From the NCBI GenBank assembly GCA_046331705.1, contig JAXLQJ010000054.1:1-48429 (forward strand): 48,429 nucleotides of DNA, read 5' to 3'. A program made the translations under genes and the position numbers. Numbering within the stretch: position 1 is the first letter of the stretch; every line of letters starts with the position of its first letter. This DNA comes from a bacterium. Its GTDB lineage: Bacteria; JADJOY01. The notes beneath the pieces are model-generated. The model was not told the DNA's origin. It saw nothing but the letters and a program-made list of their open reading frames with translations, and did no database searches. This document shows positions 1 to 48,429 of this stretch, piece after piece.

Positions 1-39
1 CAGCGCGCCGAGCACGCGCACCACGCGATGTCGCTTCAT
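1..39 (-). CDS. 5' end of a gene running off the window (MKRHRVVRVLGAL..., signal-peptide-like)
   Basis: ATG at 39-37 preceded by a GAGGAG RBS on the minus strand; basic then hydrophobic N-terminus; only 13 codons visible. Confidence 0.45.
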   Translation of the reverse strand, partial: MKRHRVVRVLGAL

Positions 40-197
40 GTCTGGCTCCTCTCGAATGGCGAATCCGAGGATTCGCGGCCACCTCGACGAACGACTCACG
101 TCGCTCGGCGAACGTTCGTGAAGCGTCACAGTGGATCGGCCTCGGCGTTTCCGGGATGATAGGCGCTCTTCGGCCCGGAGAAACATCGGAAGATCTC

Positions 198-1115
198 GTG
201 GAGAGCGTCCTGAGCGACGAAAAGGTTCACGCGCCACCGGCGCCCGAGCGGCGAACGCGTGGAGCCGCGCCGGCGATTGCGATCGCGAGCGTGGTGCTCG
301 CCATCGCGGCGCTGGGCTCGCTCGCGATTGCCCGCGTGAACGCGAGTCGTCGCGCCGCGGACGCGGTCACCGCCCACGCCGTGGGCGACGCGCGCCACAT
401 CGAGGTGAGCGCAGCGGCAGCGGACGCGCTGGCGCGCGAGCAAGCGCGGTCGAACGGCACCCAGCCGAGCGCCGAGCTTCGCGCCCTCGCCATTCGCGAT
501 CACGTCGATCGCGAGATCCTCTACCGCGAAGCGCAAGCGCTCGACCTGGGACGCGACGATCCCATCGTGAAGCGCCGCCTGATCCAGAAGATGGAAGCGC
601 TCATCGAAGCCGCCGTGCCCGACGACCCGCCCACCGACGCCGAGGTGAGCGCCTGGTTCTGGGCGCACAGCGCCGAGCTCGAGCAACCCACGCGCGTGAG
701 CCTCACTCACGTGTTCTTCCGTCGCGACCGGATCGACGGCGACCTCGAGCGCGTGGCGGCGGAAGCCATCGCGGCGCTCGAAGGCGGCGCCGCGCCGAGC
801 TCGATGGGCGATCCATTCGTGCGCGGCAGCACCTTCGCCGCGCGCAATCGCGACGAGCTGGCGGCGATCTTCGGCGCCGAGTTCGCCGCGCGCGTCCTCG
901 ATTCCCCCGAAAAGAAATGGGTGGGCCCAATCCCGTCGAGCTACGGCTGGCACCTGGTGCGCGTCGATGCGCGCGAGGGAGCGCGCCTGCCCGACATCGC
1001 CGAGGTCCGCCCCCGCGTCGTCGCGGCGCTCGTGAACGAGCGCCGCGAGCGCACCCGCCGCGAAACCCTGGATCGCCTACGCAGCCAATACGAGATCGTC
1101 ACCCCACCGGGATGA
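198..1115 (+). CDS. PpiC/parvulin-like peptidyl-prolyl isomerase (Rotamase_2 type), membrane-anchored
   Basis: Motifs EILYREAQALDLGRDDPIVKRRLIQKM, THVFF, GDPF and GPIPSSYGWHLVRV; N-terminal TM helix; start may be 156 or GTG 198. Confidence 0.85.
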   Translation: MESVLSDEKVHAPPAPERRTRGAAPAIAIASVVLAIAALGSLAIARVNASRRAADAVTAHAVGDARHIEVSAAAADALAREQARSNGTQPSAELRALAIRDHVDREILYREAQALDLGRDDPIVKRRLIQKMEALIEAAVPDDPPTDAEVSAWFWAHSAELEQPTRVSLTHVFFRRDRIDGDLERVAAEAIAALEGGAAPSSMGDPFVRGSTFAARNRDELAAIFGAEFAARVLDSPEKKWVGPIPSSYGWHLVRVDAREGARLPDIAEVRPRVVAALVNERRERTRRETLDRLRSQYEIVTPPG

Positions 1116-3082
1116 ATCGCATGCACAAGCTCACGGCGTCATGGCTGGTCGTCGCGGCGCTCACGATCTCCTGCGACAACGGCGGGAAATCGACGCGCGA
1201 GCAGGCGCCGCCCTTCGTGCGCACCGAGTCGCGGGAAGCGTGCAGCGACTACGACGCGCTCAAACGCCCGCTCTTCGGCGACCTGCACGTTCACACCGCG
1301 CTCTCGTTCGATTCCTACATCTGGGACAACCGCAATCTTCCCGAGGACGCGTATCGCTTCGGGCGCGGCGAGGCGATCCGCCTCGAGCCGCTCGACGCCG
1401 ATGGCCACGGCACCCGCGTGGTGCAGCTCGAGCGCCCGCTCGATTTCATGGCCGACACCGATCACGCCGACCTCTTCGCCGAGGTGCAGGCGTGTACGGA
1501 CCCACGTTCGCGCGTCTACGACAGCGACCGCTGTGTCGTGTTCCGCGAGGGCAGCACCTCGAGCACGGTGGCGTGGGGGATGTCGCTGGTACCCACGGCG
1601 CCCGAGCGCTTCCCGGCGGTGTGCGGCAAGAGTGGCATCGACTGCGCGGCGGCTGCGGGCGACGTGTGGGGCGGCGTGCAGCGCGCCGCCGAGCAGTACT
1701 ACGACCGCACCGCGTCCTGCCGGTTCACCACGTTCGTCGGCTACGAGTGGAGCGGCGCCAACAACCTCTCCAGCATCCATCGCAACGTGATCTTCCGGAA
1801 CGCCGAGGTGCCGGCGCTGCCGATCACCCACTTCGAGCAGCCACTGCCGGAGGGGCTGTGGAGCGCGCTCGAGGAGCAATGCCTCGACGCCGGCACCGGC
1901 TGCGACGTGCTGGCGATCCCGCACAACTCGAACCTCTCGAACGGGCGGCTCTTCTCGACCGACTACCTGGGGCTCACCGACATCGAGGACCAGCGCTCGC
2001 AGGCGCGCCGGCGGGCGCGGGTCGAGCCGCTGATGGAGGTGTTCCAGCACAAGGGCGAGAGCGAGTGCTCGACTCAGTTCCCGTTCCCCGGCTTGCAGGC
2101 CGGCCCGGACGAGCTCTGCGCCTTCGAGGAGCAGCGTCCGGTCGCGGACAATTGCGGAGAAGGCGAGGGCATCGGCGGCGTGATCGGGTCGGGCAATGGC
2201 TGTGTCTCGTACCGCGACTTCCTGCGGGGTGCGCTGTTGCGGGGGATGGCCGAGGAGATGCGCCTGGGCGTGAACCCGTTCCGTCTTGGCGTGATCGCGA
2301 GCACCGACACCCACAACGCCACGCCCGGCGCCGCCGAGGAAGACCGCTGGCAAGGGCACTCGGGCGACCAGGAGGACACACCCGTGAAGCGGCTCACGCC
2401 GGCGAGCCTGTTGCCGGGCGGCCTCGCCAACAACCCCGGTGGCCTCGCGGGCGTGTGGGCCGAAGAGAACTCACGCGACGCCGTCTTCGCGGCGCTCGCG
2501 CGGCGCGAGACGTTCGGGACCAGCGGCCCGCGAATCGCTCCACGCTTCTTCGGCGGCTGGAGATATGGCGGCGATCTCTGCGCCAACCCGGATCTGGTAC
2601 GCATCGGCTATCGCGACGGCGTCGCGATGGGCGGCGAGCTACCGAAGTCGCCCGGCGGGGCGAGCGCGCCCGTGTTCGTGGCCGCGGCGCTGCGCGACCC
2701 CGACCTCACCGATCGCCCCGGCACGCCGCTGCAACGCATCCAGATCGTGAAAGGCTGGATCGACGCCGACGGCACCCCGCACGAGCGAGTCTTCGACGTC
2801 GCCGGCAATGCCTCGAACGGTGCGAGCGTCGACCTCGATACCTGCGAGCCCCGCGGCACGGGATACGACGAGCTCTGCAGTGTGTGGAGCGACCCCACCT
2901 TCGAGCCGAGCCAGCACGCGTACTACTACGCGCGCGTCCTCGAGAACCCCACCTGCCGCTGGAGCACGCGCGAGTGCCTGGCGCTCGCCCCCGAGAGTCG
3001 GCCGCCCGCGTGCAGCGATCCGACGATCCCCAAGACGGGCCAAGAGCGCGCCTGGACCTCCCCGATCTGGTACGAGCCGTGA
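1112..3082 (+). CDS. DUF3604 family lipoprotein (PHP-like metal-dependent hydrolase fold)
   Basis: GDLHVHT, TDHA, TTFVGYEWS, HRNVIFR, IPHNSNLSNG, STDTH, RETFGTSGPRI, YYARVLENPTCRWS, QERAWTSPIWY; lipobox LTISC; ATGA overlap with upstream gene. Confidence 0.9.
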   Translation: MNRMHKLTASWLVVAALTISCDNGGKSTREQAPPFVRTESREACSDYDALKRPLFGDLHVHTALSFDSYIWDNRNLPEDAYRFGRGEAIRLEPLDADGHGTRVVQLERPLDFMADTDHADLFAEVQACTDPRSRVYDSDRCVVFREGSTSSTVAWGMSLVPTAPERFPAVCGKSGIDCAAAAGDVWGGVQRAAEQYYDRTASCRFTTFVGYEWSGANNLSSIHRNVIFRNAEVPALPITHFEQPLPEGLWSALEEQCLDAGTGCDVLAIPHNSNLSNGRLFSTDYLGLTDIEDQRSQARRRARVEPLMEVFQHKGESECSTQFPFPGLQAGPDELCAFEEQRPVADNCGEGEGIGGVIGSGNGCVSYRDFLRGALLRGMAEEMRLGVNPFRLGVIASTDTHNATPGAAEEDRWQGHSGDQEDTPVKRLTPASLLPGGLANNPGGLAGVWAEENSRDAVFAALARRETFGTSGPRIAPRFFGGWRYGGDLCANPDLVRIGYRDGVAMGGELPKSPGGASAPVFVAAALRDPDLTDRPGTPLQRIQIVKGWIDADGTPHERVFDVAGNASNGASVDLDTCEPRGTGYDELCSVWSDPTFEPSQHAYYYARVLENPTCRWSTRECLALAPESRPPACSDPTIPKTGQERAWTSPIWYEP

Positions 3083-3095
3083 GGCGGACTGGCGT

Positions 3096-5492
3096 TCAGT
3101 ACCAGCACCCCTGTGCCGCGGCGATGAAGGCCTGATCGTCGCCGTCGAGCGTGCCGTTGCGCTCGAGGTCGGCGCCGCCGCACCACGCGTTTCCCGCGCT
3201 GCACGGCGTGGAAACCGGCGGACCGTAGATCGCCCACGCCGCTTGGAAGAGCGCCGCGTCGGCGCCGTTCACCGTGTGGCTGGCGTCCAGATCCGGGCGC
3301 GCGCAGCCGAGGACGGCCCACGAGCAATCGAGCGCTTCGGGCGCAAGCGCGCAGAGCGGTGCCTCGCGGAGCAAGTCGACGCCACCGAAGACTTGGTGGC
3401 TCACGTTGGGGACCGCGTGGAACTGGCCGTCGGCGCCGACGGCTTCGTAATGATCGCCGGCGCGACGCAGCGGCGGGCCGTCGGGAAAGCGTGCGCGATA
3501 ACGATCCTGATTCCACGGATGCGCGCCCGCCAGCTCGGCGTCGATGTTCGCCTGGATTTGCGCGTCGGTGAGCAGGCTCCATGGCGCGGAGTCGCCGCGC
3601 GCCAGCACCCCTTCGTACGCCTGCGCGTCCTGCAAGCCGGGGCCGAAATCGCCGACGGCGTAGCTCGCGCCACCCACACCGAACGGCAGCGCGACCATCG
3701 CGGCTTGGTAGAGCTGACGACTGGCCCACGATGCTTCGCCGGGATTCCCGCCGGCACCGCTCGCCCAGTCGAGGATCGCACGGGCCACGCGGCGGTGCAC
3801 CTCGGCGATCTGGTCGAGCGTCGCTCGAGCCGCGGCATCCACCGACGCATTCTCCGTCTGACGGGCGTAATAGACGAGCACGCGGGTGCTGCGCTCCGGC
3901 TGCTCGAGCGCGTCCACGAGCTGATGGAAGATCGGCAGCCAAGCGTTCGCGTCGGCCGTCAGGAGATCGTCCAGCACGTCGAAGACCGGGGTGCCGTTCA
4001 CCTCGAGGCGCAGCAGATCGCCCCAGCTCAGACCGAAATACGCGTCGTCGAGGTGCGCGCAGCTCGGCACGATCGCCGGCGGCGGCAAGCCGAGCAGATC
4101 GAAGATGATCTCGAGCAAGAGCAAGTCGTACGAGCCGGGCACCTGGACGATCTCGACCGGCGAACGAAGCCCAGCGCTCGAAAGCGCCTTGGCCATGTAC
4201 GACATCTGGCACGAGTTCATCGAGCCCAGGTCCTGGTCTTCGGTGCTGCCGTCGGGCCGTACCGCACCGGCGACGATGAGCTGATCGTACGGAGTGGTCT
4301 CGCCGACGGTCATGAGGTTGTAACCGTGGCCGACCACGGCATCGCCGACCTGGGCGCCGACGGCGGCGGCGCGCGCGCACGAGCCGCGCAGATTCGCGTC
4401 GACGGTCGTGTCCGCCGCGCACTCGCGCGCCGCGAGGTAGCCGATGGCGTGGTCCGGGAAGTTGTCGCGGGAATCGTGATTGCCCCAGAAATAGCCCGCG
4501 TACGTGCCGAGCTGGCTCACCATGAACGACGAGCAGCAATCGGAGACGCGCAGGAAGCTCGGCAATCCGGAGAACACGAACGTGAGCGCGTACGATCCCA
4601 TCGCGAAGAGCGGCTCGGCGGTGAAGTAGGTCTCGGTGGGATCGACGCGATAGGTGAAACGACCATCGCCGAAGAACGCGGACGCGATCTCGCTCTCGAG
4701 CGCGGGCGAGAAGCTCTCGCCAGGGTCCACCTCGTGCCCGTCGTGCGTGCGTGAGACGGTGCCGCCACCGGCGCCGTCGATGGTGAGCGTCCAGCCCGGC
4801 TGCCACTCCCGGGAGGTGATCCCGGGATGGCCCGATGCGCTGCCGCCGATCACCATCCCCTCGAACATCCGCATCAACGTGAGCGCCAGCTCGCGGGTGC
4901 GGAAGACCTTGTACGCCTGCCACGCGTTGAAGGCGCTCTGGCCGATCTCGTTGTTGTCCTTGGGATGGGCCTCGATCTCCCAATCGTCGCCGTGGCGTGC
5001 CACGAACGTGGCGCCGAGGGTCATCGCGGGCACGGCATCGTCGATCAGCAGATAGCGATTGTGCGACCGCACCACCCGGCGCACGCGTTCGCTGTAGAAG
5101 AGCTGGAACGCATCGGCCTTCGCGGACGCGTTCTCCCACGGCTCGGGCGCCGTGTAGATCGTGTGGCCGAAGCTCGGCGACGCGAGCACTCCCACCTTCA
5201 CGATCAGGTCGTAGGTGCCCACCGGCTTCGGATCCGGCAGCTGGGCGACGATCTCCGTGGCGCTTCGCGAGACCACCGTCAGCGGCGCGCCGTCGTAGAG
5301 GACCGTGAACGTGTTGCCGTCACCCTCGACGCCGAGGTTGGCGCCATGAATCGTCACGGTCGCGCCGGCCGCCGCCGGATTCGGCTCCACCGAATCCACC
5401 GAGGGTGCGCAACCCGTTGCCACCGCGATCGCGCAGACCATCGCCACCGAGGCCGCGAGCCGCTGGCCCCTCGAACCGCACTTCACACGCAT
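3096..5492 (-). CDS. Secreted lipoprotein with N-terminal IPT/TIG domain, unknown central domain and C-terminal dockerin/EF-hand-like pair
   Basis: Lipobox ATGC; PSVDSVEPNPAAAGATVTIHGANLG (IPT/TIG); DLDASHTVNGAD and DLERNGTLDGDD Ca-binding-like repeats. Confidence 0.75.
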   Translation of the reverse strand: MRVKCGSRGQRLAASVAMVCAIAVATGCAPSVDSVEPNPAAAGATVTIHGANLGVEGDGNTFTVLYDGAPLTVVSRSATEIVAQLPDPKPVGTYDLIVKVGVLASPSFGHTIYTAPEPWENASAKADAFQLFYSERVRRVVRSHNRYLLIDDAVPAMTLGATFVARHGDDWEIEAHPKDNNEIGQSAFNAWQAYKVFRTRELALTLMRMFEGMVIGGSASGHPGITSREWQPGWTLTIDGAGGGTVSRTHDGHEVDPGESFSPALESEIASAFFGDGRFTYRVDPTETYFTAEPLFAMGSYALTFVFSGLPSFLRVSDCCSSFMVSQLGTYAGYFWGNHDSRDNFPDHAIGYLAARECAADTTVDANLRGSCARAAAVGAQVGDAVVGHGYNLMTVGETTPYDQLIVAGAVRPDGSTEDQDLGSMNSCQMSYMAKALSSAGLRSPVEIVQVPGSYDLLLLEIIFDLLGLPPPAIVPSCAHLDDAYFGLSWGDLLRLEVNGTPVFDVLDDLLTADANAWLPIFHQLVDALEQPERSTRVLVYYARQTENASVDAAARATLDQIAEVHRRVARAILDWASGAGGNPGEASWASRQLYQAAMVALPFGVGGASYAVGDFGPGLQDAQAYEGVLARGDSAPWSLLTDAQIQANIDAELAGAHPWNQDRYRARFPDGPPLRRAGDHYEAVGADGQFHAVPNVSHQVFGGVDLLREAPLCALAPEALDCSWAVLGCARPDLDASHTVNGADAALFQAAWAIYGPPVSTPCSAGNAWCGGADLERNGTLDGDDQAFIAAAQGCWY

Positions 5493-5677
5493 CGCATCCC
5501 CCGGACGAAGAAGACGGGATCGAGCCGCCCCCGTCGCTCGATGCTACCGACCGCCTCGCGAACGGCGCAACGCAGAGCGCTCGAGCGAACCGGTCCTCGA
5601 CTCGCTTCACGCGCGCGGCGCGATGCAGCGCTCGCGCCAAGCTGGCCCCACGCAGATCGGCACGGTCGACCGCGACG

Positions 5678-7906
5678 TCACGCGCCGACCGCAGCGGTCG
5701 CAGGCATCCCCGACCACGAATCGGGAGCGAGTGGGCCGGCGGCGGGGGTGACGTCGACGACGAAGCCCGTGAGGTGCGCCATGCCGGAGACGCGCTCGAT
5801 GCGCTCCGGCCCGTCGGCGGCGAGCAGGTTCACGTTCACGCCGGTGGTCTTGCTGGCCACGCCGAGCCCCACGGCGTGCTGGTGCCCCCAGCCGTGCGGC
5901 AACGCGACGGTGCCAGGCATGAGATCGGCCAGGAGTCGAACCGGCACGCGCACCGCGGCGATGTCGGTTCGCACGTCCGCGAGCGCTCCGTCGGCGAGCC
6001 CCAGGCGCGCGGCGTCGTCGGGGTGAACGTAGAGGTAGTTCGTGTGCTTTCCGTCCGCCACGAATTTCTCGTAGTTGTGGGTCCACGAGTTGTGGGTGTG
6101 GACGGCGCGCTTGGTGATGAGCTTGAGACGCAGGGCGTCCGCGCGCTCGCGCTCGAACGCGGCGTCGAGCTTCGCCGCGGCGGCCAGGAGAGCCGGTGGC
6201 GCCAGGTGCACCTTGCCGTCGTCGGTGACGACGCGGCGTCCGAGGAACGCTTCCTGCGCGTGATCGGGACGCAACACGCCGTGACGCGCAGCGAGGAGAC
6301 GCCGGAAGCCCCCGCTTCCGGTGGCGCGCAGCAACAGCGATAGAAGCGTCTCCTGCGGCAGCGCTCGCCGCCCGCCCACCAGCCACGTGCGCACGCGGGT
6401 CAGCGCCTCGAGGGCGAGCTGTGCGATCCGCGAGCCGAACAAGCTCACGCCCGCAGCCCCGCAGAGATCGAGGTAGATGGTCGGCTCGTCTCGCACGTCA
6501 GCGGGCGCGGCGAGCACGGGACGCGTGGCCTGAAGGTACGGCTTGCGCTGCAGGCCCAAGAGCAGCGGGAACAGGAATGGCAGGTCGGGACGTTCGAGCG
6601 GCGTCGTGCACGGCAAGACGTAATGCGCCAACGAGCCGGTCTCGTTGCGAAACAGATCGAGCGTGACGAGGAGCTCGAGCTTCTCGAACGCGCTGCGCAG
6701 GCGGCCCGCGTTCGCCATCGTGAGGAGTGGGTTGCCGCCGGTGACGAAGAGCGCGCGAATCTGCTTCGGCCCCGGAGTGAGAATCTCGTCCGCGAGGATG
6801 CCGCCCGGGAACGCGTCGTTCACCGACGCGAAGTCTCCGATGCGCGAGCGGTCCGTCCGGAGCAACGCACCGGTCTTCTTGCCGAACGCGGGGAAGTCGA
6901 CGACGCCCAGGCCCACCAGCGTCCCACCGTGCCGGTCCAGGTTCCCGGAGACGGCGTTGATCGCTTCCTGGAGCCAGAAGCCGAGCGAGCCGTGCCCGCC
7001 CATGTTCACACCGGTCGAGCTGTAGAGCGCAGCGCCGCGGGCGCTGGCGTAGGCGGTCACCATCTCACGGAGCTTGGCGGGGGTGATCTTCGTCGCCTCG
7101 CAGGCGCGCTCGGCGGGCCACGGCTCGGCGACGCGCGCGAGCTCGTCGAAGCCGGTCATGTGGCGTGCGACACGCTCGCGATCGACTCCGCCGATCCGCA
7201 GCAGCTCGTGCAGGAAGGAGAGATAGAAGAAGACGTCGGCGCCCGGGCGGATGAACACGTGCTCGCCGGCGACCTTCGCGGTTTCCGTGCGGCGCGGATC
7301 GACCACGAAGACCTTGGCGCCGCGCGCGCGCAAGTCCTTGAGCTCGCGCACCGGATTCGGCACCTGCAGGAAGCTCCATTTCGACACGACCGGGTTGGCG
7401 CCCACGATGACGAGGCAGTCGACGTGGGCGAGGTCGGGAAACGGCTGCGTGAACGGGAATCCGTACATGTGGTGCGCCACCGCGAACTTGTTGGCGCAGT
7501 CCTGCGTGGCCGACGAGAAGACGCTCTTCGAGCCGAGCCCGGTCATGAAGCCCTGGGCGAAGATCGGATGGAGCACGCCGAAGCCCGCGGCGGTGCCAAC
7601 GTACATCGCGATGGAATCGGGGCCGTGCTGCGCGCGGATCGAGCGCACGCGCGCGCCGATGTCGCCGAGCGCCTCGTCCCAGCTCACATCCGTCCAGGCG
7701 CTGCCGGAGCGCTTGGCGGGCCGCAGCACGCGATCCGGCGACGCGAAGAGATGGTGCTGCTCGAGTCCCTTCACGCACGCGAACCCGCGCGTCGCGACGT
7801 GCGCGTCGTCGGGTGCGATGTCGGAGATGCGGCCGTCCGCGATCGTGACTTCGAGACCGCACAGCGATTCGCAGATGCGACAGAAGGTGGTCGTCGTGGT
7901 GGGCAT
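5678..7906 (-). CDS. Molybdopterin-dependent oxidoreductase (bis-MGD family) with N-terminal 4Fe-4S motif
   Basis: CRICESLCG...CVKG, GANPVVS, VVDPRRTETA, TGGNP, DLFRNET and C-terminal VHPDDAARLGL...PHGWGH; GAGGAG RBS before ATG 7906. Confidence 0.92.
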   Translation of the reverse strand: MPTTTTTFCRICESLCGLEVTIADGRISDIAPDDAHVATRGFACVKGLEQHHLFASPDRVLRPAKRSGSAWTDVSWDEALGDIGARVRSIRAQHGPDSIAMYVGTAAGFGVLHPIFAQGFMTGLGSKSVFSSATQDCANKFAVAHHMYGFPFTQPFPDLAHVDCLVIVGANPVVSKWSFLQVPNPVRELKDLRARGAKVFVVDPRRTETAKVAGEHVFIRPGADVFFYLSFLHELLRIGGVDRERVARHMTGFDELARVAEPWPAERACEATKITPAKLREMVTAYASARGAALYSSTGVNMGGHGSLGFWLQEAINAVSGNLDRHGGTLVGLGVVDFPAFGKKTGALLRTDRSRIGDFASVNDAFPGGILADEILTPGPKQIRALFVTGGNPLLTMANAGRLRSAFEKLELLVTLDLFRNETGSLAHYVLPCTTPLERPDLPFLFPLLLGLQRKPYLQATRPVLAAPADVRDEPTIYLDLCGAAGVSLFGSRIAQLALEALTRVRTWLVGGRRALPQETLLSLLLRATGSGGFRRLLAARHGVLRPDHAQEAFLGRRVVTDDGKVHLAPPALLAAAAKLDAAFERERADALRLKLITKRAVHTHNSWTHNYEKFVADGKHTNYLYVHPDDAARLGLADGALADVRTDIAAVRVPVRLLADLMPGTVALPHGWGHQHAVGLGVASKTTGVNVNLLAADGPERIERVSGMAHLTGFVVDVTPAAGPLAPDSWSGMPATAAVGA

Positions 7907-8061
7907 CGCTCCTCGCATCCCGTGCCCGGGACTCGGGCCAGGGTACTGCGCCGAGGTCGCGGACCGATACCCTTTCGATTCGTGCGCGGCGCGTGCGCGG
8001 CGCGTCCGCGACTCGTCCGCGGTTGCCGGGCTTCGCGGGTGGGTGGCACCCTCCGCCGACG

Positions 8062-9090
8062 ATGAAGGTGCTGGCGATCGAGACGAGTTGCGACGAGACC
8101 GCTGCCGCGGTGATCGGCGACGACGGCCGCACGCTGCTCGCGAACGTGGTCGAGAGCCAGATCGCCGCGCACCAGCCGTACGGTGGCGTGGTGCCGGAGA
8201 TCGCGGGACGCCGTCACGTGGAGAGCGTTCGCCCCGTGGTGGAGCGCGCCCTCGCCGAGGCGAGCCTCGGCCTCGACGACATCGGCGGGATCGCGGTGAC
8301 GCGCGGTCCAGGGCTGGTGGGCTCGCTCTTGGTCGGCATCCACTTCGCCAAGGCGCTGGCGTGGGCGCGCGGGCTGCCGCTCGTCGGCGTGCACCACGTG
8401 GAAGGGCACCTGCTGGCGCCGCTGCTCGAGCACCCCGACGACGCGGTCTTCCCCGCCGTCGCGCTCATCGTTTCCGGCGGGCACACCTCGCTCTTCCACG
8501 CGGAGCGCTTCGGCCGCTATCGCCGACTCGGCCGCACGCTCGACGACGCGGCGGGCGAGGCGTTCGACAAGGTCGCGCGGCTGATCGGCCTCGGTTATCC
8601 CGGCGGGCCCGCGGTCCAGCGCGCCGCCGAGGGCGGCGATCCGGAGGCGTTCCGCTTCCCCCGCCCCACCGTCGATCGCGCGCATCTCGACTTTTCCTTC
8701 AGCGGCCTCAAGACCGCGGTGCTCACGGTCACCCGTGAGCTCGGCCCGGAAGCCATCGAGGCGCGGCGCGCCGACCTCGCCGCCTCGTTCCAGGCGGCGG
8801 TGGTGGACGTGCTGGTCGCGAAGACGCTCGCGGCGCTCGAGCGCACCGGAGCGCAGCGGGTGATCCTCTCCGGCGGCGTCGCCGCCAACGGGCCGCTGCG
8901 CGCGCGCTTTCGCCACGAAGCCGAGGCGCGCGGCTTCGGCGTGCTGATCCCGCCGATGCGCTTCTGCACCGACAACGCGGCGATGATCGGAGTCGCGGGC
9001 GCGCGGCGGCTCGCGGCGGGCCAGGTCGACGCGCTCGATTTCGACGCCGAGTCCACACTACCCATGCCCGAGGAGGTCGCTTGCGCGTGA
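8062..9090 (+). CDS. tsaD: tRNA N6-adenosine threonylcarbamoyltransferase
   Basis: LAIETSCDET, GGVVPEIA, GPGLVGSL, HHVEGH, VSGGHT, TLDDAAGEAFDK, FSFSGLKTA, CTDNAAMI. Confidence 0.97.
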   Translation: MKVLAIETSCDETAAAVIGDDGRTLLANVVESQIAAHQPYGGVVPEIAGRRHVESVRPVVERALAEASLGLDDIGGIAVTRGPGLVGSLLVGIHFAKALAWARGLPLVGVHHVEGHLLAPLLEHPDDAVFPAVALIVSGGHTSLFHAERFGRYRRLGRTLDDAAGEAFDKVARLIGLGYPGGPAVQRAAEGGDPEAFRFPRPTVDRAHLDFSFSGLKTAVLTVTRELGPEAIEARRADLAASFQAAVVDVLVAKTLAALERTGAQRVILSGGVAANGPLRARFRHEAEARGFGVLIPPMRFCTDNAAMIGVAGARRLAAGQVDALDFDAESTLPMPEEVACA

Positions 9091-9932
9091 GCTCGCGTCG
9101 TCGTCACGATCGTTGGAGCGCGCTGGTTCCGTCCCTGCTCGCGGGCGTGCTCGTCGCCGGGTGCGGCACGAATTTCGAGAACAACCCCCCGAGCACCGAC
9201 CTCGACGTCTCGGGTAGCGAGCTACGCCTCGGCGGGCTGTTGTGGGATACGTGGTGGATCCCCACCGGCGCGGCGGAGCCCACCGAGACCTTTCCGCTCT
9301 ACGCCGACACCCATGGGACGCAGACCGGCTCGACCACCTGGCGCTGCCAGGAATGCCACGGCTGGGATTACGCCGGCTCGGAAGGCGCGTACGCGACGGG
9401 TCCGCATTTCACAGGCGTTGCCGGCGTGATCGATCGCGCCGCCGGACGCAGCAACCAGGAGCTCTTCGACGCCATCAAGAGCGGCACCCCACCCGCCTCG
9501 GGCGGGTCGGCGCTCAGCGGAAGCAATCACGCGTTCACGGACCACCTGAACGACAACCAGATCGCCTCGCTGGTGCGGTTGCTGCGCGAAGGATTGGTGG
9601 ACACCCGCGAGGTGATCGCGCCGGACGGCCGGGCGACCGGCGACGCGCGCAACGGCGCGGCGCTCTACGCGGCCACGACCTCGAGCGCGACACCCCACGT
9701 CGGACAGTGCGCGCTCTGCCACGGCAACGACGGCAAGGCGCTCGACTTGGGAGACGCGGGCGCGCCGGCGTTCGTGGGCACCCGCGCGACGAGCGAGCCG
9801 TGGCAGACCTTGCACCAGATTCGCTGGGGCGTTCCCGGCACGGCGATGCCGAGCGCGATCGAGAACGACGTCACCACGCTCGCCGCGCAAGGCGACCTGC
9901 TGGCCTATGCGCAGACGCTTCCCGCGCAGTGA
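9087..9932 (+). CDS. Diheme c-type cytochrome lipoprotein
   Basis: Two CxxCH motifs (CQECH, CALCH), distal PGTAMP Met, lipobox VAGC; GTGA overlap with the tsaD stop. Confidence 0.85.
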   Translation: MSSRRRHDRWSALVPSLLAGVLVAGCGTNFENNPPSTDLDVSGSELRLGGLLWDTWWIPTGAAEPTETFPLYADTHGTQTGSTTWRCQECHGWDYAGSEGAYATGPHFTGVAGVIDRAAGRSNQELFDAIKSGTPPASGGSALSGSNHAFTDHLNDNQIASLVRLLREGLVDTREVIAPDGRATGDARNGAALYAATTSSATPHVGQCALCHGNDGKALDLGDAGAPAFVGTRATSEPWQTLHQIRWGVPGTAMPSAIENDVTTLAAQGDLLAYAQTLPAQ

Positions 9933-9987
9933 GCCCGTCCGGGCGCGCCACCCCGCGGCGCCGACGTAAACGACACACGGTGTCGTC

Positions 9988-10015
9988 TTGACAGGACTTG
10001 CCCGAACGCTATTCT
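9988..10015 (+). promoter_or_regulatory. Putative sigma-70 promoter of rubrerythrin
   Basis: TTGACA (9988-9993), 16 nt spacer, TATTCT (10010-10015); small hairpin ACGACAC-ACG-GTGTCGT just upstream. Confidence 0.6.
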
Positions 10016-10076
10016 CACGCTCAATCCTTCTCACCAACGACACCTCACTCGCTCGAGTGAGCCAAGGGGACATGCA

Positions 10077-10496
<420 letters not shown>

Positions 10497-10522
10497 GTCG
10501 CGCCCCCACGCGGGTGGACGCG

Positions 10523-10550
10523 AGCGGGATGGCGGAGACGCCATCCCGCT
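10523..10550. terminator. Strong hairpin between convergent genes, likely terminator
   Basis: 12-bp perfect stem AGCGGGATGGCG/CGCCATCCCGCT with GAGA loop; poor U-tract. Confidence 0.55.
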
Positions 10551-10579
10551 TCGCATTGGTGCGCAGCGCGTCGGCGCCG

Positions 10580-11752
10580 CTACGAACGCGAGCCCGCGAG
10601 GATCCGCTCGGCCAGCGCCTGCGCCGCGAGCGCGTGCACCTCGGGCGAGGGATGAGGATCGGTGGGATGCGTCCAGACGCGCTCGCGGGGCCAGCTCGCG
10701 ATCGCCGGATGGACGTCGACCACCGGCACGCCGAGCTTCGCCGCCGCGGCGGCGAGATGCTCGTGGACGAAGCCGAACGGATAGCGTGCGGGATCGCCCG
10801 ACATGCCCGGCGTCATCGGGAATTCCAGGATGACGAGGCGCGCACCGTCGGCGGCGACGTCGCGAGCGAGCGCCGCGAGGAGCGCGTCGAAGCGCGCCCC
10901 TGACGCTCCCTCGAAGGACGCCCGCACGTGCTCGATGGTCGCACGGGTGGTGCGCAGCGCCCCGACACGCCGCGACACCCACGCGCAACCTCGACACCAG
11001 CCGCCTCCCATCGAATCCGGCAATCGCCACGGCGCCGCGCGTAAGAACGTCTCGTCGCGCAGCGTCTCGCCGAACGGTTGCGCGTCGTTGGGGACGAACG
11101 CGTAGACGACGATCGCAGGATCCTCGGCGCGGATCCGGGCGCGATAGATCCCGAGCGCGAGCTCCAGATTGAGTCCCTGCAAGCCGCGGTTGACGACGCC
11201 GTAGCGACCCGGCGCGCGCGCCGCGAGCTCCCTCGCGAGCGCGTCGCTGGTGCGTTCGGGGTCCATGACTCCCTCGCCGAACGTGAAGCTGTCGCCGACG
11301 ATCGCGATCGTCCCCCGTTCCGGCGCGGACGCACGTGCCGGCGCCGGCGAGTCGCCGATGTCGCGAAAGCCGCGCTCGCTGATGCGGTACGTGAGGCAAC
11401 CGATCGGCGTGCCATCGGGCGCCACCGTTTCGCGATCCCATGCGCGCGGCCGACCGACGCTGCGGTCGTAGCATTGCGACGTCACTTGCCCGGCGCGGTA
11501 GACCGGTGCGTGCCCTCCACCGGGCACGTCGACCCACTCGATCTCGAGCAGCCTCGGATCGTAGTGCGGCGCGAGCGGTAGCCGCGCCGCGGGCTGCATG
11601 CGAGCGCCGAGCTCGCCGATCACGAGCACGACCAGCAGCGCGCCCAGGCCGGCCACCACCCGGAAGAGCGCTCGCCGCCGCGGCGACGGCCCCGCTCCCT
11701 GCCCGGCCGCAGGTGGCGCCCGCCTCGGCACCGGCGGCGAGTCCGTCGTCAT
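10580..11752 (-). CDS. SGNH/GDSL hydrolase family membrane protein
   Basis: IVGDSFTFGEGV, VVNRG, PND and DPHP blocks; N-terminal TM helix. Confidence 0.85.
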   Translation of the reverse strand: MTTDSPPVPRRAPPAAGQGAGPSPRRRALFRVVAGLGALLVVLVIGELGARMQPAARLPLAPHYDPRLLEIEWVDVPGGGHAPVYRAGQVTSQCYDRSVGRPRAWDRETVAPDGTPIGCLTYRISERGFRDIGDSPAPARASAPERGTIAIVGDSFTFGEGVMDPERTSDALARELAARAPGRYGVVNRGLQGLNLELALGIYRARIRAEDPAIVVYAFVPNDAQPFGETLRDETFLRAAPWRLPDSMGGGWCRGCAWVSRRVGALRTTRATIEHVRASFEGASGARFDALLAALARDVAADGARLVILEFPMTPGMSGDPARYPFGFVHEHLAAAAAKLGVPVVDVHPAIASWPRERVWTHPTDPHPSPEVHALAAQALAERILAGSRS

Positions 11753-12177
11753 GCCCACCGAGCGCTCGCCAGCGGCCTCGCCGCGCACGCCACGGGGGCA
11801 CGCAACGGCGCCACCGGACTCGGGAATTCCGATTTCCCGACCATCCCCCTTGTGCCCCTTCCGGCGATTCTTACCTTCGATCTCAGCCATGAGCGCATAG
11901 CAGCTCTTCCCACCGGCCGTTCCACTCCCAGCCAATCCGGACCTCCGGGGCGCGACGGCGCCTGGCCGCGATCCGTTCGACGATGCGTCGGCGGATCGGC
12001 CCGGTGCCGACTCGACTCGGGCTCACCGACCGCACAGCGAGTGCTGGCGGCGCGCTCGCGCGCTGCCCGCGGCGCGCGGCGGGCGAGCCCCTCGAGTCGC
12101 GCGCGAACCCTCGCGTGCGAGCGACGCAACCCCGGCCGAGCATCCCTCGGAGGACTCGGCCTCGAAGGAGGAACGCC

Positions 12178-13194
12178 ATGGACGTCAGCGACATCGATGG
12201 GAAGCGGGCGACCGACGCGGTGCGCCGCTACGGGCTCGCCGCCGTCGCGATCGGTCTTCTGCTCGCGTGTGCGAGCTCCGCTTACTTTTCCGTGCCGGCC
12301 ACGCACTTCGCGTACGTGACGCGCTTCGGCCGCGTGGTGAACCCCGGCGCAGGTCCGCTCGGCCCGGGCCTGCACTGGAAGCTGCCGTTCGTGGATCACG
12401 CGGACCGGCTGCGGGTGAGCATCGACACGATTCGGCTCGACAAGATTCAGGCCTACACGAAAGACACGCAGCCGATGAGCCTGCAACTCTCGATCACTTA
12501 CAGCATCCCGCGCGCGTCGGTCTACCGGCTCCTGTACGAGGTGGGGCGGGCCGGCAACGTGGACATCGAATCCAACGTGAACGCCGTCACCAACGACCGC
12601 GTGCGCTCGATCCTGGGTCAGCACGACATCGTGCGGGTCGCGGGCGAGGGCCGCGAGGAGGTCATGCGGCAGACCAAGGGCGTCCTCACCGAGGAGCTCG
12701 AGCGGCTCTTCGGCATCGAGGTGCACGACGTGCAGCTCGCCGCGCTCAACTTCAGCCAGGCGTACGAGGAGTCGATCAACCAGGCCACGTTGTCGAAGAC
12801 CGCCAAGCTCAAGGCCGAGCTCGAGCGCGATCGCAAGAAGATCGAGGCCGAGGCTGCGGTCGCCGAAGCGACCGGGCGGGCCAATGCCGAGATCGAGGGC
12901 GCGCGTGGACGCAAGCTCTCCGCCATCGCTGCCGCCGAGGGCGAAGCCGAGTCCATCGCGCTTCGCGCCAAGGCCGATGCAGGCGCGATCGCCGCTCGCG
13001 GCGCCGCGGAAGCCGAAGCGCTGCGCGCCAAGGTCCTCGCGGGCGGCGGCGCCGAGAGCTACGTCAAGTACGTGCAGGCGCAAGCCGCGCTCAACTGGAA
13101 GGGCGACGTGCCGAGCACGATGCTGAGCGGTGGCTCCGGCGCAACCAGCATCGCGATGCTGCCGCTGCCGCAGCCGGCGGCGCCCCAACACTGA
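12178..13194 (+). CDS. SPFH/Band-7/prohibitin (HflC-like) protein
   Basis: TRFGRV...PGLHWKLPF, AE-rich coiled-coil C-terminus, NWKGDVP; AGGAGG RBS. Confidence 0.9.
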   Translation: MDVSDIDGKRATDAVRRYGLAAVAIGLLLACASSAYFSVPATHFAYVTRFGRVVNPGAGPLGPGLHWKLPFVDHADRLRVSIDTIRLDKIQAYTKDTQPMSLQLSITYSIPRASVYRLLYEVGRAGNVDIESNVNAVTNDRVRSILGQHDIVRVAGEGREEVMRQTKGVLTEELERLFGIEVHDVQLAALNFSQAYEESINQATLSKTAKLKAELERDRKKIEAEAAVAEATGRANAEIEGARGRKLSAIAAAEGEAESIALRAKADAGAIAARGAAEAEALRAKVLAGGGAESYVKYVQAQAALNWKGDVPSTMLSGGSGATSIAMLPLPQPAAPQH

Positions 13195-13296
13195 GCCCGA
13201 AGACGCCGAGCCCCAGTTGGCCCCGCCGCGGCACGCGCGAGTCGCGCGCGTGTCGCGGCGTCTGCACCACGCCGCGCGCCACGAGCGCGTCGCCGC

Positions 13297-14370
13297 CTAC
13301 GCGGGAGCCGCGAAGACGAGATCGGCGAGCGGTCCGGCGAGCAACGCCTCCACGCGATCGTGGTCGAGGCCCGCACCGAGCGCCACGGACCACGGCAAGC
13401 GAGCGCGCGCGACGAAATCGGGCAGGCCGGCGAGGGCACGCGTGAACACGGCGCGCGTGAGCCCGAGATCGCAAGGCCGCCAATCGACCCGCGCGCGGGC
13501 GAGGATCGCGCGCGCCCGCTCGGGACGGTTCGCCTGGAGAGTGGCCATCACGACCACTCCGAGACCCACGATCTCGCCGTGCACGAACGATCGTCCCGTG
13601 GCTTCCTCGAGCGCGTAGGCCAGGTAGTGCTCGGAGCCCTCCTCGGGCTGGCTGTGCCCGGCGTCGATCAGCAGCGTGTTCACCTCGGCATACGCCTGCG
13701 CGATGAACACCAGCGCCCCGGGCGTCGTGCTTCCGATCGCGTCCGCGAGCGAGTCGACGCGATCGAGGATCCCGGCCGCGCGCGCGGCGAGCTCCGGCAC
13801 GAACGGCGCGCCACCGTGGGCCGCACCATGCTCCCAATCCCACAGCGCCGTGTGGATCGAGAGCAGATCGCCGACGCCGGCGCGATTGAATCGCGCCGGC
13901 GCGGTCGCGACGAGCTCGGGATCGACGATCACCGCCTCCGGCACCACGAAGCCGTCGTAGACGACCCGGCTCGCCTCCCGAACCGCGATGGTGTTGGTCA
14001 CGAACGCGTCCACGCTGACGCTGCTCGGCACCGCGAAGTACGGGATCCCGCGCTTCCACGCCACCCACTTCGCGTTGTCGATCACCAGCCCGCCGCCGAT
14101 CCCCACCACCGCCACCGCCGGCGGCAGCTCGCGGACCAGCGCCTCGAGCTGGTCGCGGTCGAGCGACCGGACGTGGCAAACGTGCTCGACCTCCGCTCTC
14201 GCCGCCTCCGGCACCGACCGCCACACCTCGGGCTGGGTGAGCACCACGTACGGCCTGGGCACACCACGGAGCTCGGCCGCGAGGCACCCCGCCGCGACGC
14301 GCAGCACCGGGCGGCGCGCGCGTTCGCGCAGCTCGCGCGAGATCGCCACGCCGTGGACGACCTCACCCAC
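13297..14370 (-). CDS. Glycerol-1-phosphate dehydrogenase-like enzyme (EgsA/AraM group of the DHQS/Fe-ADH superfamily)
   Basis: GIGGGLVIDNAK, VPSSVSVDAF, AGVGDLLSIHTALWDW, GSEHYLAYALE, HGEIVGLG. Confidence 0.75.
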   Translation of the reverse strand: MGEVVHGVAISRELRERARRPVLRVAAGCLAAELRGVPRPYVVLTQPEVWRSVPEAARAEVEHVCHVRSLDRDQLEALVRELPPAVAVVGIGGGLVIDNAKWVAWKRGIPYFAVPSSVSVDAFVTNTIAVREASRVVYDGFVVPEAVIVDPELVATAPARFNRAGVGDLLSIHTALWDWEHGAAHGGAPFVPELAARAAGILDRVDSLADAIGSTTPGALVFIAQAYAEVNTLLIDAGHSQPEEGSEHYLAYALEEATGRSFVHGEIVGLGVVVMATLQANRPERARAILARARVDWRPCDLGLTRAVFTRALAGLPDFVARARLPWSVALGAGLDHDRVEALLAGPLADLVFAAPA

Positions 14371-14371
14371 C

Positions 14372-14746
14372 TCAGCCGCCGAGCATGCTCTTGAGCGAGC
14401 CGTCCGCGAGCGCGGCCCGCGTCTCGGCGTTGCCGCCGACGAGCACGCCCTTCACGAACACCTGCGGAAAGGTCGGCCAGCCGCTCCACAGCTTGATCGC
14501 GAGCCGCTCCTTCCAATTCGACAGATAGCTGCCGTACTCGATGTAGGTGAAGCGCACGCCCGCGCCGTCGAGGGCTTCGCGGGCCTTCTTCACGAACGGG
14601 TTCTGCGCCATGCCCACGACCACCACGGGATCGCGCTCCACGGCCTCTCGCACGCGGCCCACGACGCCCGCGTGGAACTCGGCCATCGCCTTCGCAACCT
14701 GCTCCGTCCGCTTCTCCGCCGCCAGCATCGGTCTCGGAATCGTCAT
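14372..14746 (-). CDS. Glutaredoxin-fold protein lacking cysteines
   Basis: SGWPTFPQVFVKGVLVGG monothiol-Grx signature; QNPF in place of CxxC/S; no Cys in 124 aa. Confidence 0.85.
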   Translation of the reverse strand: MTIPRPMLAAEKRTEQVAKAMAEFHAGVVGRVREAVERDPVVVVGMAQNPFVKKAREALDGAGVRFTYIEYGSYLSNWKERLAIKLWSGWPTFPQVFVKGVLVGGNAETRAALADGSLKSMLGG

Positions 14747-14878
14747 GGTCCTCGCCCTCTCGTCTCGGTTCGTGGTCGAGCCCGGAGCGTATCGCGACGG
14801 CGAGGCTGGCCGTAGAGGACCGTCCCGGTGTAGATGCTGCGCGGCGTCTTGCGAGTCTGGTAGCGAGGTCGAGCCCAC

Positions 14879-15964
14879 GTGAGCGGCAACTCTTTCGATC
14901 CCAGCGAGCGCGGCCGATTCCCGGTGGGCGTGCGCACGTTCACGGTGGTGGACGCGCAGCGCGACGGCCGCACGCTCCCCGTCGAGGTCTGGTACCCGGC
15001 GCACGAGGCGCACCGGGGTCAGGACCTCGATCGCGCCAGCATGGACGTGGTGCGCGTGCCGATCCCGGGCGGCCCGTCCACGCGCCAGCTGGCGGTGCGC
15101 GAAGCGCGGCCCACCGCCGGCGGGACGCACCCCCTGGTGGTCTTCTCCCACGGGCACGCGGGCTTCCGTTGCGCGTCGACGTTCCTCACCACCCATCTCG
15201 CGAGCCACGGCTTCGTGGTGGTGGCACCGGACCACGTGAACGACACGATGCTCGAGGTGCTGGCCACGCCCCGCGAAGAGCTGGGCATCAAGACGCTCCA
15301 ATCGGCGAGCGATCGCCCGCAGGACGTCGCCTTGCTCGTCGGCGCGGCGATCGCACCCGCGACGGCGCTCGGCGCGTTCGTGGCACCGCTGGTCGACCCC
15401 CGCCGCGTCGGCGTCGTCGGTCACTCGTTCGGTGGGTTCACGGCGCTCGTGAGCGCGAACCTCGACGACCGGATCCGCGCCTGCGTTCCCATCGCACCGC
15501 CCGGGGTGCTGGCGCGCGAGCGCGATCCACTCAAGGTCGGCGACTCGTACCGCGGCCTGCCGATCGGCGCACGCGACGTCCCCACGCTGGTCTTGGCCGC
15601 CGACCGCGACTCGCTCTGCCTCCTGGAAGGAATCGAGCGGCTCTACGAGCGGATCCGCGCGCCGCGCGCGCTCGCGGTGCTCACGCCCGCCGATCACTTC
15701 CACTTCGCCGACGCGGCGCGTGCAGCGCACCAGCTCTTCGAGCGCTTCTTGAGCTCGGGGGCCACCGGTCACCGACCCATCGCGCTGCCGTCGTTCGACG
15801 AGCTTCTCGACGAGGAGACGGCGCTCACCATCGTCCGCGGGCTGGTGACCGCGTTCCTGGCAGGCACGCTCGCCGACGGCGCCGACGCCACGGATGCCAC
15901 CCGCGCCTGCGCCGCGCTGGCCGGGCGATTCGCACCACGGGTGCGGTGGCAGGCACACGGGTGA
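14879..15964 (+). CDS. Alpha/beta hydrolase (PAF-acetylhydrolase/dienelactone hydrolase-like)
   Basis: VEVWYPA, PLVVFSHG, HLASHGFVVVAPDH, DRPQD, GHSFGG nucleophile elbow, ADHFHF. Confidence 0.88.
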   Translation: MSGNSFDPSERGRFPVGVRTFTVVDAQRDGRTLPVEVWYPAHEAHRGQDLDRASMDVVRVPIPGGPSTRQLAVREARPTAGGTHPLVVFSHGHAGFRCASTFLTTHLASHGFVVVAPDHVNDTMLEVLATPREELGIKTLQSASDRPQDVALLVGAAIAPATALGAFVAPLVDPRRVGVVGHSFGGFTALVSANLDDRIRACVPIAPPGVLARERDPLKVGDSYRGLPIGARDVPTLVLAADRDSLCLLEGIERLYERIRAPRALAVLTPADHFHFADAARAAHQLFERFLSSGATGHRPIALPSFDELLDEETALTIVRGLVTAFLAGTLADGADATDATRACAALAGRFAPRVRWQAHG

Positions 15965-16082
15965 ACCGGGAAAGCGCGGGGAAACCGTGCTGGCACGGCC
16001 TCGAAAAGCCGTGGTACTCTCGGCGCCCTCGCGCGGTTTCTGTGCATCGCGCTCGACTTCATAGCCCCTCAGCCCTGGATCC

Positions 16083-17099
16083 ATGGCCGACGAGCTGAGC
16101 GCGTCCCCATCCAAGATCCCTGCGATTCGCCCCGGCCACGAGGTGGCGCGGCGGTATCGGATCGATCATCGCGTGGGCCAAGGCGGCGGCGGCGAGGTCT
16201 ACCGCGCCACCGATCTCAAGCTCGAGCGCGTGGTCGGCCTCAAGCGCATCCTGGGCGGCGACCCGGACACGCGCGTGCGCAGCGCCGGCGACGAGGCGCG
16301 CATCGTGGCGCGGCTCGAGCACACGAGCATCCCGCGCGTCTACGATCTCATCGTCGACGAAGGCGAGCTCTGGTTCATCACCTCGTTCGTCGAGGGTCGC
16401 TCGCTCTATCGAATCCTGCGGGAAGGCGAGCGCTGGTCGTTCTCCACCGCGATGCGGGTGCTGCGCGAGCTGGGCGAGGTCCTCAAATTCGCCCACGGCC
16501 GGCGCATCGCGCACTCGGACATCAAACCCTCGAACATCCTCGTCGGCGACGACGGCGCGGTGACGCTCACCGATTTCGGCGTGGCCCGAGTGCTCACGCT
16601 GGAACGCGGCAAGCGTCCCGGCCCCGCCGTGCTCAAGGGCACGGAGGGCTACCTGGCTCCCGAGATCTACGACGCCGACCCGCGCCGGCTCGATTTCCGG
16701 CAATGCGCGCGCTGGGACCTCTACGCGCTGGGGGTGGTCTTCTACAACCTGCTGGTCCTCGACATGCCCACCGACGTGAACCCCGAGAGCGTCTCGCTCG
16801 AGGTCGCGAAAGGGCTCAAGGAATCGGTCGCGCTCGATCCGCCGAGCCCCACGCGGATCGCCGACGAGGTCCCCGACAGCGTGCGCTCCGCGGTCACCGA
16901 GCTCATCACGCGTTGCATGGAAGTCGACCCCGCCAAGCGGATCCAGAGCGCGGACGAGTTCCTGCAGGGCCTCGATCGCATCCAGGCGCTCTACGACGCC
17001 AAGCCGGTGCGCAAGTCGTTTCCCGTCGGCCTGGCGGTCGCGCTCGCGCTGGGCACGTTGCTCGCCGGCGCCGCCATCGGCTACTTCCTGCCGCACTAG
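16083..17099 (+). CDS. Hanks-type Ser/Thr protein kinase with C-terminal TM anchor
   Basis: GQGGGG, VGLKRI, HSDIKPSN (non-RD), TDFG, YLAPE, DLYALG; hydrophobic C-terminus. Confidence 0.92.
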   Translation: MADELSASPSKIPAIRPGHEVARRYRIDHRVGQGGGGEVYRATDLKLERVVGLKRILGGDPDTRVRSAGDEARIVARLEHTSIPRVYDLIVDEGELWFITSFVEGRSLYRILREGERWSFSTAMRVLRELGEVLKFAHGRRIAHSDIKPSNILVGDDGAVTLTDFGVARVLTLERGKRPGPAVLKGTEGYLAPEIYDADPRRLDFRQCARWDLYALGVVFYNLLVLDMPTDVNPESVSLEVAKGLKESVALDPPSPTRIADEVPDSVRSAVTELITRCMEVDPAKRIQSADEFLQGLDRIQALYDAKPVRKSFPVGLAVALALGTLLAGAAIGYFLPH

Positions 17100-17114
17100 A
17101 CGACGACTCACGAC

Positions 17115-19850
17115 TTGAATCCGCCGGACACCGGAGCCGAAGGGGCCACCACGAGCACGTCCACGAAGCCACCCGCTCGCGGACAGCCGCGGGAGCGCGC
17201 CGACGTGCGTTCGGGGCGTCGAGCACCGGCGCGCCGGCCCGGCGACGTCGCCCGGCGCGCACTCGCGCTGCCCTTGCTCGCTGCACTGCTCGCGAGCGCA
17301 GGTTGCGACCATGGCTCGAACGGAACCGCCGGCGGCCCGGCGATCACGCCGCCCCCCCCGCCCCCCGCGGGACTGAGCGCCGGCACGGCGAGTCATTACC
17401 TCGACTTCCCGGTGGGCGTGAGCCTCGGCGGTTACGGCGGGCGCGTGGAGGCGCTCATCTACCATCCCTTCGGCGGCGGTCCCGAGGCGCCCGAGGGCAA
17501 GGAAGGCCGACCGCGCCCCCACGCGCGGATCGTGCCCCCGTCGATCGGCATCCACACGCGGCCGCGGGTACAGGCGCTGGCGCTCACCTGGCTGCCGGAG
17601 GGCGCCAACGAAGAGACGGTCGTGATCGCGCACATCGACGCGATCTTCCCGCTCTTGGCCTTGCGCAACCGGGTGGTCGAGCGGGTGAAGGAACACACCG
17701 GCGTGGACATGCGCCGAACCCTGCTCCTGACCGCGAGCCACACGCACCACAGCGGTGCGCCGTTCTGGAACAACTTCCTGGTCTCCGTGGGCGGCATGGA
17801 CGCCTACGATCAGGAGATCTTCGAGCGCTTCGCGGAGAGCATCGCGCGCACCGCCGAGGAAGCGCTGGCTGCGCGCCAGCCCGCCAAGCTGGGCATCGCC
17901 ACCGAGACCAACTTCGACCCCCAGGACCTCGTCTACTACGACCGCCGCATCGGCAACGACGACGACGACCTCGTCGACAACGCCGACATCGCGCGCGCCG
18001 ACGACGAGGGCGAGCTTCGCGGCGACGGCAAGCCCGACGGCGCCATCAAGGACCCGCGCTTGAGCGTCTTCCGCGTGGACAAGGCGAACGGCGATCCGCT
18101 CGCCGTGCTCTTCCACTTCGGCATCCACGGCACGGCCTCGCTCGACACCAACCTCTTCATGTCTGGCGACGTGACGCTCGGCATGGAGCGCGCCGTCGAG
18201 GACACCATCGGTCACTCGGCGATGGTCATGCACGTCCAGGGCGCCGCGGGCGACATCTCGCCCACCGCCGTCGGCTTCGCGGAGGTCGAGGGCACCGGCC
18301 TGCGCATGGCGTCCATCATCGCGGACCTGTGGCGCACGGCCGTGCCGCGCGACCGAATCGACGGGCTCGACGTCATCTCGTCGATCCAACGCCAAGACCG
18401 CCAGATCCTGGGCTACGACGATCCCAAGCTGGAAGCGCCCTACCCGCGCTGGGGAGCACCCTTCGGCCAGCTCCTGTGCGGCGACGCGCTCATCCAGAAC
18501 ACTCCGATTCCCGACTTCAACGACCCGTTCGTGTGCCTGACGCGCCCCGTCAGCCTCAGCAACCCACTCCTCGAGCAGATCGCACGCGAGGTCATCATCC
18601 CGCTGCTCTTCAACTCGGTGTTCGTGGACGGATCGACCGACGACGCGCTCGGCGACATCGTGATCGGCTCGAACCCCGAGGGTGGCCCCTACAAGAAACC
18701 ATTCCTGCTCTTCGACACCCAGCTCTCGTCGGTGCGCATCCGCGGCGCCTCCGTGACCCACGACGGCGACACGGCAGCGCTGCGGGACGTGTCCATCGCC
18801 GCCGTGCCCGGCGAGCCGACCACGCCGCTCTCGATTGAGCTACGCCAGAAGCTGGCGCACAAGGTCCCGGACACCTCGTTCCCCGACACCTGGGTGTTCG
18901 GCTACAGCCAGGACTACCTCGAGTACATCCTGCTCAAGGAGGACTGGATCACGGGCGGCTACGAGATGCAGCTCCAGCCCTGGGGCCCCTTGTGGGGCGA
19001 GTGGATCATGACCCGCTCGGTCCAGCTCGCGCGCTCGCTGGTCACGCAAGAGCAGCCGCCACCCGAGGACACGCCCGCCTACGACGATCCGGTCCCGCTC
19101 GAGCTGGTGCGTCCCACCGCGTCGCACGATCCGGGGGTCGTGCGCCAGCCGGAGACGATCGACCGCTTCGGCACCGCCGTGCTCTCGTTCATCGGAGGCG
19201 ATCCCGAGCTCGACACTCCGCACGTGGTGGTGGAGCGCGAGAATGCGGCGGGCGAGTTCGAGGTGGTGCGCACGGCGGGCGGAAGGGTGGTCGACGAAGC
19301 CGGCCCCGAGACGATCCTCGTCTACGACTACGACGAAGCGCACGCGTCGACCGAGCCCCATCTGTGGTCGATCCACTGGGAGACGGTCGAGAGCACGCCC
19401 GCCGGCACCTACCGCTTCGCCGTCGAAGGCGTGAACTACGACGGGAGCGAACCCGCCGCCGAGCCGCCCTACTGGACCGGGACGCCGTACCGGTTCACGT
19501 CGAGCCCGTTCCGGGTGCGGGAAGCTCGCACGCTGCAGGTGAGCGACGTACGCCTCGACGCGCGGTCCGTGAGCGCCGACGTCTCCTACCCAGCGGCGCA
19601 GCCCGACGACGATCCCAACACGCCCGACGCGTTTCGCTACCGCCCCGCCCGGCCGAGCGCCGTCTCTGCGCGGTTCGAGATCCGATCGGACGCCGGCGTG
19701 CTCGTCACCGCCGAGGGTCCGCTCGCCGGCGACGGCAGCCTGCCACTTCCCGAGTCCCTCGCTCCCGGCTCGTACGAAGTGAGCGTGCTCGCGACCGACG
19801 AGCACTCGAACACCGGTCAAGCCGTCGCGACCCCGCTCGTCGTGCGCTGA
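17115..19850 (+). CDS. Neutral/alkaline ceramidase-family lipoprotein (start uncertain)
   Basis: LGGYG, LLLTASHTHHSG, HFGIHGT, QGAAGDISP, VPGEPTT, GYSQDYLEY, GGYE; lipobox ASAGC. Confidence 0.8.
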   Translation: MNPPDTGAEGATTSTSTKPPARGQPRERADVRSGRRAPARRPGDVARRALALPLLAALLASAGCDHGSNGTAGGPAITPPPPPPAGLSAGTASHYLDFPVGVSLGGYGGRVEALIYHPFGGGPEAPEGKEGRPRPHARIVPPSIGIHTRPRVQALALTWLPEGANEETVVIAHIDAIFPLLALRNRVVERVKEHTGVDMRRTLLLTASHTHHSGAPFWNNFLVSVGGMDAYDQEIFERFAESIARTAEEALAARQPAKLGIATETNFDPQDLVYYDRRIGNDDDDLVDNADIARADDEGELRGDGKPDGAIKDPRLSVFRVDKANGDPLAVLFHFGIHGTASLDTNLFMSGDVTLGMERAVEDTIGHSAMVMHVQGAAGDISPTAVGFAEVEGTGLRMASIIADLWRTAVPRDRIDGLDVISSIQRQDRQILGYDDPKLEAPYPRWGAPFGQLLCGDALIQNTPIPDFNDPFVCLTRPVSLSNPLLEQIAREVIIPLLFNSVFVDGSTDDALGDIVIGSNPEGGPYKKPFLLFDTQLSSVRIRGASVTHDGDTAALRDVSIAAVPGEPTTPLSIELRQKLAHKVPDTSFPDTWVFGYSQDYLEYILLKEDWITGGYEMQLQPWGPLWGEWIMTRSVQLARSLVTQEQPPPEDTPAYDDPVPLELVRPTASHDPGVVRQPETIDRFGTAVLSFIGGDPELDTPHVVVERENAAGEFEVVRTAGGRVVDEAGPETILVYDYDEAHASTEPHLWSIHWETVESTPAGTYRFAVEGVNYDGSEPAAEPPYWTGTPYRFTSSPFRVREARTLQVSDVRLDARSVSADVSYPAAQPDDDPNTPDAFRYRPARPSAVSARFEIRSDAGVLVTAEGPLAGDGSLPLPESLAPGSYEVSVLATDEHSNTGQAVATPLVVR

Positions 19851-20066
19851 GGCGTTGCGCCAGAACGACCCGGTGGGTCGATCCTGACGCAACATCTGCC
19901 GATCGCCTGACAACTTGGGACAGCACACACTCGCCGCGCGCGGTTGACGCGGCGCGGCTAACGCGTTGCGTCATTCGCCAAATTGTGCAACGATGTCACA
20001 CGAACACCACACTGTGACCTGTATGTTGGGGTGACGAAGGAGACGCGACCCAAGATCCAGTGGCCA

Positions 20067-20081
20067 TGGCACGCTGCTTGC
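20067..20081 (+). promoter_or_regulatory. Sigma-54 (-24/-12) promoter
   Basis: TGGCAC-GCTGC-TTGC matches the TGGCAC-N5-TTGC consensus, ~105 nt upstream of the ORF at 20188. Confidence 0.7.
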
Positions 20082-20187
20082 GATGATTTTTCGGCGTGCG
20101 ACGGGCATTGGACACGACCTGCACCGACCTCCGAACGACGTGTGAACGCACCGAGTTGGGGCAACGAACGCAGGAAAGGGAACCCCG

Positions 20188-20646
20188 ATGAACGCAATGG
20201 CACATCTGGGCATGCGGTGGACCGGCGCCGGTCATCGATCCGACGGCCGGAAAGTGCTCATCGCCGAGAACCTCGACTCCCACCGCCGCTGGTCGATCGA
20301 TCCGGTCACCGGGATCGGCGAGCCCATCAGCGATGTCGTGCCTTCGCGGACCGAGTCGACTGCGCCACAGCTCGAGCCGGCGCCCTGGATGGTGCCACCC
20401 TCGCCCTCGAAGGCCGTCACGAGCACCGCACCCACGCAGCCTCGTCGTAGCGGATCGCCTGGGCCCTCGGTCTGCGAGCATTGCGGCGCCAAGAGCGTCT
20501 ATCAGATCCGTTTCTCGCAGAACGAGTTCGTCACCAAGTGCTTGAGCTGCAAGCGGTTCGTCGTGGACGGGCGCGTCGAACGCCCGGGCCGTGAGCAGCG
20601 AGCTCGCGCACGGCGCGGCGCCAGCCTCTGGCTGCCGCTCGAGTAG
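20188..20646 (+). CDS. Hypothetical protein with C-terminal Zn-ribbon
   Basis: CEHC...CLSC; P/S/T-rich linker; purine-rich RBS. Confidence 0.65.
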   Translation: MNAMAHLGMRWTGAGHRSDGRKVLIAENLDSHRRWSIDPVTGIGEPISDVVPSRTESTAPQLEPAPWMVPPSPSKAVTSTAPTQPRRSGSPGPSVCEHCGAKSVYQIRFSQNEFVTKCLSCKRFVVDGRVERPGREQRARARRGASLWLPLE

Positions 20647-20698
20647 CGCGGCACCAGCCGGTGGCACCAGCCGGTCCAGCCTGGCGCCGCGGCCCGGC

Positions 20699-21016
20699 TC
20701 AGCCGAGCCGGCCGCGCACCGCCGCCTGCGCCATCTCCACCTTGCCGGCGGCACCGAACGGGACGCCCTCCGCCTCGAGCAGACCGCGCTGGATCGCCGC
20801 CCAGGTATCGCGACCGCGACTCGGCACGGCACCGTCCGCGCTCACCACGCGGTGCCATGGGACCTTGCTGCCGTCCGGCAGGCCCCGGAGCACCATGCCG
20901 ACCGCCCGCGCCGCGCGCGGACTGCCCGCAAGCGTGGCCACGTCCCCGTAAGCGATGACTCGTCCACGGGGAACGGCGCTCACGATCCGCAGCACCTGGT
21001 CCCGAAACCCCGGCAC
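20699..21016 (-). CDS. Alkyltransferase-like protein (ATL, YbaZ/Atl1 type; MGMT family)
   Basis: VPRGRVIAYGDVA, AARAVG, PWHRVV (Trp replaces catalytic Cys), LLEAEGV; start may be 21100. Confidence 0.9.
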   Translation of the reverse strand: MPGFRDQVLRIVSAVPRGRVIAYGDVATLAGSPRAARAVGMVLRGLPDGSKVPWHRVVSADGAVPSRGRDTWAAIQRGLLEAEGVPFGAAGKVEMAQAAVRGRLG

Positions 21017-21126
21017 ACGCGTGCGGGCGGCCTTCCCACCAGGGAGCTTCGCCGCGAGTCGCTCTGGCTTGCGCAGCGCGCGTCTCAATCCGGGCTCCAC
21101 TGGAAGTTCAGATAAGATCGCCGCCG

Positions 21127-21951
21127 ATGCGATTGTGGCGGAAGCTCTCGATCCTGGCGCTGCTCGGGGTGCTGCACTGCTCGACCACGGCACCGGGCGA
21201 GCTCGACGACGACGCCCGCGAGTCGCTCGCCACCCTGACCGCGCGACTCGAGCGGACTCCACCGGACGCCGCCGCGATCGAGGAAGCAGTGGCGATCTAC
21301 GTCGCCCACGGCCGCTTCGACGATGCGGAGGGCACCGTGCGCGGCGCGCTCGAGCGCTCGTCGGTCGACGTCCGCGTCCTCGAGCGGCTCGCGCGCATCT
21401 ACGCGTCGATCGCGAGCGAGGCCGAACGCGCCACCCGCGAGGAGCCGCAGGCGCTCGCCGAGGTGGATGCCGATGCGCTCACGCGCCGCGCCCAAGCCAT
21501 CGCCGCGCTCGCGCGTTTTCGCGCCCAGCGCGATCGCGCGGCGGTCGTCGCCGAGATCCGCGCCACCGACGGCACCGCGCGACGTCTCAGCGACGTGATG
21601 CTCGAATGCACCAACCGCGATTTCGGCTCCGAGGGCGGCAGCGCGAGCTCCTTCGCGGTGAGCTACTTCGGCGACCGGCTGCGGGTCGAGGCAGGCGGAT
21701 CGAGCGATCCCCGCGGCTCGGAGCCGCGGCTCGGCGAGATCGCGCTGCTCGCGCTCGCGCGCGACCCGATGGGGCGCACGGTGGCCCGCATCGAGCCCTA
21801 CCCCTGGGCCACCGAGACCGTGACCTGCGCGTCCTGCCGTCTCAGCGACGCGTGCGCGCTGGTGGGTGACGTCGCCCCACGAGGCGGCTTGACCCACGTC
21901 GACCTCGCGACGGTGAGCGAGGTCCGGTTTCGCGGAGAGAACCGACCATGA
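21127..21951 (+). CDS. Hypothetical lipoprotein with TPR-like helices
   Basis: Signal peptide ending VLHC; YVAHGRFDDAE TPR-like segment. Confidence 0.65.
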   Translation: MRLWRKLSILALLGVLHCSTTAPGELDDDARESLATLTARLERTPPDAAAIEEAVAIYVAHGRFDDAEGTVRGALERSSVDVRVLERLARIYASIASEAERATREEPQALAEVDADALTRRAQAIAALARFRAQRDRAAVVAEIRATDGTARRLSDVMLECTNRDFGSEGGSASSFAVSYFGDRLRVEAGGSSDPRGSEPRLGEIALLALARDPMGRTVARIEPYPWATETVTCASCRLSDACALVGDVAPRGGLTHVDLATVSEVRFRGENRP

Positions 21952-22286
21952 CCAAGCCCACGGGAAGCCGTCGGCCGGAGCCCGCTCCCGCGCCCGCCCC
22001 GAAACCGTCCAAGGCGATCCGATTCGCTCAGTACCTGACCAGCCTCGCCGTGCCCGCGACGATCGCGGTGTTCTGGTGGCGTTACCACGTGGTGCTACCG
22101 TCCGACGACGTCTTCTCGATGCGCGTGTTGCGCAAGGAGCATGGCGGCTTCAACGACACCGTGGTGTTCGTCGGCAAATTCGTCGACGACTACAACCGCT
22201 CGGGCGCCGAGGCCCAGGCCGAGATCGAGAAGCGCTACCTCTACCGCCGCCTGGTCAATACGGGTATCGTTCGCCGTGCCGAGTGA
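21948..22286 (+). CDS. Small hypothetical membrane protein
   Basis: ATGA overlap with upstream gene; one TM segment; host-like codon usage. Confidence 0.65.
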   Translation: MTKPTGSRRPEPAPAPAPKPSKAIRFAQYLTSLAVPATIAVFWWRYHVVLPSDDVFSMRVLRKEHGGFNDTVVFVGKFVDDYNRSGAEAQAEIEKRYLYRRLVNTGIVRRAE

Positions 22287-22382
22287 GGAAACGACGCGGG
22301 TCCTCTGGAGAAGTTCCTAGCCCGCCCCGGCCGGAACCCCAGCGCGGGGACGCTGGGCTCGAGGCGTGAGGTTCGTGGCTCG

Positions 22383-23258
22383 ATGCAACGGACGGATAGC
22401 GTGAAGATCGACGTGAGCCTCGAGTCGCCGACTCGGGCCCGGCAGGAGCGCGGTCGCCGCCACGCCGCGCGTTGGGGCGCGCTGGTGACGCTCGCCATCG
22501 GGTTGGTCACCGCGTGCCACGGCGGCACCGCGAGCGGAACGCCGGCAGCCGACGCGGTCGAGCAGCGTCTCGCCGCGTGCGAGCAGCGCCTCGCCGAGCT
22601 CGAGGAGGACGATCGGGTGCTCTTCGCCGAGGCCGCCGCCGACCTGGAGCGCGGCTGGAACGACGCCGCCTGCGCCCGCTTCGAGACGTTGCTGCGCCGC
22701 TTTCCCACCAGCCCGCTCGTCGCCGAGACGCGCAACCGAATCGAGCGCTGCCGCAACGGCGCGGGGCCGGTCGTCGCGGCGCGAGGCGGACCGCCGGCGC
22801 CCGAGCCGTCCGCGGCGCCGCCGCACGGCGCGCCCACGGGCAACGAGCCCGACGACACCGCCGGCGCCCGCCAGAGCTCCGAGCCGGATCCGAACGAGGG
22901 TGCTCCGCTCGAGATCTCGCGAACCTGGCTCAAGGAGGATCGCTTCGGCGTGCCGCTCGCCAACCTGCGACTCACCAACCGCGGCGATCGCACGGTCGTG
23001 GGTTACAAGGTGGCACTGCGCTGTTACGATGACCGCGGCACGGCGCTCAAGCACCTCACCAAGGGCACCACCTGGTTCATCGCAGCCGGCGGCAGTCGTC
23101 AAGGCGGCCCAGGCGAGGCCTTCGCCGGCGGCCCGTGGCCGCTCACCGGGTTTCTCGGCGCCGCGCGGATCGAAGCGGTGGTCCTGGGCGTCGACTACGC
23201 CGACGGAACCCACTGGCAGCGCGCAGATATGGCGGAATTCAGCGCCGACAAGGAGTGA
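22383..23258 (+). CDS. Hypothetical lipoprotein (YbgF/CpoB-like TPR segment plus C-terminal beta domain)
   Basis: Lipobox VTAC, short coiled coil, FETLLRRFPTSPL motif, C-terminal VDYADGTHW. Confidence 0.65.
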   Translation: MQRTDSVKIDVSLESPTRARQERGRRHAARWGALVTLAIGLVTACHGGTASGTPAADAVEQRLAACEQRLAELEEDDRVLFAEAAADLERGWNDAACARFETLLRRFPTSPLVAETRNRIERCRNGAGPVVAARGGPPAPEPSAAPPHGAPTGNEPDDTAGARQSSEPDPNEGAPLEISRTWLKEDRFGVPLANLRLTNRGDRTVVGYKVALRCYDDRGTALKHLTKGTTWFIAAGGSRQGGPGEAFAGGPWPLTGFLGAARIEAVVLGVDYADGTHWQRADMAEFSADKE

Positions 23259-23261
23259 TCC

Positions 23262-23393
23262 ATGTTGCTGTTGCTCGCGGCATTTCTCCCGTTCCTGCTC
23301 ATCGGTTTCCTGCTCTGGTACGGTCTCTTTCGCGCCGGCTCGACGATCGCCGATCTGCTGAGCCCGTTCATCAAGAGCACCGCGCCCGCCTGA
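23262..23393 (+). CDS. 43-aa hydrophobic small protein (absent from the ORF track)
   Basis: AGGAG RBS overlapping upstream stop; MLLLLAAFLPFLLIGFLLWYGLFRAGSTIADLLSPFIKSTAPA*. Confidence 0.6.
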   Translation: MLLLLAAFLPFLLIGFLLWYGLFRAGSTIADLLSPFIKSTAPA

Positions 23394-23436
23394 GCGGGCC
23401 TCGCCGCCGGTCGGCGCGCGCGCGTACCGCTCGCCC

Positions 23437-24954
23437 TCAGCTCGCGCTCGCCAGGCTCGAATCCGGCTGAAGCGGCGCCCGTTCACCTGGGGTGCCGCCG
23501 TCTTCGTCGTAGCGAAGCAGCTTGCGATAGAGCGTCTTGGGATCGATTCCGAGCATCTCCGCAGCACGCTTGCGCTGCCCGCCCGCGAGCGTCAGCGCCC
23601 GCAAGATGTGGTCGCGCTCGAGCTGATCGAGGGTGGGAAAGTCGGCCTCGGTGAACGCCGGCGCGGCACGGGCGGCGACCGGCGCGGGAGCGGCCGGCAA
23701 TGCCCAGGGCGCGGGCGGCGGCGGCGAAGCGGGCACCGAGGCGGTGCCGCCGCGAATGGCGACCGGCAGGTGCTCGATCGAGACCTCGGTGCCGCGGGTG
23801 AGCGCCACCGCGTATTCGATGCAGTTCTGCAGCTCGCGCACGTTCCCGGGCCACGGATACGCCATCAACGCTTCGGTGGCCGATGGCGCGATCCCCGCGA
23901 CCTGCGGTCTGCCGACCCGCGCGGCACTCTGTTCCACGAAGTGCATCGCCAGCAGGGGGATGTCCTCGAGACGGTCGCGCAACGGCGGCAGCGCGAGCCG
24001 CACCACGTTCAAGCGGAAGTAGAGATCCTGGCGCAGCAGCCCGGCGCGCAACGCGGCGTCGAGGTCCTGGTTCGACGCCGCGACCACGCGCACGTCGATC
24101 GGGATCGGCTGCGTGCTGCCGACCGGCACCACCTCGCGCTCCTGCAGGACGCGCAGGAGCTTCACCTGCGCCGAGGCCGGCATCTCGGTGACCTCGTCGA
24201 GGAAGATCGTGCCGCCGTTGGCGTCGCGGAAGTAGCCGGCCTTGTCGGTGAGCGCGCCGGTGAAGGCGCCCCGCACGTGGCCGAAGAGCTCGCTCTCGAA
24301 GATCTCGCGCACGATCGCGCCGCAGTTCACCGCCACGAACGGCCCGCTGGCGCGCTTGGACTCGAAGTGGATCGTGCGGGCCAGCACTTCCTTGCCGGTG
24401 CCGCTCTCGCCGTTGATGAGGATCGTCGACTCGGTGGGCGCGAAGCGCTCGACCAGCTCGTAGAGCTCCTGCATCGACTGCGCTTTCCCATAGAGCCGGC
24501 CGAGGTGGTAGCGGGTGCGCAGCTCCTTTCGCAGCGTGCGGATCTCGCGCACCATCCCGCGCCGCTCGATCGCCTTGGCGACGGAGATGGAGAGCTCGTC
24601 CAGGTCGAACGGCTTCACCAGGAAGTCGAGGGCGCCGTGCTTCATCGCCTCGATCGCGTCCTGCACCGTGCCGTGGGCGGTCATCATGATGACCTCCACC
24701 TCGGGCTGACGCGCCTTCACCTCGCGTAGCAGGTCCAGCCCCTGGAGCTCCGGCATCTTGAGGTCGGTGACGATCACGTCGAACTCGCCGAGCTCGAGCA
24801 GCTCGAGCGCCGCCTTGCCGTCCGCCGCTTCCTCGACGTGGTAGCCATCGCGATCGAGCACCCGCCGACACACGACGCGAATCGGAGACTCGTCGTCGAC
24901 CACCAGCACGTGGGGGACGCGTTCGCCGCGAGGACCGTGGATGGTTGGTGGCAT
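23437..24954 (-). CDS. Sigma-54-dependent response regulator (NtrC/AtoC family)
   Basis: REC (VVDDE, TDLKMP, KPF), GESGTGKE, GAFTGA, FLDEV, WPGNVRELQN, Fis-type HTH. Confidence 0.95.
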   Translation of the reverse strand: MPPTIHGPRGERVPHVLVVDDESPIRVVCRRVLDRDGYHVEEAADGKAALELLELGEFDVIVTDLKMPELQGLDLLREVKARQPEVEVIMMTAHGTVQDAIEAMKHGALDFLVKPFDLDELSISVAKAIERRGMVREIRTLRKELRTRYHLGRLYGKAQSMQELYELVERFAPTESTILINGESGTGKEVLARTIHFESKRASGPFVAVNCGAIVREIFESELFGHVRGAFTGALTDKAGYFRDANGGTIFLDEVTEMPASAQVKLLRVLQEREVVPVGSTQPIPIDVRVVAASNQDLDAALRAGLLRQDLYFRLNVVRLALPPLRDRLEDIPLLAMHFVEQSAARVGRPQVAGIAPSATEALMAYPWPGNVRELQNCIEYAVALTRGTEVSIEHLPVAIRGGTASVPASPPPPAPWALPAAPAPVAARAAPAFTEADFPTLDQLERDHILRALTLAGGQRKRAAEMLGIDPKTLYRKLLRYDEDGGTPGERAPLQPDSSLASAS

Positions 24955-25309
24955 GGCAGGCTCGCTTCCCGACGGTGCGCGCGGCGGCTGGATCGCCGCC
25001 AGCGGCGCTTGAGCTCGAGCGCTCGCCTCGACGATCGAGGCCCGCTCGATCGGGCGAACGCGTGTGGTCACGACCGCCACCACCACCCGGCTCCCGATCC
25101 GAGGGCATTTCGCCCGGTACACCCTAGAGATCGGGCAGCCACCCGAAAACTTGAGGGCGACGATCCGCCGCCGCGGCGGACCGCGGCACGCCGCATCGCC
25201 AGGCACCATCTCTCCTTGCTCGCCTTGCCTCGCCCGGAACGCGGCGGGTAACTTGCGCGTGGCGCGTTTTCCCCGCGATTTCGCGGCAAATCAGCGCCTT
25301 CGAGCCGCC

Positions 25310-27958
25310 ATGGACACCACGCTTCTCAGCGCCGCGCGCAGCGCCCACCCGCCGGTGCTCGAAGGCGGGCTCTTCGAGCCCGTGCGCTGGGTGCTCGACA
25401 ACGGGCTCAAGGTCTTGGTCGCCGAGGATCACTCGGCGCCGGTGGTCGCCGTGCAGGTCTGGGTCGGAACCGGCAGCGCGGACGAGCTCCCCCACGAGTC
25501 GGGCCTGGCGCACGTCCACGAGCACATGCTCTTCAAGGGCACCGCACGCCGCGGCGTGGGCGAGATCGCGCGCGAGATCGAGGGTGCTGGCGGGGACATC
25601 AACGCCTACACCACCAAGGACTCGACCGTGTACCACGTGGTGATCGCGAGCCGGTTCGTGGACGTCGCGCTCGACGTGCTGGCCGACGCAGTCCTGCACT
25701 CCGCGTTCGACCCGACCGAGCTGGCACGCGAGCTGGAGGTGGTTCACGAGGAGTTCCGGCGCGGCGAGGACATGCCGGACCGGAAGATCTACGAGCTGCT
25801 CTTCGAGCACGCGTACGTGCGGCATCCCTACCGGAACTCCACCATCGGGGAGCCGGCGGTGTTCACGCGGCTCACGCGCGCCGACGTCGAGGCGTTCTTC
25901 CACAAATGGTACGTGCCGCGGAACCTGACGCTGGTGGTGACCGGCGACGTCGACGCCGAGTCGCTGCGGCCGCGCATCGAGGCGCTCTTCGGGGCGGCGC
26001 CGGACACGACCGTGCCGGAGCGACCGCGCCTGCCCGAGCCGCGTCCCAGCGGGCTGCGCGCCCACGTCGCCCGTGGCCCGTACAAGAAGACGTTGCTCTA
26101 CCTGGGCTTCCCCGCGCCCTCCATTCGTGAGGCCGACGTCGCGGCGGTCGACGTGCTGGCGGCGGCGCTCGGCGACGGCGACAGCTCACGCCTGTGGCGA
26201 GAGGTGAAGGAGCGCGCCGAGCTGGTGCACTCGATCTTCACCTTCGCGATGACGCCGCGCGACCGCGGGCTCTTCGTGATCGGCCTCGAGCTCGAGCCCG
26301 ACAACCTCGAGGACGCGGTGCGCGCGACCTTCGAGCAGATCCACGAGGTGCGCCGCGCCCCGCTGCCGCAGCGCGAGCTGGCGAAGGCCCTGGGCGTGAT
26401 CGAGAGCGACTTCGTCTACGAGAAGGAGTCGGCGCAAGGCGCCGCGCGAGCGCTCGGGTTCTACGAGAGCCTGGCCGACGATTGGCGGTTCGAGGGGCGC
26501 TATCTGGAGAGCCTGCGCTCGGTCGATGCGTCTCAGATCCTGGAGGTGGCGCAGCGCTACCTCACCCTCGACCAGCTCTGCGCCGTGCTGCTCTTGCCCG
26601 ACGAAGAGCGGCCCGAGCTCGACCACGGCGCGCTGGCGGGAATCCTCGGCGAGGCCGATCGCGCGTTCGCGCGCACCGAGCTCAGCACCGTTCGACAAGA
26701 CGGCGACTTCTTCGTCGAGCGCTTCACGAACGGGATCGAGCTGGTCGTGCGTCAGCGGCCGGGCGTGGAGGTGGTGTCGATGTCGGCGGTGTTCCTGGGC
26801 GGCGTGCGCATCGAGCCCCCCGGGAAAGCGGGGATCTCGAGCTTCGTCGGCTCGACGCTGACCCGCGGCACCGAGACGCGCGACGCCGAGGACATCGCGC
26901 GCAGCATCGACGAGATGGCAGGCGCGCTGGACGGCTTCTCGGGCCGCAACAGCTTCGGCGCGCGCGGCCACTTCCAGAGCAAGCACTTCGAGGAAGCCCT
27001 CGAGCTCCTGGCCGAGGTCCTGATGTATCCGACCTTCCCCGAGGAGGAGGTCGAGAAGGAGCGCGCCGACATCCTCCACGACCTCGAAGCCCGCGAGGAC
27101 GATCTCGCGCGCCTCGCCTTCGAACGCATGCAGGCCGAGCTCTACGGCGACCACCCCGCCGCGAACCCGACCATCGGCACGCACGAGACCGTCGCCACCA
27201 TCACCGCCGACGACCTGCGTGCCTTCCACGCACGCCACGCGCGCCCCTCGAACCTGGTGCTCGCCGTGGTCGGCAACATCGACCCCGAGCGGGTGCGCAG
27301 CGCCGTTCACGCGCGCCTCGCCACGTGGGAGTGCGAGCAGCACGTGGCACCCGCCGTGCCCGAGGTGGCGCCGCTCGACGGCACGAAGCGCGCCTTTCGC
27401 GCCGCCCTCGACAAGCAGCAATCGCACATCGTGCTGGCGTTCCCAGGCGTGCGCCTCGACCACCCGGATCGCTTCCCGCTCGAGGTGATGTCGACCGTGC
27501 TCTCCGGCCAGGGCGGGCGTCTGTTCCTGGAGCTGCGCGATCGGCAGAGCCTCGCCTACACGGTGTTCTCGTTCACACGCGACGGTCTCGATCCCGGCTA
27601 CGTCGGTGCGTACATCGCCACGTCGCCGGAAAAGGCCGTGCAGGGGATGAACGGGCTCGCGGCGCAGCTGCGCGCGCTGCGCGACCACGGCATCACCGAG
27701 GCCGAGCTCGAGTGGTCGAAGCGCAACCTGGTGGGCACCTTCGAGATCGCGCTCCAGTCCTCGGCGGCGCAGGCCGAGGCCTTCAGCCTCTACGAGAGCT
27801 ACGGCCTGGGGTATCGCGAATACCTCGCCTATCCCGACCGCATCCTCGCGGTGACCCTCGCGGACGTGAGCCGCGTGGCGCGCGACTACCTCGATCCAAG
27901 CCGCCTGGTCTTGAGCGTCGTCGGCCCCGACGACGTCACCGAGTCCTTGTCCTGGTGA
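25310..27958 (+). CDS. M16 family zinc peptidase (insulinase/pitrilysin-like, fused halves)
   Basis: HVHEHMLFKGT (HxxEH), INAYT, HPY, WYVPRN; second inactive half. Confidence 0.95.
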   Translation: MDTTLLSAARSAHPPVLEGGLFEPVRWVLDNGLKVLVAEDHSAPVVAVQVWVGTGSADELPHESGLAHVHEHMLFKGTARRGVGEIAREIEGAGGDINAYTTKDSTVYHVVIASRFVDVALDVLADAVLHSAFDPTELARELEVVHEEFRRGEDMPDRKIYELLFEHAYVRHPYRNSTIGEPAVFTRLTRADVEAFFHKWYVPRNLTLVVTGDVDAESLRPRIEALFGAAPDTTVPERPRLPEPRPSGLRAHVARGPYKKTLLYLGFPAPSIREADVAAVDVLAAALGDGDSSRLWREVKERAELVHSIFTFAMTPRDRGLFVIGLELEPDNLEDAVRATFEQIHEVRRAPLPQRELAKALGVIESDFVYEKESAQGAARALGFYESLADDWRFEGRYLESLRSVDASQILEVAQRYLTLDQLCAVLLLPDEERPELDHGALAGILGEADRAFARTELSTVRQDGDFFVERFTNGIELVVRQRPGVEVVSMSAVFLGGVRIEPPGKAGISSFVGSTLTRGTETRDAEDIARSIDEMAGALDGFSGRNSFGARGHFQSKHFEEALELLAEVLMYPTFPEEEVEKERADILHDLEAREDDLARLAFERMQAELYGDHPAANPTIGTHETVATITADDLRAFHARHARPSNLVLAVVGNIDPERVRSAVHARLATWECEQHVAPAVPEVAPLDGTKRAFRAALDKQQSHIVLAFPGVRLDHPDRFPLEVMSTVLSGQGGRLFLELRDRQSLAYTVFSFTRDGLDPGYVGAYIATSPEKAVQGMNGLAAQLRALRDHGITEAELEWSKRNLVGTFEIALQSSAAQAEAFSLYESYGLGYREYLAYPDRILAVTLADVSRVARDYLDPSRLVLSVVGPDDVTESLSW

Positions 27959-27989
27959 CCGCCGGATCCGCGATCGGAGGGCCCTCCAC

Positions 27990-28172
27990 GTGAACCCGCT
28001 GCGCCGCCTCGGCGATCGCCTTCTCGACCTCGTGCTGGATCGCGCGATCGAAACCGCGGTTGCGCTCGGTCACAACCGCCTGCCGCTCGGCGAGACCGAC
28101 CTCTCCGATCACCCGGACGGCGAGCCCGTGCTCATCGACCCCGGCGATCCCGAAGCCCAGCCGTCGAGCTGA
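27990..28172 (+). CDS. Small hypothetical protein
   Basis: GGAGG RBS before GTG; host-like codon usage. Confidence 0.45.
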   Translation: MNPLRRLGDRLLDLVLDRAIETAVALGHNRLPLGETDLSDHPDGEPVLIDPGDPEAQPSS

Positions 28173-28246
28173 CGGCTTCCTCGAGGTCACTCCCGGCTAA
28201 GCGCGCGCCACGTCCGGCGAACGCTCCAGACGGACGTCCGCGGAAG

Positions 28247-28350
28247 CCCGAACGCAGTGCGTTCACCGCGATCTCCATCCGCCGCGTCCGGAGCCACTCT
28301 CCACCACGCTCCCGGGACGCTGGCGCCGTCCGTAGCGACACGCACTGGAG
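28247..28350 (-). other. Possible highly degenerate attC (distal end of array)
   Basis: Minus strand ends GGTGAACGCACTGC-GTTCGGG (L'-R' like); inverted CAGTGCGT/ACGCACTG; R'' not recognisable. Confidence 0.3.
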
Positions 28351-28495
28351 AAACGCCGGCCAGCGCGCGACGTACCCGTGACCGCCTGCTCGTCGCCTCC
28401 GCCGCCCCCCGAGCGTGCCTGTGCCGGCCGGTGTGTCGAGCCACAAACCGCGCCTTTTCCACGAGCACCGCCGGAAGGCCGCCCAGCAACGGTCT

Positions 28496-29695
28496 TCACT
28501 TCGGCAGGTAACCGATCGCCCCGAGCCAGTCGCGGACGGCGCCCGCGACCACGGCGTTGCCTTCCGCCGAGTAGTGTCCGGGAATCAACGCCTCGGGGGA
28601 CTTGCCCTTCGTCGCGGCGATGAAGGATTCATCGGTCTCGAGGTACGGGATCCCCTTCGCCTCGAGGAACGCCACCAGCTCGTCGCGCACGATCGAGCGG
28701 TAGTTCGCGGTGGTCCGCCAGGTCCGGAGCTCGGACTGCTCCATGAGCAGCACGATGCCCGGCCGGGCACCGTCGGCCGTCGCCTCGGCGGCGAACGCGG
28801 CGAGGATCGCCTGGAAAGCGGACAGGCTCTCGTGCGCGATCGCGTCGTTCTGAATCGCGGCGAGATTCGCCCTTCTGCAAAGCGGCACCTTGGCGAGACG
28901 CACCAGCGCCGACCACTCGAAGAAGGGAACGCGCCAGTTCAGGTAGGCGTTCGTTCGGTAGAAGAACTCGTCGCGACCCATTTCGGCCTGGAAGGCGGGA
29001 TCGAGCACCTTCGGCAGGTCGGCCACCGAAGCGACCGGGGAACGGATCTCGACCAGTCGGCCCGCCTCGGCGACGAAGCGTGGCTTGGGGAAAAGCAGGT
29101 CGTCCTGCCTGAGGAAGTAGAAGGTGTAGAACGGTCGGAAGCCGGTGAGCAGGCGTGCGGCGTTCTCGTCGGTCACGGCGAGCAGGGCCACGTCGGCTTT
29201 GAATTTCCGACCCAGCTTGCGGTAGCGCAGCAGACTCTGGTCAGGGCCGTAACCCGGCACACCGAAGTTGAGCACCTCGAGCGTGCCCGAGGCCGTGGCG
29301 AGGCGGCGTGGCCAGGAGTCGGCTTCGCGGACGTCGTCGCCGTGGGTGAACGAGTCACCGAAGCAGGCGATGCGCAGCCGGCCCGGCGTTGGCGTCGTCT
29401 CGACCTCCGCGATGCCGCGCAGACCGGACGAGTTGGATGAGTAGAGCTTGTCTCCAGGCGATCTCGGATCGCCGCTGTGAAGCGGGTGGATCGCCCAGCC
29501 GGTGTCGGGGTCGAAAACGAGATACTTGCGTTCCCCATGGCGAAGGATCTCGTCGACCAGGGCAGCGTGTCGCGCCCCGAGCGGGGCGGTCGGGAAACGC
29601 CGGCCGTCGTCCCAGGCGAGGAAGACGCGCGCGGCGAGCTCGAGTGCCACCAGGCTGACGGCGACGACGAGGAGCAGCGCGTATCGTTTTCTCAC
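28496..29695 (-). CDS. SGNH/GDSL hydrolase family membrane protein, possibly cassette-derived
   Basis: CFGDSFTHG, VLNFGVPGYGPDQ, GHYSAEGN; N-terminal TM. Confidence 0.85.
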   Translation of the reverse strand: MRKRYALLLVVAVSLVALELAARVFLAWDDGRRFPTAPLGARHAALVDEILRHGERKYLVFDPDTGWAIHPLHSGDPRSPGDKLYSSNSSGLRGIAEVETTPTPGRLRIACFGDSFTHGDDVREADSWPRRLATASGTLEVLNFGVPGYGPDQSLLRYRKLGRKFKADVALLAVTDENAARLLTGFRPFYTFYFLRQDDLLFPKPRFVAEAGRLVEIRSPVASVADLPKVLDPAFQAEMGRDEFFYRTNAYLNWRVPFFEWSALVRLAKVPLCRRANLAAIQNDAIAHESLSAFQAILAAFAAEATADGARPGIVLLMEQSELRTWRTTANYRSIVRDELVAFLEAKGIPYLETDESFIAATKGKSPEALIPGHYSAEGNAVVAGAVRDWLGAIGYLPK

Positions 29696-29797
29696 GACAC
29701 CTCGCCGGCCCCTTTGGCGGCGTCGATGATCACACGTGCGCCGCTCGCGAATCGGACAGCGGCCAGCTCAGCGATCTCGGACGTCTCGGCACACCGA

Positions 29798-29877
29798 ATC
29801 GAACGCCAGCCTGGGGCCCCGCAATACGCCGCAATCGAGACACGCCTGCCCCACGTGCGGTCCGTTTCAGCGTCCTG
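29798..29877 (-). other. Degenerate attC abutting an IS110 left-end remnant
   Basis: Ends TTTCAGCGTCCTG, matching CTGCAGCGTCTTG at 43448-43460; ATCGAAC core at 29798. Confidence 0.4.
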
Positions 29878-30021
29878 ACTCCATGAAGGCCCCCTCGGGA
29901 ACATCCCACCCCACGTTGGACGCTGACGTTGTCCACGAAGCCACGCGGGGAAGCCCATCGCGATTCTACAACGGCCATCGCGACCACTACTGTGCATGGA
30001 CCTGAACGCCCGCTCGATCTA
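29878..30021 (+). mobile_element. Truncated, decayed copy of the left end and first codons of the IS110 at 43461
   Basis: ACTCCATGAAGGCCCCCTCGGGAACATCCCACCCC...CGATTCTAC aligns with 43461-43604. Confidence 0.85.
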
Positions 30022-30184
30022 GCTCGCCGTCGGAGCCGAGTGCGTGTTCACCTGGCACGCGACCGAGCTGGATAGGAATACGCGCCCTGCGCGCGGATTG
30101 TGTCGGCGAGGCTTCGATGGAACACTCGGCAGGCGAGCAGCTCGCACCACTCCCTTCCGTTCGTTCCGGACTCATCGGACCCCG

Positions 30185-33100
30185 ATGACCCACGGCCCCG
30201 ACGTCTCCGTCTCGCTCGCCGCCTACCTGCCGCAAGACCGCCTCCGCGCCCTCGCGCGCGGAGAACCGATTCCCCGGCGCGTGACGGGTTCGGCGCTGCT
30301 GGCCGACCTGTCTGGATTCGGGGAGCTGACCGAAGCGCTGACGCGCGTCCGCGGACCGCGGCGCGGAATCGAGGAGCTCACCCGCGAGGTCAACGCGCTC
30401 TACGACGCCCTGATCGCCGAGGTGGAGCGCTTCGGGGGAAGCGTCATCGACTTCGCGGGCGACGCCATCACGTGCTGGTTCGACGGGGGCCAGGACGCCT
30501 CCCTCCGTGCCGTGACCGCAGCGTTCGCCATGCAAGCCGCCATGCAGCGCTTCCCTCGGGTCGCGCTCAAGATCGCGGTGACGAGCGGCCCCGCGCAGCG
30601 CTTCATCGTGGGGGACCCGAGCATCCAGTGCTGGGACACGCTGGTCGGTCACACGATCTCGCGCCTCGCGACCGCCGAGCGTCTCGCTGGCCCGGCCGAG
30701 ATCGTCGCCGATCCGGCCACCCATCGTGCGGTTTGCGAGAGCGTTCGCGCGACTCCACGGTGCGCCGAACCTCGCGAGCCCTTCTCTTGGCTTACGAGCC
30801 TGATGCACCCAGCGTCCGCGGTACCCACGGCATCGCCGGCAGCGATGCCCGCCGCCCACGATCTGCGCCCCTGGATCAATCCGGCGGTCTTCCTCCGCGA
30901 GCAGGGCGGACACGGGGCCTTCCTCACCGAGCTCCGCCCCACCACTCCTCTCTTCCTGCGATTCGACGGCATCGACTTCGAAGCCGAACCGGCGGCCGAG
31001 AGGCTCGACACGTTCGTCCGTCGCGTCCAGGCGGTGATCCGCGAGTACGACGGCACGCTGCTCCAGCTCACCATCGGCGACAAGGGCAGCTACCTGTACG
31101 CGGCCTTCGGCGCGCCCATCGCCCACGAGGACGACTCCCGTCGGGCGGTGAAGGCCGCGCTCGAGTTGCGGCGCGTCGCCGAGAGCCTGCCGTTCCTGAA
31201 GCCCGTGCAGGTGGGGATCACGTGCGGCACGACGCGGACGGGCGCGTACGGCGGCTCCACGCGCCGCGCCTACGGCGTGCTGGGCGACGAGGTCAACCTC
31301 GCGGCCCGCCTCATGACCCACGCCGCGCCGGGCCAGATCCTGGTCAGTCGGCGCGTCCACGAGGCGATCTCCGCCGCGTTCGCCTGCAACGCGCTCGCGC
31401 CCGTCCAGATCAAAGGCAAAGCGGATCTCCTGCCGATCTTCGCCGTCCACCGTGCGCACGCCGCGCAGGTTCCGCACCTGCACGAGCCGGCCTATGCGCT
31501 ACCCCTGGTCGGACGGATCAGCGAGCTCCAAACCATCGGCGAGCGCCTGGAGCGCACCCTCGAAGGAAAGGGCCAGATCGTGGCCATCCGCGCCGAGGCG
31601 GGGATGGGCAAATCGCGCCTCGTGGCCGAGGTCGTTCGGTCGGCTCGCGCAAGAGGGTTCGTCGCGTACGCCGGTGCAGCCCAGGCCGACGGTGTTCAGT
31701 CTCCCTACCTGGCGTGGAAACCGATCGCGAGCGCCCTCTTCGAGGTCGATCCCGCCGCGACCGCGTCCGACTCGGTTTCGAGTGTCGAACGCGTCGTGCG
31801 ACGACTCGCCCCGTCCCGCGTCCACGCGCTGCCGCTCCTGGTGCCGCTCCTCCCGTTCGAGATCGCCGACAACGACTACACCCGAGGTCTCGAGCCGCTC
31901 AATCGGCAAGGTGCGCTCCGCGCGCTCCTCGAAGACAGCTTCCGCACGGCGGCGCGAGAAGCGCCCGTGCTGATCGTCCTCGAGGACCTGCACTGGCTCG
32001 ACGGCGGCTCGCGGACGCTGCTCGAAGATCTGGCCCAGGGGCTCACCGACAGTCGGATTTGCTTCGTCCTCGCGTATCGCCCCGAGGTGCCCGGCCTCGC
32101 GGCGCCCAGTGTCGCGGCGCCCGGCTCCGAAAGCTCGATGCGCTTGGAACGAATGGCGTCCTACACCCTGCTCGAGCTGCCCGAGCTGACGCCCGCCGAA
32201 GCCGCGGAGGTGCTCCGCGGGAAGCTGGCGCGGCTCTACCCGGCGCGCGACGCGGAGCCTTCGCCCGGCTGGATCGAGCGCTTGACCACGCGAGCGCAGG
32301 GCAACCCGTTCTACCTGGAAGAGCTGCTCAACTACGTCCACGATCGCGGGCTGGATCCGTTCGATCCGGCCGATCTCGGAGCCCTCGAGCTCCCGGACAG
32401 CCTGCACGCGCTGATCTTGAGCCGCATCGACCGGCTGAGCGAACGGGAGAAGATCATCCTGCGCGTCGCGAGCGTCATCGGGCGGTCGTTTCGCGCCGCC
32501 TGGCTGACGGATTACTACCCGGAGCTGGGCGACGTCGCGGACGTCGGAGACGCTCTCGACCGGCTCGCGGAGCTCGACATCACCCCCATCGACCCGGCGG
32601 TGATCGAGCGAGCCCATCTCTTCAAGCACGTCATCACGCACCAGGCGACCTACGAGAGCCTTCCGTTCGCGACCCGCGCCGAGCTTCACGAACGATTCGG
32701 CGTTTATCTGGAACGGCAGATCGCCGCGGGAACGTTTCACGAAGCGGCGCTGCTGGACACCCTGGTCTTTCACTACGGCCGCGCCGAGAACGAAACCAAG
32801 GAACGGGAATACCTGTCGAAGGCCACGAGCGTGGCGCTGAGGACCAGCACGTTCATCACCGCACGGACGTATCTCACGCGACTCCTCGAGCAGACCCCCG
32901 CCCCGGACCCGCGGCGAACGGCGTTGCTCCTCGATCTCGGGGAGCTGCTCGCGACCACCGGAGATTTTCCTGGAGCGCTGACGCTCTTCGAGGAAGCACG
33001 AGACCTCGCCCGGACGGATGCCGAACGGGCGCGAGCGTTCTGGATGCTGGCCTACGTTCGGAGGGAAACCGGACTCATGCACCAGGCCTACGATCTTTAC

Positions 33101-33877
33101 GCCGCGGCCGTGCGATTCGCACGCGCCAGCGGAGACGAAGCGATCGTCGCGAACGCGCTCTCCTCGGCGGGAGTTTGTAGCGCCAAGCTGGGAAAGCTCG
33201 AGGAGGCGCAAGCCTTTCAGGAGGAGAGTCTCGCGCTGGCACGCAAGCTGGGTGATCCCGCGCTGGAGCTGAACGCTTTGCAGCGAGCGGGGTGCATCCT
33301 GGTCGCGCGATCCGAGTACGAACAGGGCGAGGCGATCTTCCTCGAGGTCTGTGCGCTGGCCGAGGCATCCGGCGAGCGGCAGAGCCTCATGATGGCGCTC
33401 AACAACCTGGGCTGGGTGACGGACAAGAAGCGGGAGTTCGCACGTTCGCGAGAATACGGCCGCCAGGCGCTGGCGCTCGCGTACGAGCTGGGATCGCAGT
33501 TGAGCATCGCGCTCTACCTGATCAATCAGGCCGGAGACGAGCTGATGGATGGCGACCTCACCAGCGCGCGTTCGCACGTACGCGAGGGCTGCCGATTGGC
33601 GCTGCGCCTGGGGGCCATGGGGCGTGTGATGCTGGCACTCAGGTCCTTCTCGCTCATCTTCTACGCAGAGGGGAAGACCGAACGGGCGCTCGAGGTGATC
33701 GGCATGGCACGCGCACATCCCGCATGGACCCACGACGACCAACGGAACACCGACGGGTGGCTCGAGGACTGGGCAGTCGATCCCGCGACGCTCGACGCGG
33801 CGTATGCGCGAGGAGCCGCGCTCGACTGGGACACGACGATCCGCGAGCTACTCAGCGACGATCCCGCCAACGCCTGA
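30185..33877 (+). CDS. Class III adenylate/guanylate cyclase (tandem domains) + STAND/AAA ATPase + TPR protein
   Basis: ADLSGF/FAGDA, GDKGS, GDEVNLAARLM, Walker A AEAGMGKS, Walker B VLEDLHW, GNPFYLEE, FKH, C-terminal TPRs. Confidence 0.92.
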   Translation: MTHGPDVSVSLAAYLPQDRLRALARGEPIPRRVTGSALLADLSGFGELTEALTRVRGPRRGIEELTREVNALYDALIAEVERFGGSVIDFAGDAITCWFDGGQDASLRAVTAAFAMQAAMQRFPRVALKIAVTSGPAQRFIVGDPSIQCWDTLVGHTISRLATAERLAGPAEIVADPATHRAVCESVRATPRCAEPREPFSWLTSLMHPASAVPTASPAAMPAAHDLRPWINPAVFLREQGGHGAFLTELRPTTPLFLRFDGIDFEAEPAAERLDTFVRRVQAVIREYDGTLLQLTIGDKGSYLYAAFGAPIAHEDDSRRAVKAALELRRVAESLPFLKPVQVGITCGTTRTGAYGGSTRRAYGVLGDEVNLAARLMTHAAPGQILVSRRVHEAISAAFACNALAPVQIKGKADLLPIFAVHRAHAAQVPHLHEPAYALPLVGRISELQTIGERLERTLEGKGQIVAIRAEAGMGKSRLVAEVVRSARARGFVAYAGAAQADGVQSPYLAWKPIASALFEVDPAATASDSVSSVERVVRRLAPSRVHALPLLVPLLPFEIADNDYTRGLEPLNRQGALRALLEDSFRTAAREAPVLIVLEDLHWLDGGSRTLLEDLAQGLTDSRICFVLAYRPEVPGLAAPSVAAPGSESSMRLERMASYTLLELPELTPAEAAEVLRGKLARLYPARDAEPSPGWIERLTTRAQGNPFYLEELLNYVHDRGLDPFDPADLGALELPDSLHALILSRIDRLSEREKIILRVASVIGRSFRAAWLTDYYPELGDVADVGDALDRLAELDITPIDPAVIERAHLFKHVITHQATYESLPFATRAELHERFGVYLERQIAAGTFHEAALLDTLVFHYGRAENETKEREYLSKATSVALRTSTFITARTYLTRLLEQTPAPDPRRTALLLDLGELLATTGDFPGALTLFEEARDLARTDAERARAFWMLAYVRRETGLMHQAYDLYAAAVRFARASGDEAIVANALSSAGVCSAKLGKLEEAQAFQEESLALARKLGDPALELNALQRAGCILVARSEYEQGEAIFLEVCALAEASGERQSLMMALNNLGWVTDKKREFARSREYGRQALALAYELGSQLSIALYLINQAGDELMDGDLTSARSHVREGCRLALRLGAMGRVMLALRSFSLIFYAEGKTERALEVIGMARAHPAWTHDDQRNTDGWLEDWAVDPATLDAAYARGAALDWDTTIRELLSDDPANA

Positions 33878-34035
33878 TCGCGAGTTGCGCCGGAAACATC
33901 CGGCGAGCAGGCGACACCGAGCAACGGCTCGAACGCCGGCATCGCATCCACGTGGGCGACGCACCCCAGGAGCGCTTCCCACTGCGGGCCTTCGGCAGAC
34001 CGATCAGCCTCGTCGAAGACGAGCAGATCGAGCTC

Positions 34036-34129
34036 GCCGAACGCCCAACATCAGTGGCGTCACGCAGCGCCGCCCGTCGCATCCTGTTGCTACGCGGCGG
34101 CAAGCCGCGGGCGGCGTCTTGCACTGGGC
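34036..34129 (-). other. Degenerate attC downstream of the VOC cassette
   Basis: Minus strand ends CGCCACTGATGTTGGGC-GTTCGGC (L'-R'); starts GCCCAGTGCAAGACG (eroded R''-L''), 7 nt after the stop codon. Confidence 0.55.
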
Positions 34130-34136
34130 ATTTCGC

Positions 34137-34601
34137 TCATGGCACCGAGTCGTACGCACTCTCCAGCGCCGCCACGTCGAGCTTCACCATTGTCATCATG
34201 GCGTCCATGACGGCCTTCACTTTCGCGGGGTTCTCGTCGCCGATGAGCTCCATGAATCGCTTCGGGACGATCTGCCACGAGAGACCGAATTGGTCCGTGA
34301 TCCAGCCACACTGCATCTTCGTGGCTCCGGCCTTGACGAGCTTGTTCCAGTACTCGTCCACTTCCTCCTGGTCCTCGCACTGCACGAACAGCGAGAAGCC
34401 TTCGGAGAACGTGAAGTAAGGACCGCCGTTGTAGCCCATGAAGGATTGACCGCCGATGACGAATTCGGCCGAGCTGATGGGGCCGTCCTTGCCAGCGCGG
34501 GCGACATTCGTGACCCTCGAGTCCGGAAAAGTGGCGGTGTAGAACTCGATGGCGGACTCGAGCTGGTCGTTGAACATCAGGAACGGGGTTACCTTGCTCA
34601 T
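34137..34601 (-). CDS. VOC family protein (PhnB / 3-demethylubiquinone-9 methyltransferase-like)
   Basis: KVTPFLMF, NGGPYFTFSEGFSLFV, CGWITDQFGLSWQIVP, MVKLD; AGGAG RBS. Confidence 0.92.
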   Translation of the reverse strand: MSKVTPFLMFNDQLESAIEFYTATFPDSRVTNVARAGKDGPISSAEFVIGGQSFMGYNGGPYFTFSEGFSLFVQCEDQEEVDEYWNKLVKAGATKMQCGWITDQFGLSWQIVPKRFMELIGDENPAKVKAVMDAMMTMVKLDVAALESAYDSVP

Positions 34602-34755
34602 CGGTGATGGCTCCTGTCGTGGTCCGCACGTCGTCGCGTTCACCCGCGGCGTATCCGTCCGGTAATTCCAGGGGTGCGGCACGCGGAGTTCGGCCGAGGC
34701 TCGCGGGTTGCGAGCCCGGGCGACGTCTGTGCGCTGACGGTGAGGGAGCGGTGGT

Positions 34756-36399
34756 TCAGGCCGTGGCCGCGGACGAGTCGCCGGCGTGGACCCGAGCCCA
34801 GCGATCGGGCAGCAGCTCGGGTAGGCGTTCCGTCGGCCAGCCGGCGGCGAGCTTGGCGATCACGTCCGTGAGGTAGGGCAGCGGCGCCACGCTGTGCTGG
34901 GCGCAGGTGCGCATGAGGCTGTAGATGCGCGCCATGCGTCGAGCTGCATCGTGTGATCCGGCGAAAAGATAGTTTCGACGGCCCAGCGCAAGATCTCGGA
35001 TCTGACGCTCGCAGAGCGTGTTGTCGAGCGAGATCCGGCCGTCGTCGACGAATCGGGTGAGCGCGCCCCAGTGGTTCAGAAAGTACGCGCCGGCCTGCGC
35101 AAGCGCGCTGCTCGGTGGCTCGTGCTTCTGCACGGAGACGAGCCATCGGTGGAGCTTCGCGAGCTCCGGCACGGATCGCTCTCGGCGCTGAGCCGCGCGT
35201 TCCTCGGGCGCGAGCTCTTTCACGTCCGCGAGCTCCTCGAGCTTGTAGAGCCGACGGATCAAGACGAGTGGGTAGGCGACACGGCAGTCGGTGTCCTTGA
35301 GCTTGAAGAAGCCCCGCCGCGCGTGCGCCATGCACCCGACCTCGATCGCCTCCGCCACCTTTCCATTGTAGAGGCGATCGAACACGTTCGCCGCGTCGGC
35401 TTGGAGGTACCCTTTCCGACCAGCGAGGAAAGACCACGGTCCATCGTCACCCCGGCCCGTCTCGGCGTAGCGGAAGAGCACGTTGTGGTCGTCGCCGACG
35501 TAGCACCACATCGTGCCACGCTGGATGTTCTCGGAATGGTCCGGGTCGAGCACCTTGAGGCCCGAACCGTCCGCGCGCACCAGATAGGCACCCAGAACCT
35601 CGGCGGCGAGCACGTCATCGACCAGCGGCGCGATCAAGTCGCCCACGCCTGCGATCCAATCGGCCAGCGTCGAGACCGGTACCGTCACACCGCTGCGCGC
35701 GAAGATCCGGTGCAGCCGGGTGAGTGGCGTGTGGTCGTGAAACTTGGAGACGCAGACGTGCGCGAGCAGCGACGGCGCGGCGGTCGCGCCGAAGGGCTTC
35801 ACCGGCCCGGGCGCGGTGTGGATCCCGAGCTTGCAGCGTCCGCAGGCGTATTTGCTCAGGCGGTGGACGTGCTCGATGAAATGCCCCGGCACGTACTCGA
35901 GCACCCGCGTCGTGTCCGAGCCGATCCGACGCTCGGGCTGCCCGCAGCGAGCGCAAGTGCGCTCCCCGGGCTCGAGCTCCACGGCGTGCTCGCAGCGCTC
36001 GACCTTGCGGCGGTCGACGCTCGGCGCGCGTCGCTCGCGGCGCTTGGGCGCGTGAGCCTCGATCTCCTGGTCGAGCTTGGCGTCCTGGTCGTTCTCCGCG
36101 ACGACGTCGTCGGGCTTCTGCTCGACGGGGACCTCTTGGTCACCGAGCTTTTCGAGCAAGAGCTGAAGCTGGCCGGGATCGACTTTCTCGGTCCGTCGGC
36201 CGGCGCGCTCGGCCCGCAGCTTGTGGATCAAGAGCGCGAGCTCTCGGTTCTGGTCGAGCACCGCACCGAGGGCGGCGACGAACAGATCGAACGCTTCGTC
36301 GGTGCGTCCCTCGGCGACCAATGCCTGGGCCGAGGTCCGGATGTCGTCCGGAGAGAGCGCGTCTCGATGCGTGGGGGCGGTGGTCGAAGTGGAAAGCAT
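34756..36399 (-). CDS. tnpC: IS66 DDE transposase
   Basis: Leucine zipper, CxxC zinc finger, GCMAHARR, DNTLCERQIR, GRRNYLFAGS, LLPDRW. Confidence 0.95.
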   Translation of the reverse strand: MLSTSTTAPTHRDALSPDDIRTSAQALVAEGRTDEAFDLFVAALGAVLDQNRELALLIHKLRAERAGRRTEKVDPGQLQLLLEKLGDQEVPVEQKPDDVVAENDQDAKLDQEIEAHAPKRRERRAPSVDRRKVERCEHAVELEPGERTCARCGQPERRIGSDTTRVLEYVPGHFIEHVHRLSKYACGRCKLGIHTAPGPVKPFGATAAPSLLAHVCVSKFHDHTPLTRLHRIFARSGVTVPVSTLADWIAGVGDLIAPLVDDVLAAEVLGAYLVRADGSGLKVLDPDHSENIQRGTMWCYVGDDHNVLFRYAETGRGDDGPWSFLAGRKGYLQADAANVFDRLYNGKVAEAIEVGCMAHARRGFFKLKDTDCRVAYPLVLIRRLYKLEELADVKELAPEERAAQRRERSVPELAKLHRWLVSVQKHEPPSSALAQAGAYFLNHWGALTRFVDDGRISLDNTLCERQIRDLALGRRNYLFAGSHDAARRMARIYSLMRTCAQHSVAPLPYLTDVIAKLAAGWPTERLPELLPDRWARVHAGDSSAATA

Positions 36400-36501
36400 C
36401 GAGTGCGGAAGAACGTGAACGACGAGCGCGCACGGATATGCAACACGTGCAAGTCGAAAGCAAGAGGTGAAAACGAAAAACGTGAAAAATCAACCGAACG
36501 A

Positions 36502-36891
36502 TCACGCAAACGTTGCGACGACACCCGCTTCATGGCTCGGGCGTCGATACCAGCGCTTGCGTCGGACGACGTGGCGCAGGTCGATGCCTTCCAAGATCAT
36601 CGCGAGCTCCGCCCCGTCGACCTCGATGTGACGGCTGCCGACGGCGGGCGCCGTGGGGAGAATGAAGGTACCTCGCTCAAGGCGCTTGTAGATCAACAAG
36701 TATCCGGAGCGATCCCACGCCAAAATCTTGATCCGGTTTCTCCGGCGGTTGAGGTAGCAGAACAGGTGACCGGAGAGCGGGTTCTGGCGAATCACCTCGC
36801 GAGTGGCGGCGGCGAGCCCATCGAATCCGCGCCGCAGGTCGACGGGCTCCGCGGCGATGTACACCCGGACCGCCGACGGGAGCGTCAGCAT
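36502..36891 (-). CDS. tnpB: IS66 accessory protein TnpB (Orf2)
   Basis: PVDLRRGFDGL, NRRRNRIKILAWD, KRLERGTF. Confidence 0.95.
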   Translation of the reverse strand: MLTLPSAVRVYIAAEPVDLRRGFDGLAAATREVIRQNPLSGHLFCYLNRRRNRIKILAWDRSGYLLIYKRLERGTFILPTAPAVGSRHIEVDGAELAMILEGIDLRHVVRRKRWYRRPSHEAGVVATFA

Positions 36892-37253
36892 GCCGGTGCG
36901 CCTTCCACCACGTCGAGGATCTGCCGTAGCTCGGAGGGATCGACGCCCGGCGGCACGCGAACCCGTCGGCCGCCGAGCAAGACGATCTCGATGATCGGCG
37001 GCGCGAATGTGACCGTCGCCGGGTCGCCCCGTTCCACCACGCGCACTGGGTGGAAGCGAGCTGCGGAAGGCTGAGGGCCGTCGAGGTCCTTCGCCCAGCG
37101 GAGGATCCGTTTCGGATCGAGCTGGTAGCGCCGAGCGAACGCTGCGGCGCTCGCTTCGCTCCGACGCCACGCATCCACCACCCGGCGTGCATCCGCCTCC
37201 CGCCAGTACCGCCGCCGGGCGAGCCGGCGAACCGCGTCGCTGTCCGTCTCCAT
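36885..37253 (-). CDS. tnpA: IS66 accessory protein TnpA (HTH)
   Basis: WRRSEASAAAFARRY...RW, FHPVRV, IEIVL; overlaps tnpB start. Confidence 0.88.
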   Translation of the reverse strand: METDSDAVRRLARRRYWREADARRVVDAWRRSEASAAAFARRYQLDPKRILRWAKDLDGPQPSAARFHPVRVVERGDPATVTFAPPIIEIVLLGGRRVRVPPGVDPSELRQILDVVEGAPAC

Positions 37254-37392
37254 CGTGCGCCTCCTTGCGTCGATCGCCGATGCGATCGAGGAGGCGCAGC
37301 TTCACGCGGGACGCCGCGCGACGAAACATGGAACTACCGGACGGATACCCCGCGGCGACAGTAGATTACGCGATCAGACGATCGTAACCCGC

Positions 37393-37770
37393 CTACCGGC
37401 AGATGGGACGCGATGTCATGCGGGCTCTCCGCGAGTGGCGACCGCGCGCGGAGGAAGGCTCTAGCGCAAGACCTGTGGTGCGCCGCGAAGAAGACAGAGT
37501 CCACTGACCATCGAGATCGCGACCGTTGCGACATGCCAGCACGGCGCGATGTCGTGCGCCCTTCCGAGGCTGCGGCGTTTCGTCAGTGGGGTAGCTGTAG
37601 TTGAGGATTCGCGGTGCGCCGCGAACGAGGTAGAAGCCGAGAGCCAGGGTGGGCACTGTTACCACAAGCGTCGACGGGTTCGTCAACATCCACGGGTTAG
37701 TAAGCTCGTAGATCACACCGAAGACGCCGGCGATGCGAAGAACCAACGTAAAGATCTGCCGCTCGGTCAC
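37393..37770 (-). CDS. Hypothetical membrane protein cassette gene (C-terminus probably extended by decay)
   Basis: Two TM segments; starts ~40 nt after the attC R' site. Confidence 0.6.
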   Translation of the reverse strand: MTERQIFTLVLRIAGVFGVIYELTNPWMLTNPSTLVVTVPTLALGFYLVRGAPRILNYSYPTDETPQPRKGARHRAVLACRNGRDLDGQWTLSSSRRTTGLALEPSSARGRHSRRARMTSRPICR

Positions 37771-37807
37771 CAGCCAACGCGGGTCGCTTGAGGGCTCCGC
37801 TGGGATC

Positions 37808-37898
37808 GCCGAACGCAGAGCTCAGCGGCGATCCCGGACTAACACGAGCTCCAGACGAACGCACCCCGGTTACCGGCTGCTGCATCGACGAGTTCGCG
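37808..37898 (-). other. Integron attC site (intact-looking, 91 bp)
   Basis: Minus strand CGCGAAC-TCGTCG-ATGCAGC...GCTGAGCTCTGC-GTTCGGC; its R'' CGCGAAC complements the cassette start GTTCGCG at 38142-38136. Confidence 0.85.
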
Positions 37899-38135
37899 AC
37901 CACCTGAGAGTTGCCGCATCGGAGTCGGCCCGCCGCCGCTACTGGCCTGCTTGATCCGCCAGCCCGGCCGCGTTCCCCGATGCGTCCGTCTTGACGAGGT
38001 AGGCGTCCATGTCAACGGTGGTCCCGCTGCGGTTGGATCCGGCTCTGCAGGCGCCATCGACACGTGCCGTTCAAGCAGGACCGTCTGCGTCACTCGATTG
38101 GCGCAGAGGGCGCCGGATCTCGTCCACGCCTTGTC

Positions 38136-38224
38136 CGCGAACACCAAGCTCAGCGGAGCGCCCCGGCCTTGATCAGCCAATCGACCGGGCGCCACGGGTG
38201 CGCGTCCGGTGCCGCGTCTTGGGC
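38136..38224 (-). other. Integron attC site with eroded R''
   Basis: Minus strand GCCCAAG-ACGCGGCACCGGACG...CCGCTGAGCTTGGT-GTTCGCG. Confidence 0.75.
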
Positions 38225-38451
38225 GTCGCCTCGACCGTCCGCCGCGACTCGTGAATTGCGGCGACGATGTCGGTTGGCGACACGTTCAGATCGAGCCCCG
38301 GAACGTCGAGCGGGGACCCACTTCGTTGCTCGGGTCGGAGAACGAAGAGTCGTCCATCACGTCGGCGGATTCTGACAGCACCCTCCCGACCAGCGCGCTC
38401 GAGAAGGGCCGACAACTGCTGTCGGGCTTCCGAATACGTGAACTCTTTCAT
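38173..38451 (-). CDS. Phd/YefM-family antitoxin
   Basis: MKEFTYSEARQQLSALLERA...VRIRRRDG; ATGA-coupled to toxin; C-terminus reads into the attC. Confidence 0.85.
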   Translation of the reverse strand: MKEFTYSEARQQLSALLERAGREGAVRIRRRDGRLFVLRPEQRSGSPLDVPGLDLNVSPTDIVAAIHESRRTVEATPKTRHRTRTRGARSIG

Positions 38452-38846
38452 GGTCGTACCTCGATACACGGCACGCCCGCCGCATGGGCCGTGCGCTTGA
38501 GGCCTCGGTCCAGGGTAAGGAGGGGAGCCTTCTGCGACAGCGCACAGGTGATGAGATAGGCGTCGTACGCGTACATGTCGTGTTCGGCCGCGACCTCCAG
38601 CGCCAGCGCCAAATCCACGTCTAGGAAACGGACTGGAATTGCGCTGTAGGCGGCCACAGCAGCCTGTGCTTGCGCTGCCGTGATCCGACGGCGTCTCAGC
38701 AGCGCGGAAAGCGCGTTCCCGACTTCCCAGTGAACCGACCCCGGAGCCACGAGGTCAGCCCCGTCGGTAGCACGAATCAACGCCGCGCGCTGCGGCTCAC
38801 TCACGACGACCGCTACGAGCGCCGAGGTGTCGGCCACGATGAGCAT
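38448..38846 (-). CDS. vapC: PIN-domain (VapC) toxin
   Basis: IVADTSALVA, WEVGNAL, YAYDAY, LLTLDR acidic tetrad. Confidence 0.9.
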   Translation of the reverse strand: MLIVADTSALVAVVVSEPQRAALIRATDGADLVAPGSVHWEVGNALSALLRRRRITAAQAQAAVAAYSAIPVRFLDVDLALALEVAAEHDMYAYDAYLITCALSQKAPLLTLDRGLKRTAHAAGVPCIEVRP

Positions 38847-38853
38847 GCCGATA

Positions 38854-38883
38854 CTTGTACAATTGTACGAAGCGACCCGTCAA
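38854..38883 (-). promoter_or_regulatory. Putative TA cassette promoter with palindromic operator
   Basis: TTGACG-18nt-TACAAG; perfect palindrome GTACAATTGTAC (38857-38868) over the -10 region. Confidence 0.6.
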
Positions 38884-38885
38884 GG

Positions 38886-39026
38886 GCCCGACGTGGCGCT
38901 CGGCCTGGCTCGCTGTGGCCGCTACTCGGGCGCCACCGGCGATGTCGATCCTCGCTCATCGCCTCGCCCGCGCGAGCTATCCCATGCTCACCCGCGGTGA
39001 TCGGCAGGTGCAGCGCGATGTTACGC
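38886..39026 (-). other. attC site containing a 59-nt IS110 transposase fragment
   Basis: Minus strand GCGTAAC-ATCGCG-CTGCACCTG...CAGGCCGAGCGCCAC-GTCGGGC; 38942-39000 matches 44493-44551 at 50/59 nt. Confidence 0.65.
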
Positions 39027-39170
39027 CGCGCCCAGTGTCTCGAGCGAGTTTTCATCGGCCGCGTGATTCACCTGATCCGGAACCGGCAACGTCGTCTCCG
39101 GTGGACTGATAGTGGCGCCATCGATCTGCGGTGCCGAGATCAGCAGTGAGCCCGTGGGCTGAGGCCAGCA

Positions 39171-39190
39171 GCCTAACGCCCTTCACTCGC
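39171..39190 (-). other. Half attC (L'-R' arm only)
   Basis: Minus strand GAGTGAAGGGC-GTTAGGC (GTTRRRY), 6/7 complementary to the next R'' GCGTAAC. Confidence 0.45.
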
Positions 39191-39229
39191 ACGGTGGCCC
39201 GCCCCAGGCGACACCGCAACATGCGGGAA

Positions 39230-41243
39230 AAACATAAGGACACGCATCACGATTCTCGAATACCTGATAGACAAAATTCTGCTGGAGCGTCGACAGGCCA
39301 TTCTCCGGCTCGACGTATGACCAAGGTATTCCGCCGACCGCCTGAAACTCAACGTCGATGCAGCAGGGTCAGCACCGGGCAAGGGAAGGTAAAGAGGAAC
39401 CCGTTTTCATCGTACGCATCAATCAAAGCGATTGCACCATTGTAGATCTTGCTGAAATTGTAGAATGACCAGCTTGTCGGACTCTTCCATTCTGCCTTTA
39501 CGATATGTTGCCCGACCGGGTCTCAAGTACTCAAACCTGCAGGTGTTGCTATCAAGCGCTTCAACATTGCAAGCTTGAACGTCGACGTAGAATGAAAACG
39601 AGCCTGTATCGGTCGATGCATTTCTCGGATCGACAGTGAATTCAAAATCCATAGATGCTCGATTTGCACTTGACATTTGCAGGCTCACTCTCGACCCCGG
39701 GAATAAGCTCGGTCAAGCGTACCGGGACGACCTCATTGCTGGTCTGCTTGCATGTGATGTTAGGATTATTCGAGACCTCGAAGTCCGCTATGGTAGCCTT
39801 GTTAGACTTCCACTTCACCTGCTTCACCGGGTCATCGATTGGCACACTTCCGTCGTTCACATCGTAAGCCGTCGCATTCAGCAGTCCGGAGGGTGTCCCG
39901 GATTGGGAAGGCAATTAGTGCTGGATTCGGCGTGATCTTGATATGGTCGATGCAATAGGCTCCGGGAAATCGCACATCAATAGGACCGAGACCTGGGAGG
40001 GCGAGGAATGTCACTCGTTATCGGTGCCAGTGTGCGGTTTTCAGAGTTGCTGATATCGTCAGCTTCCCGGTCAGGCTTCCGGGTTGGCTCAATGTTACAA
40101 GAATCTGATTGAGCGGGTCGCCAATCTCGACCGCTTCCTGGCTCCGCACGTTATCACCACAGCGTTGCATGTTTCCGAAACAGCAGAACGGCGGCTGCGG
40201 AGAAGCTGGCAGACACAAGCGCGCTAATTGCTAGGCACTGGCTTGCGTCGAGACTGACCTGCTCCGTGGCATTGCAGAGCTGCGCTGTATTTTGCAGAAA
40301 TCCGTCCACAAGCGGCTGCAGCGCAGGGTCGTTTGGAAAGCTGGGCGGCTGGATCGTATAGAGGTAGTCGCCCAGTCCATTTCGTACGACGCTCGCGGCA
40401 GTCGGCAAGCCCTCCAGGGCCGACCACCGCCTGAATCCGGGCGGTAGGTGTTCGGATCGAGACCAGGCAATGCCAGAGGAGTCTGCGTCGAGGCGACTCT
40501 CAATGCTGTGATCATCCGACCGTGACGGGCCCTGAGGTCGTAACGTCGCTCGGCTGGTGTCGTCGATGGGAGTTCGATGCTCAAGTTGCTCCGGGTCGAA
40601 GTGCGCGTTGTGATCGAATTGGTTGTCGAGTCGTACATGAAGTCGGCGATGGGCAGGCCATCGAGGAGATGAACGTGCCAGACCACCGTTCCATTGGGAT
40701 TTCGTACTCAAAGGAGACGCTCCCTGCATTCTCGGCCGAGGCAGCGATTGGGCGACCGCTGAATCGTAGCTCACAGGGAGTGCGCTTCGGTTGCCCAGCA
40801 GCTGCGTAGACAATGGCGCTTTTAAGTTGCTGCGTAACGCCTTGGCTGTCGCGGGTACCGCGGTACTCGACTTGCCGGCCCGTGTTCTGGACGACCGCAG
40901 ACTCGTGGAAGAGGATCGGCGATCACCTCGATTGCGGTGTGGCAAGGAAGGACGTCTGGCTCGCGAACCGACCACCCGCAACCGGGACTTGCCTCGAAGC
41001 CGTCTTCAAAGATGCTCACCCCAGCGGTCGCGAAGCGCGAGGCGCAGAGGACGATGCCAGCGTGGTGACGAGTCTGCCTGGAATCCGGTTCATGGGAAGC
41101 CTATTTCGGCAACCTCGGGAGCGAGCGAAGCCGGAAAAGGGGCTGTACTCAGATCATACAGACAGCGGTTGTCTCTTTCGCCAATCAGATTGTTCGGTCG
41201 GCGTACGAAAAGCGTGTGGAGGATCCGGGGTTGAAGACTGCAT
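39230..41243 (-). pseudogene. AT-richer, multiply frameshifted gene for a probable surface protein with an Ig-like segment
   Basis: Consecutive protein-like fragments in alternating minus frames (e.g. LLNATAYDVNDGSVP...VKWKSNKATIADF); composition differs from host genes; boundaries approximate. Confidence 0.55.
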
Positions 41244-41245
41244 GC

Positions 41246-41407
41246 TCGGGGAACCGGCCGTTTAGTGGTCCAGATCGTCGGACCGGGCGCCGCGCAGCCA
41301 TGGAGATTGAATAGAAGTCTACGGAGGGTTCTCGGACCCCGTGCCCTTGTCCGTCCTCCGCGCTCGATTGCGGCCAACCACCCAGAATCACGGGATGAGT
41401 TTCCCGA
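41246..41407. repeat. ~160-bp element with imperfect terminal IR; second copy at 45911-45923 + 48351-48429
   Basis: TCGGGGAAC...GTTTCCCGA; shared core GTGGTCCAGATCGTCGGACCGGG...ATGGAGATTGAATAG...GGTTCTCGGACCC. Confidence 0.8.
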
Positions 41408-41857
41408 ACGCTTGAGCGGGGCATCGCGCCCGCCACCGAGGCAGGCCGTAGTGGCGTCGCCAGCTCGCACGAGGGGCTCCTCGGGAGCAGACCGTGGGGC
41501 GGACATGACCGCCGAACGCGGGACGCCCACGAACAGACGACTGGGATCCGCGCGCCGGGTACCACGCCTCAAGCCCTGGTCTGGTCTTGCGGCTGGATGA
41601 GTGGGCTGCAACTCCGATTACCGTCGGCAGACGTGCCCGGATGTCGCGCATCGATTCCGGGGGACACGAGCTCAAGCGAGCTGGCGTGGAGCCTGGACCC
41701 GTTGGCTATGGACAAGGTAGCGGCGCCCGTGGGACCTACCGCGCAGCGGTTAGTTCAACCCAGATGGAATGAGAAGGCTGACCTCCCGATCACGAGATGT
41801 CGTAAACGATTCTCAAGGTTGGATCAACGGGCTCGAAGCCCAAACAGGAGGTCAGCC

Positions 41858-42930
41858 ATGAGCAATTAACCACGAAGTCCTTCGGATCGAGCGCAGGCCG
41901 CCTCGCTTCCGCCCTCACCGCCGGCCTCGACGTCGGCGACCGCCACTCGACGATGTGCTTCATCGACGCCGCCGGCGAAACGGTCGAGCATGCGCGGGTG
42001 CGCACCACTCCGAGGCGCTCGAGGGCATTCGGCCACCGCGCACCGCGCTGCGCATCGCCCTCGAGGTGAGTACCCACTCTCGATGGATCCGTCGGCACGT
42101 GGCTGCTCGTCGAGGCTCGGTCACGAGGTGTTCGTCGCGAATCCACGTCGGGTCCGAGCGATCTACGAGAGCGACACGAAGACCGACAGCTCGGATGCCG
42201 AGATGCTCGCGCGACTCGCGCGGGTCGACCCGAAGCTTTTGTGTCCCGTCCGACATCGCCGCGAGGACCGAGCCCGGGCGCTCGCCGTGGTGCGCAGTCG
42301 CGACGGGCTCGTCCGCGCGCACGCTCTGCTCATCAACCATCCGCGGTGCCATCAAGCCGGTCGGCGGTCGCGTGAAGCACTGTTCGTCCGAGAGCTTCGC
42401 ACGCCAGGCGCCGGAGCAGATTCCCGCGGAGCTGCAGGCGGTGCGCTGGCCCGTCATCGAGCAGATCGGCCACCCTGACCCACGCCCGTCCGAGAAGTTC
42501 GATCGGCAGATCGAGCAGCTCTGAGCAATTCGACGCACAGCGACTGCGGGAGATTCAAGCGTTGGTCCCCGTGACCGCGCTCACCTTCGTTTTGACCGTC
42601 GACGACCCGGCGCGGTTCCAGAACGCCCGCACGATCGGACCTATCTCGGACTTTGCCCCCGGCCGAAAACAAAGCGGCCGGGACGATCCGCAGCTCGGCA
42701 TCATGGCGCTGGGCGGCTCATGCCTGCGCAAGCTCGTCGTCACCTGCGCGCAGCACGCTAGGCCATTCGGCAAAGATGGCGCCTTGCGCCGCTGGGGACT
42801 CCAGCGAGCAGGCAGCAGCGATCGGATCGCCAAGAAGAAAGCGGTCGTTGGCGTCGCCCGGCGACTGACCGTCGTGATGCTGCACCTGTGGGTGAGTGGC
42901 GAAACCTACCGGCCGTTTCCGACGCCCGCG
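41858..42930 (+). pseudogene. Frameshifted IS110 DEDD recombinase
   Basis: Fragments GLDVGDRHS, IALEV, VANPRR...KTDSSDAEMLARLAR, PVTALTFVLTVDDPARF, QSG and KKKAVVGVARRL in different frames. Confidence 0.9.
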
Positions 42931-43089
42931 CCACCCGCGCGACCGCCTTCCCCGGAAAAAGACCGTCGAGAAGAAGGAGGAAGGCGGCATAGCCGACGTC
43001 AGAGAAACGAACACCAGATGGAACCGATGGAGCAACGGAACGCCGCACGGCGCAGGTCGCGCGATCTCGGCGACCAGCACCGGCCGCCT

Positions 43090-43230
43090 CGTCCGGGTGA
43101 CTGCGAGCTGAGCAGGCCCTCCGGGGCAGACCACCAACAGATGGCGGCACCAGGGCGAGTCGGACTCCAACCTGCACCGAGCTCACCGAACGAGCTCGCG
43201 GTACGAATGAGCGTGGCGTCCGGTGGTTCG
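43090..43230 (+). ncRNA. Putative bridge/seekRNA core of element B
   Basis: Two stem-internal loop-hairpin modules sharing GACT...GCA[hairpin]...TGGCG; loop 1 carries GCTGAGC and CAAC (target matches), loop 2 carries GAATGAG (element left-end match). Confidence 0.65.
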
Positions 43231-43541
43231 CCCGCCGCCTTCGATCGTCGGCCCCGCGACGGTCGGCCTTCCCGACTGCTCTTCGAGAAACCGTTCATCT
43301 ACCCGCGAATACAAGGCTCAAGAACGGGCACCGCCGCCTCAACAAGGACGTGAACTTGAAAGGGAGGAGAGCCTTCTCATGGAAAGAGCTCAGCAGCGGC
43401 CCCAGACTACCGCGAGGTCCAGACGAGCGCATCCCGGGTGCCGTCTGCTGCAGCGTCTTGACTCTATGAAGGCCCCCTCCGGAACGTCCCACCCCATGTG
43501 GGACGCTGGTGTTGCCAACAACCCCAACCGGAGGAGACCCA

Positions 43542-44585
43542 ATGCGATTCTACACCGGACAGCATCAGCACTACTGCGGCATCGACCTCCACGCTCGGTC
43601 GATGTACATCTGCGTCCTCGACCAGGCCGGCGAAGTCCGTCTTCACCGCAATTTCCCGACGACACCCGTCGCCTTCCTCGAGGCCGTCGCACCCTTCCGC
43701 GAGGGACTCGTCGTCGGCATCGAGTGCATCTTCACCTGGTACTGGCTCGCCGACCTCTGCGCCGCCGAGAAAATCCCCTTCGTTCTCGGCCACGCCCTCT
43801 ACATGAAGGCGATCCACGGCGGGAAGAGCAAGAACGACAAGATCGATAGCCTCAAGATCGCGACCCTTCTCCGCGGTGGAACGATTGCGCAAGCCTACGT
43901 TTACCCTCCCCAGATGCGAGCGACCCGCGATCTCCTGCGCCGGCGAACCCACCTGGTGCGTCGGCGCGCTGAGCTGATCGCCCACGCGCAGAACACCCAC
44001 CACCAGTACAACCTGCCCGCGCCGGGAGCACGGCTGGCGTACAATTCGAACCACGTCGGCGTCGCCGAAGCCTTCGCCGATCCGACCGTGCGTCGCAGCG
44101 TCGAGGTCGACCTCGAGCTCGCGCGGATTCTCGACAAGCGCATCACCGAGCTCGAGCTCTACCTGGTGCGCCAAGCGAAGGAGCACGACCCGAAGGCCTT
44201 CCACCTGCTGCGCTCGATCCCGGGCGTCGGCAAAGTACTCGCGCTCACCATCGTCTATGAGATCCACACCATCGAGCGCTTTCCAACCGTGCAGGACTTC
44301 GCGTCGTACTGCCGGCTGGTGAAGTGCAGCCGAGAGTCCGCCGGAAAGGTTTACGGTACCGGCGGAGCCAGGATGGGAAACGTCCACCTCAAGTGGGCCT
44401 ACTCGGAGGCAGCGGCGCTCTTTCTGCCCCGCAACCCCGAGGGTCAGCAGCTGCGCGACCGGCTGGCGCGCAAACACGGCAAGGGGAAAGCCATGTCGAT
44501 CCTTGCCCATCGGCTCGGGCGAGCGAGCTATCACATGCTCCGCCGCGGTGAGCCCTTCGATCGGAGGCGCTTTATGAACGGCTGA
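43542..44585 (+). CDS. IS110 DEDD recombinase/transposase (347 aa)
   Basis: GIDLH, GIEC, KNDKID (D-E-D-D), LRSIPGVG, RESAGK (Ser), AHRLGRASYHML; GGAGGAG RBS. Confidence 0.96.
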   Translation: MRFYTGQHQHYCGIDLHARSMYICVLDQAGEVRLHRNFPTTPVAFLEAVAPFREGLVVGIECIFTWYWLADLCAAEKIPFVLGHALYMKAIHGGKSKNDKIDSLKIATLLRGGTIAQAYVYPPQMRATRDLLRRRTHLVRRRAELIAHAQNTHHQYNLPAPGARLAYNSNHVGVAEAFADPTVRRSVEVDLELARILDKRITELELYLVRQAKEHDPKAFHLLRSIPGVGKVLALTIVYEIHTIERFPTVQDFASYCRLVKCSRESAGKVYGTGGARMGNVHLKWAYSEAAALFLPRNPEGQQLRDRLARKHGKGKAMSILAHRLGRASYHMLRRGEPFDRRRFMNG

Positions 44586-44597
44586 CATCATGGGGAG

Positions 44598-44990
44598 GCG
44601 CGGGTGAGCTCCGTGTTGAACTGGGATCCGTCAGGGCCGAGCTCGTCATCGACGTCCAGCGACATCTCCGCCACGAGCGGTACGCGAATGTCATGAGACA
44701 CGTGCCCGGAAAACCGTTCGTTTTGACTAGCCACCCGCGCTTGCCCCGCCCTTCATCGAACCGTACCGAGACTATGGTCTTTCGCTGGCTCTGCTCCTCC
44801 CCGAGCCCGCAACGAACTGGCTTCGAGCCTGACCTTTTGATTGGGACGGGAGAGGACACGAAATGGTTTCTAGGCCGCCGCGTGTGCGATGCGCGGCAAC
44901 CGCCGCGAGGGGGTTGAGCCTCGATAGGTGTTTGGTGCAGCGCCACGTTCGTGGTGCGAGCGCCGTACCTGAAACAAAGTCAGAGTCGCG
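44598..44990 (+). ncRNA. Putative bridge/seekRNA of element A
   Basis: Stems GCGCGGGTG/CACCCGCGC (44598-44740) and TCCTCCCCG/CGGGAGAGGA (44795-44856), each enclosing GAGCYC...GAACTGG...TTTTGAYTRG. Confidence 0.6.
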
Positions 44991-45096
44991 TCAAGCGCCA
45001 GGCCAGGTCTCGAGAGAGGAATTGCGGTGAGAACAAAACCGCTAGGGAGAGGTGTGCGCTTGACGGACGGGGGCCTTATAGGAGTTCGGCTCAGCG

Positions 45097-45579
45097 TCAA
45101 AACCAGCCTTTGTGCGTGAAGCACCCACAGGTTGGGATGAATGCATGTGTCACAACGAATCCACACAGGCACCAAGAAGTCGAGTCGAAGTGATTATCGA
45201 CTGCGACCAATGTCCGATCCTTGAACTCAAGCACTGTCTCTCGATATCCGACAGGTAGTACGAGCGGTACGGGTACGACGACAACGAGTGCGAGAAGGCC
45301 AGCGAACGCCATGTCCTGTTCGTAATACCACCAGACAGTGTGATCGTGGTCCTCGACACGGTCGGGGTCACCCCATAGCGCTCGGACGATTTCTTCTGTG
45401 TAAGGTTCTGGCGGGTCCCGGGGCGGGGTGCTCGACAACCACGACACACGCCCCCGCTCTTCCGCTAGATAGACAAACGAGCCGCGTTGGACGGCATCCC
45501 CGAGGATCCCGCCGCCCATGCATCCGGCGGTGATCTGGACAATTGCCAGGAGCGCGGCTGTGCGGAACCGGCGATTCAT
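45097..45579 (-). CDS. Hypothetical lipoprotein cassette gene (BamE/SmpA-like segment)
   Basis: Lipobox TAGC; EIVRALWGDPD...WWYY; stop 6 nt before R'' GCCGAAC. Confidence 0.75.
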   Translation of the reverse strand: MNRRFRTAALLAIVQITAGCMGGGILGDAVQRGSFVYLAEERGRVSWLSSTPPRDPPEPYTEEIVRALWGDPDRVEDHDHTVWWYYEQDMAFAGLLALVVVVPVPLVLPVGYRETVLEFKDRTLVAVDNHFDSTSWCLCGFVVTHAFIPTCGCFTHKGWF

Positions 45580-45604
45580 ACCTGCCCTGGTCGCGTGCTC
45601 GCCA

Positions 45605-45704
45605 TTGGAACGAAAAGGATTCTATCCAGGGTGCTCGGGCCGAGGTTGTGCGTCGTCCGGGGTGAGAGCCGGCCCCGAGCGGTCTGGATAGGATCCCGTT
45701 GGAC
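45605..45704 (-). other. Atypical attC-like palindrome (100 bp)
   Basis: Minus strand GTCCAAC-GGGATCCTATCCAG...CTGGATAGAATCCTTTTC-GTTCCAA; next ATG 25 nt downstream. Confidence 0.6.
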
Positions 45705-45745
45705 TAGACCGCGGTGGGAGGCCGTAGGCGTCTTCCCCTATGGGG

Positions 45746-45774
45746 ATTGTTGAGGAGGACGGTCCCGCGGTCAA
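45746..45774 (-). promoter_or_regulatory. Putative sigma-70 promoter in an ORF-less cassette
   Basis: TTGACC-17nt-AACAAT pointing down the array. Confidence 0.45.
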
Positions 45775-45959
45775 GGGCGGCGGGTGGGGTTGTTGATGGC
45801 AGGATGGCCGGGAACGGACCGTTCGAGCGTCGGTGGCACCGGTAGGATCGCTCGCGACTGGCTACCGGAGAGTGAGACAGACATGGCCGTGCCAACCGGT
45901 GGGCGTGGGTTCGGGGAACCGGCTGATCGGCGTCAACTAGTCCTGCCTGTTGACGACAA

Positions 45960-46763
45960 CTATTTCTTCCCCTTCGCGGATGCGTCACCGCCCATCGGTG
46001 CGCCCGCATTGCGTTTCTTGGCTACCTCGGTCCGATAGCTCGGCACGTCGAATTCGAGGATCGTCGAGTTGTGGACGATCCGGTCGATGGCAGCGACGGT
46101 GGCCATCGGGTTGTGGAAGATCTGGTCCCACTGGCTGAAGACCAGGTTGCTGGTGACGATCAGCGAGCGACGCTCGTAGCGCTCTCCCATCAGGGTGAAG
46201 AGCACGTCGGTGTCCTCGGCGCCCTGGTGGACGTAGCCCAGGTCGTCGAGGATCAGCACGTCGAAGCGGTCGAGCTTCTTGAGCTCGCGCGGCAGACGGA
46301 GCTCGCGCTTCGCGAGCAGAAGCTGCTGCACGAGGCGGTAGGTCGCGGTGAAGAGCACCGCGTGCCCGTGCTCGACGAGCCGGTGGCCCAGCGCTGCCAT
46401 GGCGTGCGTCTTGCCCGTGCCGGGCAGGCCGAACGCGAGCACGTTCTCCCCGCGTTCGACGAAGTCACCCTTCGCGAGATCGTCGAGCTGTTGGCGCAGC
46501 TTCACCGGCAGACGCTGGAGATCGAAGCTCGACCAGGTCTTGCCGATGGGCAGCTTCGATTCGGCACGCAGCCGTTCAACGCGACGTTGGGCGCGGTCGG
46601 TGGCTTCCTGCTCGAGAACGTCGCCCAGGGTGGGCAGCGCGTCGGCATGGCCGGCTCGGGTGAATCGAGGCACGGCCTCGGCGCCCACGGTGGGTAGATG
46701 GAACGAACGGCACAGCACGGCAATGCGGGCGTTGACGTCCACCGCTTCGGCCCTCGGCTTCAT
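45960..46763 (-). CDS. istB: IS21 helper AAA+ ATPase
   Basis: GLPGTGKT, LILDDLGY, RYERRSLIVTSN, AAIDRIVH. Confidence 0.96.
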   Translation of the reverse strand: MKPRAEAVDVNARIAVLCRSFHLPTVGAEAVPRFTRAGHADALPTLGDVLEQEATDRAQRRVERLRAESKLPIGKTWSSFDLQRLPVKLRQQLDDLAKGDFVERGENVLAFGLPGTGKTHAMAALGHRLVEHGHAVLFTATYRLVQQLLLAKRELRLPRELKKLDRFDVLILDDLGYVHQGAEDTDVLFTLMGERYERRSLIVTSNLVFSQWDQIFHNPMATVAAIDRIVHNSTILEFDVPSYRTEVAKKRNAGAPMGGDASAKGKK

Positions 46764-48241
46764 CGCTCACCTCCGACGAGGAACGCGTCGTACACGTGGA
46801 GATCGGGCTCCGGGATCGCAATCTCGGGCACCGAGGGCTTCGGCGGTGCGACTCGCTCTCGGACGTCGGTGTAGGAGAAGGGCTTCCCCTCGGCGAGCAG
46901 CTCCGTCAGCGCTCGCTCGACGCTGCTCTCCATCGTGCTCGCGGCCAGGTGCAGCACCCGCACGTACTCGACGTCGGCGCGTTCGCCGCGGCACGCAACG
47001 AGCGCATCGTAGGTCCGCCGGAAGACCTCGCTCGGGAAGAGCCCTTCGCGATAGCGGTACCGGGCGAACGCACCGGGCTTGCGCACCAACGACCAGATCA
47101 CGTGCCGGTAGTCGATCCGGTACTCCTCCGCGCCGCGCAGGCGTGGCATGCGCTCGACGGGCTGACCGCCGTAGAGAATCTCGACCCAGTCGGGATGCAA
47201 GCGCGCCTCGACCTCGTGACCGATCAGCCGCGACGGGACCGAGTACGTGCGGCCGCCCACTCGAACTGTGCTCCAGCGGTGCACCTGGACGCGGTACGTC
47301 GAGTACGCCGGCACCGGCGATGGCGGAAGCGGGCGTAGATGCGGCCGCTCCTCGGCGAGCCGCGAGTCGAAGCGGCGATTGCGGCGCTCCACGACGGCTT
47401 CGACGAAGGCTTCGTATGCAGCGAGGTCCACGAAATCACGGCTGCCGCGGATCACGAGCGCTTGTCGGAGCGCGTCTTTGAGGCGGCGGTTGGTCTGCTC
47501 GACGACGCCGTTCTCGTTCGACTCACCGGGGCGAATCCGAGTGGACTCGATCCCGTAGTGGTCGAGGACCGAGGCGAAGCGCTCGTTGAGGACGCGTCCA
47601 CCCTCATGCTTCAGGTCGTGGGTCGCCGCCGAGAGATTGTCCGTGCGGGCGACGGCGGTCACCCCACCGAGCCGCCAGAACGCCGCCTGCAGCCCGGCGA
47701 CGAGCGCCTCGAAGGTCTCGCCGAACACGACCTTCGCCCAAGTCCACCCGCTGAAGCTCAGCACCAGCACGAACAGCAGATGGTCGAGAGGCTCGCCGGC
47801 GATCGTCACACCGAGCTCGCGCGCATGCGTGAAGTCGAGCTGCGCCTCGCGTCCCGGCGGGTGTTGCTGGGGGAAGAACACCTCCCGCTCACCGCCGTGC
47901 AGCGCACGCCAATCGCGGAGGCGGCGCTGCAGCGTGCGGAGCTGACCCGCCGGGAACTGGCCCGGGTGACGATCCTCGAGCCAGTCGAAGATCGTGGTGG
48001 CCTGCAACACGCCGGCTTCGTCCGTCTGGAGCAGCGGCACGATCTCGCTCGCCCAGACCGACTCGAATGGATCGGACCGCGTGCGCCACAGGCGTGGCTG
48101 CCGCGCTTCCGAGGGCAACGGTCCCCGCTCCCACTCTCGGGCCGTACGGACACTCATGCCCGCCGCGGCTGCCGCCGCTTCCTGCGTCTTTCCGTCCATG
48201 CGCTTCTGCCTCAGCAGGCGCACCTGGGCATCCGTGACCAT
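46760..48241 (-). CDS. istA: IS21 DDE transposase
   Basis: PGREAQLDFT, RTDNLSAA, ENGVVE, YSVPSRLIG; ATGA overlap with istB. Confidence 0.96.
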   Translation of the reverse strand: MVTDAQVRLLRQKRMDGKTQEAAAAAAGMSVRTAREWERGPLPSEARQPRLWRTRSDPFESVWASEIVPLLQTDEAGVLQATTIFDWLEDRHPGQFPAGQLRTLQRRLRDWRALHGGEREVFFPQQHPPGREAQLDFTHARELGVTIAGEPLDHLLFVLVLSFSGWTWAKVVFGETFEALVAGLQAAFWRLGGVTAVARTDNLSAATHDLKHEGGRVLNERFASVLDHYGIESTRIRPGESNENGVVEQTNRRLKDALRQALVIRGSRDFVDLAAYEAFVEAVVERRNRRFDSRLAEERPHLRPLPPSPVPAYSTYRVQVHRWSTVRVGGRTYSVPSRLIGHEVEARLHPDWVEILYGGQPVERMPRLRGAEEYRIDYRHVIWSLVRKPGAFARYRYREGLFPSEVFRRTYDALVACRGERADVEYVRVLHLAASTMESSVERALTELLAEGKPFSYTDVRERVAPPKPSVPEIAIPEPDLHVYDAFLVGGER

Positions 48242-48429
48242 CGGCTGGGGTCCCTCCCGGACCGCAGCCAACGTCAACCGACCACCTCAGGCGAGACCGG
48301 CAGATCTAATCGTCGTCGACCGGCAGAAGTAATTGTCGCTGATCACCGGCCGTTTGGGTGGTCCAGATCGTCGGACCGGGCACCGCGCAGCTATGGAGAT
48401 TGAATAGGGGTCTGGAGGTTCTCGGACCC

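Follow-up and report, generated by a model that had tools for sequence, protein, structure and literature searches.

Bacteria capture genes chiefly by means of integrons, whose attC sites adopt their folded structure as single strands. The window analysed here, a whole stretch of 48,429 nucleotides (contig JAXLQJ010000054.1 of assembly GCA_046331705.1), raises the question of how two different insertion elements came to occupy one such site. In the stretch 41753-45091, a single integron attC is interrupted by two IS110-family elements, named A and B. The evidence described below indicates that one attC of a chromosomal integron has very probably been invaded twice by unrelated RNA-guided IS110-family elements, with the guides of each encoded downstream of its transposase.

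The attC site split by two elements

The split site was reconstructed by rejoining three attC pieces in silico (41735-41764, 43388-43460 and 45085-45110). The attC profile of the genome matched the rejoined site at 76.5 bits and covered positions 3-85 of its 85, compared with 65.6 bits for the intact attC of the same family at 37810-37894 on the minus strand, the reference copy of the initial annotation; the middle piece alone (43385-43460) gave 68.5 bits. Removing both elements from the sequence therefore restores a full attC, as that annotation had proposed. In the first piece (41753-41763, minus strand), the R' core (GTTGAAC when read on the minus strand) is accompanied by the spacer as far as the AG core of B. 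The second piece (43387-43460, minus strand; profile match 43385-43460) carries the L' box, the central region, the L'' box and a spacer, and is 82% identical to 37817-37887 without gaps. The third piece (45085-45091, minus strand) is the remainder of the R'' core, GCCGAA/C on the minus strand, with the slash here and below marking a junction; A is inserted before the C. The owner of the split attC is a cassette open reading frame of 160 aa at 45097-45579 on the minus strand, which ends 5 nt from the third piece, and its course from 45579 to 45097 toward the attC sets the direction of the cassettes. The top strand of the attC is the minus strand of the window, so that A is placed in the R'' core, where it mirrors the G/TT position. 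B is found at the junction of spacer and L' box, separated from the R' core by 5 nt. The earlier placement of A at the R'' core and of B between L' and R' is anatomically right with the minus strand as the top strand of attC, and the junction sequences show both elements where it had put them. The transposase genes of A and B are both antisense to the cassettes. To the left of the first piece, the cassette at 41246-41759 is 92% identical to 88134-88648 of another contig of the genome (C23), where the attC is intact.

That the interrupted repeat is an attC follows from its family. The profile has 22 matches in the 8.17-Mb genome (a 118-contig draft), clustered beside three intI genes with TIGR02249 scores of 363-451 bits (cut-off 265); 4, 5 and 1 matches are located 3' of these genes, at a spacing of 370-2340 nt. 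The repeats carry inverse core sites (..AAC / GTT..), and their L-box stem covaries, with compensatory changes at 4 of 10 predicted pairs among 15 intact copies. Unpaired columns (76 and 83) occur on one side only, the plus-strand 3' arm; in an attC bottom strand, such extrahelical bases identify the double-prime arm. The minimum free energy of the rejoined site, -16.3 kcal/mol, is no better than that of mononucleotide shuffles (70% GC; z = -0.3) and is thus uninformative, so the structural support comes from covariation and not from energy. An Rfam scan of the window returned 0 families; the IntegronFinder covariance model for attC is absent from Rfam. It is scarcely credible that the 85-nt repeat is a generic palindromic repeat and that the two elements are ordinary repeat-targeting IS110 elements such as ISPa11 or ISPpu9. 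IS110-family elements do often target REP-type repeats, and the folding energy would suit such an explanation, but the arrays adjoin integrase genes, the inverse cores and the covarying stem, one arm of which has two bulged bases, speak against it, and relatives of A in other phyla are also located beside intI.

Element A and its family

Element A, an IS110-family element of 1624 bp, occupies 43461-45084 on the plus strand and has the subterminal repeats TATGAAGGCCCCC (43465-43477) and GGGGGCCTTATA (45069-45080). Its left junction reads ..GCAGCGTCTTG/ACTCTATGAAGGCCCCC (43450-43477) and its right junction GGGGGCCTTATAGGAG/TTCGGC (45069-45090), with the limits ambiguous by one G. The core reads TG at the left junction; at the right junction it is AG, where the family usually has TG. 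An intact transposase gene of 347 aa (43542-44585, plus strand) contains PF01548 and PF02371 and matches NF033542 at 205 bits (cut-off 140). A and its relatives carry RLVKC..ESAG, with SA and without GL-P, where the IS1111 motif GL-P----S(t)G would be expected. The non-coding sequence of A extends for 499 nt past the transposase stop codon, compared with 81 nt ahead of the start; in B, as in A, the longer non-coding region is downstream of the transposase, and the guides are located there.

The predicted target-binding loop of the A guide RNA spans 44597-44741 on the plus strand and is closed by the stem GGCGCGGGTG / CACCCGCGCT. Within it, the family alignment places a T guide, GTGTTGAAC (44613-44621, plus strand), and a B guide, TCGTTTTGAC (44718-44727, plus strand), the latter letter denoting the guide and not the element. 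These guides match the flanks with 7 and 9 contiguous paired bases, including three G.U pairs in total, and the 9-base match takes in the first 2 nt of A's own left end. A plain k-mer comparison of the non-coding region with the flanks gave only matches of 6-8 nt and no clear guide; it was insufficient, and the guides became clear only once the family alignment was used. A third conserved module (44912-44945, plus strand) contains GATAGGTGTT, which corresponds to the right-end extension, the core and TT, and is a candidate for a donor-side or handshake guide. In the sequences displayed, ATAAG versus ATAGG in this module tracks the right end of the element itself. Separately, a second non-coding module at 44790-44855 resembles a copy of the target loop.

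Among species-representative genomes, the A family comprises 364 relatives in MAGs of many phyla, at the same attC position. Relatives have transposases 58-70% identical across residues 1-345, and 79 loci were retrieved, with both ends located in 42. Of these 42, 40 have a left flank ending in TG and 35 a right flank that begins with TG; the 2-nt core is followed by TT in 38, and in 20 the G together with the next 6 bases fits GTTRRRY. In three of five loci tested, an intI gene has the element within 10 kb on its 3' side, in antisense orientation. The RNA loop is upheld by compensatory changes at 20 of 22 predicted pairs in a 19-sequence alignment. Other searches across the family were less informative. 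Anchored exact guide matching gave a weak signal, because the first base of the core is not read. An inverse core 45-140 nt upstream of the insertion was found in 6 of 40 cases versus 3 in controls, a test ill-suited to arrays since half of R' comes from the next cassette, and a strict regular expression for additional attC sites near the relatives found none. No description of the A family was found in the literature searched; it marks integron arrays in uncultured phyla.

Element B and its family

Element B, an IS110-family element of the IS1111 type, is 1623 bp long (41764-43386, plus strand) and has the subterminal repeats ATGAGAAGGCT / AGCCTTCTCAT; its transposase frame is broken. The left junction is ..GTTCAACCCAG/ATGGAATGAGAAGG (41753-41777) and the right one ..CCTTCTCATGGAA/AG/AGCTCAGC (43371-43394), with AG as the core dinucleotide at both. 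Since 3 nt, AGA, are common to the two junctions, the limits 41764-43386 and the limits 41765-43387 of the initial annotation describe the same insertion. Two paralogues exist in the genome, one on contig C2 (268189-269817; 94% identity, with the 379-aa transposase frame intact) and one on contig C30 (17304-18825; 88% identity), and all three copies are located after AACCCAG. The intact C2 copy matches NF033542 at 228 bits (cut-off 140), and the window copy, which differs from it by 53 substitutions and 27 indel events, retains only domain fragments. A remnant of the target-binding loop is present at 43090-43160 (plus strand), with the stem GGGTGACTGCG .. GGCGGCACC; there the T guide GCTGAGC (43107-43113) is retained and the B guide (43132-43144) is damaged. 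In the C2 copy the corresponding sequence is GCTGAGCT followed by AACCCAG(ATGG). With its broken frame and damaged guide region, the window copy would move only with help in trans. Aligned over B, Logan contigs show 34-37 letter differences and 55-58 gaps relative to the window, so that part of the apparent decay could be consensus error.

The nearest relatives of B are 79% and 65% identical. A single-protein scan of genome contigs for relatives of B found none, and relatives there were found with an alignment query instead. The family consensus is GLVPRRxQSG in a protein of 379 aa, to be compared with the motif GL-P----S(t)G and the 330-350 aa given for IS1111 in the part of Siddiquee 2024 consulted. 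Of 53 family members, 48 have AG at both junctions. A guide matching the element's own left flank over at least 7 nt was found in 28 of 53, versus 20 of 611 swapped controls, and one matching the right flank over at least 8 nt in 18 of 53, versus 5 of 611. Among the matched pairs listed, the right-flank guide is located 24-52 nt 5' of the left-flank guide, an order identical to that published for IS1111-type seekRNAs. Furthermore, compensatory changes occur at 6 of 16 pairs of the RNA loop.

Two lineages at one target

The initial annotation held that the two elements differ in inverted repeats and recombinases. The transposases of A and B are 26% identical, and both the subterminal repeats and the core dinucleotides (TG for A, AG for B) differ. 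The genome contains 8 IS110-family matches at 6 places, all of A type or B type. The A-type ends at window position 29877 and on contigs C10, C23 and C2 adjoin attC ..TG / TT.., and a check of the other copies in the genome showed that each lineage recurs at its own attC position, in keeping with the attC preference anticipated for them. This recurrence, together with guides located in covarying loops, supports the earlier proposal of two lineages programmed against different boxes of the attC.

Elsewhere in the genome, 56 13-mers fit the A guides when wobble pairs are allowed, including two exact copies (C4:61126 and C67:18782), and the B 13-mer has two further copies (C10:196309 and C71:28131). 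All four exact target words are unoccupied, and all lie inside long open frames, so that selection could explain the vacancy; 13 nt alone may be insufficient to define the target of A or B.

A corresponding arrangement is present on contig C2, with B followed by 22 nt of this attC, a 3' portion of A and then the cassette, at 93-94% identity. None of the listed Logan contig pieces bridges 43384-43511, a gap in contig cover that proves nothing, and the adjacency of B, the attC middle and A is supported by this C2 paralogue. It is very unlikely that the double insertion is an assembly artefact in which IS repeats were misjoined and no molecule carries both elements. The 118-contig draft is broken at repeats, the B region has many indels, and among the Logan pieces listed none extends from one element to the other across the 73-nt attC middle, all of which would favour a misjoining; against this, the arrangement is found independently on C2 and the junctions are exactly as the core rule of each family predicts. 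Among the Logan contigs listed, no joint across A and no contig without A was found that would represent an empty allele.

Proposed mechanism of target selection

In the proposed mechanism, folding of the guide RNA would present two short guides in an internal loop. Of these, the 5' guide would pair with the top strand of the right flank and core, and the 3' guide, which has the sense of the left flank and core, would pair with the bottom strand. For A, the guides CGTCTTG and GTTCGGC correspond to the spacer and the R'' core and would direct insertion to the mirror of the integrase G/TT position; for B, the guides of the intact C2 copy, AACCCAG and AGCTCAGC, correspond to the R' core, spacer and L' box. 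The target words of A and B do not overlap, so both elements fit into one site. From the sequences we infer that the guide RNA is made and used. The insertions would block folding of the attC, so that the cassette would be frozen in place and joined to the neighbour downstream of it; excision of the elements would restore the attC. A reversible switching of cassette mobility by precise excision, as suggested in the initial annotation, would be a hypothetical consequence.

A broader model, offered tentatively and with our own judgement inclined somewhat against it, is that attC acts as a convergent hub for at least three deep IS110-type lineages, each programmed to a different register (the R''/L'' spacer for the described IS1111-attC group, the R'' core for the A family, and the B-family positions), with double hits locking cassettes. 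In this tentative model the A family would extend across phyla, beside integrases facing the same way as the cassettes, and the B family would comprise a branch at the R' spacer/L' junction and another in the central region beside an L box. The U-rich guide of A may here read the degenerate purines of the core through G.U pairs, and a near-identical cassette laden with insertion sequences, located beside another neighbour on C2, hints that such locked cassettes are still copied.

With their readable guides, A and B offer naturally occurring cases in which guides have been reprogrammed toward a single structured site. The pair also provides a simple test system for whether bridge and seek recombinases see the duplex or the folded strand, and suits the question of whether such insertions freeze cassette arrays.

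Comparison with known systems

Published accounts of IS1111 elements that target attC date back to 2008, and those of their guide RNA to 2024. Like A and B, the IS1111-attC group belongs to the IS110 superfamily, has subterminal inverted repeats and a long non-coding region past the transposase, and inserts into attC in a site- and orientation-specific manner, antisense to the cassettes; in its seekRNA, as in the A and B guides, the top-strand match is 5' of the bottom-strand match. The described members (ISKpn4, ISPst6, ISPa25 and ISPa21) occupy one position at one attC end, according to the part of Siddiquee 2024 consulted. ISPa21 in pME-1a reads ..CGGCTTGAA/IS/GAATTGTTAGCG, in the spacer next to L'' and 3-5 nt from the R'' core. 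Unlike ISPa21, A has the junctions ..GTCTTG/IS/TTCGGC, within the R'' core, and B occupies the R' arm; moreover, the hosts of A and B are chromosomal integrons of uncultured environmental bacteria. In pairwise blastp against ISPa21, A gave 23% (E 9e-6), B 27.5% (E 7e-26) and IS4321 30%. Assignment of A and B to the IS1111-attC elements is thus not upheld in position or in transposase similarity relative to ISPa21, the only described member compared.

It is accordingly improbable that A is a distant IS1111-attC member, for which an offset of a few bases would be normal, and that only B is new. A does resemble ISPa21 in lying at the R''-side end of attC, in being antisense, and in having subterminal repeats and a non-coding region past the transposase gene, and the comparison involves this one described member. 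Nevertheless, the right end of ISPa21 is 3-5 nt from GTTAGCG, whereas that of A abuts TT; the 23% match between their transposases covers 244 residues, compared with 46-86% among described members in the part of the source consulted; A carries RLVKC..ESAG in place of the IS1111 motif; and in the search with the A transposase, none of thousands of IS4321-like plasmid copies matched at E 1e-5.

The IS621/IS110 bridge RNA and the ISEc11 seekRNA, like the predicted RNAs of A and B, work with a DEDD recombinase and have an internal loop with two guides, one for each strand, that flank a 2-nt core in the target. The RNA of IS621 is encoded upstream of the gene, while that of A and B is downstream, as in IS1111 types; A and B target a structured recombination site and not a linear word as IS621 does; and, in contrast to the IS621 and IS110 systems, the A guide needs G.U pairs for its actual flank. 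Group IIC-attC introns likewise home to attC near one end, antisense to the cassettes, but as retroelements that combine a ribozyme with a reverse transcriptase they are mechanistically unrelated. IS4321/IS5075 are of the IS1111 type and, like A and B, are aimed at a conserved site of another mobile element, in their case the inverted repeats of the Tn21 family; one copy is present on the ISPa21 reference plasmid, and their transposase gives local matches of 26% to A (about 150 residues) and to B (about 245 residues). In conclusion, the known habit of RNA-guided elements of parasitising integrons is extended by A and B to two further lineages and two other attC positions.

Two IS110-family elements within one attC

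Two complete IS110-family elements lie side by side, both on the plus strand with 74 nt between them: element B (41764-43386), of the IS1111 type, and element A (43461-45084). B is bounded by GTTCAACCCAG/ATGGAATGAGAAGG on the left and CCTTCTCATGGAA/AG/AGCTCAGC on the right, while A is bounded by GCAGCGTCTTG/ACTCTATGAAGGCCCCC and GGGGGCCTTATAGGAG/TTCGGC. The three pieces of sequence that they separate (41753-41763, 43387-43460 and 45085-45091), joined by script as 41735-41764, 43388-43460 and 45085-45110, match a profile built from this genome's own 85-nt repeat at positions 3-85 with 76.5 bits, outscoring the intact attC at 37810-37894 (65.6 bits).

The 85-nt repeat is an integron attC with its top strand on the window's minus strand. 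Profile search found 22 copies genome-wide, in clusters with 370-2340 nt spacing. Three integron integrase genes (C59:21710-22654, C44:3476-4420 and C23:90368-91282 on other contigs of the genome; loci L001-L003) scored 363-451 bits on TIGR02249, all above its curated cut-off of 265, and each has an attC array on its 3' side, on the strand opposite to the profile. Integrase and cassettes share one orientation at all three genes, as they do beside relatives of A in three other genomes. Among 15 intact attC copies, the L-box stem covaries with compensatory changes at 4/10 pairs, and two unpaired columns are confined to the plus-strand 3' arm; extrahelical bases mark the bottom-strand R''-L'' arm. 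The cassette's own frame runs on the minus strand from 45579 to 45097, ending 5 nt from the third attC piece, and C23 holds a paralogous cassette with the same arrangement. Once restored, the attC had a folding energy no better than that of shuffles (z = -0.3), so the attC structure was assigned from covariation.

With the attC in this orientation, A splits the R'' core (GCCGAA/C), as a mirror of the G/TT of the integrase. B, read on the minus strand, is inserted where the L' box meets the 5-nt spacer adjoining the R' core GTTGAAC. The transposase genes of both are antisense to the cassettes. The initial annotation had placed A at the edge of the R'' core and B between L' and R', and held that removal of both restores an attC; all three points were borne out, by the junction sequences, the minus-strand reading and the score of the joined pieces.

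The surrounding cassette array

The genome is an 8.17-Mb draft of 70% GC, of which the window is one whole 48.4-kb contig. The right part of this contig, starting at about 29.8 kb, is a cassette array rich in insertion sequences, including an IS66 element (34756-37329), an IS21 element (45960-48277) and IS110-family elements. A 167-nt A-type left-end fragment at 29855-30021, 77% identical to A, is preceded by an attC-like remnant ending in TTTCAGCGTCCTG, so the array or its debris begins near 29.8 kb; a long open frame (30044-33877) lies directly downstream. An isolated 62-nt piece of another A-type copy (38939-39000) corresponds, at 84% identity, to the end of the transposase gene of A (its 3' end). 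Several cassettes share, at 92-96% identity, about 800 nt of non-coding sequence located between the preceding attC and the cassette reading frame (41246-41759, 45609-45923 and 48358-48413 in the window; 3833-4646 of locus L012 on C23; C10:48221-48445); one window copy is interrupted by the IS21 element.

Two separate lineages

The transposase of A is intact, has 347 aa and contains PF01548 and PF02371. The transposase frame of B is broken in the window; contig C2 has a copy of B, 94% identical, in which the frame is intact at 379 aa. The two transposases are 26% identical and the subterminal repeats differ, as had been claimed for the recombinases and inverted repeats. The IS1111 motif, GL-P----S(t)G in the available text of Siddiquee et al. 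2024, corresponds to GLVPRRxQSG in the B family and to RLVKC..ESAG in A and its relatives. The A protein matched 171 plasmid records, with no common IS4321-type copies among them, and the B protein at least 5000. Judged by sequence, A and B are unrelated lineages.

Recurrence of the insertion positions

All eight IS110-family matches in the genome, at six places, are A-type or B-type. The three B copies (the window, C2 and C30) all follow AACCCAG and precede L-box sequence, and A-type ends adjoin attC ..TG or TT.. at four other places: the left-end fragment with its attC remnant at 29877, right ends on C10 and C23, and an end abutting attC on C2. Window 41757-45644 has a counterpart on C2 (locus L009, C2:264000-271500) at 93-94% identity: a copy of B is followed there by 22 nt of this attC, by the 3' portion of A (position 1298 of the element onward) and by the same cassette. 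In the C2 locus a deletion runs from the middle of the attC into A, and the sequence left of the R' core differs. The two loci could go back to duplication of a whole cassette with its insertion sequences, or to independent insertions into each cassette copy.

The A transposase has 364 relatives, with 58-70% identity, among species-representative MAGs; many phyla are represented, including Acidobacteriota, Binatia, Planctomycetota, Nitrospirota, Gemmatimonadota and others. Both ends were definable in 42 of 79 loci fetched. The left flank, with the consensus ..C.GCTGCAGCGCCTTG, ends in TG in 40/42; the right flank starts with TG in 35/42, TT follows the 2-nt core in 38/42, and the heptamer made up of G and the six bases after it fits GTTRRRY in 20/42. 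Three of five tested loci lie 1.7-9 kb from an integrase match, 3' of it and antisense to it. The fourth (L021) had no integrase match on its own contig, and L022, on another contig of the same genome, has a partial integrase at a distance of 24 kb; around the fifth there was none within 160 kb.

The alignment query for B gave 587 relatives (44-57% identical), and AG stands at both junctions in 48/53 elements with defined ends. Most relatives are inserted in other, varied sequences, and three (L117, L151 and L174; 48-53% identical) occupy a third, central position beside an L box of attC-like sites; attC targeting in the B family therefore looks acquired by reprogramming. This third position follows ..GCGAG and precedes AGTCCGCTGCA, and the L174 site has GCCTAAC and GTTAGGC about 70 nt apart.

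Candidate guide RNAs

In the A family, a conserved internal loop follows the stop codon, with a strongly covarying closing stem (20/22 pairs compensatory, 19 sequences). Its 5' side, nCGYCTAAC, pairs with GTTAGRCG, and its 3' side, ..GCnnTTGAT, equals the left flank, core and first left-end bases. In the window's A, the 5' guide GTGTTGAAC (44613-44621) pairs with GTTCGGC through two G.U pairs, while the 3' guide TCGTTTTGAC (44718-44727) corresponds to CGTCTTG plus AC with one G.U pair, the AC tracking A's unusual left end (ACTC.. versus ATAC..). In L054 the flank TTCGAT is accompanied by the guide TCGAAC, and the flank TGGATG by the left guide TGGATGAT; L077 has 9-10-nt guide-flank matches on both sides; such covariation with the flanks lends support to the putative guide assignment. 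Two further conserved modules share the GAGCC frame: one at 44790-44855 looks like a duplicated target loop (ACGAAC .. TTTTGATT), and one at 44912-44945 contains ATAGGTGTT, equal to the right-end extension, core and TT, and varies in step with the element's own right end.

For the B family, the last 620 nt of each element was searched for its own flanks, with flanks swapped among members as control. The left flank plus AG matched over at least 7 nt in 28/53 elements against 20/611 swapped controls, and the reverse complement of AG plus right flank over at least 8 nt in 18/53 against 5/611. Among the matched pairs listed, the right-flank guide lies 24-52 nt 5' of the left-flank guide, the order reported for IS1111-type seekRNAs in the available text. 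Twelve guide regions share the frame GGGTGACTGCG, right-flank guide, hairpin, left-flank guide plus AT, and GCAGCACC, with 6/16 pairs compensatory. The C2 copy carries GCTGAGCT and AACCCAG(ATGG), which gives AACCC-AG-CTCAGC as the B target; the window's B retains GCTGAGC and has a damaged second guide.

Both lineages would be predicted to express guide RNAs. The proposal of two lineages separately programmed against different attC boxes holds, in that each has its own recurring position and guides matching its own flanks. The 13-nt target words of both elements have exact copies elsewhere in the genome, unoccupied and inside long open frames. Insertions there may be lost to selection; alternatively, the elements read a target longer than 13 nt, or its folded state.

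Alleles in public reads

Part of the stretch is contained in 20 of the 24 public runs listed (12 activated-sludge and wastewater studies), and Logan contigs from four runs were aligned to it. A contig in two runs of two studies joins 41749 to 43387, its shorter side being just 28 nt, through 15 letters that repeat 41750-41761 and continue with GT, not AG. At the site of B, the attC of this allele is uninterrupted and lacks the core of B. No joint across A was among the contigs listed for the four runs.

In run X1, a contig joining 41751 to 45609 with 6 letters between is an array variant without the whole cassette and both elements, and in other contigs 45609 directly follows the right end of A or the attC; these joints have short sides (20-33 nt).

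Contigs from 4/4 runs were letter-perfect over A, unlike B, where 34-37 letters and 55-58 gaps set them apart from the window. The B copies are also unusually indel-rich, with 27 indel events versus 53 substitutions between the window (41764-43386) and C2, the C30 copy also being compared. The window's B may be truly decayed or partly mis-called: the indels could reflect real decay, or a local consensus error. The insertions would be expected to inhibit integrase recombination, and may be reversible.

Comparison with the known IS1111-attC group

The double occupancy of one attC is real; a literature search that lay outside the two founding papers and all supplements listed neither further lineages that target attC nor a doubly occupied site. 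In the available text of Siddiquee et al. 2024, ISKpn4, ISPst6 and ISPa25, with transposases 46-86% identical, share one common position at one end of attC, and a 2010 paper places ISPa21 and ISPst6 near the attC 5' end, antisense to cassettes. The ISPa21 sequence was taken from the copy in plasmid pME-1a, named there by a paper, where it is flanked by smr and qacEdelta1 and runs antisense to the cassettes. Its flanks, ..CGGCTTGAA and GAATTGTTAGCG, show it inserted within the spacer, with 3-5 nt separating it from the R'' core, and its transposase is 23% identical to A and 27.5% to B. In conclusion, with ISPa21 as the only member compared directly, A resembles the known group in attC end and orientation and differs from it in position and clade, whereas B lies on the other attC arm.

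Follow-up and report, generated by a model that had tools for sequence, protein, structure and literature searches.

The window analysed here is a stretch of 48,429 nt of bacterial DNA. At about 41762-43388 it carries an insertion sequence of the IS1111 type of ~1.63 kb, called element B, which sits in an integron attC site, where it separates the R′ box from the L′ box, and owns the probable RNA gene considered below. The features of the locus, all read on the plus strand, are the following.

41753-41761, plus strand: left flank, with GTTCAAC, an attC R′ box seen in reverse complement (the cassette strand has GTTGAAC)
41757-41761, plus strand: left-target stretch AACCC, read by the intact guide
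41762-41763, plus strand: core dinucleotide AG at the left junction; in relatives AG(A/T)T-type letters stand before the left inverted repeat
41764-41792, plus strand: left end, made up of the terminal extension ATGGA and the left subterminal inverted repeat, which begins with ATGAGAAGGCT
41859-42992, plus strand: transposase pseudogene (DEDD/IS110-family), with a stop at codon 4, several frameshifts compared with the intact gene on contig C2, and two TGA inside the match
43091-43223, plus strand: probable remnant of a bridge RNA (seekRNA) gene, with the target-binding loop first and the donor-binding loop second; the whole-genome search recovered it as well
43095-43104, plus strand: closing stem P1, 5′ strand GGGTG.ACTGC, pairing with 43144-43151 (GCGG CACC)
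43106-43113, plus strand: 5′ guide of loop 1, AGCTGAGC; in the right target, the attC L′ box, it complements the top strand; the core-complementing CT is deleted
43134-43143, plus strand: 3′ guide of loop 1; what is left of AACCC is CCAAC, which runs in the sense of the left flank and precedes AG (core) and ATG (left-end letters)
43166-43177, plus strand: 5′ strand of loop 2, TCCAACCT, then stem P3 GCAC; complement of left-end GATGGA with one mismatch
43201-43213, plus strand: 3′ side of loop 2; GTAC is the broken P3 (GTGC in 44/44 relatives) and GAATG--AGC is the right-end guide AATGGAAG minus 2 nt
43357-43388, plus strand: right end; subterminal inverted repeat to CTCAT at 43380, terminal GGA and a disturbed core region AAGAG (family norm GGA+AG)
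43385-43460, plus strand: attC site of the right flank (nhmmer, E 5.7e-18), with the L′ box GCTCAGC at 43388-43394

Other mobile elements lie beside element B. A second IS110-family element (element A, window 43500-44800) starts about 40 nt past the attC that element B hit at its other end, and its transposase gene of 347 aa is open (43542-44582; PF02371 61.6 bits, PF01548 57 bits). Element A has relatives on contigs C2, C10 and C23 and a relic of its C-terminus at window 38939-39000, and its own non-coding tail does not match the RNA covariance model (R1) described below. An IS21-type pair, IstB (172.7 bits) and an rve/Mu-type transposase, occupies 45963-48277 on the minus strand. A 56-nt direct repeat, 93% identical between 41265-41320 and 48358-48413, may be a further end or relic of this IS21-type element.

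Copies, ends and relatives of the element

A blastn search of the source genome identified three copies of element B: that in the window, one on C2 (94% over 1684 nt) and one on C30 (88%). An open transposase gene (379 aa) is found only in the C2 copy, in which the DEDD (RuvC-like) N-terminal domain and the PF02371 C-terminal domain are both present (PF01548 77.3 bits, PF02371 73.2 bits); the window copy retains a PF02371 fragment alone (26.3 bits). To the right of the intact element at C2:269819-269900 (locus L009), 23 nt of attC are joined to the last ~42 nt of element A, and the C2 locus then continues with the same downstream sequence as window 44755-45440. The attC stub joined to the end of element A and the common downstream sequence indicate that the window and C2 loci are rearranged paralogues.

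The region is bracketed by an inverted repeat (I6) with arms at 41769-41792 and 43357-43380 that are 83% complementary, and outside of the repeats there are terminal extensions, AGATGGA to the left and GGA(AG) to the right. Element B thereby has both marks of IS1111 ends, subterminal inverted repeats of 7-17 bp or more and short terminal extensions. A further IS1111 mark according to PMC11187229 is a C-terminal GL-P----S(T)G motif; the C2 protein reads GLCPRRKQSG, in which G265, P268 and G274 are invariant or nearly so in an alignment of 20 proteins. The distance from the transposase stop to the end of the right repeat is 392 nt in the C2 copy and 208-624 nt in relatives, save L092 with its broken frame. 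The layout of element B, with subterminal repeats, short extensions and a long non-coding tail, is that of the IS1111 type as PMC11187229 describes it.

The C2 transposase has thousands of relatives. An alignment of 20 of them led to the retrieval of 80 loci from many phyla, with transposases 44-57% identical and hosts among Acidobacteriota, Gemmatimonadota, Chloroflexota, Actinomycetota and others. A search within the same phylum (6 genomes) gave one weak match of 31% identity. A simple inverted-repeat finder detected a ATGAGAAGGCC-type subterminal repeat in 59 of the 77 loci that had enough flank; the 18 loci it missed were left out of the end and flank analysis and were still searched with the RNA model. 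AG(A/T)T-type letters precede the left repeat in all 59 loci with a detected repeat, and (G/A)GAAG follows the right repeat in 58, the 59th being cut by a contig end. This conservation around both repeats defines the order of the element as AG-ATGGG-repeat ... repeat-GGA-AG. The AG dinucleotide at both element junctions resembles the CT core of IS621 as given in PMC11208158. The left-end letters CCAGATGG were also considered as part of the target, which was rejected since AGATGG precedes the repeat across the family at unrelated targets.

Of 47 distinct right ends, 38 have a TTGAC(A) that faces outward within 45 nt of the right repeat end; in 31 the motif is placed 16-17 nt before it. The motif agrees with a −35 box to which GAAGAT would be brought near only by the circle junction, as part of a putative junction promoter. 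At this place the window (43352-43357) has TTGAAA, with 3 nt more to the end than in C2.

Multiple copies were also seen among the relatives. Locus L096 (3612-4367), from a relative in Dehalococcoidia, matches the RNA model three times in tandem, at 95.9, 95.9 and 46 bits, and its right ends are repeated too; L094 and L095 each have a second full copy nearby. The guides of L093-L095 aim at a repeated palindromic element of their host, GTTTCAG-AG-CCGCGACCGTAAGGGAGC, which suggests that repeat-hunting is common in this clade.

A probable two-loop RNA gene in the non-coding tail

In every relative a conserved scaffold is found about 60-110 nt after the transposase stop. From 5′ to 3′ it consists of GGGTGACTGCG, a variable stretch, a hairpin, and CCG followed by a second variable stretch and AGAT(T/G)GCAGCACCC; it continues with CCCAACATGCACC, a hairpin, GAGTGCG and AATGGAAGC. 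Covariance model R1, describing a two-loop bridge RNA (seekRNA) of ~143 nt, was built from the RNAs of 43 relatives together with that of the intact C2 copy. R1 matches downstream of the transposase in 80/80 loci of the relatives, about 25 of which are outside the model-building set. In the source genome the model scores 107 bits on C2, 66.1 on C30 and 55.9 on the window (43091-43223, E 6.5e-15, model positions 1-148), and there is a weak partial match at C8:14117-14183 (22.2 bits).

The fold was derived from the alignment of the 44 sequences (A2), in which RNAalifold gave three of the four helices, and the hairpin of loop 1 was added from column counts. Over the 44 RNAs, 92.4% of the cells in the four helices are paired compared to 81.8% after shuffling (0 of 500), and 117 cells are changed on both sides compared to 32 in the shuffled set; 13 of the 22 pairs have such changes. 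Controls with slid helices were 30-50% paired. In helix 1 pairing amounts to 96.2% and 5 pairs have changes in both partners, and stem P3 (GCAC/GUGC) is invariant in 44/44 RNAs. The closing stem of the first module that an earlier note on this DNA had proposed, GGTG.ACTGC with GCGG CACC, is present in the window.

Known RNA families gave no support: the scan of the window with Rfam 15 had 0 matches at the gathering threshold, and on the 3142-base locus around the intact C2 copy Rfam returned only a chance miRNA match (E 0.83). One metatranscriptome contig was placed at 42125-42339, inside the transposase, and none over 43091-43224; contigs of this kind can show neither transcription nor its absence.

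Loop 1 as the probable target loop

The earlier note had read guides in loop 1 from short words shared with the flanks, and all the strings it quoted are where it placed them: GCTGAGC at 43107-43113, CAAC at 43135-43138 and 41756-41759, GCTCAGC at 43388-43394, and GAATGAG at 43205-43211 and 41767-41773. On both strands of the window GCTGAGC/GCTCAGC occurs 16 times, CAAC/GTTG 255 times and GAATGAG/CTCATTC twice, and GCTGAGC is one base from a palindrome, 6 of its 7 letters matching either strand. Taken alone these matches of 4-7 nt are not beyond chance; it is their context that makes the observation real.

This context is provided by the intact C2 copy and the relatives. Of the two variable stretches of the scaffold, the first has the right flank in reverse complement and closes with CT, which is complementary to the core; the second repeats the final 5-6 nt of the left flank and has the core AG behind it. 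The strands of loop 1 in C2 are AGCTGAGCT and AACCCAGATGG; they match core plus right flank, AGCTCAGC, over 8 nt as reverse complement, and the left junction over 11 nt in the same sense.

The relation between guides and flanks was assessed on 43 distinct RNAs, 42 from relatives and that of C2. Leaving out four of the 59 loci, without anchor motifs, and 12 identical duplicates gave 43 RNAs of relatives, and L026, with its right flank cut, was kept out of the permutation. The left guide is identical to its own flank at 4.49 of 6 positions on average compared to 1.52 for the flanks of others, and the right guide has a contiguous match of 5.40 nt to its own flank against 2.12 nt to others. The summed guide/flank score is 425, against 163 ± 11 on permuted flanks, and 0 of 10000 permutations reach 425. 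It must be noted that the relatives are not independent, several loci being copies in one genome, and that identical RNAs were removed while related lineages remain. By the strict contiguous score 16 of the 43 RNAs match the right flank weakly (0-3 contiguous nt); several of these low scores are due to a single mismatch at the core, so that the score undercounts such guides.

The alternative is that the short matches are chance and that the region has no role as RNA, being a non-functional 3′ tail left by a dead insertion sequence. The shortness of the matches, the abundance of their words in the window and the lack of an Rfam family for the stretch would all agree with this. It is contradicted, however, by the conserved structure with its compensatory changes, by the covariation of guides with flanks that no permutation reproduced, by the occurrence of the RNA in 80/80 loci and by a donor guide that is concordant in 44/44 RNAs, and we regard it as practically dismissed.

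The observations instead bear out a two-loop bridge RNA (seekRNA) in the non-coding tail of element B, as the earlier note had proposed, on the grounds of the R1 match, the fold and the guide covariation. They equally bear out its claim that opposite strands of loop 1 read opposite DNA strands across the crossover, since this is what the permutation of guides and flanks over the 43 RNAs tested. Covariation of loop and target in aligned homologues, which it had named as a check, is thus evident, and the loops are not invariant at unrelated targets. Its equation of CAAC with the left flank holds in part: the letters are the same, but in the window they are an out-of-register remnant of AACCC after the loss of CC.

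The letters that follow the core in the 3′ strand of loop 1 also vary with the element end. A T is found there in 5/5 RNAs whose left end has T (three lineages) and in 0/39 others. This suggests that the two letters after the core copy the left end, in which case they would resemble the handshake guides of IS621.

Loop 2 as the probable donor loop

The 3′ strand of loop 2 reads AT[G/A]GAAG and the right end CAT[G/A]GAAG, and the G/A letter agrees in 44/44 RNAs (34 G-G, 10 A-A). The intact motif thereby matches right end plus core, CATGGAAG, in all 44 aligned RNAs. On the 5′ strand the first 3 nt (TCC, CCC, CTC, CTT, CCT, GTC, GCC and others) are the reverse complement of nt 5-7 of the left end in most of the 44. 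This agreement between guides and ends suggests that loop 2, reading both element ends on opposite strands, acts as the donor-binding loop.

The earlier note had also taken GAATGAG in the second module as a guide identical to the left end of the element. This does not hold. GAATGAG is GAATGGAAG after a loss of 2 nt, while the intact AATGGAAG matches the right end, and it is the opposite strand of loop 2 that reads the left end. Since GAATGAG exists only through this deletion from GAATGGAAG, its identity with the left end is coincidental.

The target is an integron attC site

The sequence of ~76 nt in the right flank is one of 21 related imperfect palindromes of ~80 nt in the genome, which in window orientation have the form CGAAC-N5-GCTCAGCAGCGGCC ... 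GCCGTCTGCTGCAGCG-N4-GTTxG. Three integron integrases score above the TIGR02249 cut-off (450.8, 448.7 and 362.7 bits); integrase genes are located at C59:21710-22654, C44:3476-4420 and C23:90368-91282. Arrays of the palindromes adjoin the integrase on C59 and C23, and a single site is found on C44. The arrays right beside integron integrases on C59 and C23 identify the palindromes as attC sites. On both contigs the arrays lie downstream of intI and are co-directional with it, which we take to be the 'inverted integrase' arrangement. A paralogous, uninterrupted attC with the same upstream sequence is present on C23. The 21 sites and the integrases beside the arrays thus confirm the claim of the earlier note that the target is the R′/L′ end of an integron attC.

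Extrahelical bases, an extra T and G/C in one arm, tell the two attC strands apart. By this rule the extra T and G/C in the right arm would make the plus strand of the window the attC bottom strand, with which the gene order relative to intI and the minus-strand cassette genes agree. Seen on the cassette strand, element B has L′ (GCTGAGC) and R′ (GTTGAAC) on its two sides. Between attC-like sites at 37810-37894 and about 38138 there is a minus-strand cassette, 38176-38846, for a toxin with a PIN domain (47.3 bits) and an antitoxin resembling Phd/YefM, whose 27.6 bits fall slightly short of the cut-off.

The intact C2 guides spell AACCC-AG-CTCAGC(T), that is AAC of R′, a short spacer and L′. 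The target so described, AACCC-AG-CTCAGCAGCGG, has a 3-nt spacer, in contrast to the canonical attC of this genome, most sites having 5 nt between AAC and GCTCAGC. The pattern AACCCAGCTCA[GC]C is matched by only three unoccupied sites, of which a single one (C30:15221) belongs to a recognised attC. All three copies of the element are inserted at a fixed place and in a fixed orientation in attC: the left junction AACCC-AG is common to 3/3, and on the right there is a recognised attC in two and the 23-nt attC stub in the third. The exact original target of the window copy is uncertain, because its right junction GGAAAGAG departs from the family rule GGA+AG.

Decay or assembly error in the window copy

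Relative to the C2 RNA of 143 nt the window RNA has 5 substitutions and 7 indel events totalling 11 nt. Lost are the core-complementing CT of the 5′ guide, CC of AACCC, and 4 nt before P3, and P3 itself reads GTAC and not the invariant GTGC. The features of a working member, namely the invariant P3, the core complement, guides in register and the full AATGGAAG, are thereby missing from the window copy as assembled. The 76 full-length R1 matches across the 80 loci score 66.8-119.7 bits, and the window copy with its 55.9 bits is below all of them. The earlier note had suggested a guide preserved despite a dead recombinase; with 5 substitutions, 7 indel events and about half the 107 bits of C2, it is not preserved in the assembly. 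As assembled, without a transposase frame and without key letters of both loops, the window copy is most likely inert, judged from its sequence.

A different explanation of these changes is that the window copy is really intact or nearly so, and that the indels there and in C30 are consensus errors in a repeat, with RNA and transposase both functional. The divergence between copies is dominated by indels (29 substitutions and 40 indel events between C2 and window, 17 and 60 between C2 and C30), a ratio that is unusual for natural decay of the element B copies (window 41760-43387, C30:17299-18829), and several of the indels are in short homopolymers, e.g. CCC to C and CCCC to CCC. An activated-sludge metagenome (X1) contains the left flank of the window, and its sole contig over the element body, of 1666 nt, is of the C2 type; compared to the window this contig has 34 other letters and 58 gaps, and the window version is in no X1 contig. 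Nor does any of the public runs reproduce the window version of the element, and none contains half of the sampled words of the window, the best having 0.44. The indel-dominated divergence, the C2-type contig in X1 and the lack of a run with half of the words are the reasons why the indels could be assembly errors. However, single-copy genes in the window keep long open frames of up to 1277 aa, which argues that the assembly is not noisy in general, and some differences are unrelated to homopolymers, such as a 7-nt insertion at 42094 and a cluster of 4 base substitutions at 42445-42448. Contigs from public runs drop minor variants and so show the presence of the C2 type and not the absence of the window type, and X1 may contain a different strain. 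On balance we consider an intact window copy rather unlikely.

One may also speculate that the mutated window RNA is still made and works, either by serving the C2 transposase in trans or in the role of a decoy or regulator. Stem P1, the 5′ strand of loop 2 and hairpin P4 are intact, R1 still finds it with high significance (E 6.5e-15 at 55.9 bits), and PMC11187229 reports that transposases which have diverged can use one seekRNA. Against this, both strands of loop 1 are out of register with the core, P3, which is GTGC in 44/44 relatives, is broken, and 2 nt are missing from the right-end guide where A2 varies little or not at all. The outward −35-like TTGAAA is also spaced 3 nt further from the end than in C2, and a better RNA for the same target is already supplied by the intact C2 copy. 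We find this reading highly improbable. Use in trans, which the earlier note had envisaged, is not needed, since C2 carries both an intact transposase and an intact RNA.

Proposed working and meaning

From the above we conclude that 43091-43223 is very probably a degenerate bridge RNA (seekRNA) gene of an IS1111-type element inserted in the R′-L′ spacer of a chromosomal integron attC. In the intact form, as in C2 and the 80 relatives, an RNA of ~143 nt encoded about 100 nt downstream of the transposase is predicted to fold into two internal loops. Loop 1 would be the target loop, its 5′ strand complementing the top strand of the core AG plus right flank, and its 3′ strand, in the sense of left flank plus core, pairing with the bottom strand; in this genome it would spell AACCC-AG-CTCAGC. 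Loop 2 would be the donor loop, with a 3′ strand that equals right end plus core (ATGGAAG) and a 5′ strand that complements the left end. What the analysis itself demonstrates is sequence, structure and covariation; by analogy with published work on IS1111 and IS110, the RNA would be produced and bound by the DEDD transposase, and recombination would take place at the AG core via a circular intermediate.

The wider reading is of a phylum-spanning, environmental clade of IS1111 elements, marked by the ATGAGAAGGCC repeat, the AG core and the ~143-nt RNA, that has here been re-aimed at the R′-L′ region of chromosomal attC independently of the clinical IS1111-attC group. An insertion here would part the crossover box of the integrase from the remainder of the attC and lock the adjacent cassette in place, and the 43 guide sets would constitute a ready-made specificity table for a bridge system untried at the bench. 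We hold this wider reading to be about evenly balanced between right and wrong.

The locus illustrates that the logic of target loop and donor loop can be read from raw DNA alone, and that the pitfall is to take a deletion product for a guide. The RNA-guided IS1111 elements gain an environmental clade with defined AG core, ends and guide positions, of which one lineage is at chromosomal attC, and integron biology gains another insertion sequence that may freeze cassettes. For those who build tools there are 43 natural guide/target pairs on one scaffold. The known mechanism is left unchanged.

Comparison with known systems

Natural guides aimed at attC, such as the earlier note had inferred here, are already published: PMC11187229 (Siddiquee et al. 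2024) reports IS1111 seekRNAs directed at attC. In its account seekRNAs bound to the transposases of ISKpn4 and ISPst6 were demonstrated experimentally, both elements target one end of attC, and ISPa25 is a prediction. Element B resembles the attC-targeting IS1111 elements described there in its subterminal repeats, long downstream non-coding region, DEDD transposase and GL-P----SG motif, and like ISKpn4, ISPst6 and ISPa25 it has one end of an integron attC as target (PMC11187229). As in the IS1111 seekRNAs of the same source, the complement of the top strand lies 5′ of the complement of the bottom strand, and the two overlap at the insertion point. The scaffold of ~143 nt is near the 'long seekRNA' of 145-170 nt given in PMC11187229, and its first ~85 nt fall within the short form of 70-100 nt.

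PMC11208160 gives bridge RNAs as predicted in 93.0% of IS1111 elements, within the right end and with loops complementary to target, donor and core, and the RNA of element B is of the same class as the IS1111 bridge RNAs of the covariance models in that paper, which cover IS1111 elements of ISfinder. The clade with the ATGAGAAGGCC repeat and AG core may already be among the IS1111 predictions in PMC11187229 and PMC11208160.

With the bridge RNA of IS621, of the IS110 group (Durrant et al. 2024, PMC11208160; Hiraizumi et al. 2024, PMC11208158), element B shares the two internal loops for target and donor, and the two guides per loop that read opposite strands around a core dinucleotide at both ends. 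It differs from the IS621 described in these papers in that its RNA lies at the right end and not the left, and the guide order is reversed, with the top-strand reader first (PMC11187229, PMC11208158). Unlike that of IS621, the core is AG and not CT, and the subterminal repeats are long, at 11-24 nt.

In host and sequence element B also appears to stand apart from elements of the ISKpn4 type, the host here being an environmental bacterium with chromosomal integrons and not a clinical plasmid. In a comparison with plasmid records all 2048 records that matched the transposase were less than 60% identical, and the 15 best listed were at 32.9-35.5%. The nearest relatives of element B, at 44-57% identity, aim at unrelated sites, and its targeting of attC therefore looks like a separate natural reprogramming.

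Follow-up and report, generated by a model that had tools for sequence, protein, structure and literature searches.

An IS1111-group insertion sequence in an integron attC site with a predicted two-domain guide RNA region downstream of its transposase gene

The window, by which we mean the whole analysed stretch of 48,429 nt numbered from its first letter, carries a 1624-bp insertion sequence at 43461-45084 whose features are collected in Table 1. Limits of 43459-45082 are equally valid, the notation used here being one that assigns the 2-nt junction dinucleotide to the right end. The element belongs to the IS1111 group of the IS110 family. This refines the initial annotation, which had given all its coordinates correctly and had recognized an intact IS110-family transposase, a call with which the ORF, the Pfam and NCBIfam matches and the catalytic residues agree. 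The comparisons described below draw on 159 loci from genomes and metagenomes with full-length relatives, found from the protein, and on an alignment of 115 distinct homologous non-coding regions. Element ends and alignment were obtained with nhmmer and MAFFT; strict matching of inverted repeats alone yielded only 6 elements.

Table 1. Coordinates of the element's features and of its target site in the window
Feature	Position	Strand	Description or basis
Larger part of interrupted attC, left target flank (LT)	43385..43458	-	~70-bp repeat; cassettes read along the minus strand
Left junction dinucleotide TG, donor-type core copy	43459..43460	+	distinct left junctions of homologs
Left subterminal inverted repeat CTATGAAGGCCCCCTCCG	43464..43481	+	inverse of 45064-45081
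Transposase, predicted RNA-guided DEDD/Ser recombinase, 347 aa	43542..44585	+	GGAGGAG upstream of ATG
Predicted RNA domain 1, target-binding internal loop	44592..44747	+	closing stem 44592-44606 / 44732-44747
Predicted right target guide GUUGAACUGG	44615..44624	+	antisense to top strand across insertion point CT-AG-TTCGGC
Predicted left target guide CGUUUUGACU	44719..44728	+	same sense as CGTCT-TG-ACT at left junction
Unconserved linker	44749..44787	+	mostly gaps or low conservation in 115 homologs; contains GAGACT
Predicted RNA domain 2, multi-branched, donor-binding	44788..44986	+	outer stem 44788-94 / 44979-86
Module 2, hairpin with internal loop 44809-44842 repeating target-loop motifs	44795..44856	+	stem pairs
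Predicted right donor guide, antisense to left end GACTCTAT...	44857..44870	+	shuffle z = 5.7
Hairpin arm of multiloop	44872..44921	+	pair 44875-44918: CG 44, UA 30, GC 13, AU 10
Predicted left donor guide AUAGGUGUUUGG	44924..44935	+	same sense as right end ATAGG + TG, continuing into right flank
Hairpin arm holding TGCAGCG as stem strand	44934..44964	+	pairs 44934-41 with 44948-64
TTGACG, likely -35 of circle-junction promoter	45060..45065	+	CTTGAC 90-99% conserved
Right subterminal inverted repeat CGGACGGGGGCCTTATAG	45064..45081	+	inverse of 43464-43481
Right junction dinucleotide AG, target-type	45083..45084	+	attC copies in genome
attC R'' core	45084..45090	-	GCCGAAC on minus strand, GTTCGGC on plus strand

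The transposase ORF is uninterrupted and combines the DEDD (RuvC-like) N-terminal domain of the IS110 family (DEDD_Tnp_IS110, PF01548, 2.5e-15) with a C-terminal Transposase_20 domain (PF02371, 9.3e-17) containing the conserved serine; its score against NCBIfam NF033542 is 205 bits (cut-off 140). Alignment with IS621 and motif position identify D15, E61, D99, D102 and S266 as the catalytic residues, S266 lying in a RESAG motif that aligns with ESG of IS621. The C-terminal domain aligned with the structures of IS621 and ISCro4 at E-values of 3.9e-12 and 9.5e-11, respectively, and the element shares with IS621 a recombinase of the DEDD/Ser type. The transposases of the relatives align across residues 1-345 of 347, and at least 8000 protein matches were found, all with E <= 1e-20. 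Members of the clade abound in soil and sludge data. Plasmid and protein searches for the nearest named insertion sequence returned only entries labelled 'IS110 family transposase' or 'transposase'.

The longer non-coding region is found downstream of the transposase gene, as is usual in the IS1111 group: 499 nt follow the stop codon and 81-83 nt precede the ATG. The relatives share this layout. Members of the group carry subterminal inverted repeats of at least 7-17 bp with short terminal extensions; here the repeats are imperfect, 18 bp long and set 5 and 1-3 bases inside the element ends. In the homologs, columns of the left repeat change together with their counterparts in the right repeat so that complementarity is kept (mutual information 1.3, 94% complementary), and two more column pairs are 91-99% complementary. 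The dinucleotides at the two junctions differ in their constancy. Among the distinct left junctions of homologs, 132 of 135 read TG and the other three GG, and the right junctions (108) divide into TG 88, GG 14, AG 5 and GA 1. This constant left TG as against the variable right NG may record which DNA strand is inherited. GA, seen at no more than one of the 108 right junctions of relatives, was rejected as core dinucleotide, and so was TT, which does not fit the uninterrupted attC sites.

The target of the element had been named earlier as attC, and this assignment holds: the left flank is a repeat of about 70 bp, some copies of which are found beside integron integrases, and the distinct right flanks of homologs start with GTT in 103 of 108 cases and fit GTTRRRY in 58. 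The left-flank repeat gave 14 further blast matches in the genome, ending at 43452-43460, and AGTT occurs at the corresponding place in seven of the 13 copies that were examined. Three integrases scoring above the curated cut-off have such repeats beside them, and the cassette ORFs are oriented in the same way as the integrase; the cassette ORF at 45097-45579 on the minus strand ends just before the R'' core. For an intact attC copy the predicted fold is an imperfect hairpin in which individual bases are left unpaired (-25.7 kcal/mol, z = -1.96), and nine uninterrupted attC sites in the loci of seven relatives have a GC-NN-GTTRRRY-like sequence. The insertion sequence is located at the R'' end of the attC, antisense to the cassette and just 5' of NG-TT in the complement of R''. 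A fixed site near the 5' (R'') end of attC, antisense to cassette transcription, is what characterizes IS1111-attC elements, as described for ISPa21 and ISPst6 in the available part of PMC3001079. Because of the cassette orientation the GTTRRRY of the right flank is the complement of R'' and not R', so that its reading as the R' end or integrase crossover point was rejected.

The initial annotation had described the region 3' of the gene as long, structured and modular, and had suggested that homologous 3' regions be compared. Across the 115 regions the 499 nt indeed resolve into two covarying domains, which supports a predicted target-binding loop and a multi-branched, putatively donor-binding domain. 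In the closing stem of domain 1 compensatory changes are present at 14 of 14 pairs, and 91.7% of cells pair compared with 72.8% after shuffling (none of 500 shuffles reached the observed value) and 40-50% with the partners slid. The right target guide can form 10 contiguous pairs in the window (7 Watson–Crick and 3 G-U), and in the homologs its 7 core-adjacent positions pair in 74-96%. The left target guide matches at 10 of 10 positions in the window, one of them via U-G, and again at 10 of 10 in the relative L057; at the five positions preceding TG the match rate is 55-76%, compared with 46-67% after shuffling. The corresponding shuffle z-scores are 3.9 for the right and 4.5 for the left guide, values which, like the other guide z-scores given here and in Table 1, overstate independence because the homologs are related to one another. 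Segments predicted to be unpaired in the RNA are hence complementary to both target strands around the insertion point, as in bridge RNAs and seekRNAs.

For the 37 pairs of domain 2, 92.9% of cells pair compared with 85.5% in shuffled alignments (maximum 86.5 in 200 shuffles) and 35-47% with partners slid, and changes affecting both partners occur in 322 cells, where shuffling gives 99 on average. Here the segments at 44857-70 and 44924-35 are complementary to the element's own ends, as expected for donor recognition. The right donor guide pairs at 6 of 8 positions in the window, with two mismatches, and in this lineage it has a 1-nt deletion to which one in the left end corresponds. How far this guide extends is uncertain, since the GUUUC that makes up its last five bases is also paired, in a covarying stem, with GAAAC 44971-75. 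The left donor guide matches at 11 of 12 positions in the window and tracks the right-end variants ATAAG, ATACG and ATGAG of the homologs (shuffle z = 5.3), one position matching in 99% compared with 68% after shuffling. Known RNA families gave no assignment: Rfam found nothing at gathering scores across the whole window, and a permissive search of 44550-45120 produced only a chance-level snoRNA match (E = 0.93). A DNA search with the non-coding region against six genomes of the same family gave only two short foreign matches.

We consider it very likely that this is a complete attC-targeting insertion sequence of the IS1111 group whose recombinase works with an RNA from the ~400 structured nucleotides 3' of the gene. 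Family, ends, target, RNA structure and the covariation of guides with DNA are established in the present analysis. In the pathway that we infer for the production and binding of the RNA, the circle, its promoter and the chemistry of strand exchange, the internal loop of domain 1 (44592-44747) would bind the target while the single-stranded joints of domain 2 would read the element's own ends, 44857-70 the left and 44924-35 the right. The element would probably leave as a circle, which would put TTGACG (45060) before the left end as promoter for recombinase and RNA, and the recombinase would exchange strands at the NG dinucleotide directly 5' of TT in GTTRRRY. The guides read the junctions as they are after insertion, and on a bolder and less likely view the same RNA would also serve as reader for excision.

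A junction promoter using TTGACG had been suggested before, and the conservation of CTTGAC fits this proposal. The likeness is to ISEc11, where the only promoter seen is one made by the joined ends, according to the available part of PMC11187229; the conserved TTGAC(A) near the right end could likewise form a promoter with the left end in the circle. When the ends are joined in silico, GACTCT lies 18 nt downstream of TTGACG, a poor putative -10 compared with GATACT in the relatives. A promoter and terminator scan of 43300-45300 in the linear element found none. Six short contigs without differences from the element were present in three metatranscriptome libraries (two each in X15, X16 and X17, at a depth of about 2 to 3.4), and they do not show transcription; DNA carry-over is possible, and stretches without coverage in these libraries carry no information. 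The contig search returned none spanning the element and none with the circle junction.

A real possibility, though in our view a somewhat unlikely one, is that the element is a well-preserved fossil with the anatomy of IS1111-attC elements which no longer moves, the region being an insertion-sequence graveyard. It is the sole intact copy in the assembly; at five other places the relatives are truncated, deleted or chimeric fragments with 81-93% identity, and since all of them are defective, they give no sign of recent movement in the genome. Remnants also occur in the window at 29855-30021 and 38939-39001. A 93% copy of the locus has a 1349-bp internal deletion and shares the flanks, and therefore a segmental duplication of this locus, rather than transposition, produced it. 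The weak junction -10 and the two mismatches in the right donor guide would also suit an element in decay. However, no damage is seen in the ORF, in the catalytic residues, at either end or in almost any of the RNA stems, and a metagenome contig of 2851 nt contains 165 nt identical to the right end (44924-45088) followed by a different flank, which indicates that the same element has inserted at another place in that community. Another contig, which leaves the left flank at 43457 and enters an uninterrupted attC, was rejected as the empty locus; its other differences from the window mark it as a paralogous site. The paralog C2:265570-267198, with a protein 82% identical and an unrelated 3' region, was left out as chimeric.

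Domain 2 repeats motifs of the target loop. GAACTGG is present at 44618 and 44814, and TTTTGACTAG at 44721 resembles TTTTGATTGG at 44835, forming two similar internal loops; GAACTGG and TTTTGAYTRG are among the best conserved columns of the 115 non-coding regions (80-99%). Judged from this conservation, the two repeated motifs are more than chance. Within module 2 the stem pair 44808-44843 varies across homologs (UA 61, CG 29, GC 10). This loop could be a second target reader or a docking site, in a two-RNA or two-step pathway of the kind put forward in the available part of a preprint (10.1101/2025.10.25.684509), where a truncated target-loop RNA acts with the full bridge RNA in an IS110 element. 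One may suppose that a bridge RNA of ~200 nt (44788-44986) uses module 2 (44795-44856) as its working target loop, while domain 1 would be a separate seekRNA-like target-loop RNA used in a separate step or pathway. The motifs AACUGG and UUGAU common to both loops, the nesting of module 2 in the donor domain, reminiscent of the two loops on one RNA in IS621, and a weak tracking of the left junction by the 3' side of the module (z = 2.7) are compatible with such an arrangement, but we think it improbable. The 5' side of module 2 offers only ~5 nt of complementarity to the right flank, whose variation it does not follow (z = 1.1), as opposed to 7 nt and z = 3.9 for domain 1, which is also the better match to the flank in the single cases of L057, L055 and the window. 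By eye, no consistent co-variation of the module 2 loop sides with donor ends or inverted repeats was seen.

The assignment of domain 1 and the donor multiloop as guide-bearing differs from the initial annotation, in which TGCAGCG (44936-44942, identical to 43449-43455), AGAGTC (44982-44987) and GAGACT (44768-44773) were offered as candidate guides. In this one copy each of these agrees exactly over 6-7 nt with a piece of the left flank, of the left end or of a possible circle junction. By simple arithmetic ~0.1 such matches are expected per hexamer per strand in ~500 nt, and none of the three covaries with the flanks or ends. TGCAGCG and AGAGTC (shuffle z = -1.6 and -0.4) turned out to be stem strands with compensatory partners: the former belongs to a hairpin, and GGTGCAG remains constant where the left flank is CTTCAT or CTCGAT instead, while the latter is the 3' strand of the outer stem and pairs with GCUCUG 44788-93. 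GAGACT lies in the linker and is carried by none of the other 114 homologs. It is thus very improbable that these are the guides. The notion that the 3' region acts solely by binding protein or at the level of DNA, and that the protein alone chooses the target, is almost certainly wrong, for although the inverted repeats are probably protein sites and the RNA is here a prediction, the compensatory changes, which involve more than 50 pairs, favour a folded RNA, single-stranded segments track flanks and ends, and in related IS1111 elements the RNA is transposase-bound and essential (PMC11187229, available part).

An RNA-guided, attC-targeting element of the IS1111 group is thus our preferred reading, and by their descriptions ISPa21, ISPst6, ISKpn4 and ISPa25 resemble it in having a transposase of ~340 aa, subterminal inverted repeats and a long region downstream of tnp. 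In the available part of PMC11187229, which reports ISKpn4, ISPst6 and ISPa25 as attC-targeting, the seekRNA of IS1111 elements is placed downstream of tnp and its top-strand match comes before its bottom-strand match in the 5' to 3' direction; the order is the same here. The structured RNA differs in size, ~400 nt compared with 70-100 nt (short) and 145-170 nt (long) for seekRNAs in that source. For IS1111 elements a bridge RNA located in the right end, whose donor-binding nucleotides lie in a multiloop, has also been described (PMC11208160, available part). As in IS621, two RNA modules would read target and donor on both strands, overlapping at the core dinucleotide, and the guides would continue past the core like the handshake guides of IS621. 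In contrast to IS621, the RNA is encoded 3' and not 5' of the gene, the guide order is reversed, the predicted donor guides are in a multiloop instead of an internal loop, long inverted repeats are present, TG/NG takes the place of CT as junction dinucleotide, and there is an extra loop resembling the target loop.

IS1111-attC elements break attC sites, which leaves gene cassettes frozen in integrons. RNA-guided recombinases of the IS110 family are under development as programmable DNA-insertion tools. The present element is ordinary in kind and adds no new principle; its proposed use as a tool for insertion into integrons is not new as an idea, since RNA-guided attC-targeting IS1111 elements have already been demonstrated by experiment with the seekRNAs of ISKpn4 and ISPst6 (PMC11187229, available part). 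The comparative map could be useful for bridge RNAs of the IS1111 type, which are less well described than that of IS621; it comprises the target loop, the donor multiloop, four guide segments and the second conserved loop as well as the junction asymmetry in more than 100 independent insertions. A bolder claim, that an abundant environmental attC-targeting clade encodes an unusually large two-part guide RNA of ~400 nt with two target-like loops, the second perhaps functional, is one we would put forward only tentatively and think unlikely to hold in full. Among the matches listed (85 of 171) there were no Klebsiella records, and the nearest plasmid-borne relatives in the collection searched were at most 65% identical. 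A relative with 51% identity on a Vibrio plasmid shows the same blocks, with guides that correspond to the ends of that element itself.

The element at 43461-45084 (+) is real and well formed, and it belongs, as an ordinary member, to a family that is known and very abundant. The motifs and coordinates of the initial annotation are all present in the sequence as given, and the full DEDD + Ser recombinase that it described is borne out by an intact ORF with Pfam hits to DEDD_Tnp_IS110 (E 2.5e-15) and Transposase_20 (E 9.3e-17); read against IS621, it carries the catalytic residues D15, E61, D99, D102 and S266. The protein scores 205 bits against NCBIfam NF033542 'IS110 family RNA-guided transposase' (cut-off 140), and its C-terminal domain was aligned with the solved structures of IS621 (E 3.9e-12) and ISCro4 (E 9.5e-11). 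A protein search scored at least 8000 candidates, the 8000 scored all having E <= 1e-20. Since the inverted repeats lie inside the ends and a non-coding region of 499 nt follows the gene, we assign the element to the IS1111 group, for which inverted repeats set in from the ends and a long downstream non-coding region are described in PMC11187229 and PMC11208160.

The proposed attC target is well founded. The left flank (43385-43458) is part of a ~70-bp repeat with 14 other blast matches in this genome, each of which stops at 43452-43460. Among the 13 of these 14 copies that were examined, seven read ...GCAGCG-NNN-AGTT(G/C/A)..., two have AGCT, one AGTC and three differ. The predicted fold of an intact copy is a hairpin, imperfectly paired and with single bases left unpaired (-25.7 kcal/mol, z = -1.96), and ~70-bp repeats of this kind are found beside each of the three integron integrases in the genome that score above the curated TIGR02249 cut-off (G000:C59:21614-27061, C23:85657-91321 and C44:2647-4420, all contigs of this assembly). 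On C59 the cassette ORFs run in the same direction as the integrase, while the attC copies are opposite in sense to the plus strand of the window. Together with the minus-strand ORF just beyond the right flank, this shows that the cassette reads along the minus strand, and hence that the element occupies the R'' (5') end of attC and is oriented antisense to the cassette. The same placement is described for ISPa21 and ISPst6 in PMC3001079. The C59 cassette ORFs lie 3' of the integrase gene, in contrast to the usual divergent arrangement; for C23 and C44 the comparison covered the positions of the attC copies and the integrase, and those on C23 are compatible with the C59 layout. A piece of the non-coding region of the IS also lies in the C23 array. 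The cassette ORF next to the element starts MNRRFRTAALLAIVQITAGC, which by eye resembles a lipoprotein signal.

The insertion point was determined from homologous loci collected by protein-anchored scans (79 from genomes and 80 from metagenomes of many phyla, 58-70% protein identity). A near full-length gene was present in 159 loci, and 144 left and 115 right ends could be placed. In these loci (L020-L180) 132/135 distinct left flanks have TG as the junction dinucleotide, and on the right, among 108 distinct flanks, it is TG in 88, GG in 14, AG in 5 and GA in 1. Right flanks start with GTT in 103/108 cases and fit GTTRRRY in 58/108. Nine uninterrupted attC sites, from seven of the loci, read ...GC-NN-GTT..., which with the junction counts places the entry point just 5' of NG-TT. 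Given this entry point, the ends 43461-45084 (1624 bp) are a valid way of writing the element. The donor-type base is always found on the left, where TG is near constant, while the first base on the right is T in 88, G in 14 and A in 5.

Comparative evidence argues that the non-coding region encodes a large folded RNA, in line with the structured multi-block region noticed initially. We compared 115 distinct homologous regions; ~500 nt is usual for the clade, and in length this copy is therefore typical of its relatives. The conserved blocks are two (T/G)AACTGG, two TTTGATTGG, GTTTCTAGG, ATAGGTGTTTGGTGCAG, GAAAC.AAGTCAGAG and CTTGAC. Two covarying domains are predicted. Across domain 1, the putative target-binding loop (44592-44747), pairing is seen in 91.7% of cells, a level that 0/500 shuffled controls reach; these give 72.8%, and slid partners 40-50%. 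For the 37 pairs of domain 2, the putative donor-binding domain (44788-44986), the value is 92.9% against 85.5% shuffled (maximum 86.5 in 200) and 35-47% slid, and 322 cells show changes in both partners, where shuffling gives a mean of 99. A Vibrio plasmid relative with 51% protein identity has the same blocks. A search of Rfam gave no matching family.

Features of the element, its predicted RNA and the adjoining cassette
Feature	Position	Strand	Observation
Subterminal inverted repeats	43464-43481 and 45064-45081		18 bp, imperfect, just inside ends
Recombinase ORF	43542-44585	+	347 aa; GGAGGAG directly 5' of ATG
Domain 1 closing stem	44592-44606 / 44732-44747		compensatory changes in 14/14 pairs
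Target guide, 5' side of domain 1	44615-24		antisense to right flank; z 3.9; seven positions pair in 74-96%
Target guide, 3' side of domain 1	44719-28		same sense as left flank + TG; z 4.5
Domain 2 outer stem	44788-94 / 44979-86
Module 2	44795-44856		hairpin with internal loop, in domain 2
Donor guide, left end	44857-70		antisense to left end; z 5.7; guide and end have matching 1-nt deletion in this lineage
Domain 2 stem GUUUC / GAAAC	44866-70 / 44971-75
Domain 2 further hairpins	44872-44921 and 44934-44964
Donor guide, right end	44924-35		same sense as right end + TG; z 5.3; tracks right-end variants ATAAG, ATACG, ATGAG
Cassette ORF	45097-45579	-	ends just before right flank of IS

Candidate guides were tested by comparing the match to an element's own flank or end with that to the flanks of other elements (300 shuffles); the resulting z-scores overstate independence because the homologs share ancestry. 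Four segments stand out. In this copy the 5' target guide can form 10 contiguous pairs across the reconstructed target and the 3' one matches the left junction at 10/10 positions, while the donor guides pair with the left end at 6/8 positions and match the right junction at 11/12. Domains 1 and 2 both place the segment that reads the top strand 5' of the one that reads the bottom strand, the order reported for IS1111 seekRNAs in PMC11187229, and the location of the donor guides within a multiloop agrees with a remark in PMC11208160. None of the three guides first suggested could be retained: TGCAGCG (44936-42) forms one side of a stem and does not change where the left flank does (z = -1.6), AGAGTC (44982-87) makes up the 3' side of the outer stem, in which compensatory changes occur (pair 44789-44985 is UA in 30 and CG in 29; z = -0.4), and GAGACT (44768-73) falls in an unconserved linker and is present in 0/114 other homologs.

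The literature on attC-targeting IS1111 elements goes back to 2008-2009 (PMC11187229, PMC3001079), and PMC11187229 reports RNA guidance for ISKpn4 and ISPst6. In every feature tested our element agrees with the published descriptions of such elements and would work like them. The structured region, ~400 nt, is longer than both the long seekRNAs (published 145-170 nt) and bridge RNAs (150-250 nt).

The suggestion of a promoter formed at the circle junction is reasonable: CTTGAC is 90-99% conserved, and no promoter-like site was found in the linear element. In this copy, though, the hexamer serving as -10 would be a weak one, GACTCT, at a distance of 18 nt. The intact gene, ends and stems count for activity, as does one metagenome contig in which 165 nt match the right end without differences and then give way to a different flank. 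Against it, the assembly holds just this one intact copy, the other places being truncated, deleted or chimeric. One of them (G000:C2:269736-270305) is 93% identical to the locus, includes both flanks and lacks 43409-44757 (1349 bp), the deletion ending at short AGACTA repeats; the locus was thus duplicated as a segment and deleted internally afterwards. Contigs from public reads revealed neither a circle junction nor an empty site. Three RNA libraries hold short contigs without differences from the element, although presence there does not equal transcription. For 43350-45200, 14 DNA runs, all from sludge, wastewater or unspecified metagenomes, hold at least half of the sampled words; the runs with holdings number 20 and represent 12 studies.

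Several other mobile sequences were observed. Directly upstream of attC lies a second IS110-family transposase gene (41923-43353, +), split over at least three reading frames, with a DEDD domain in 41990-42478 and a Transposase_20 domain in 42562-43353; it matches our element at only 40% over 30 aa and may be the 'element B' of the initial annotation. A ~170-bp left-end remnant of a related IS (29855-30021, 77% identical to 43438-43606, transposase frame broken) directly follows ...TCAGCGTCC-TG, a junction of the same type, and 38939-39001 holds a 21-aa remnant (81% identical) of a related transposase C-terminus. Two overlapping ORFs of 267 and 505 aa at 45960-48277 (-), the former with the Walker motif GLPGTGKT, resemble by eye the istB/istA genes of IS21-type elements. 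Finally, a relative at G000:C2:265570-267198, with 83% transposase identity over residues 1-308, has unrelated DNA as its 3' region followed by a correct 34-bp right end, and looks like a chimera.
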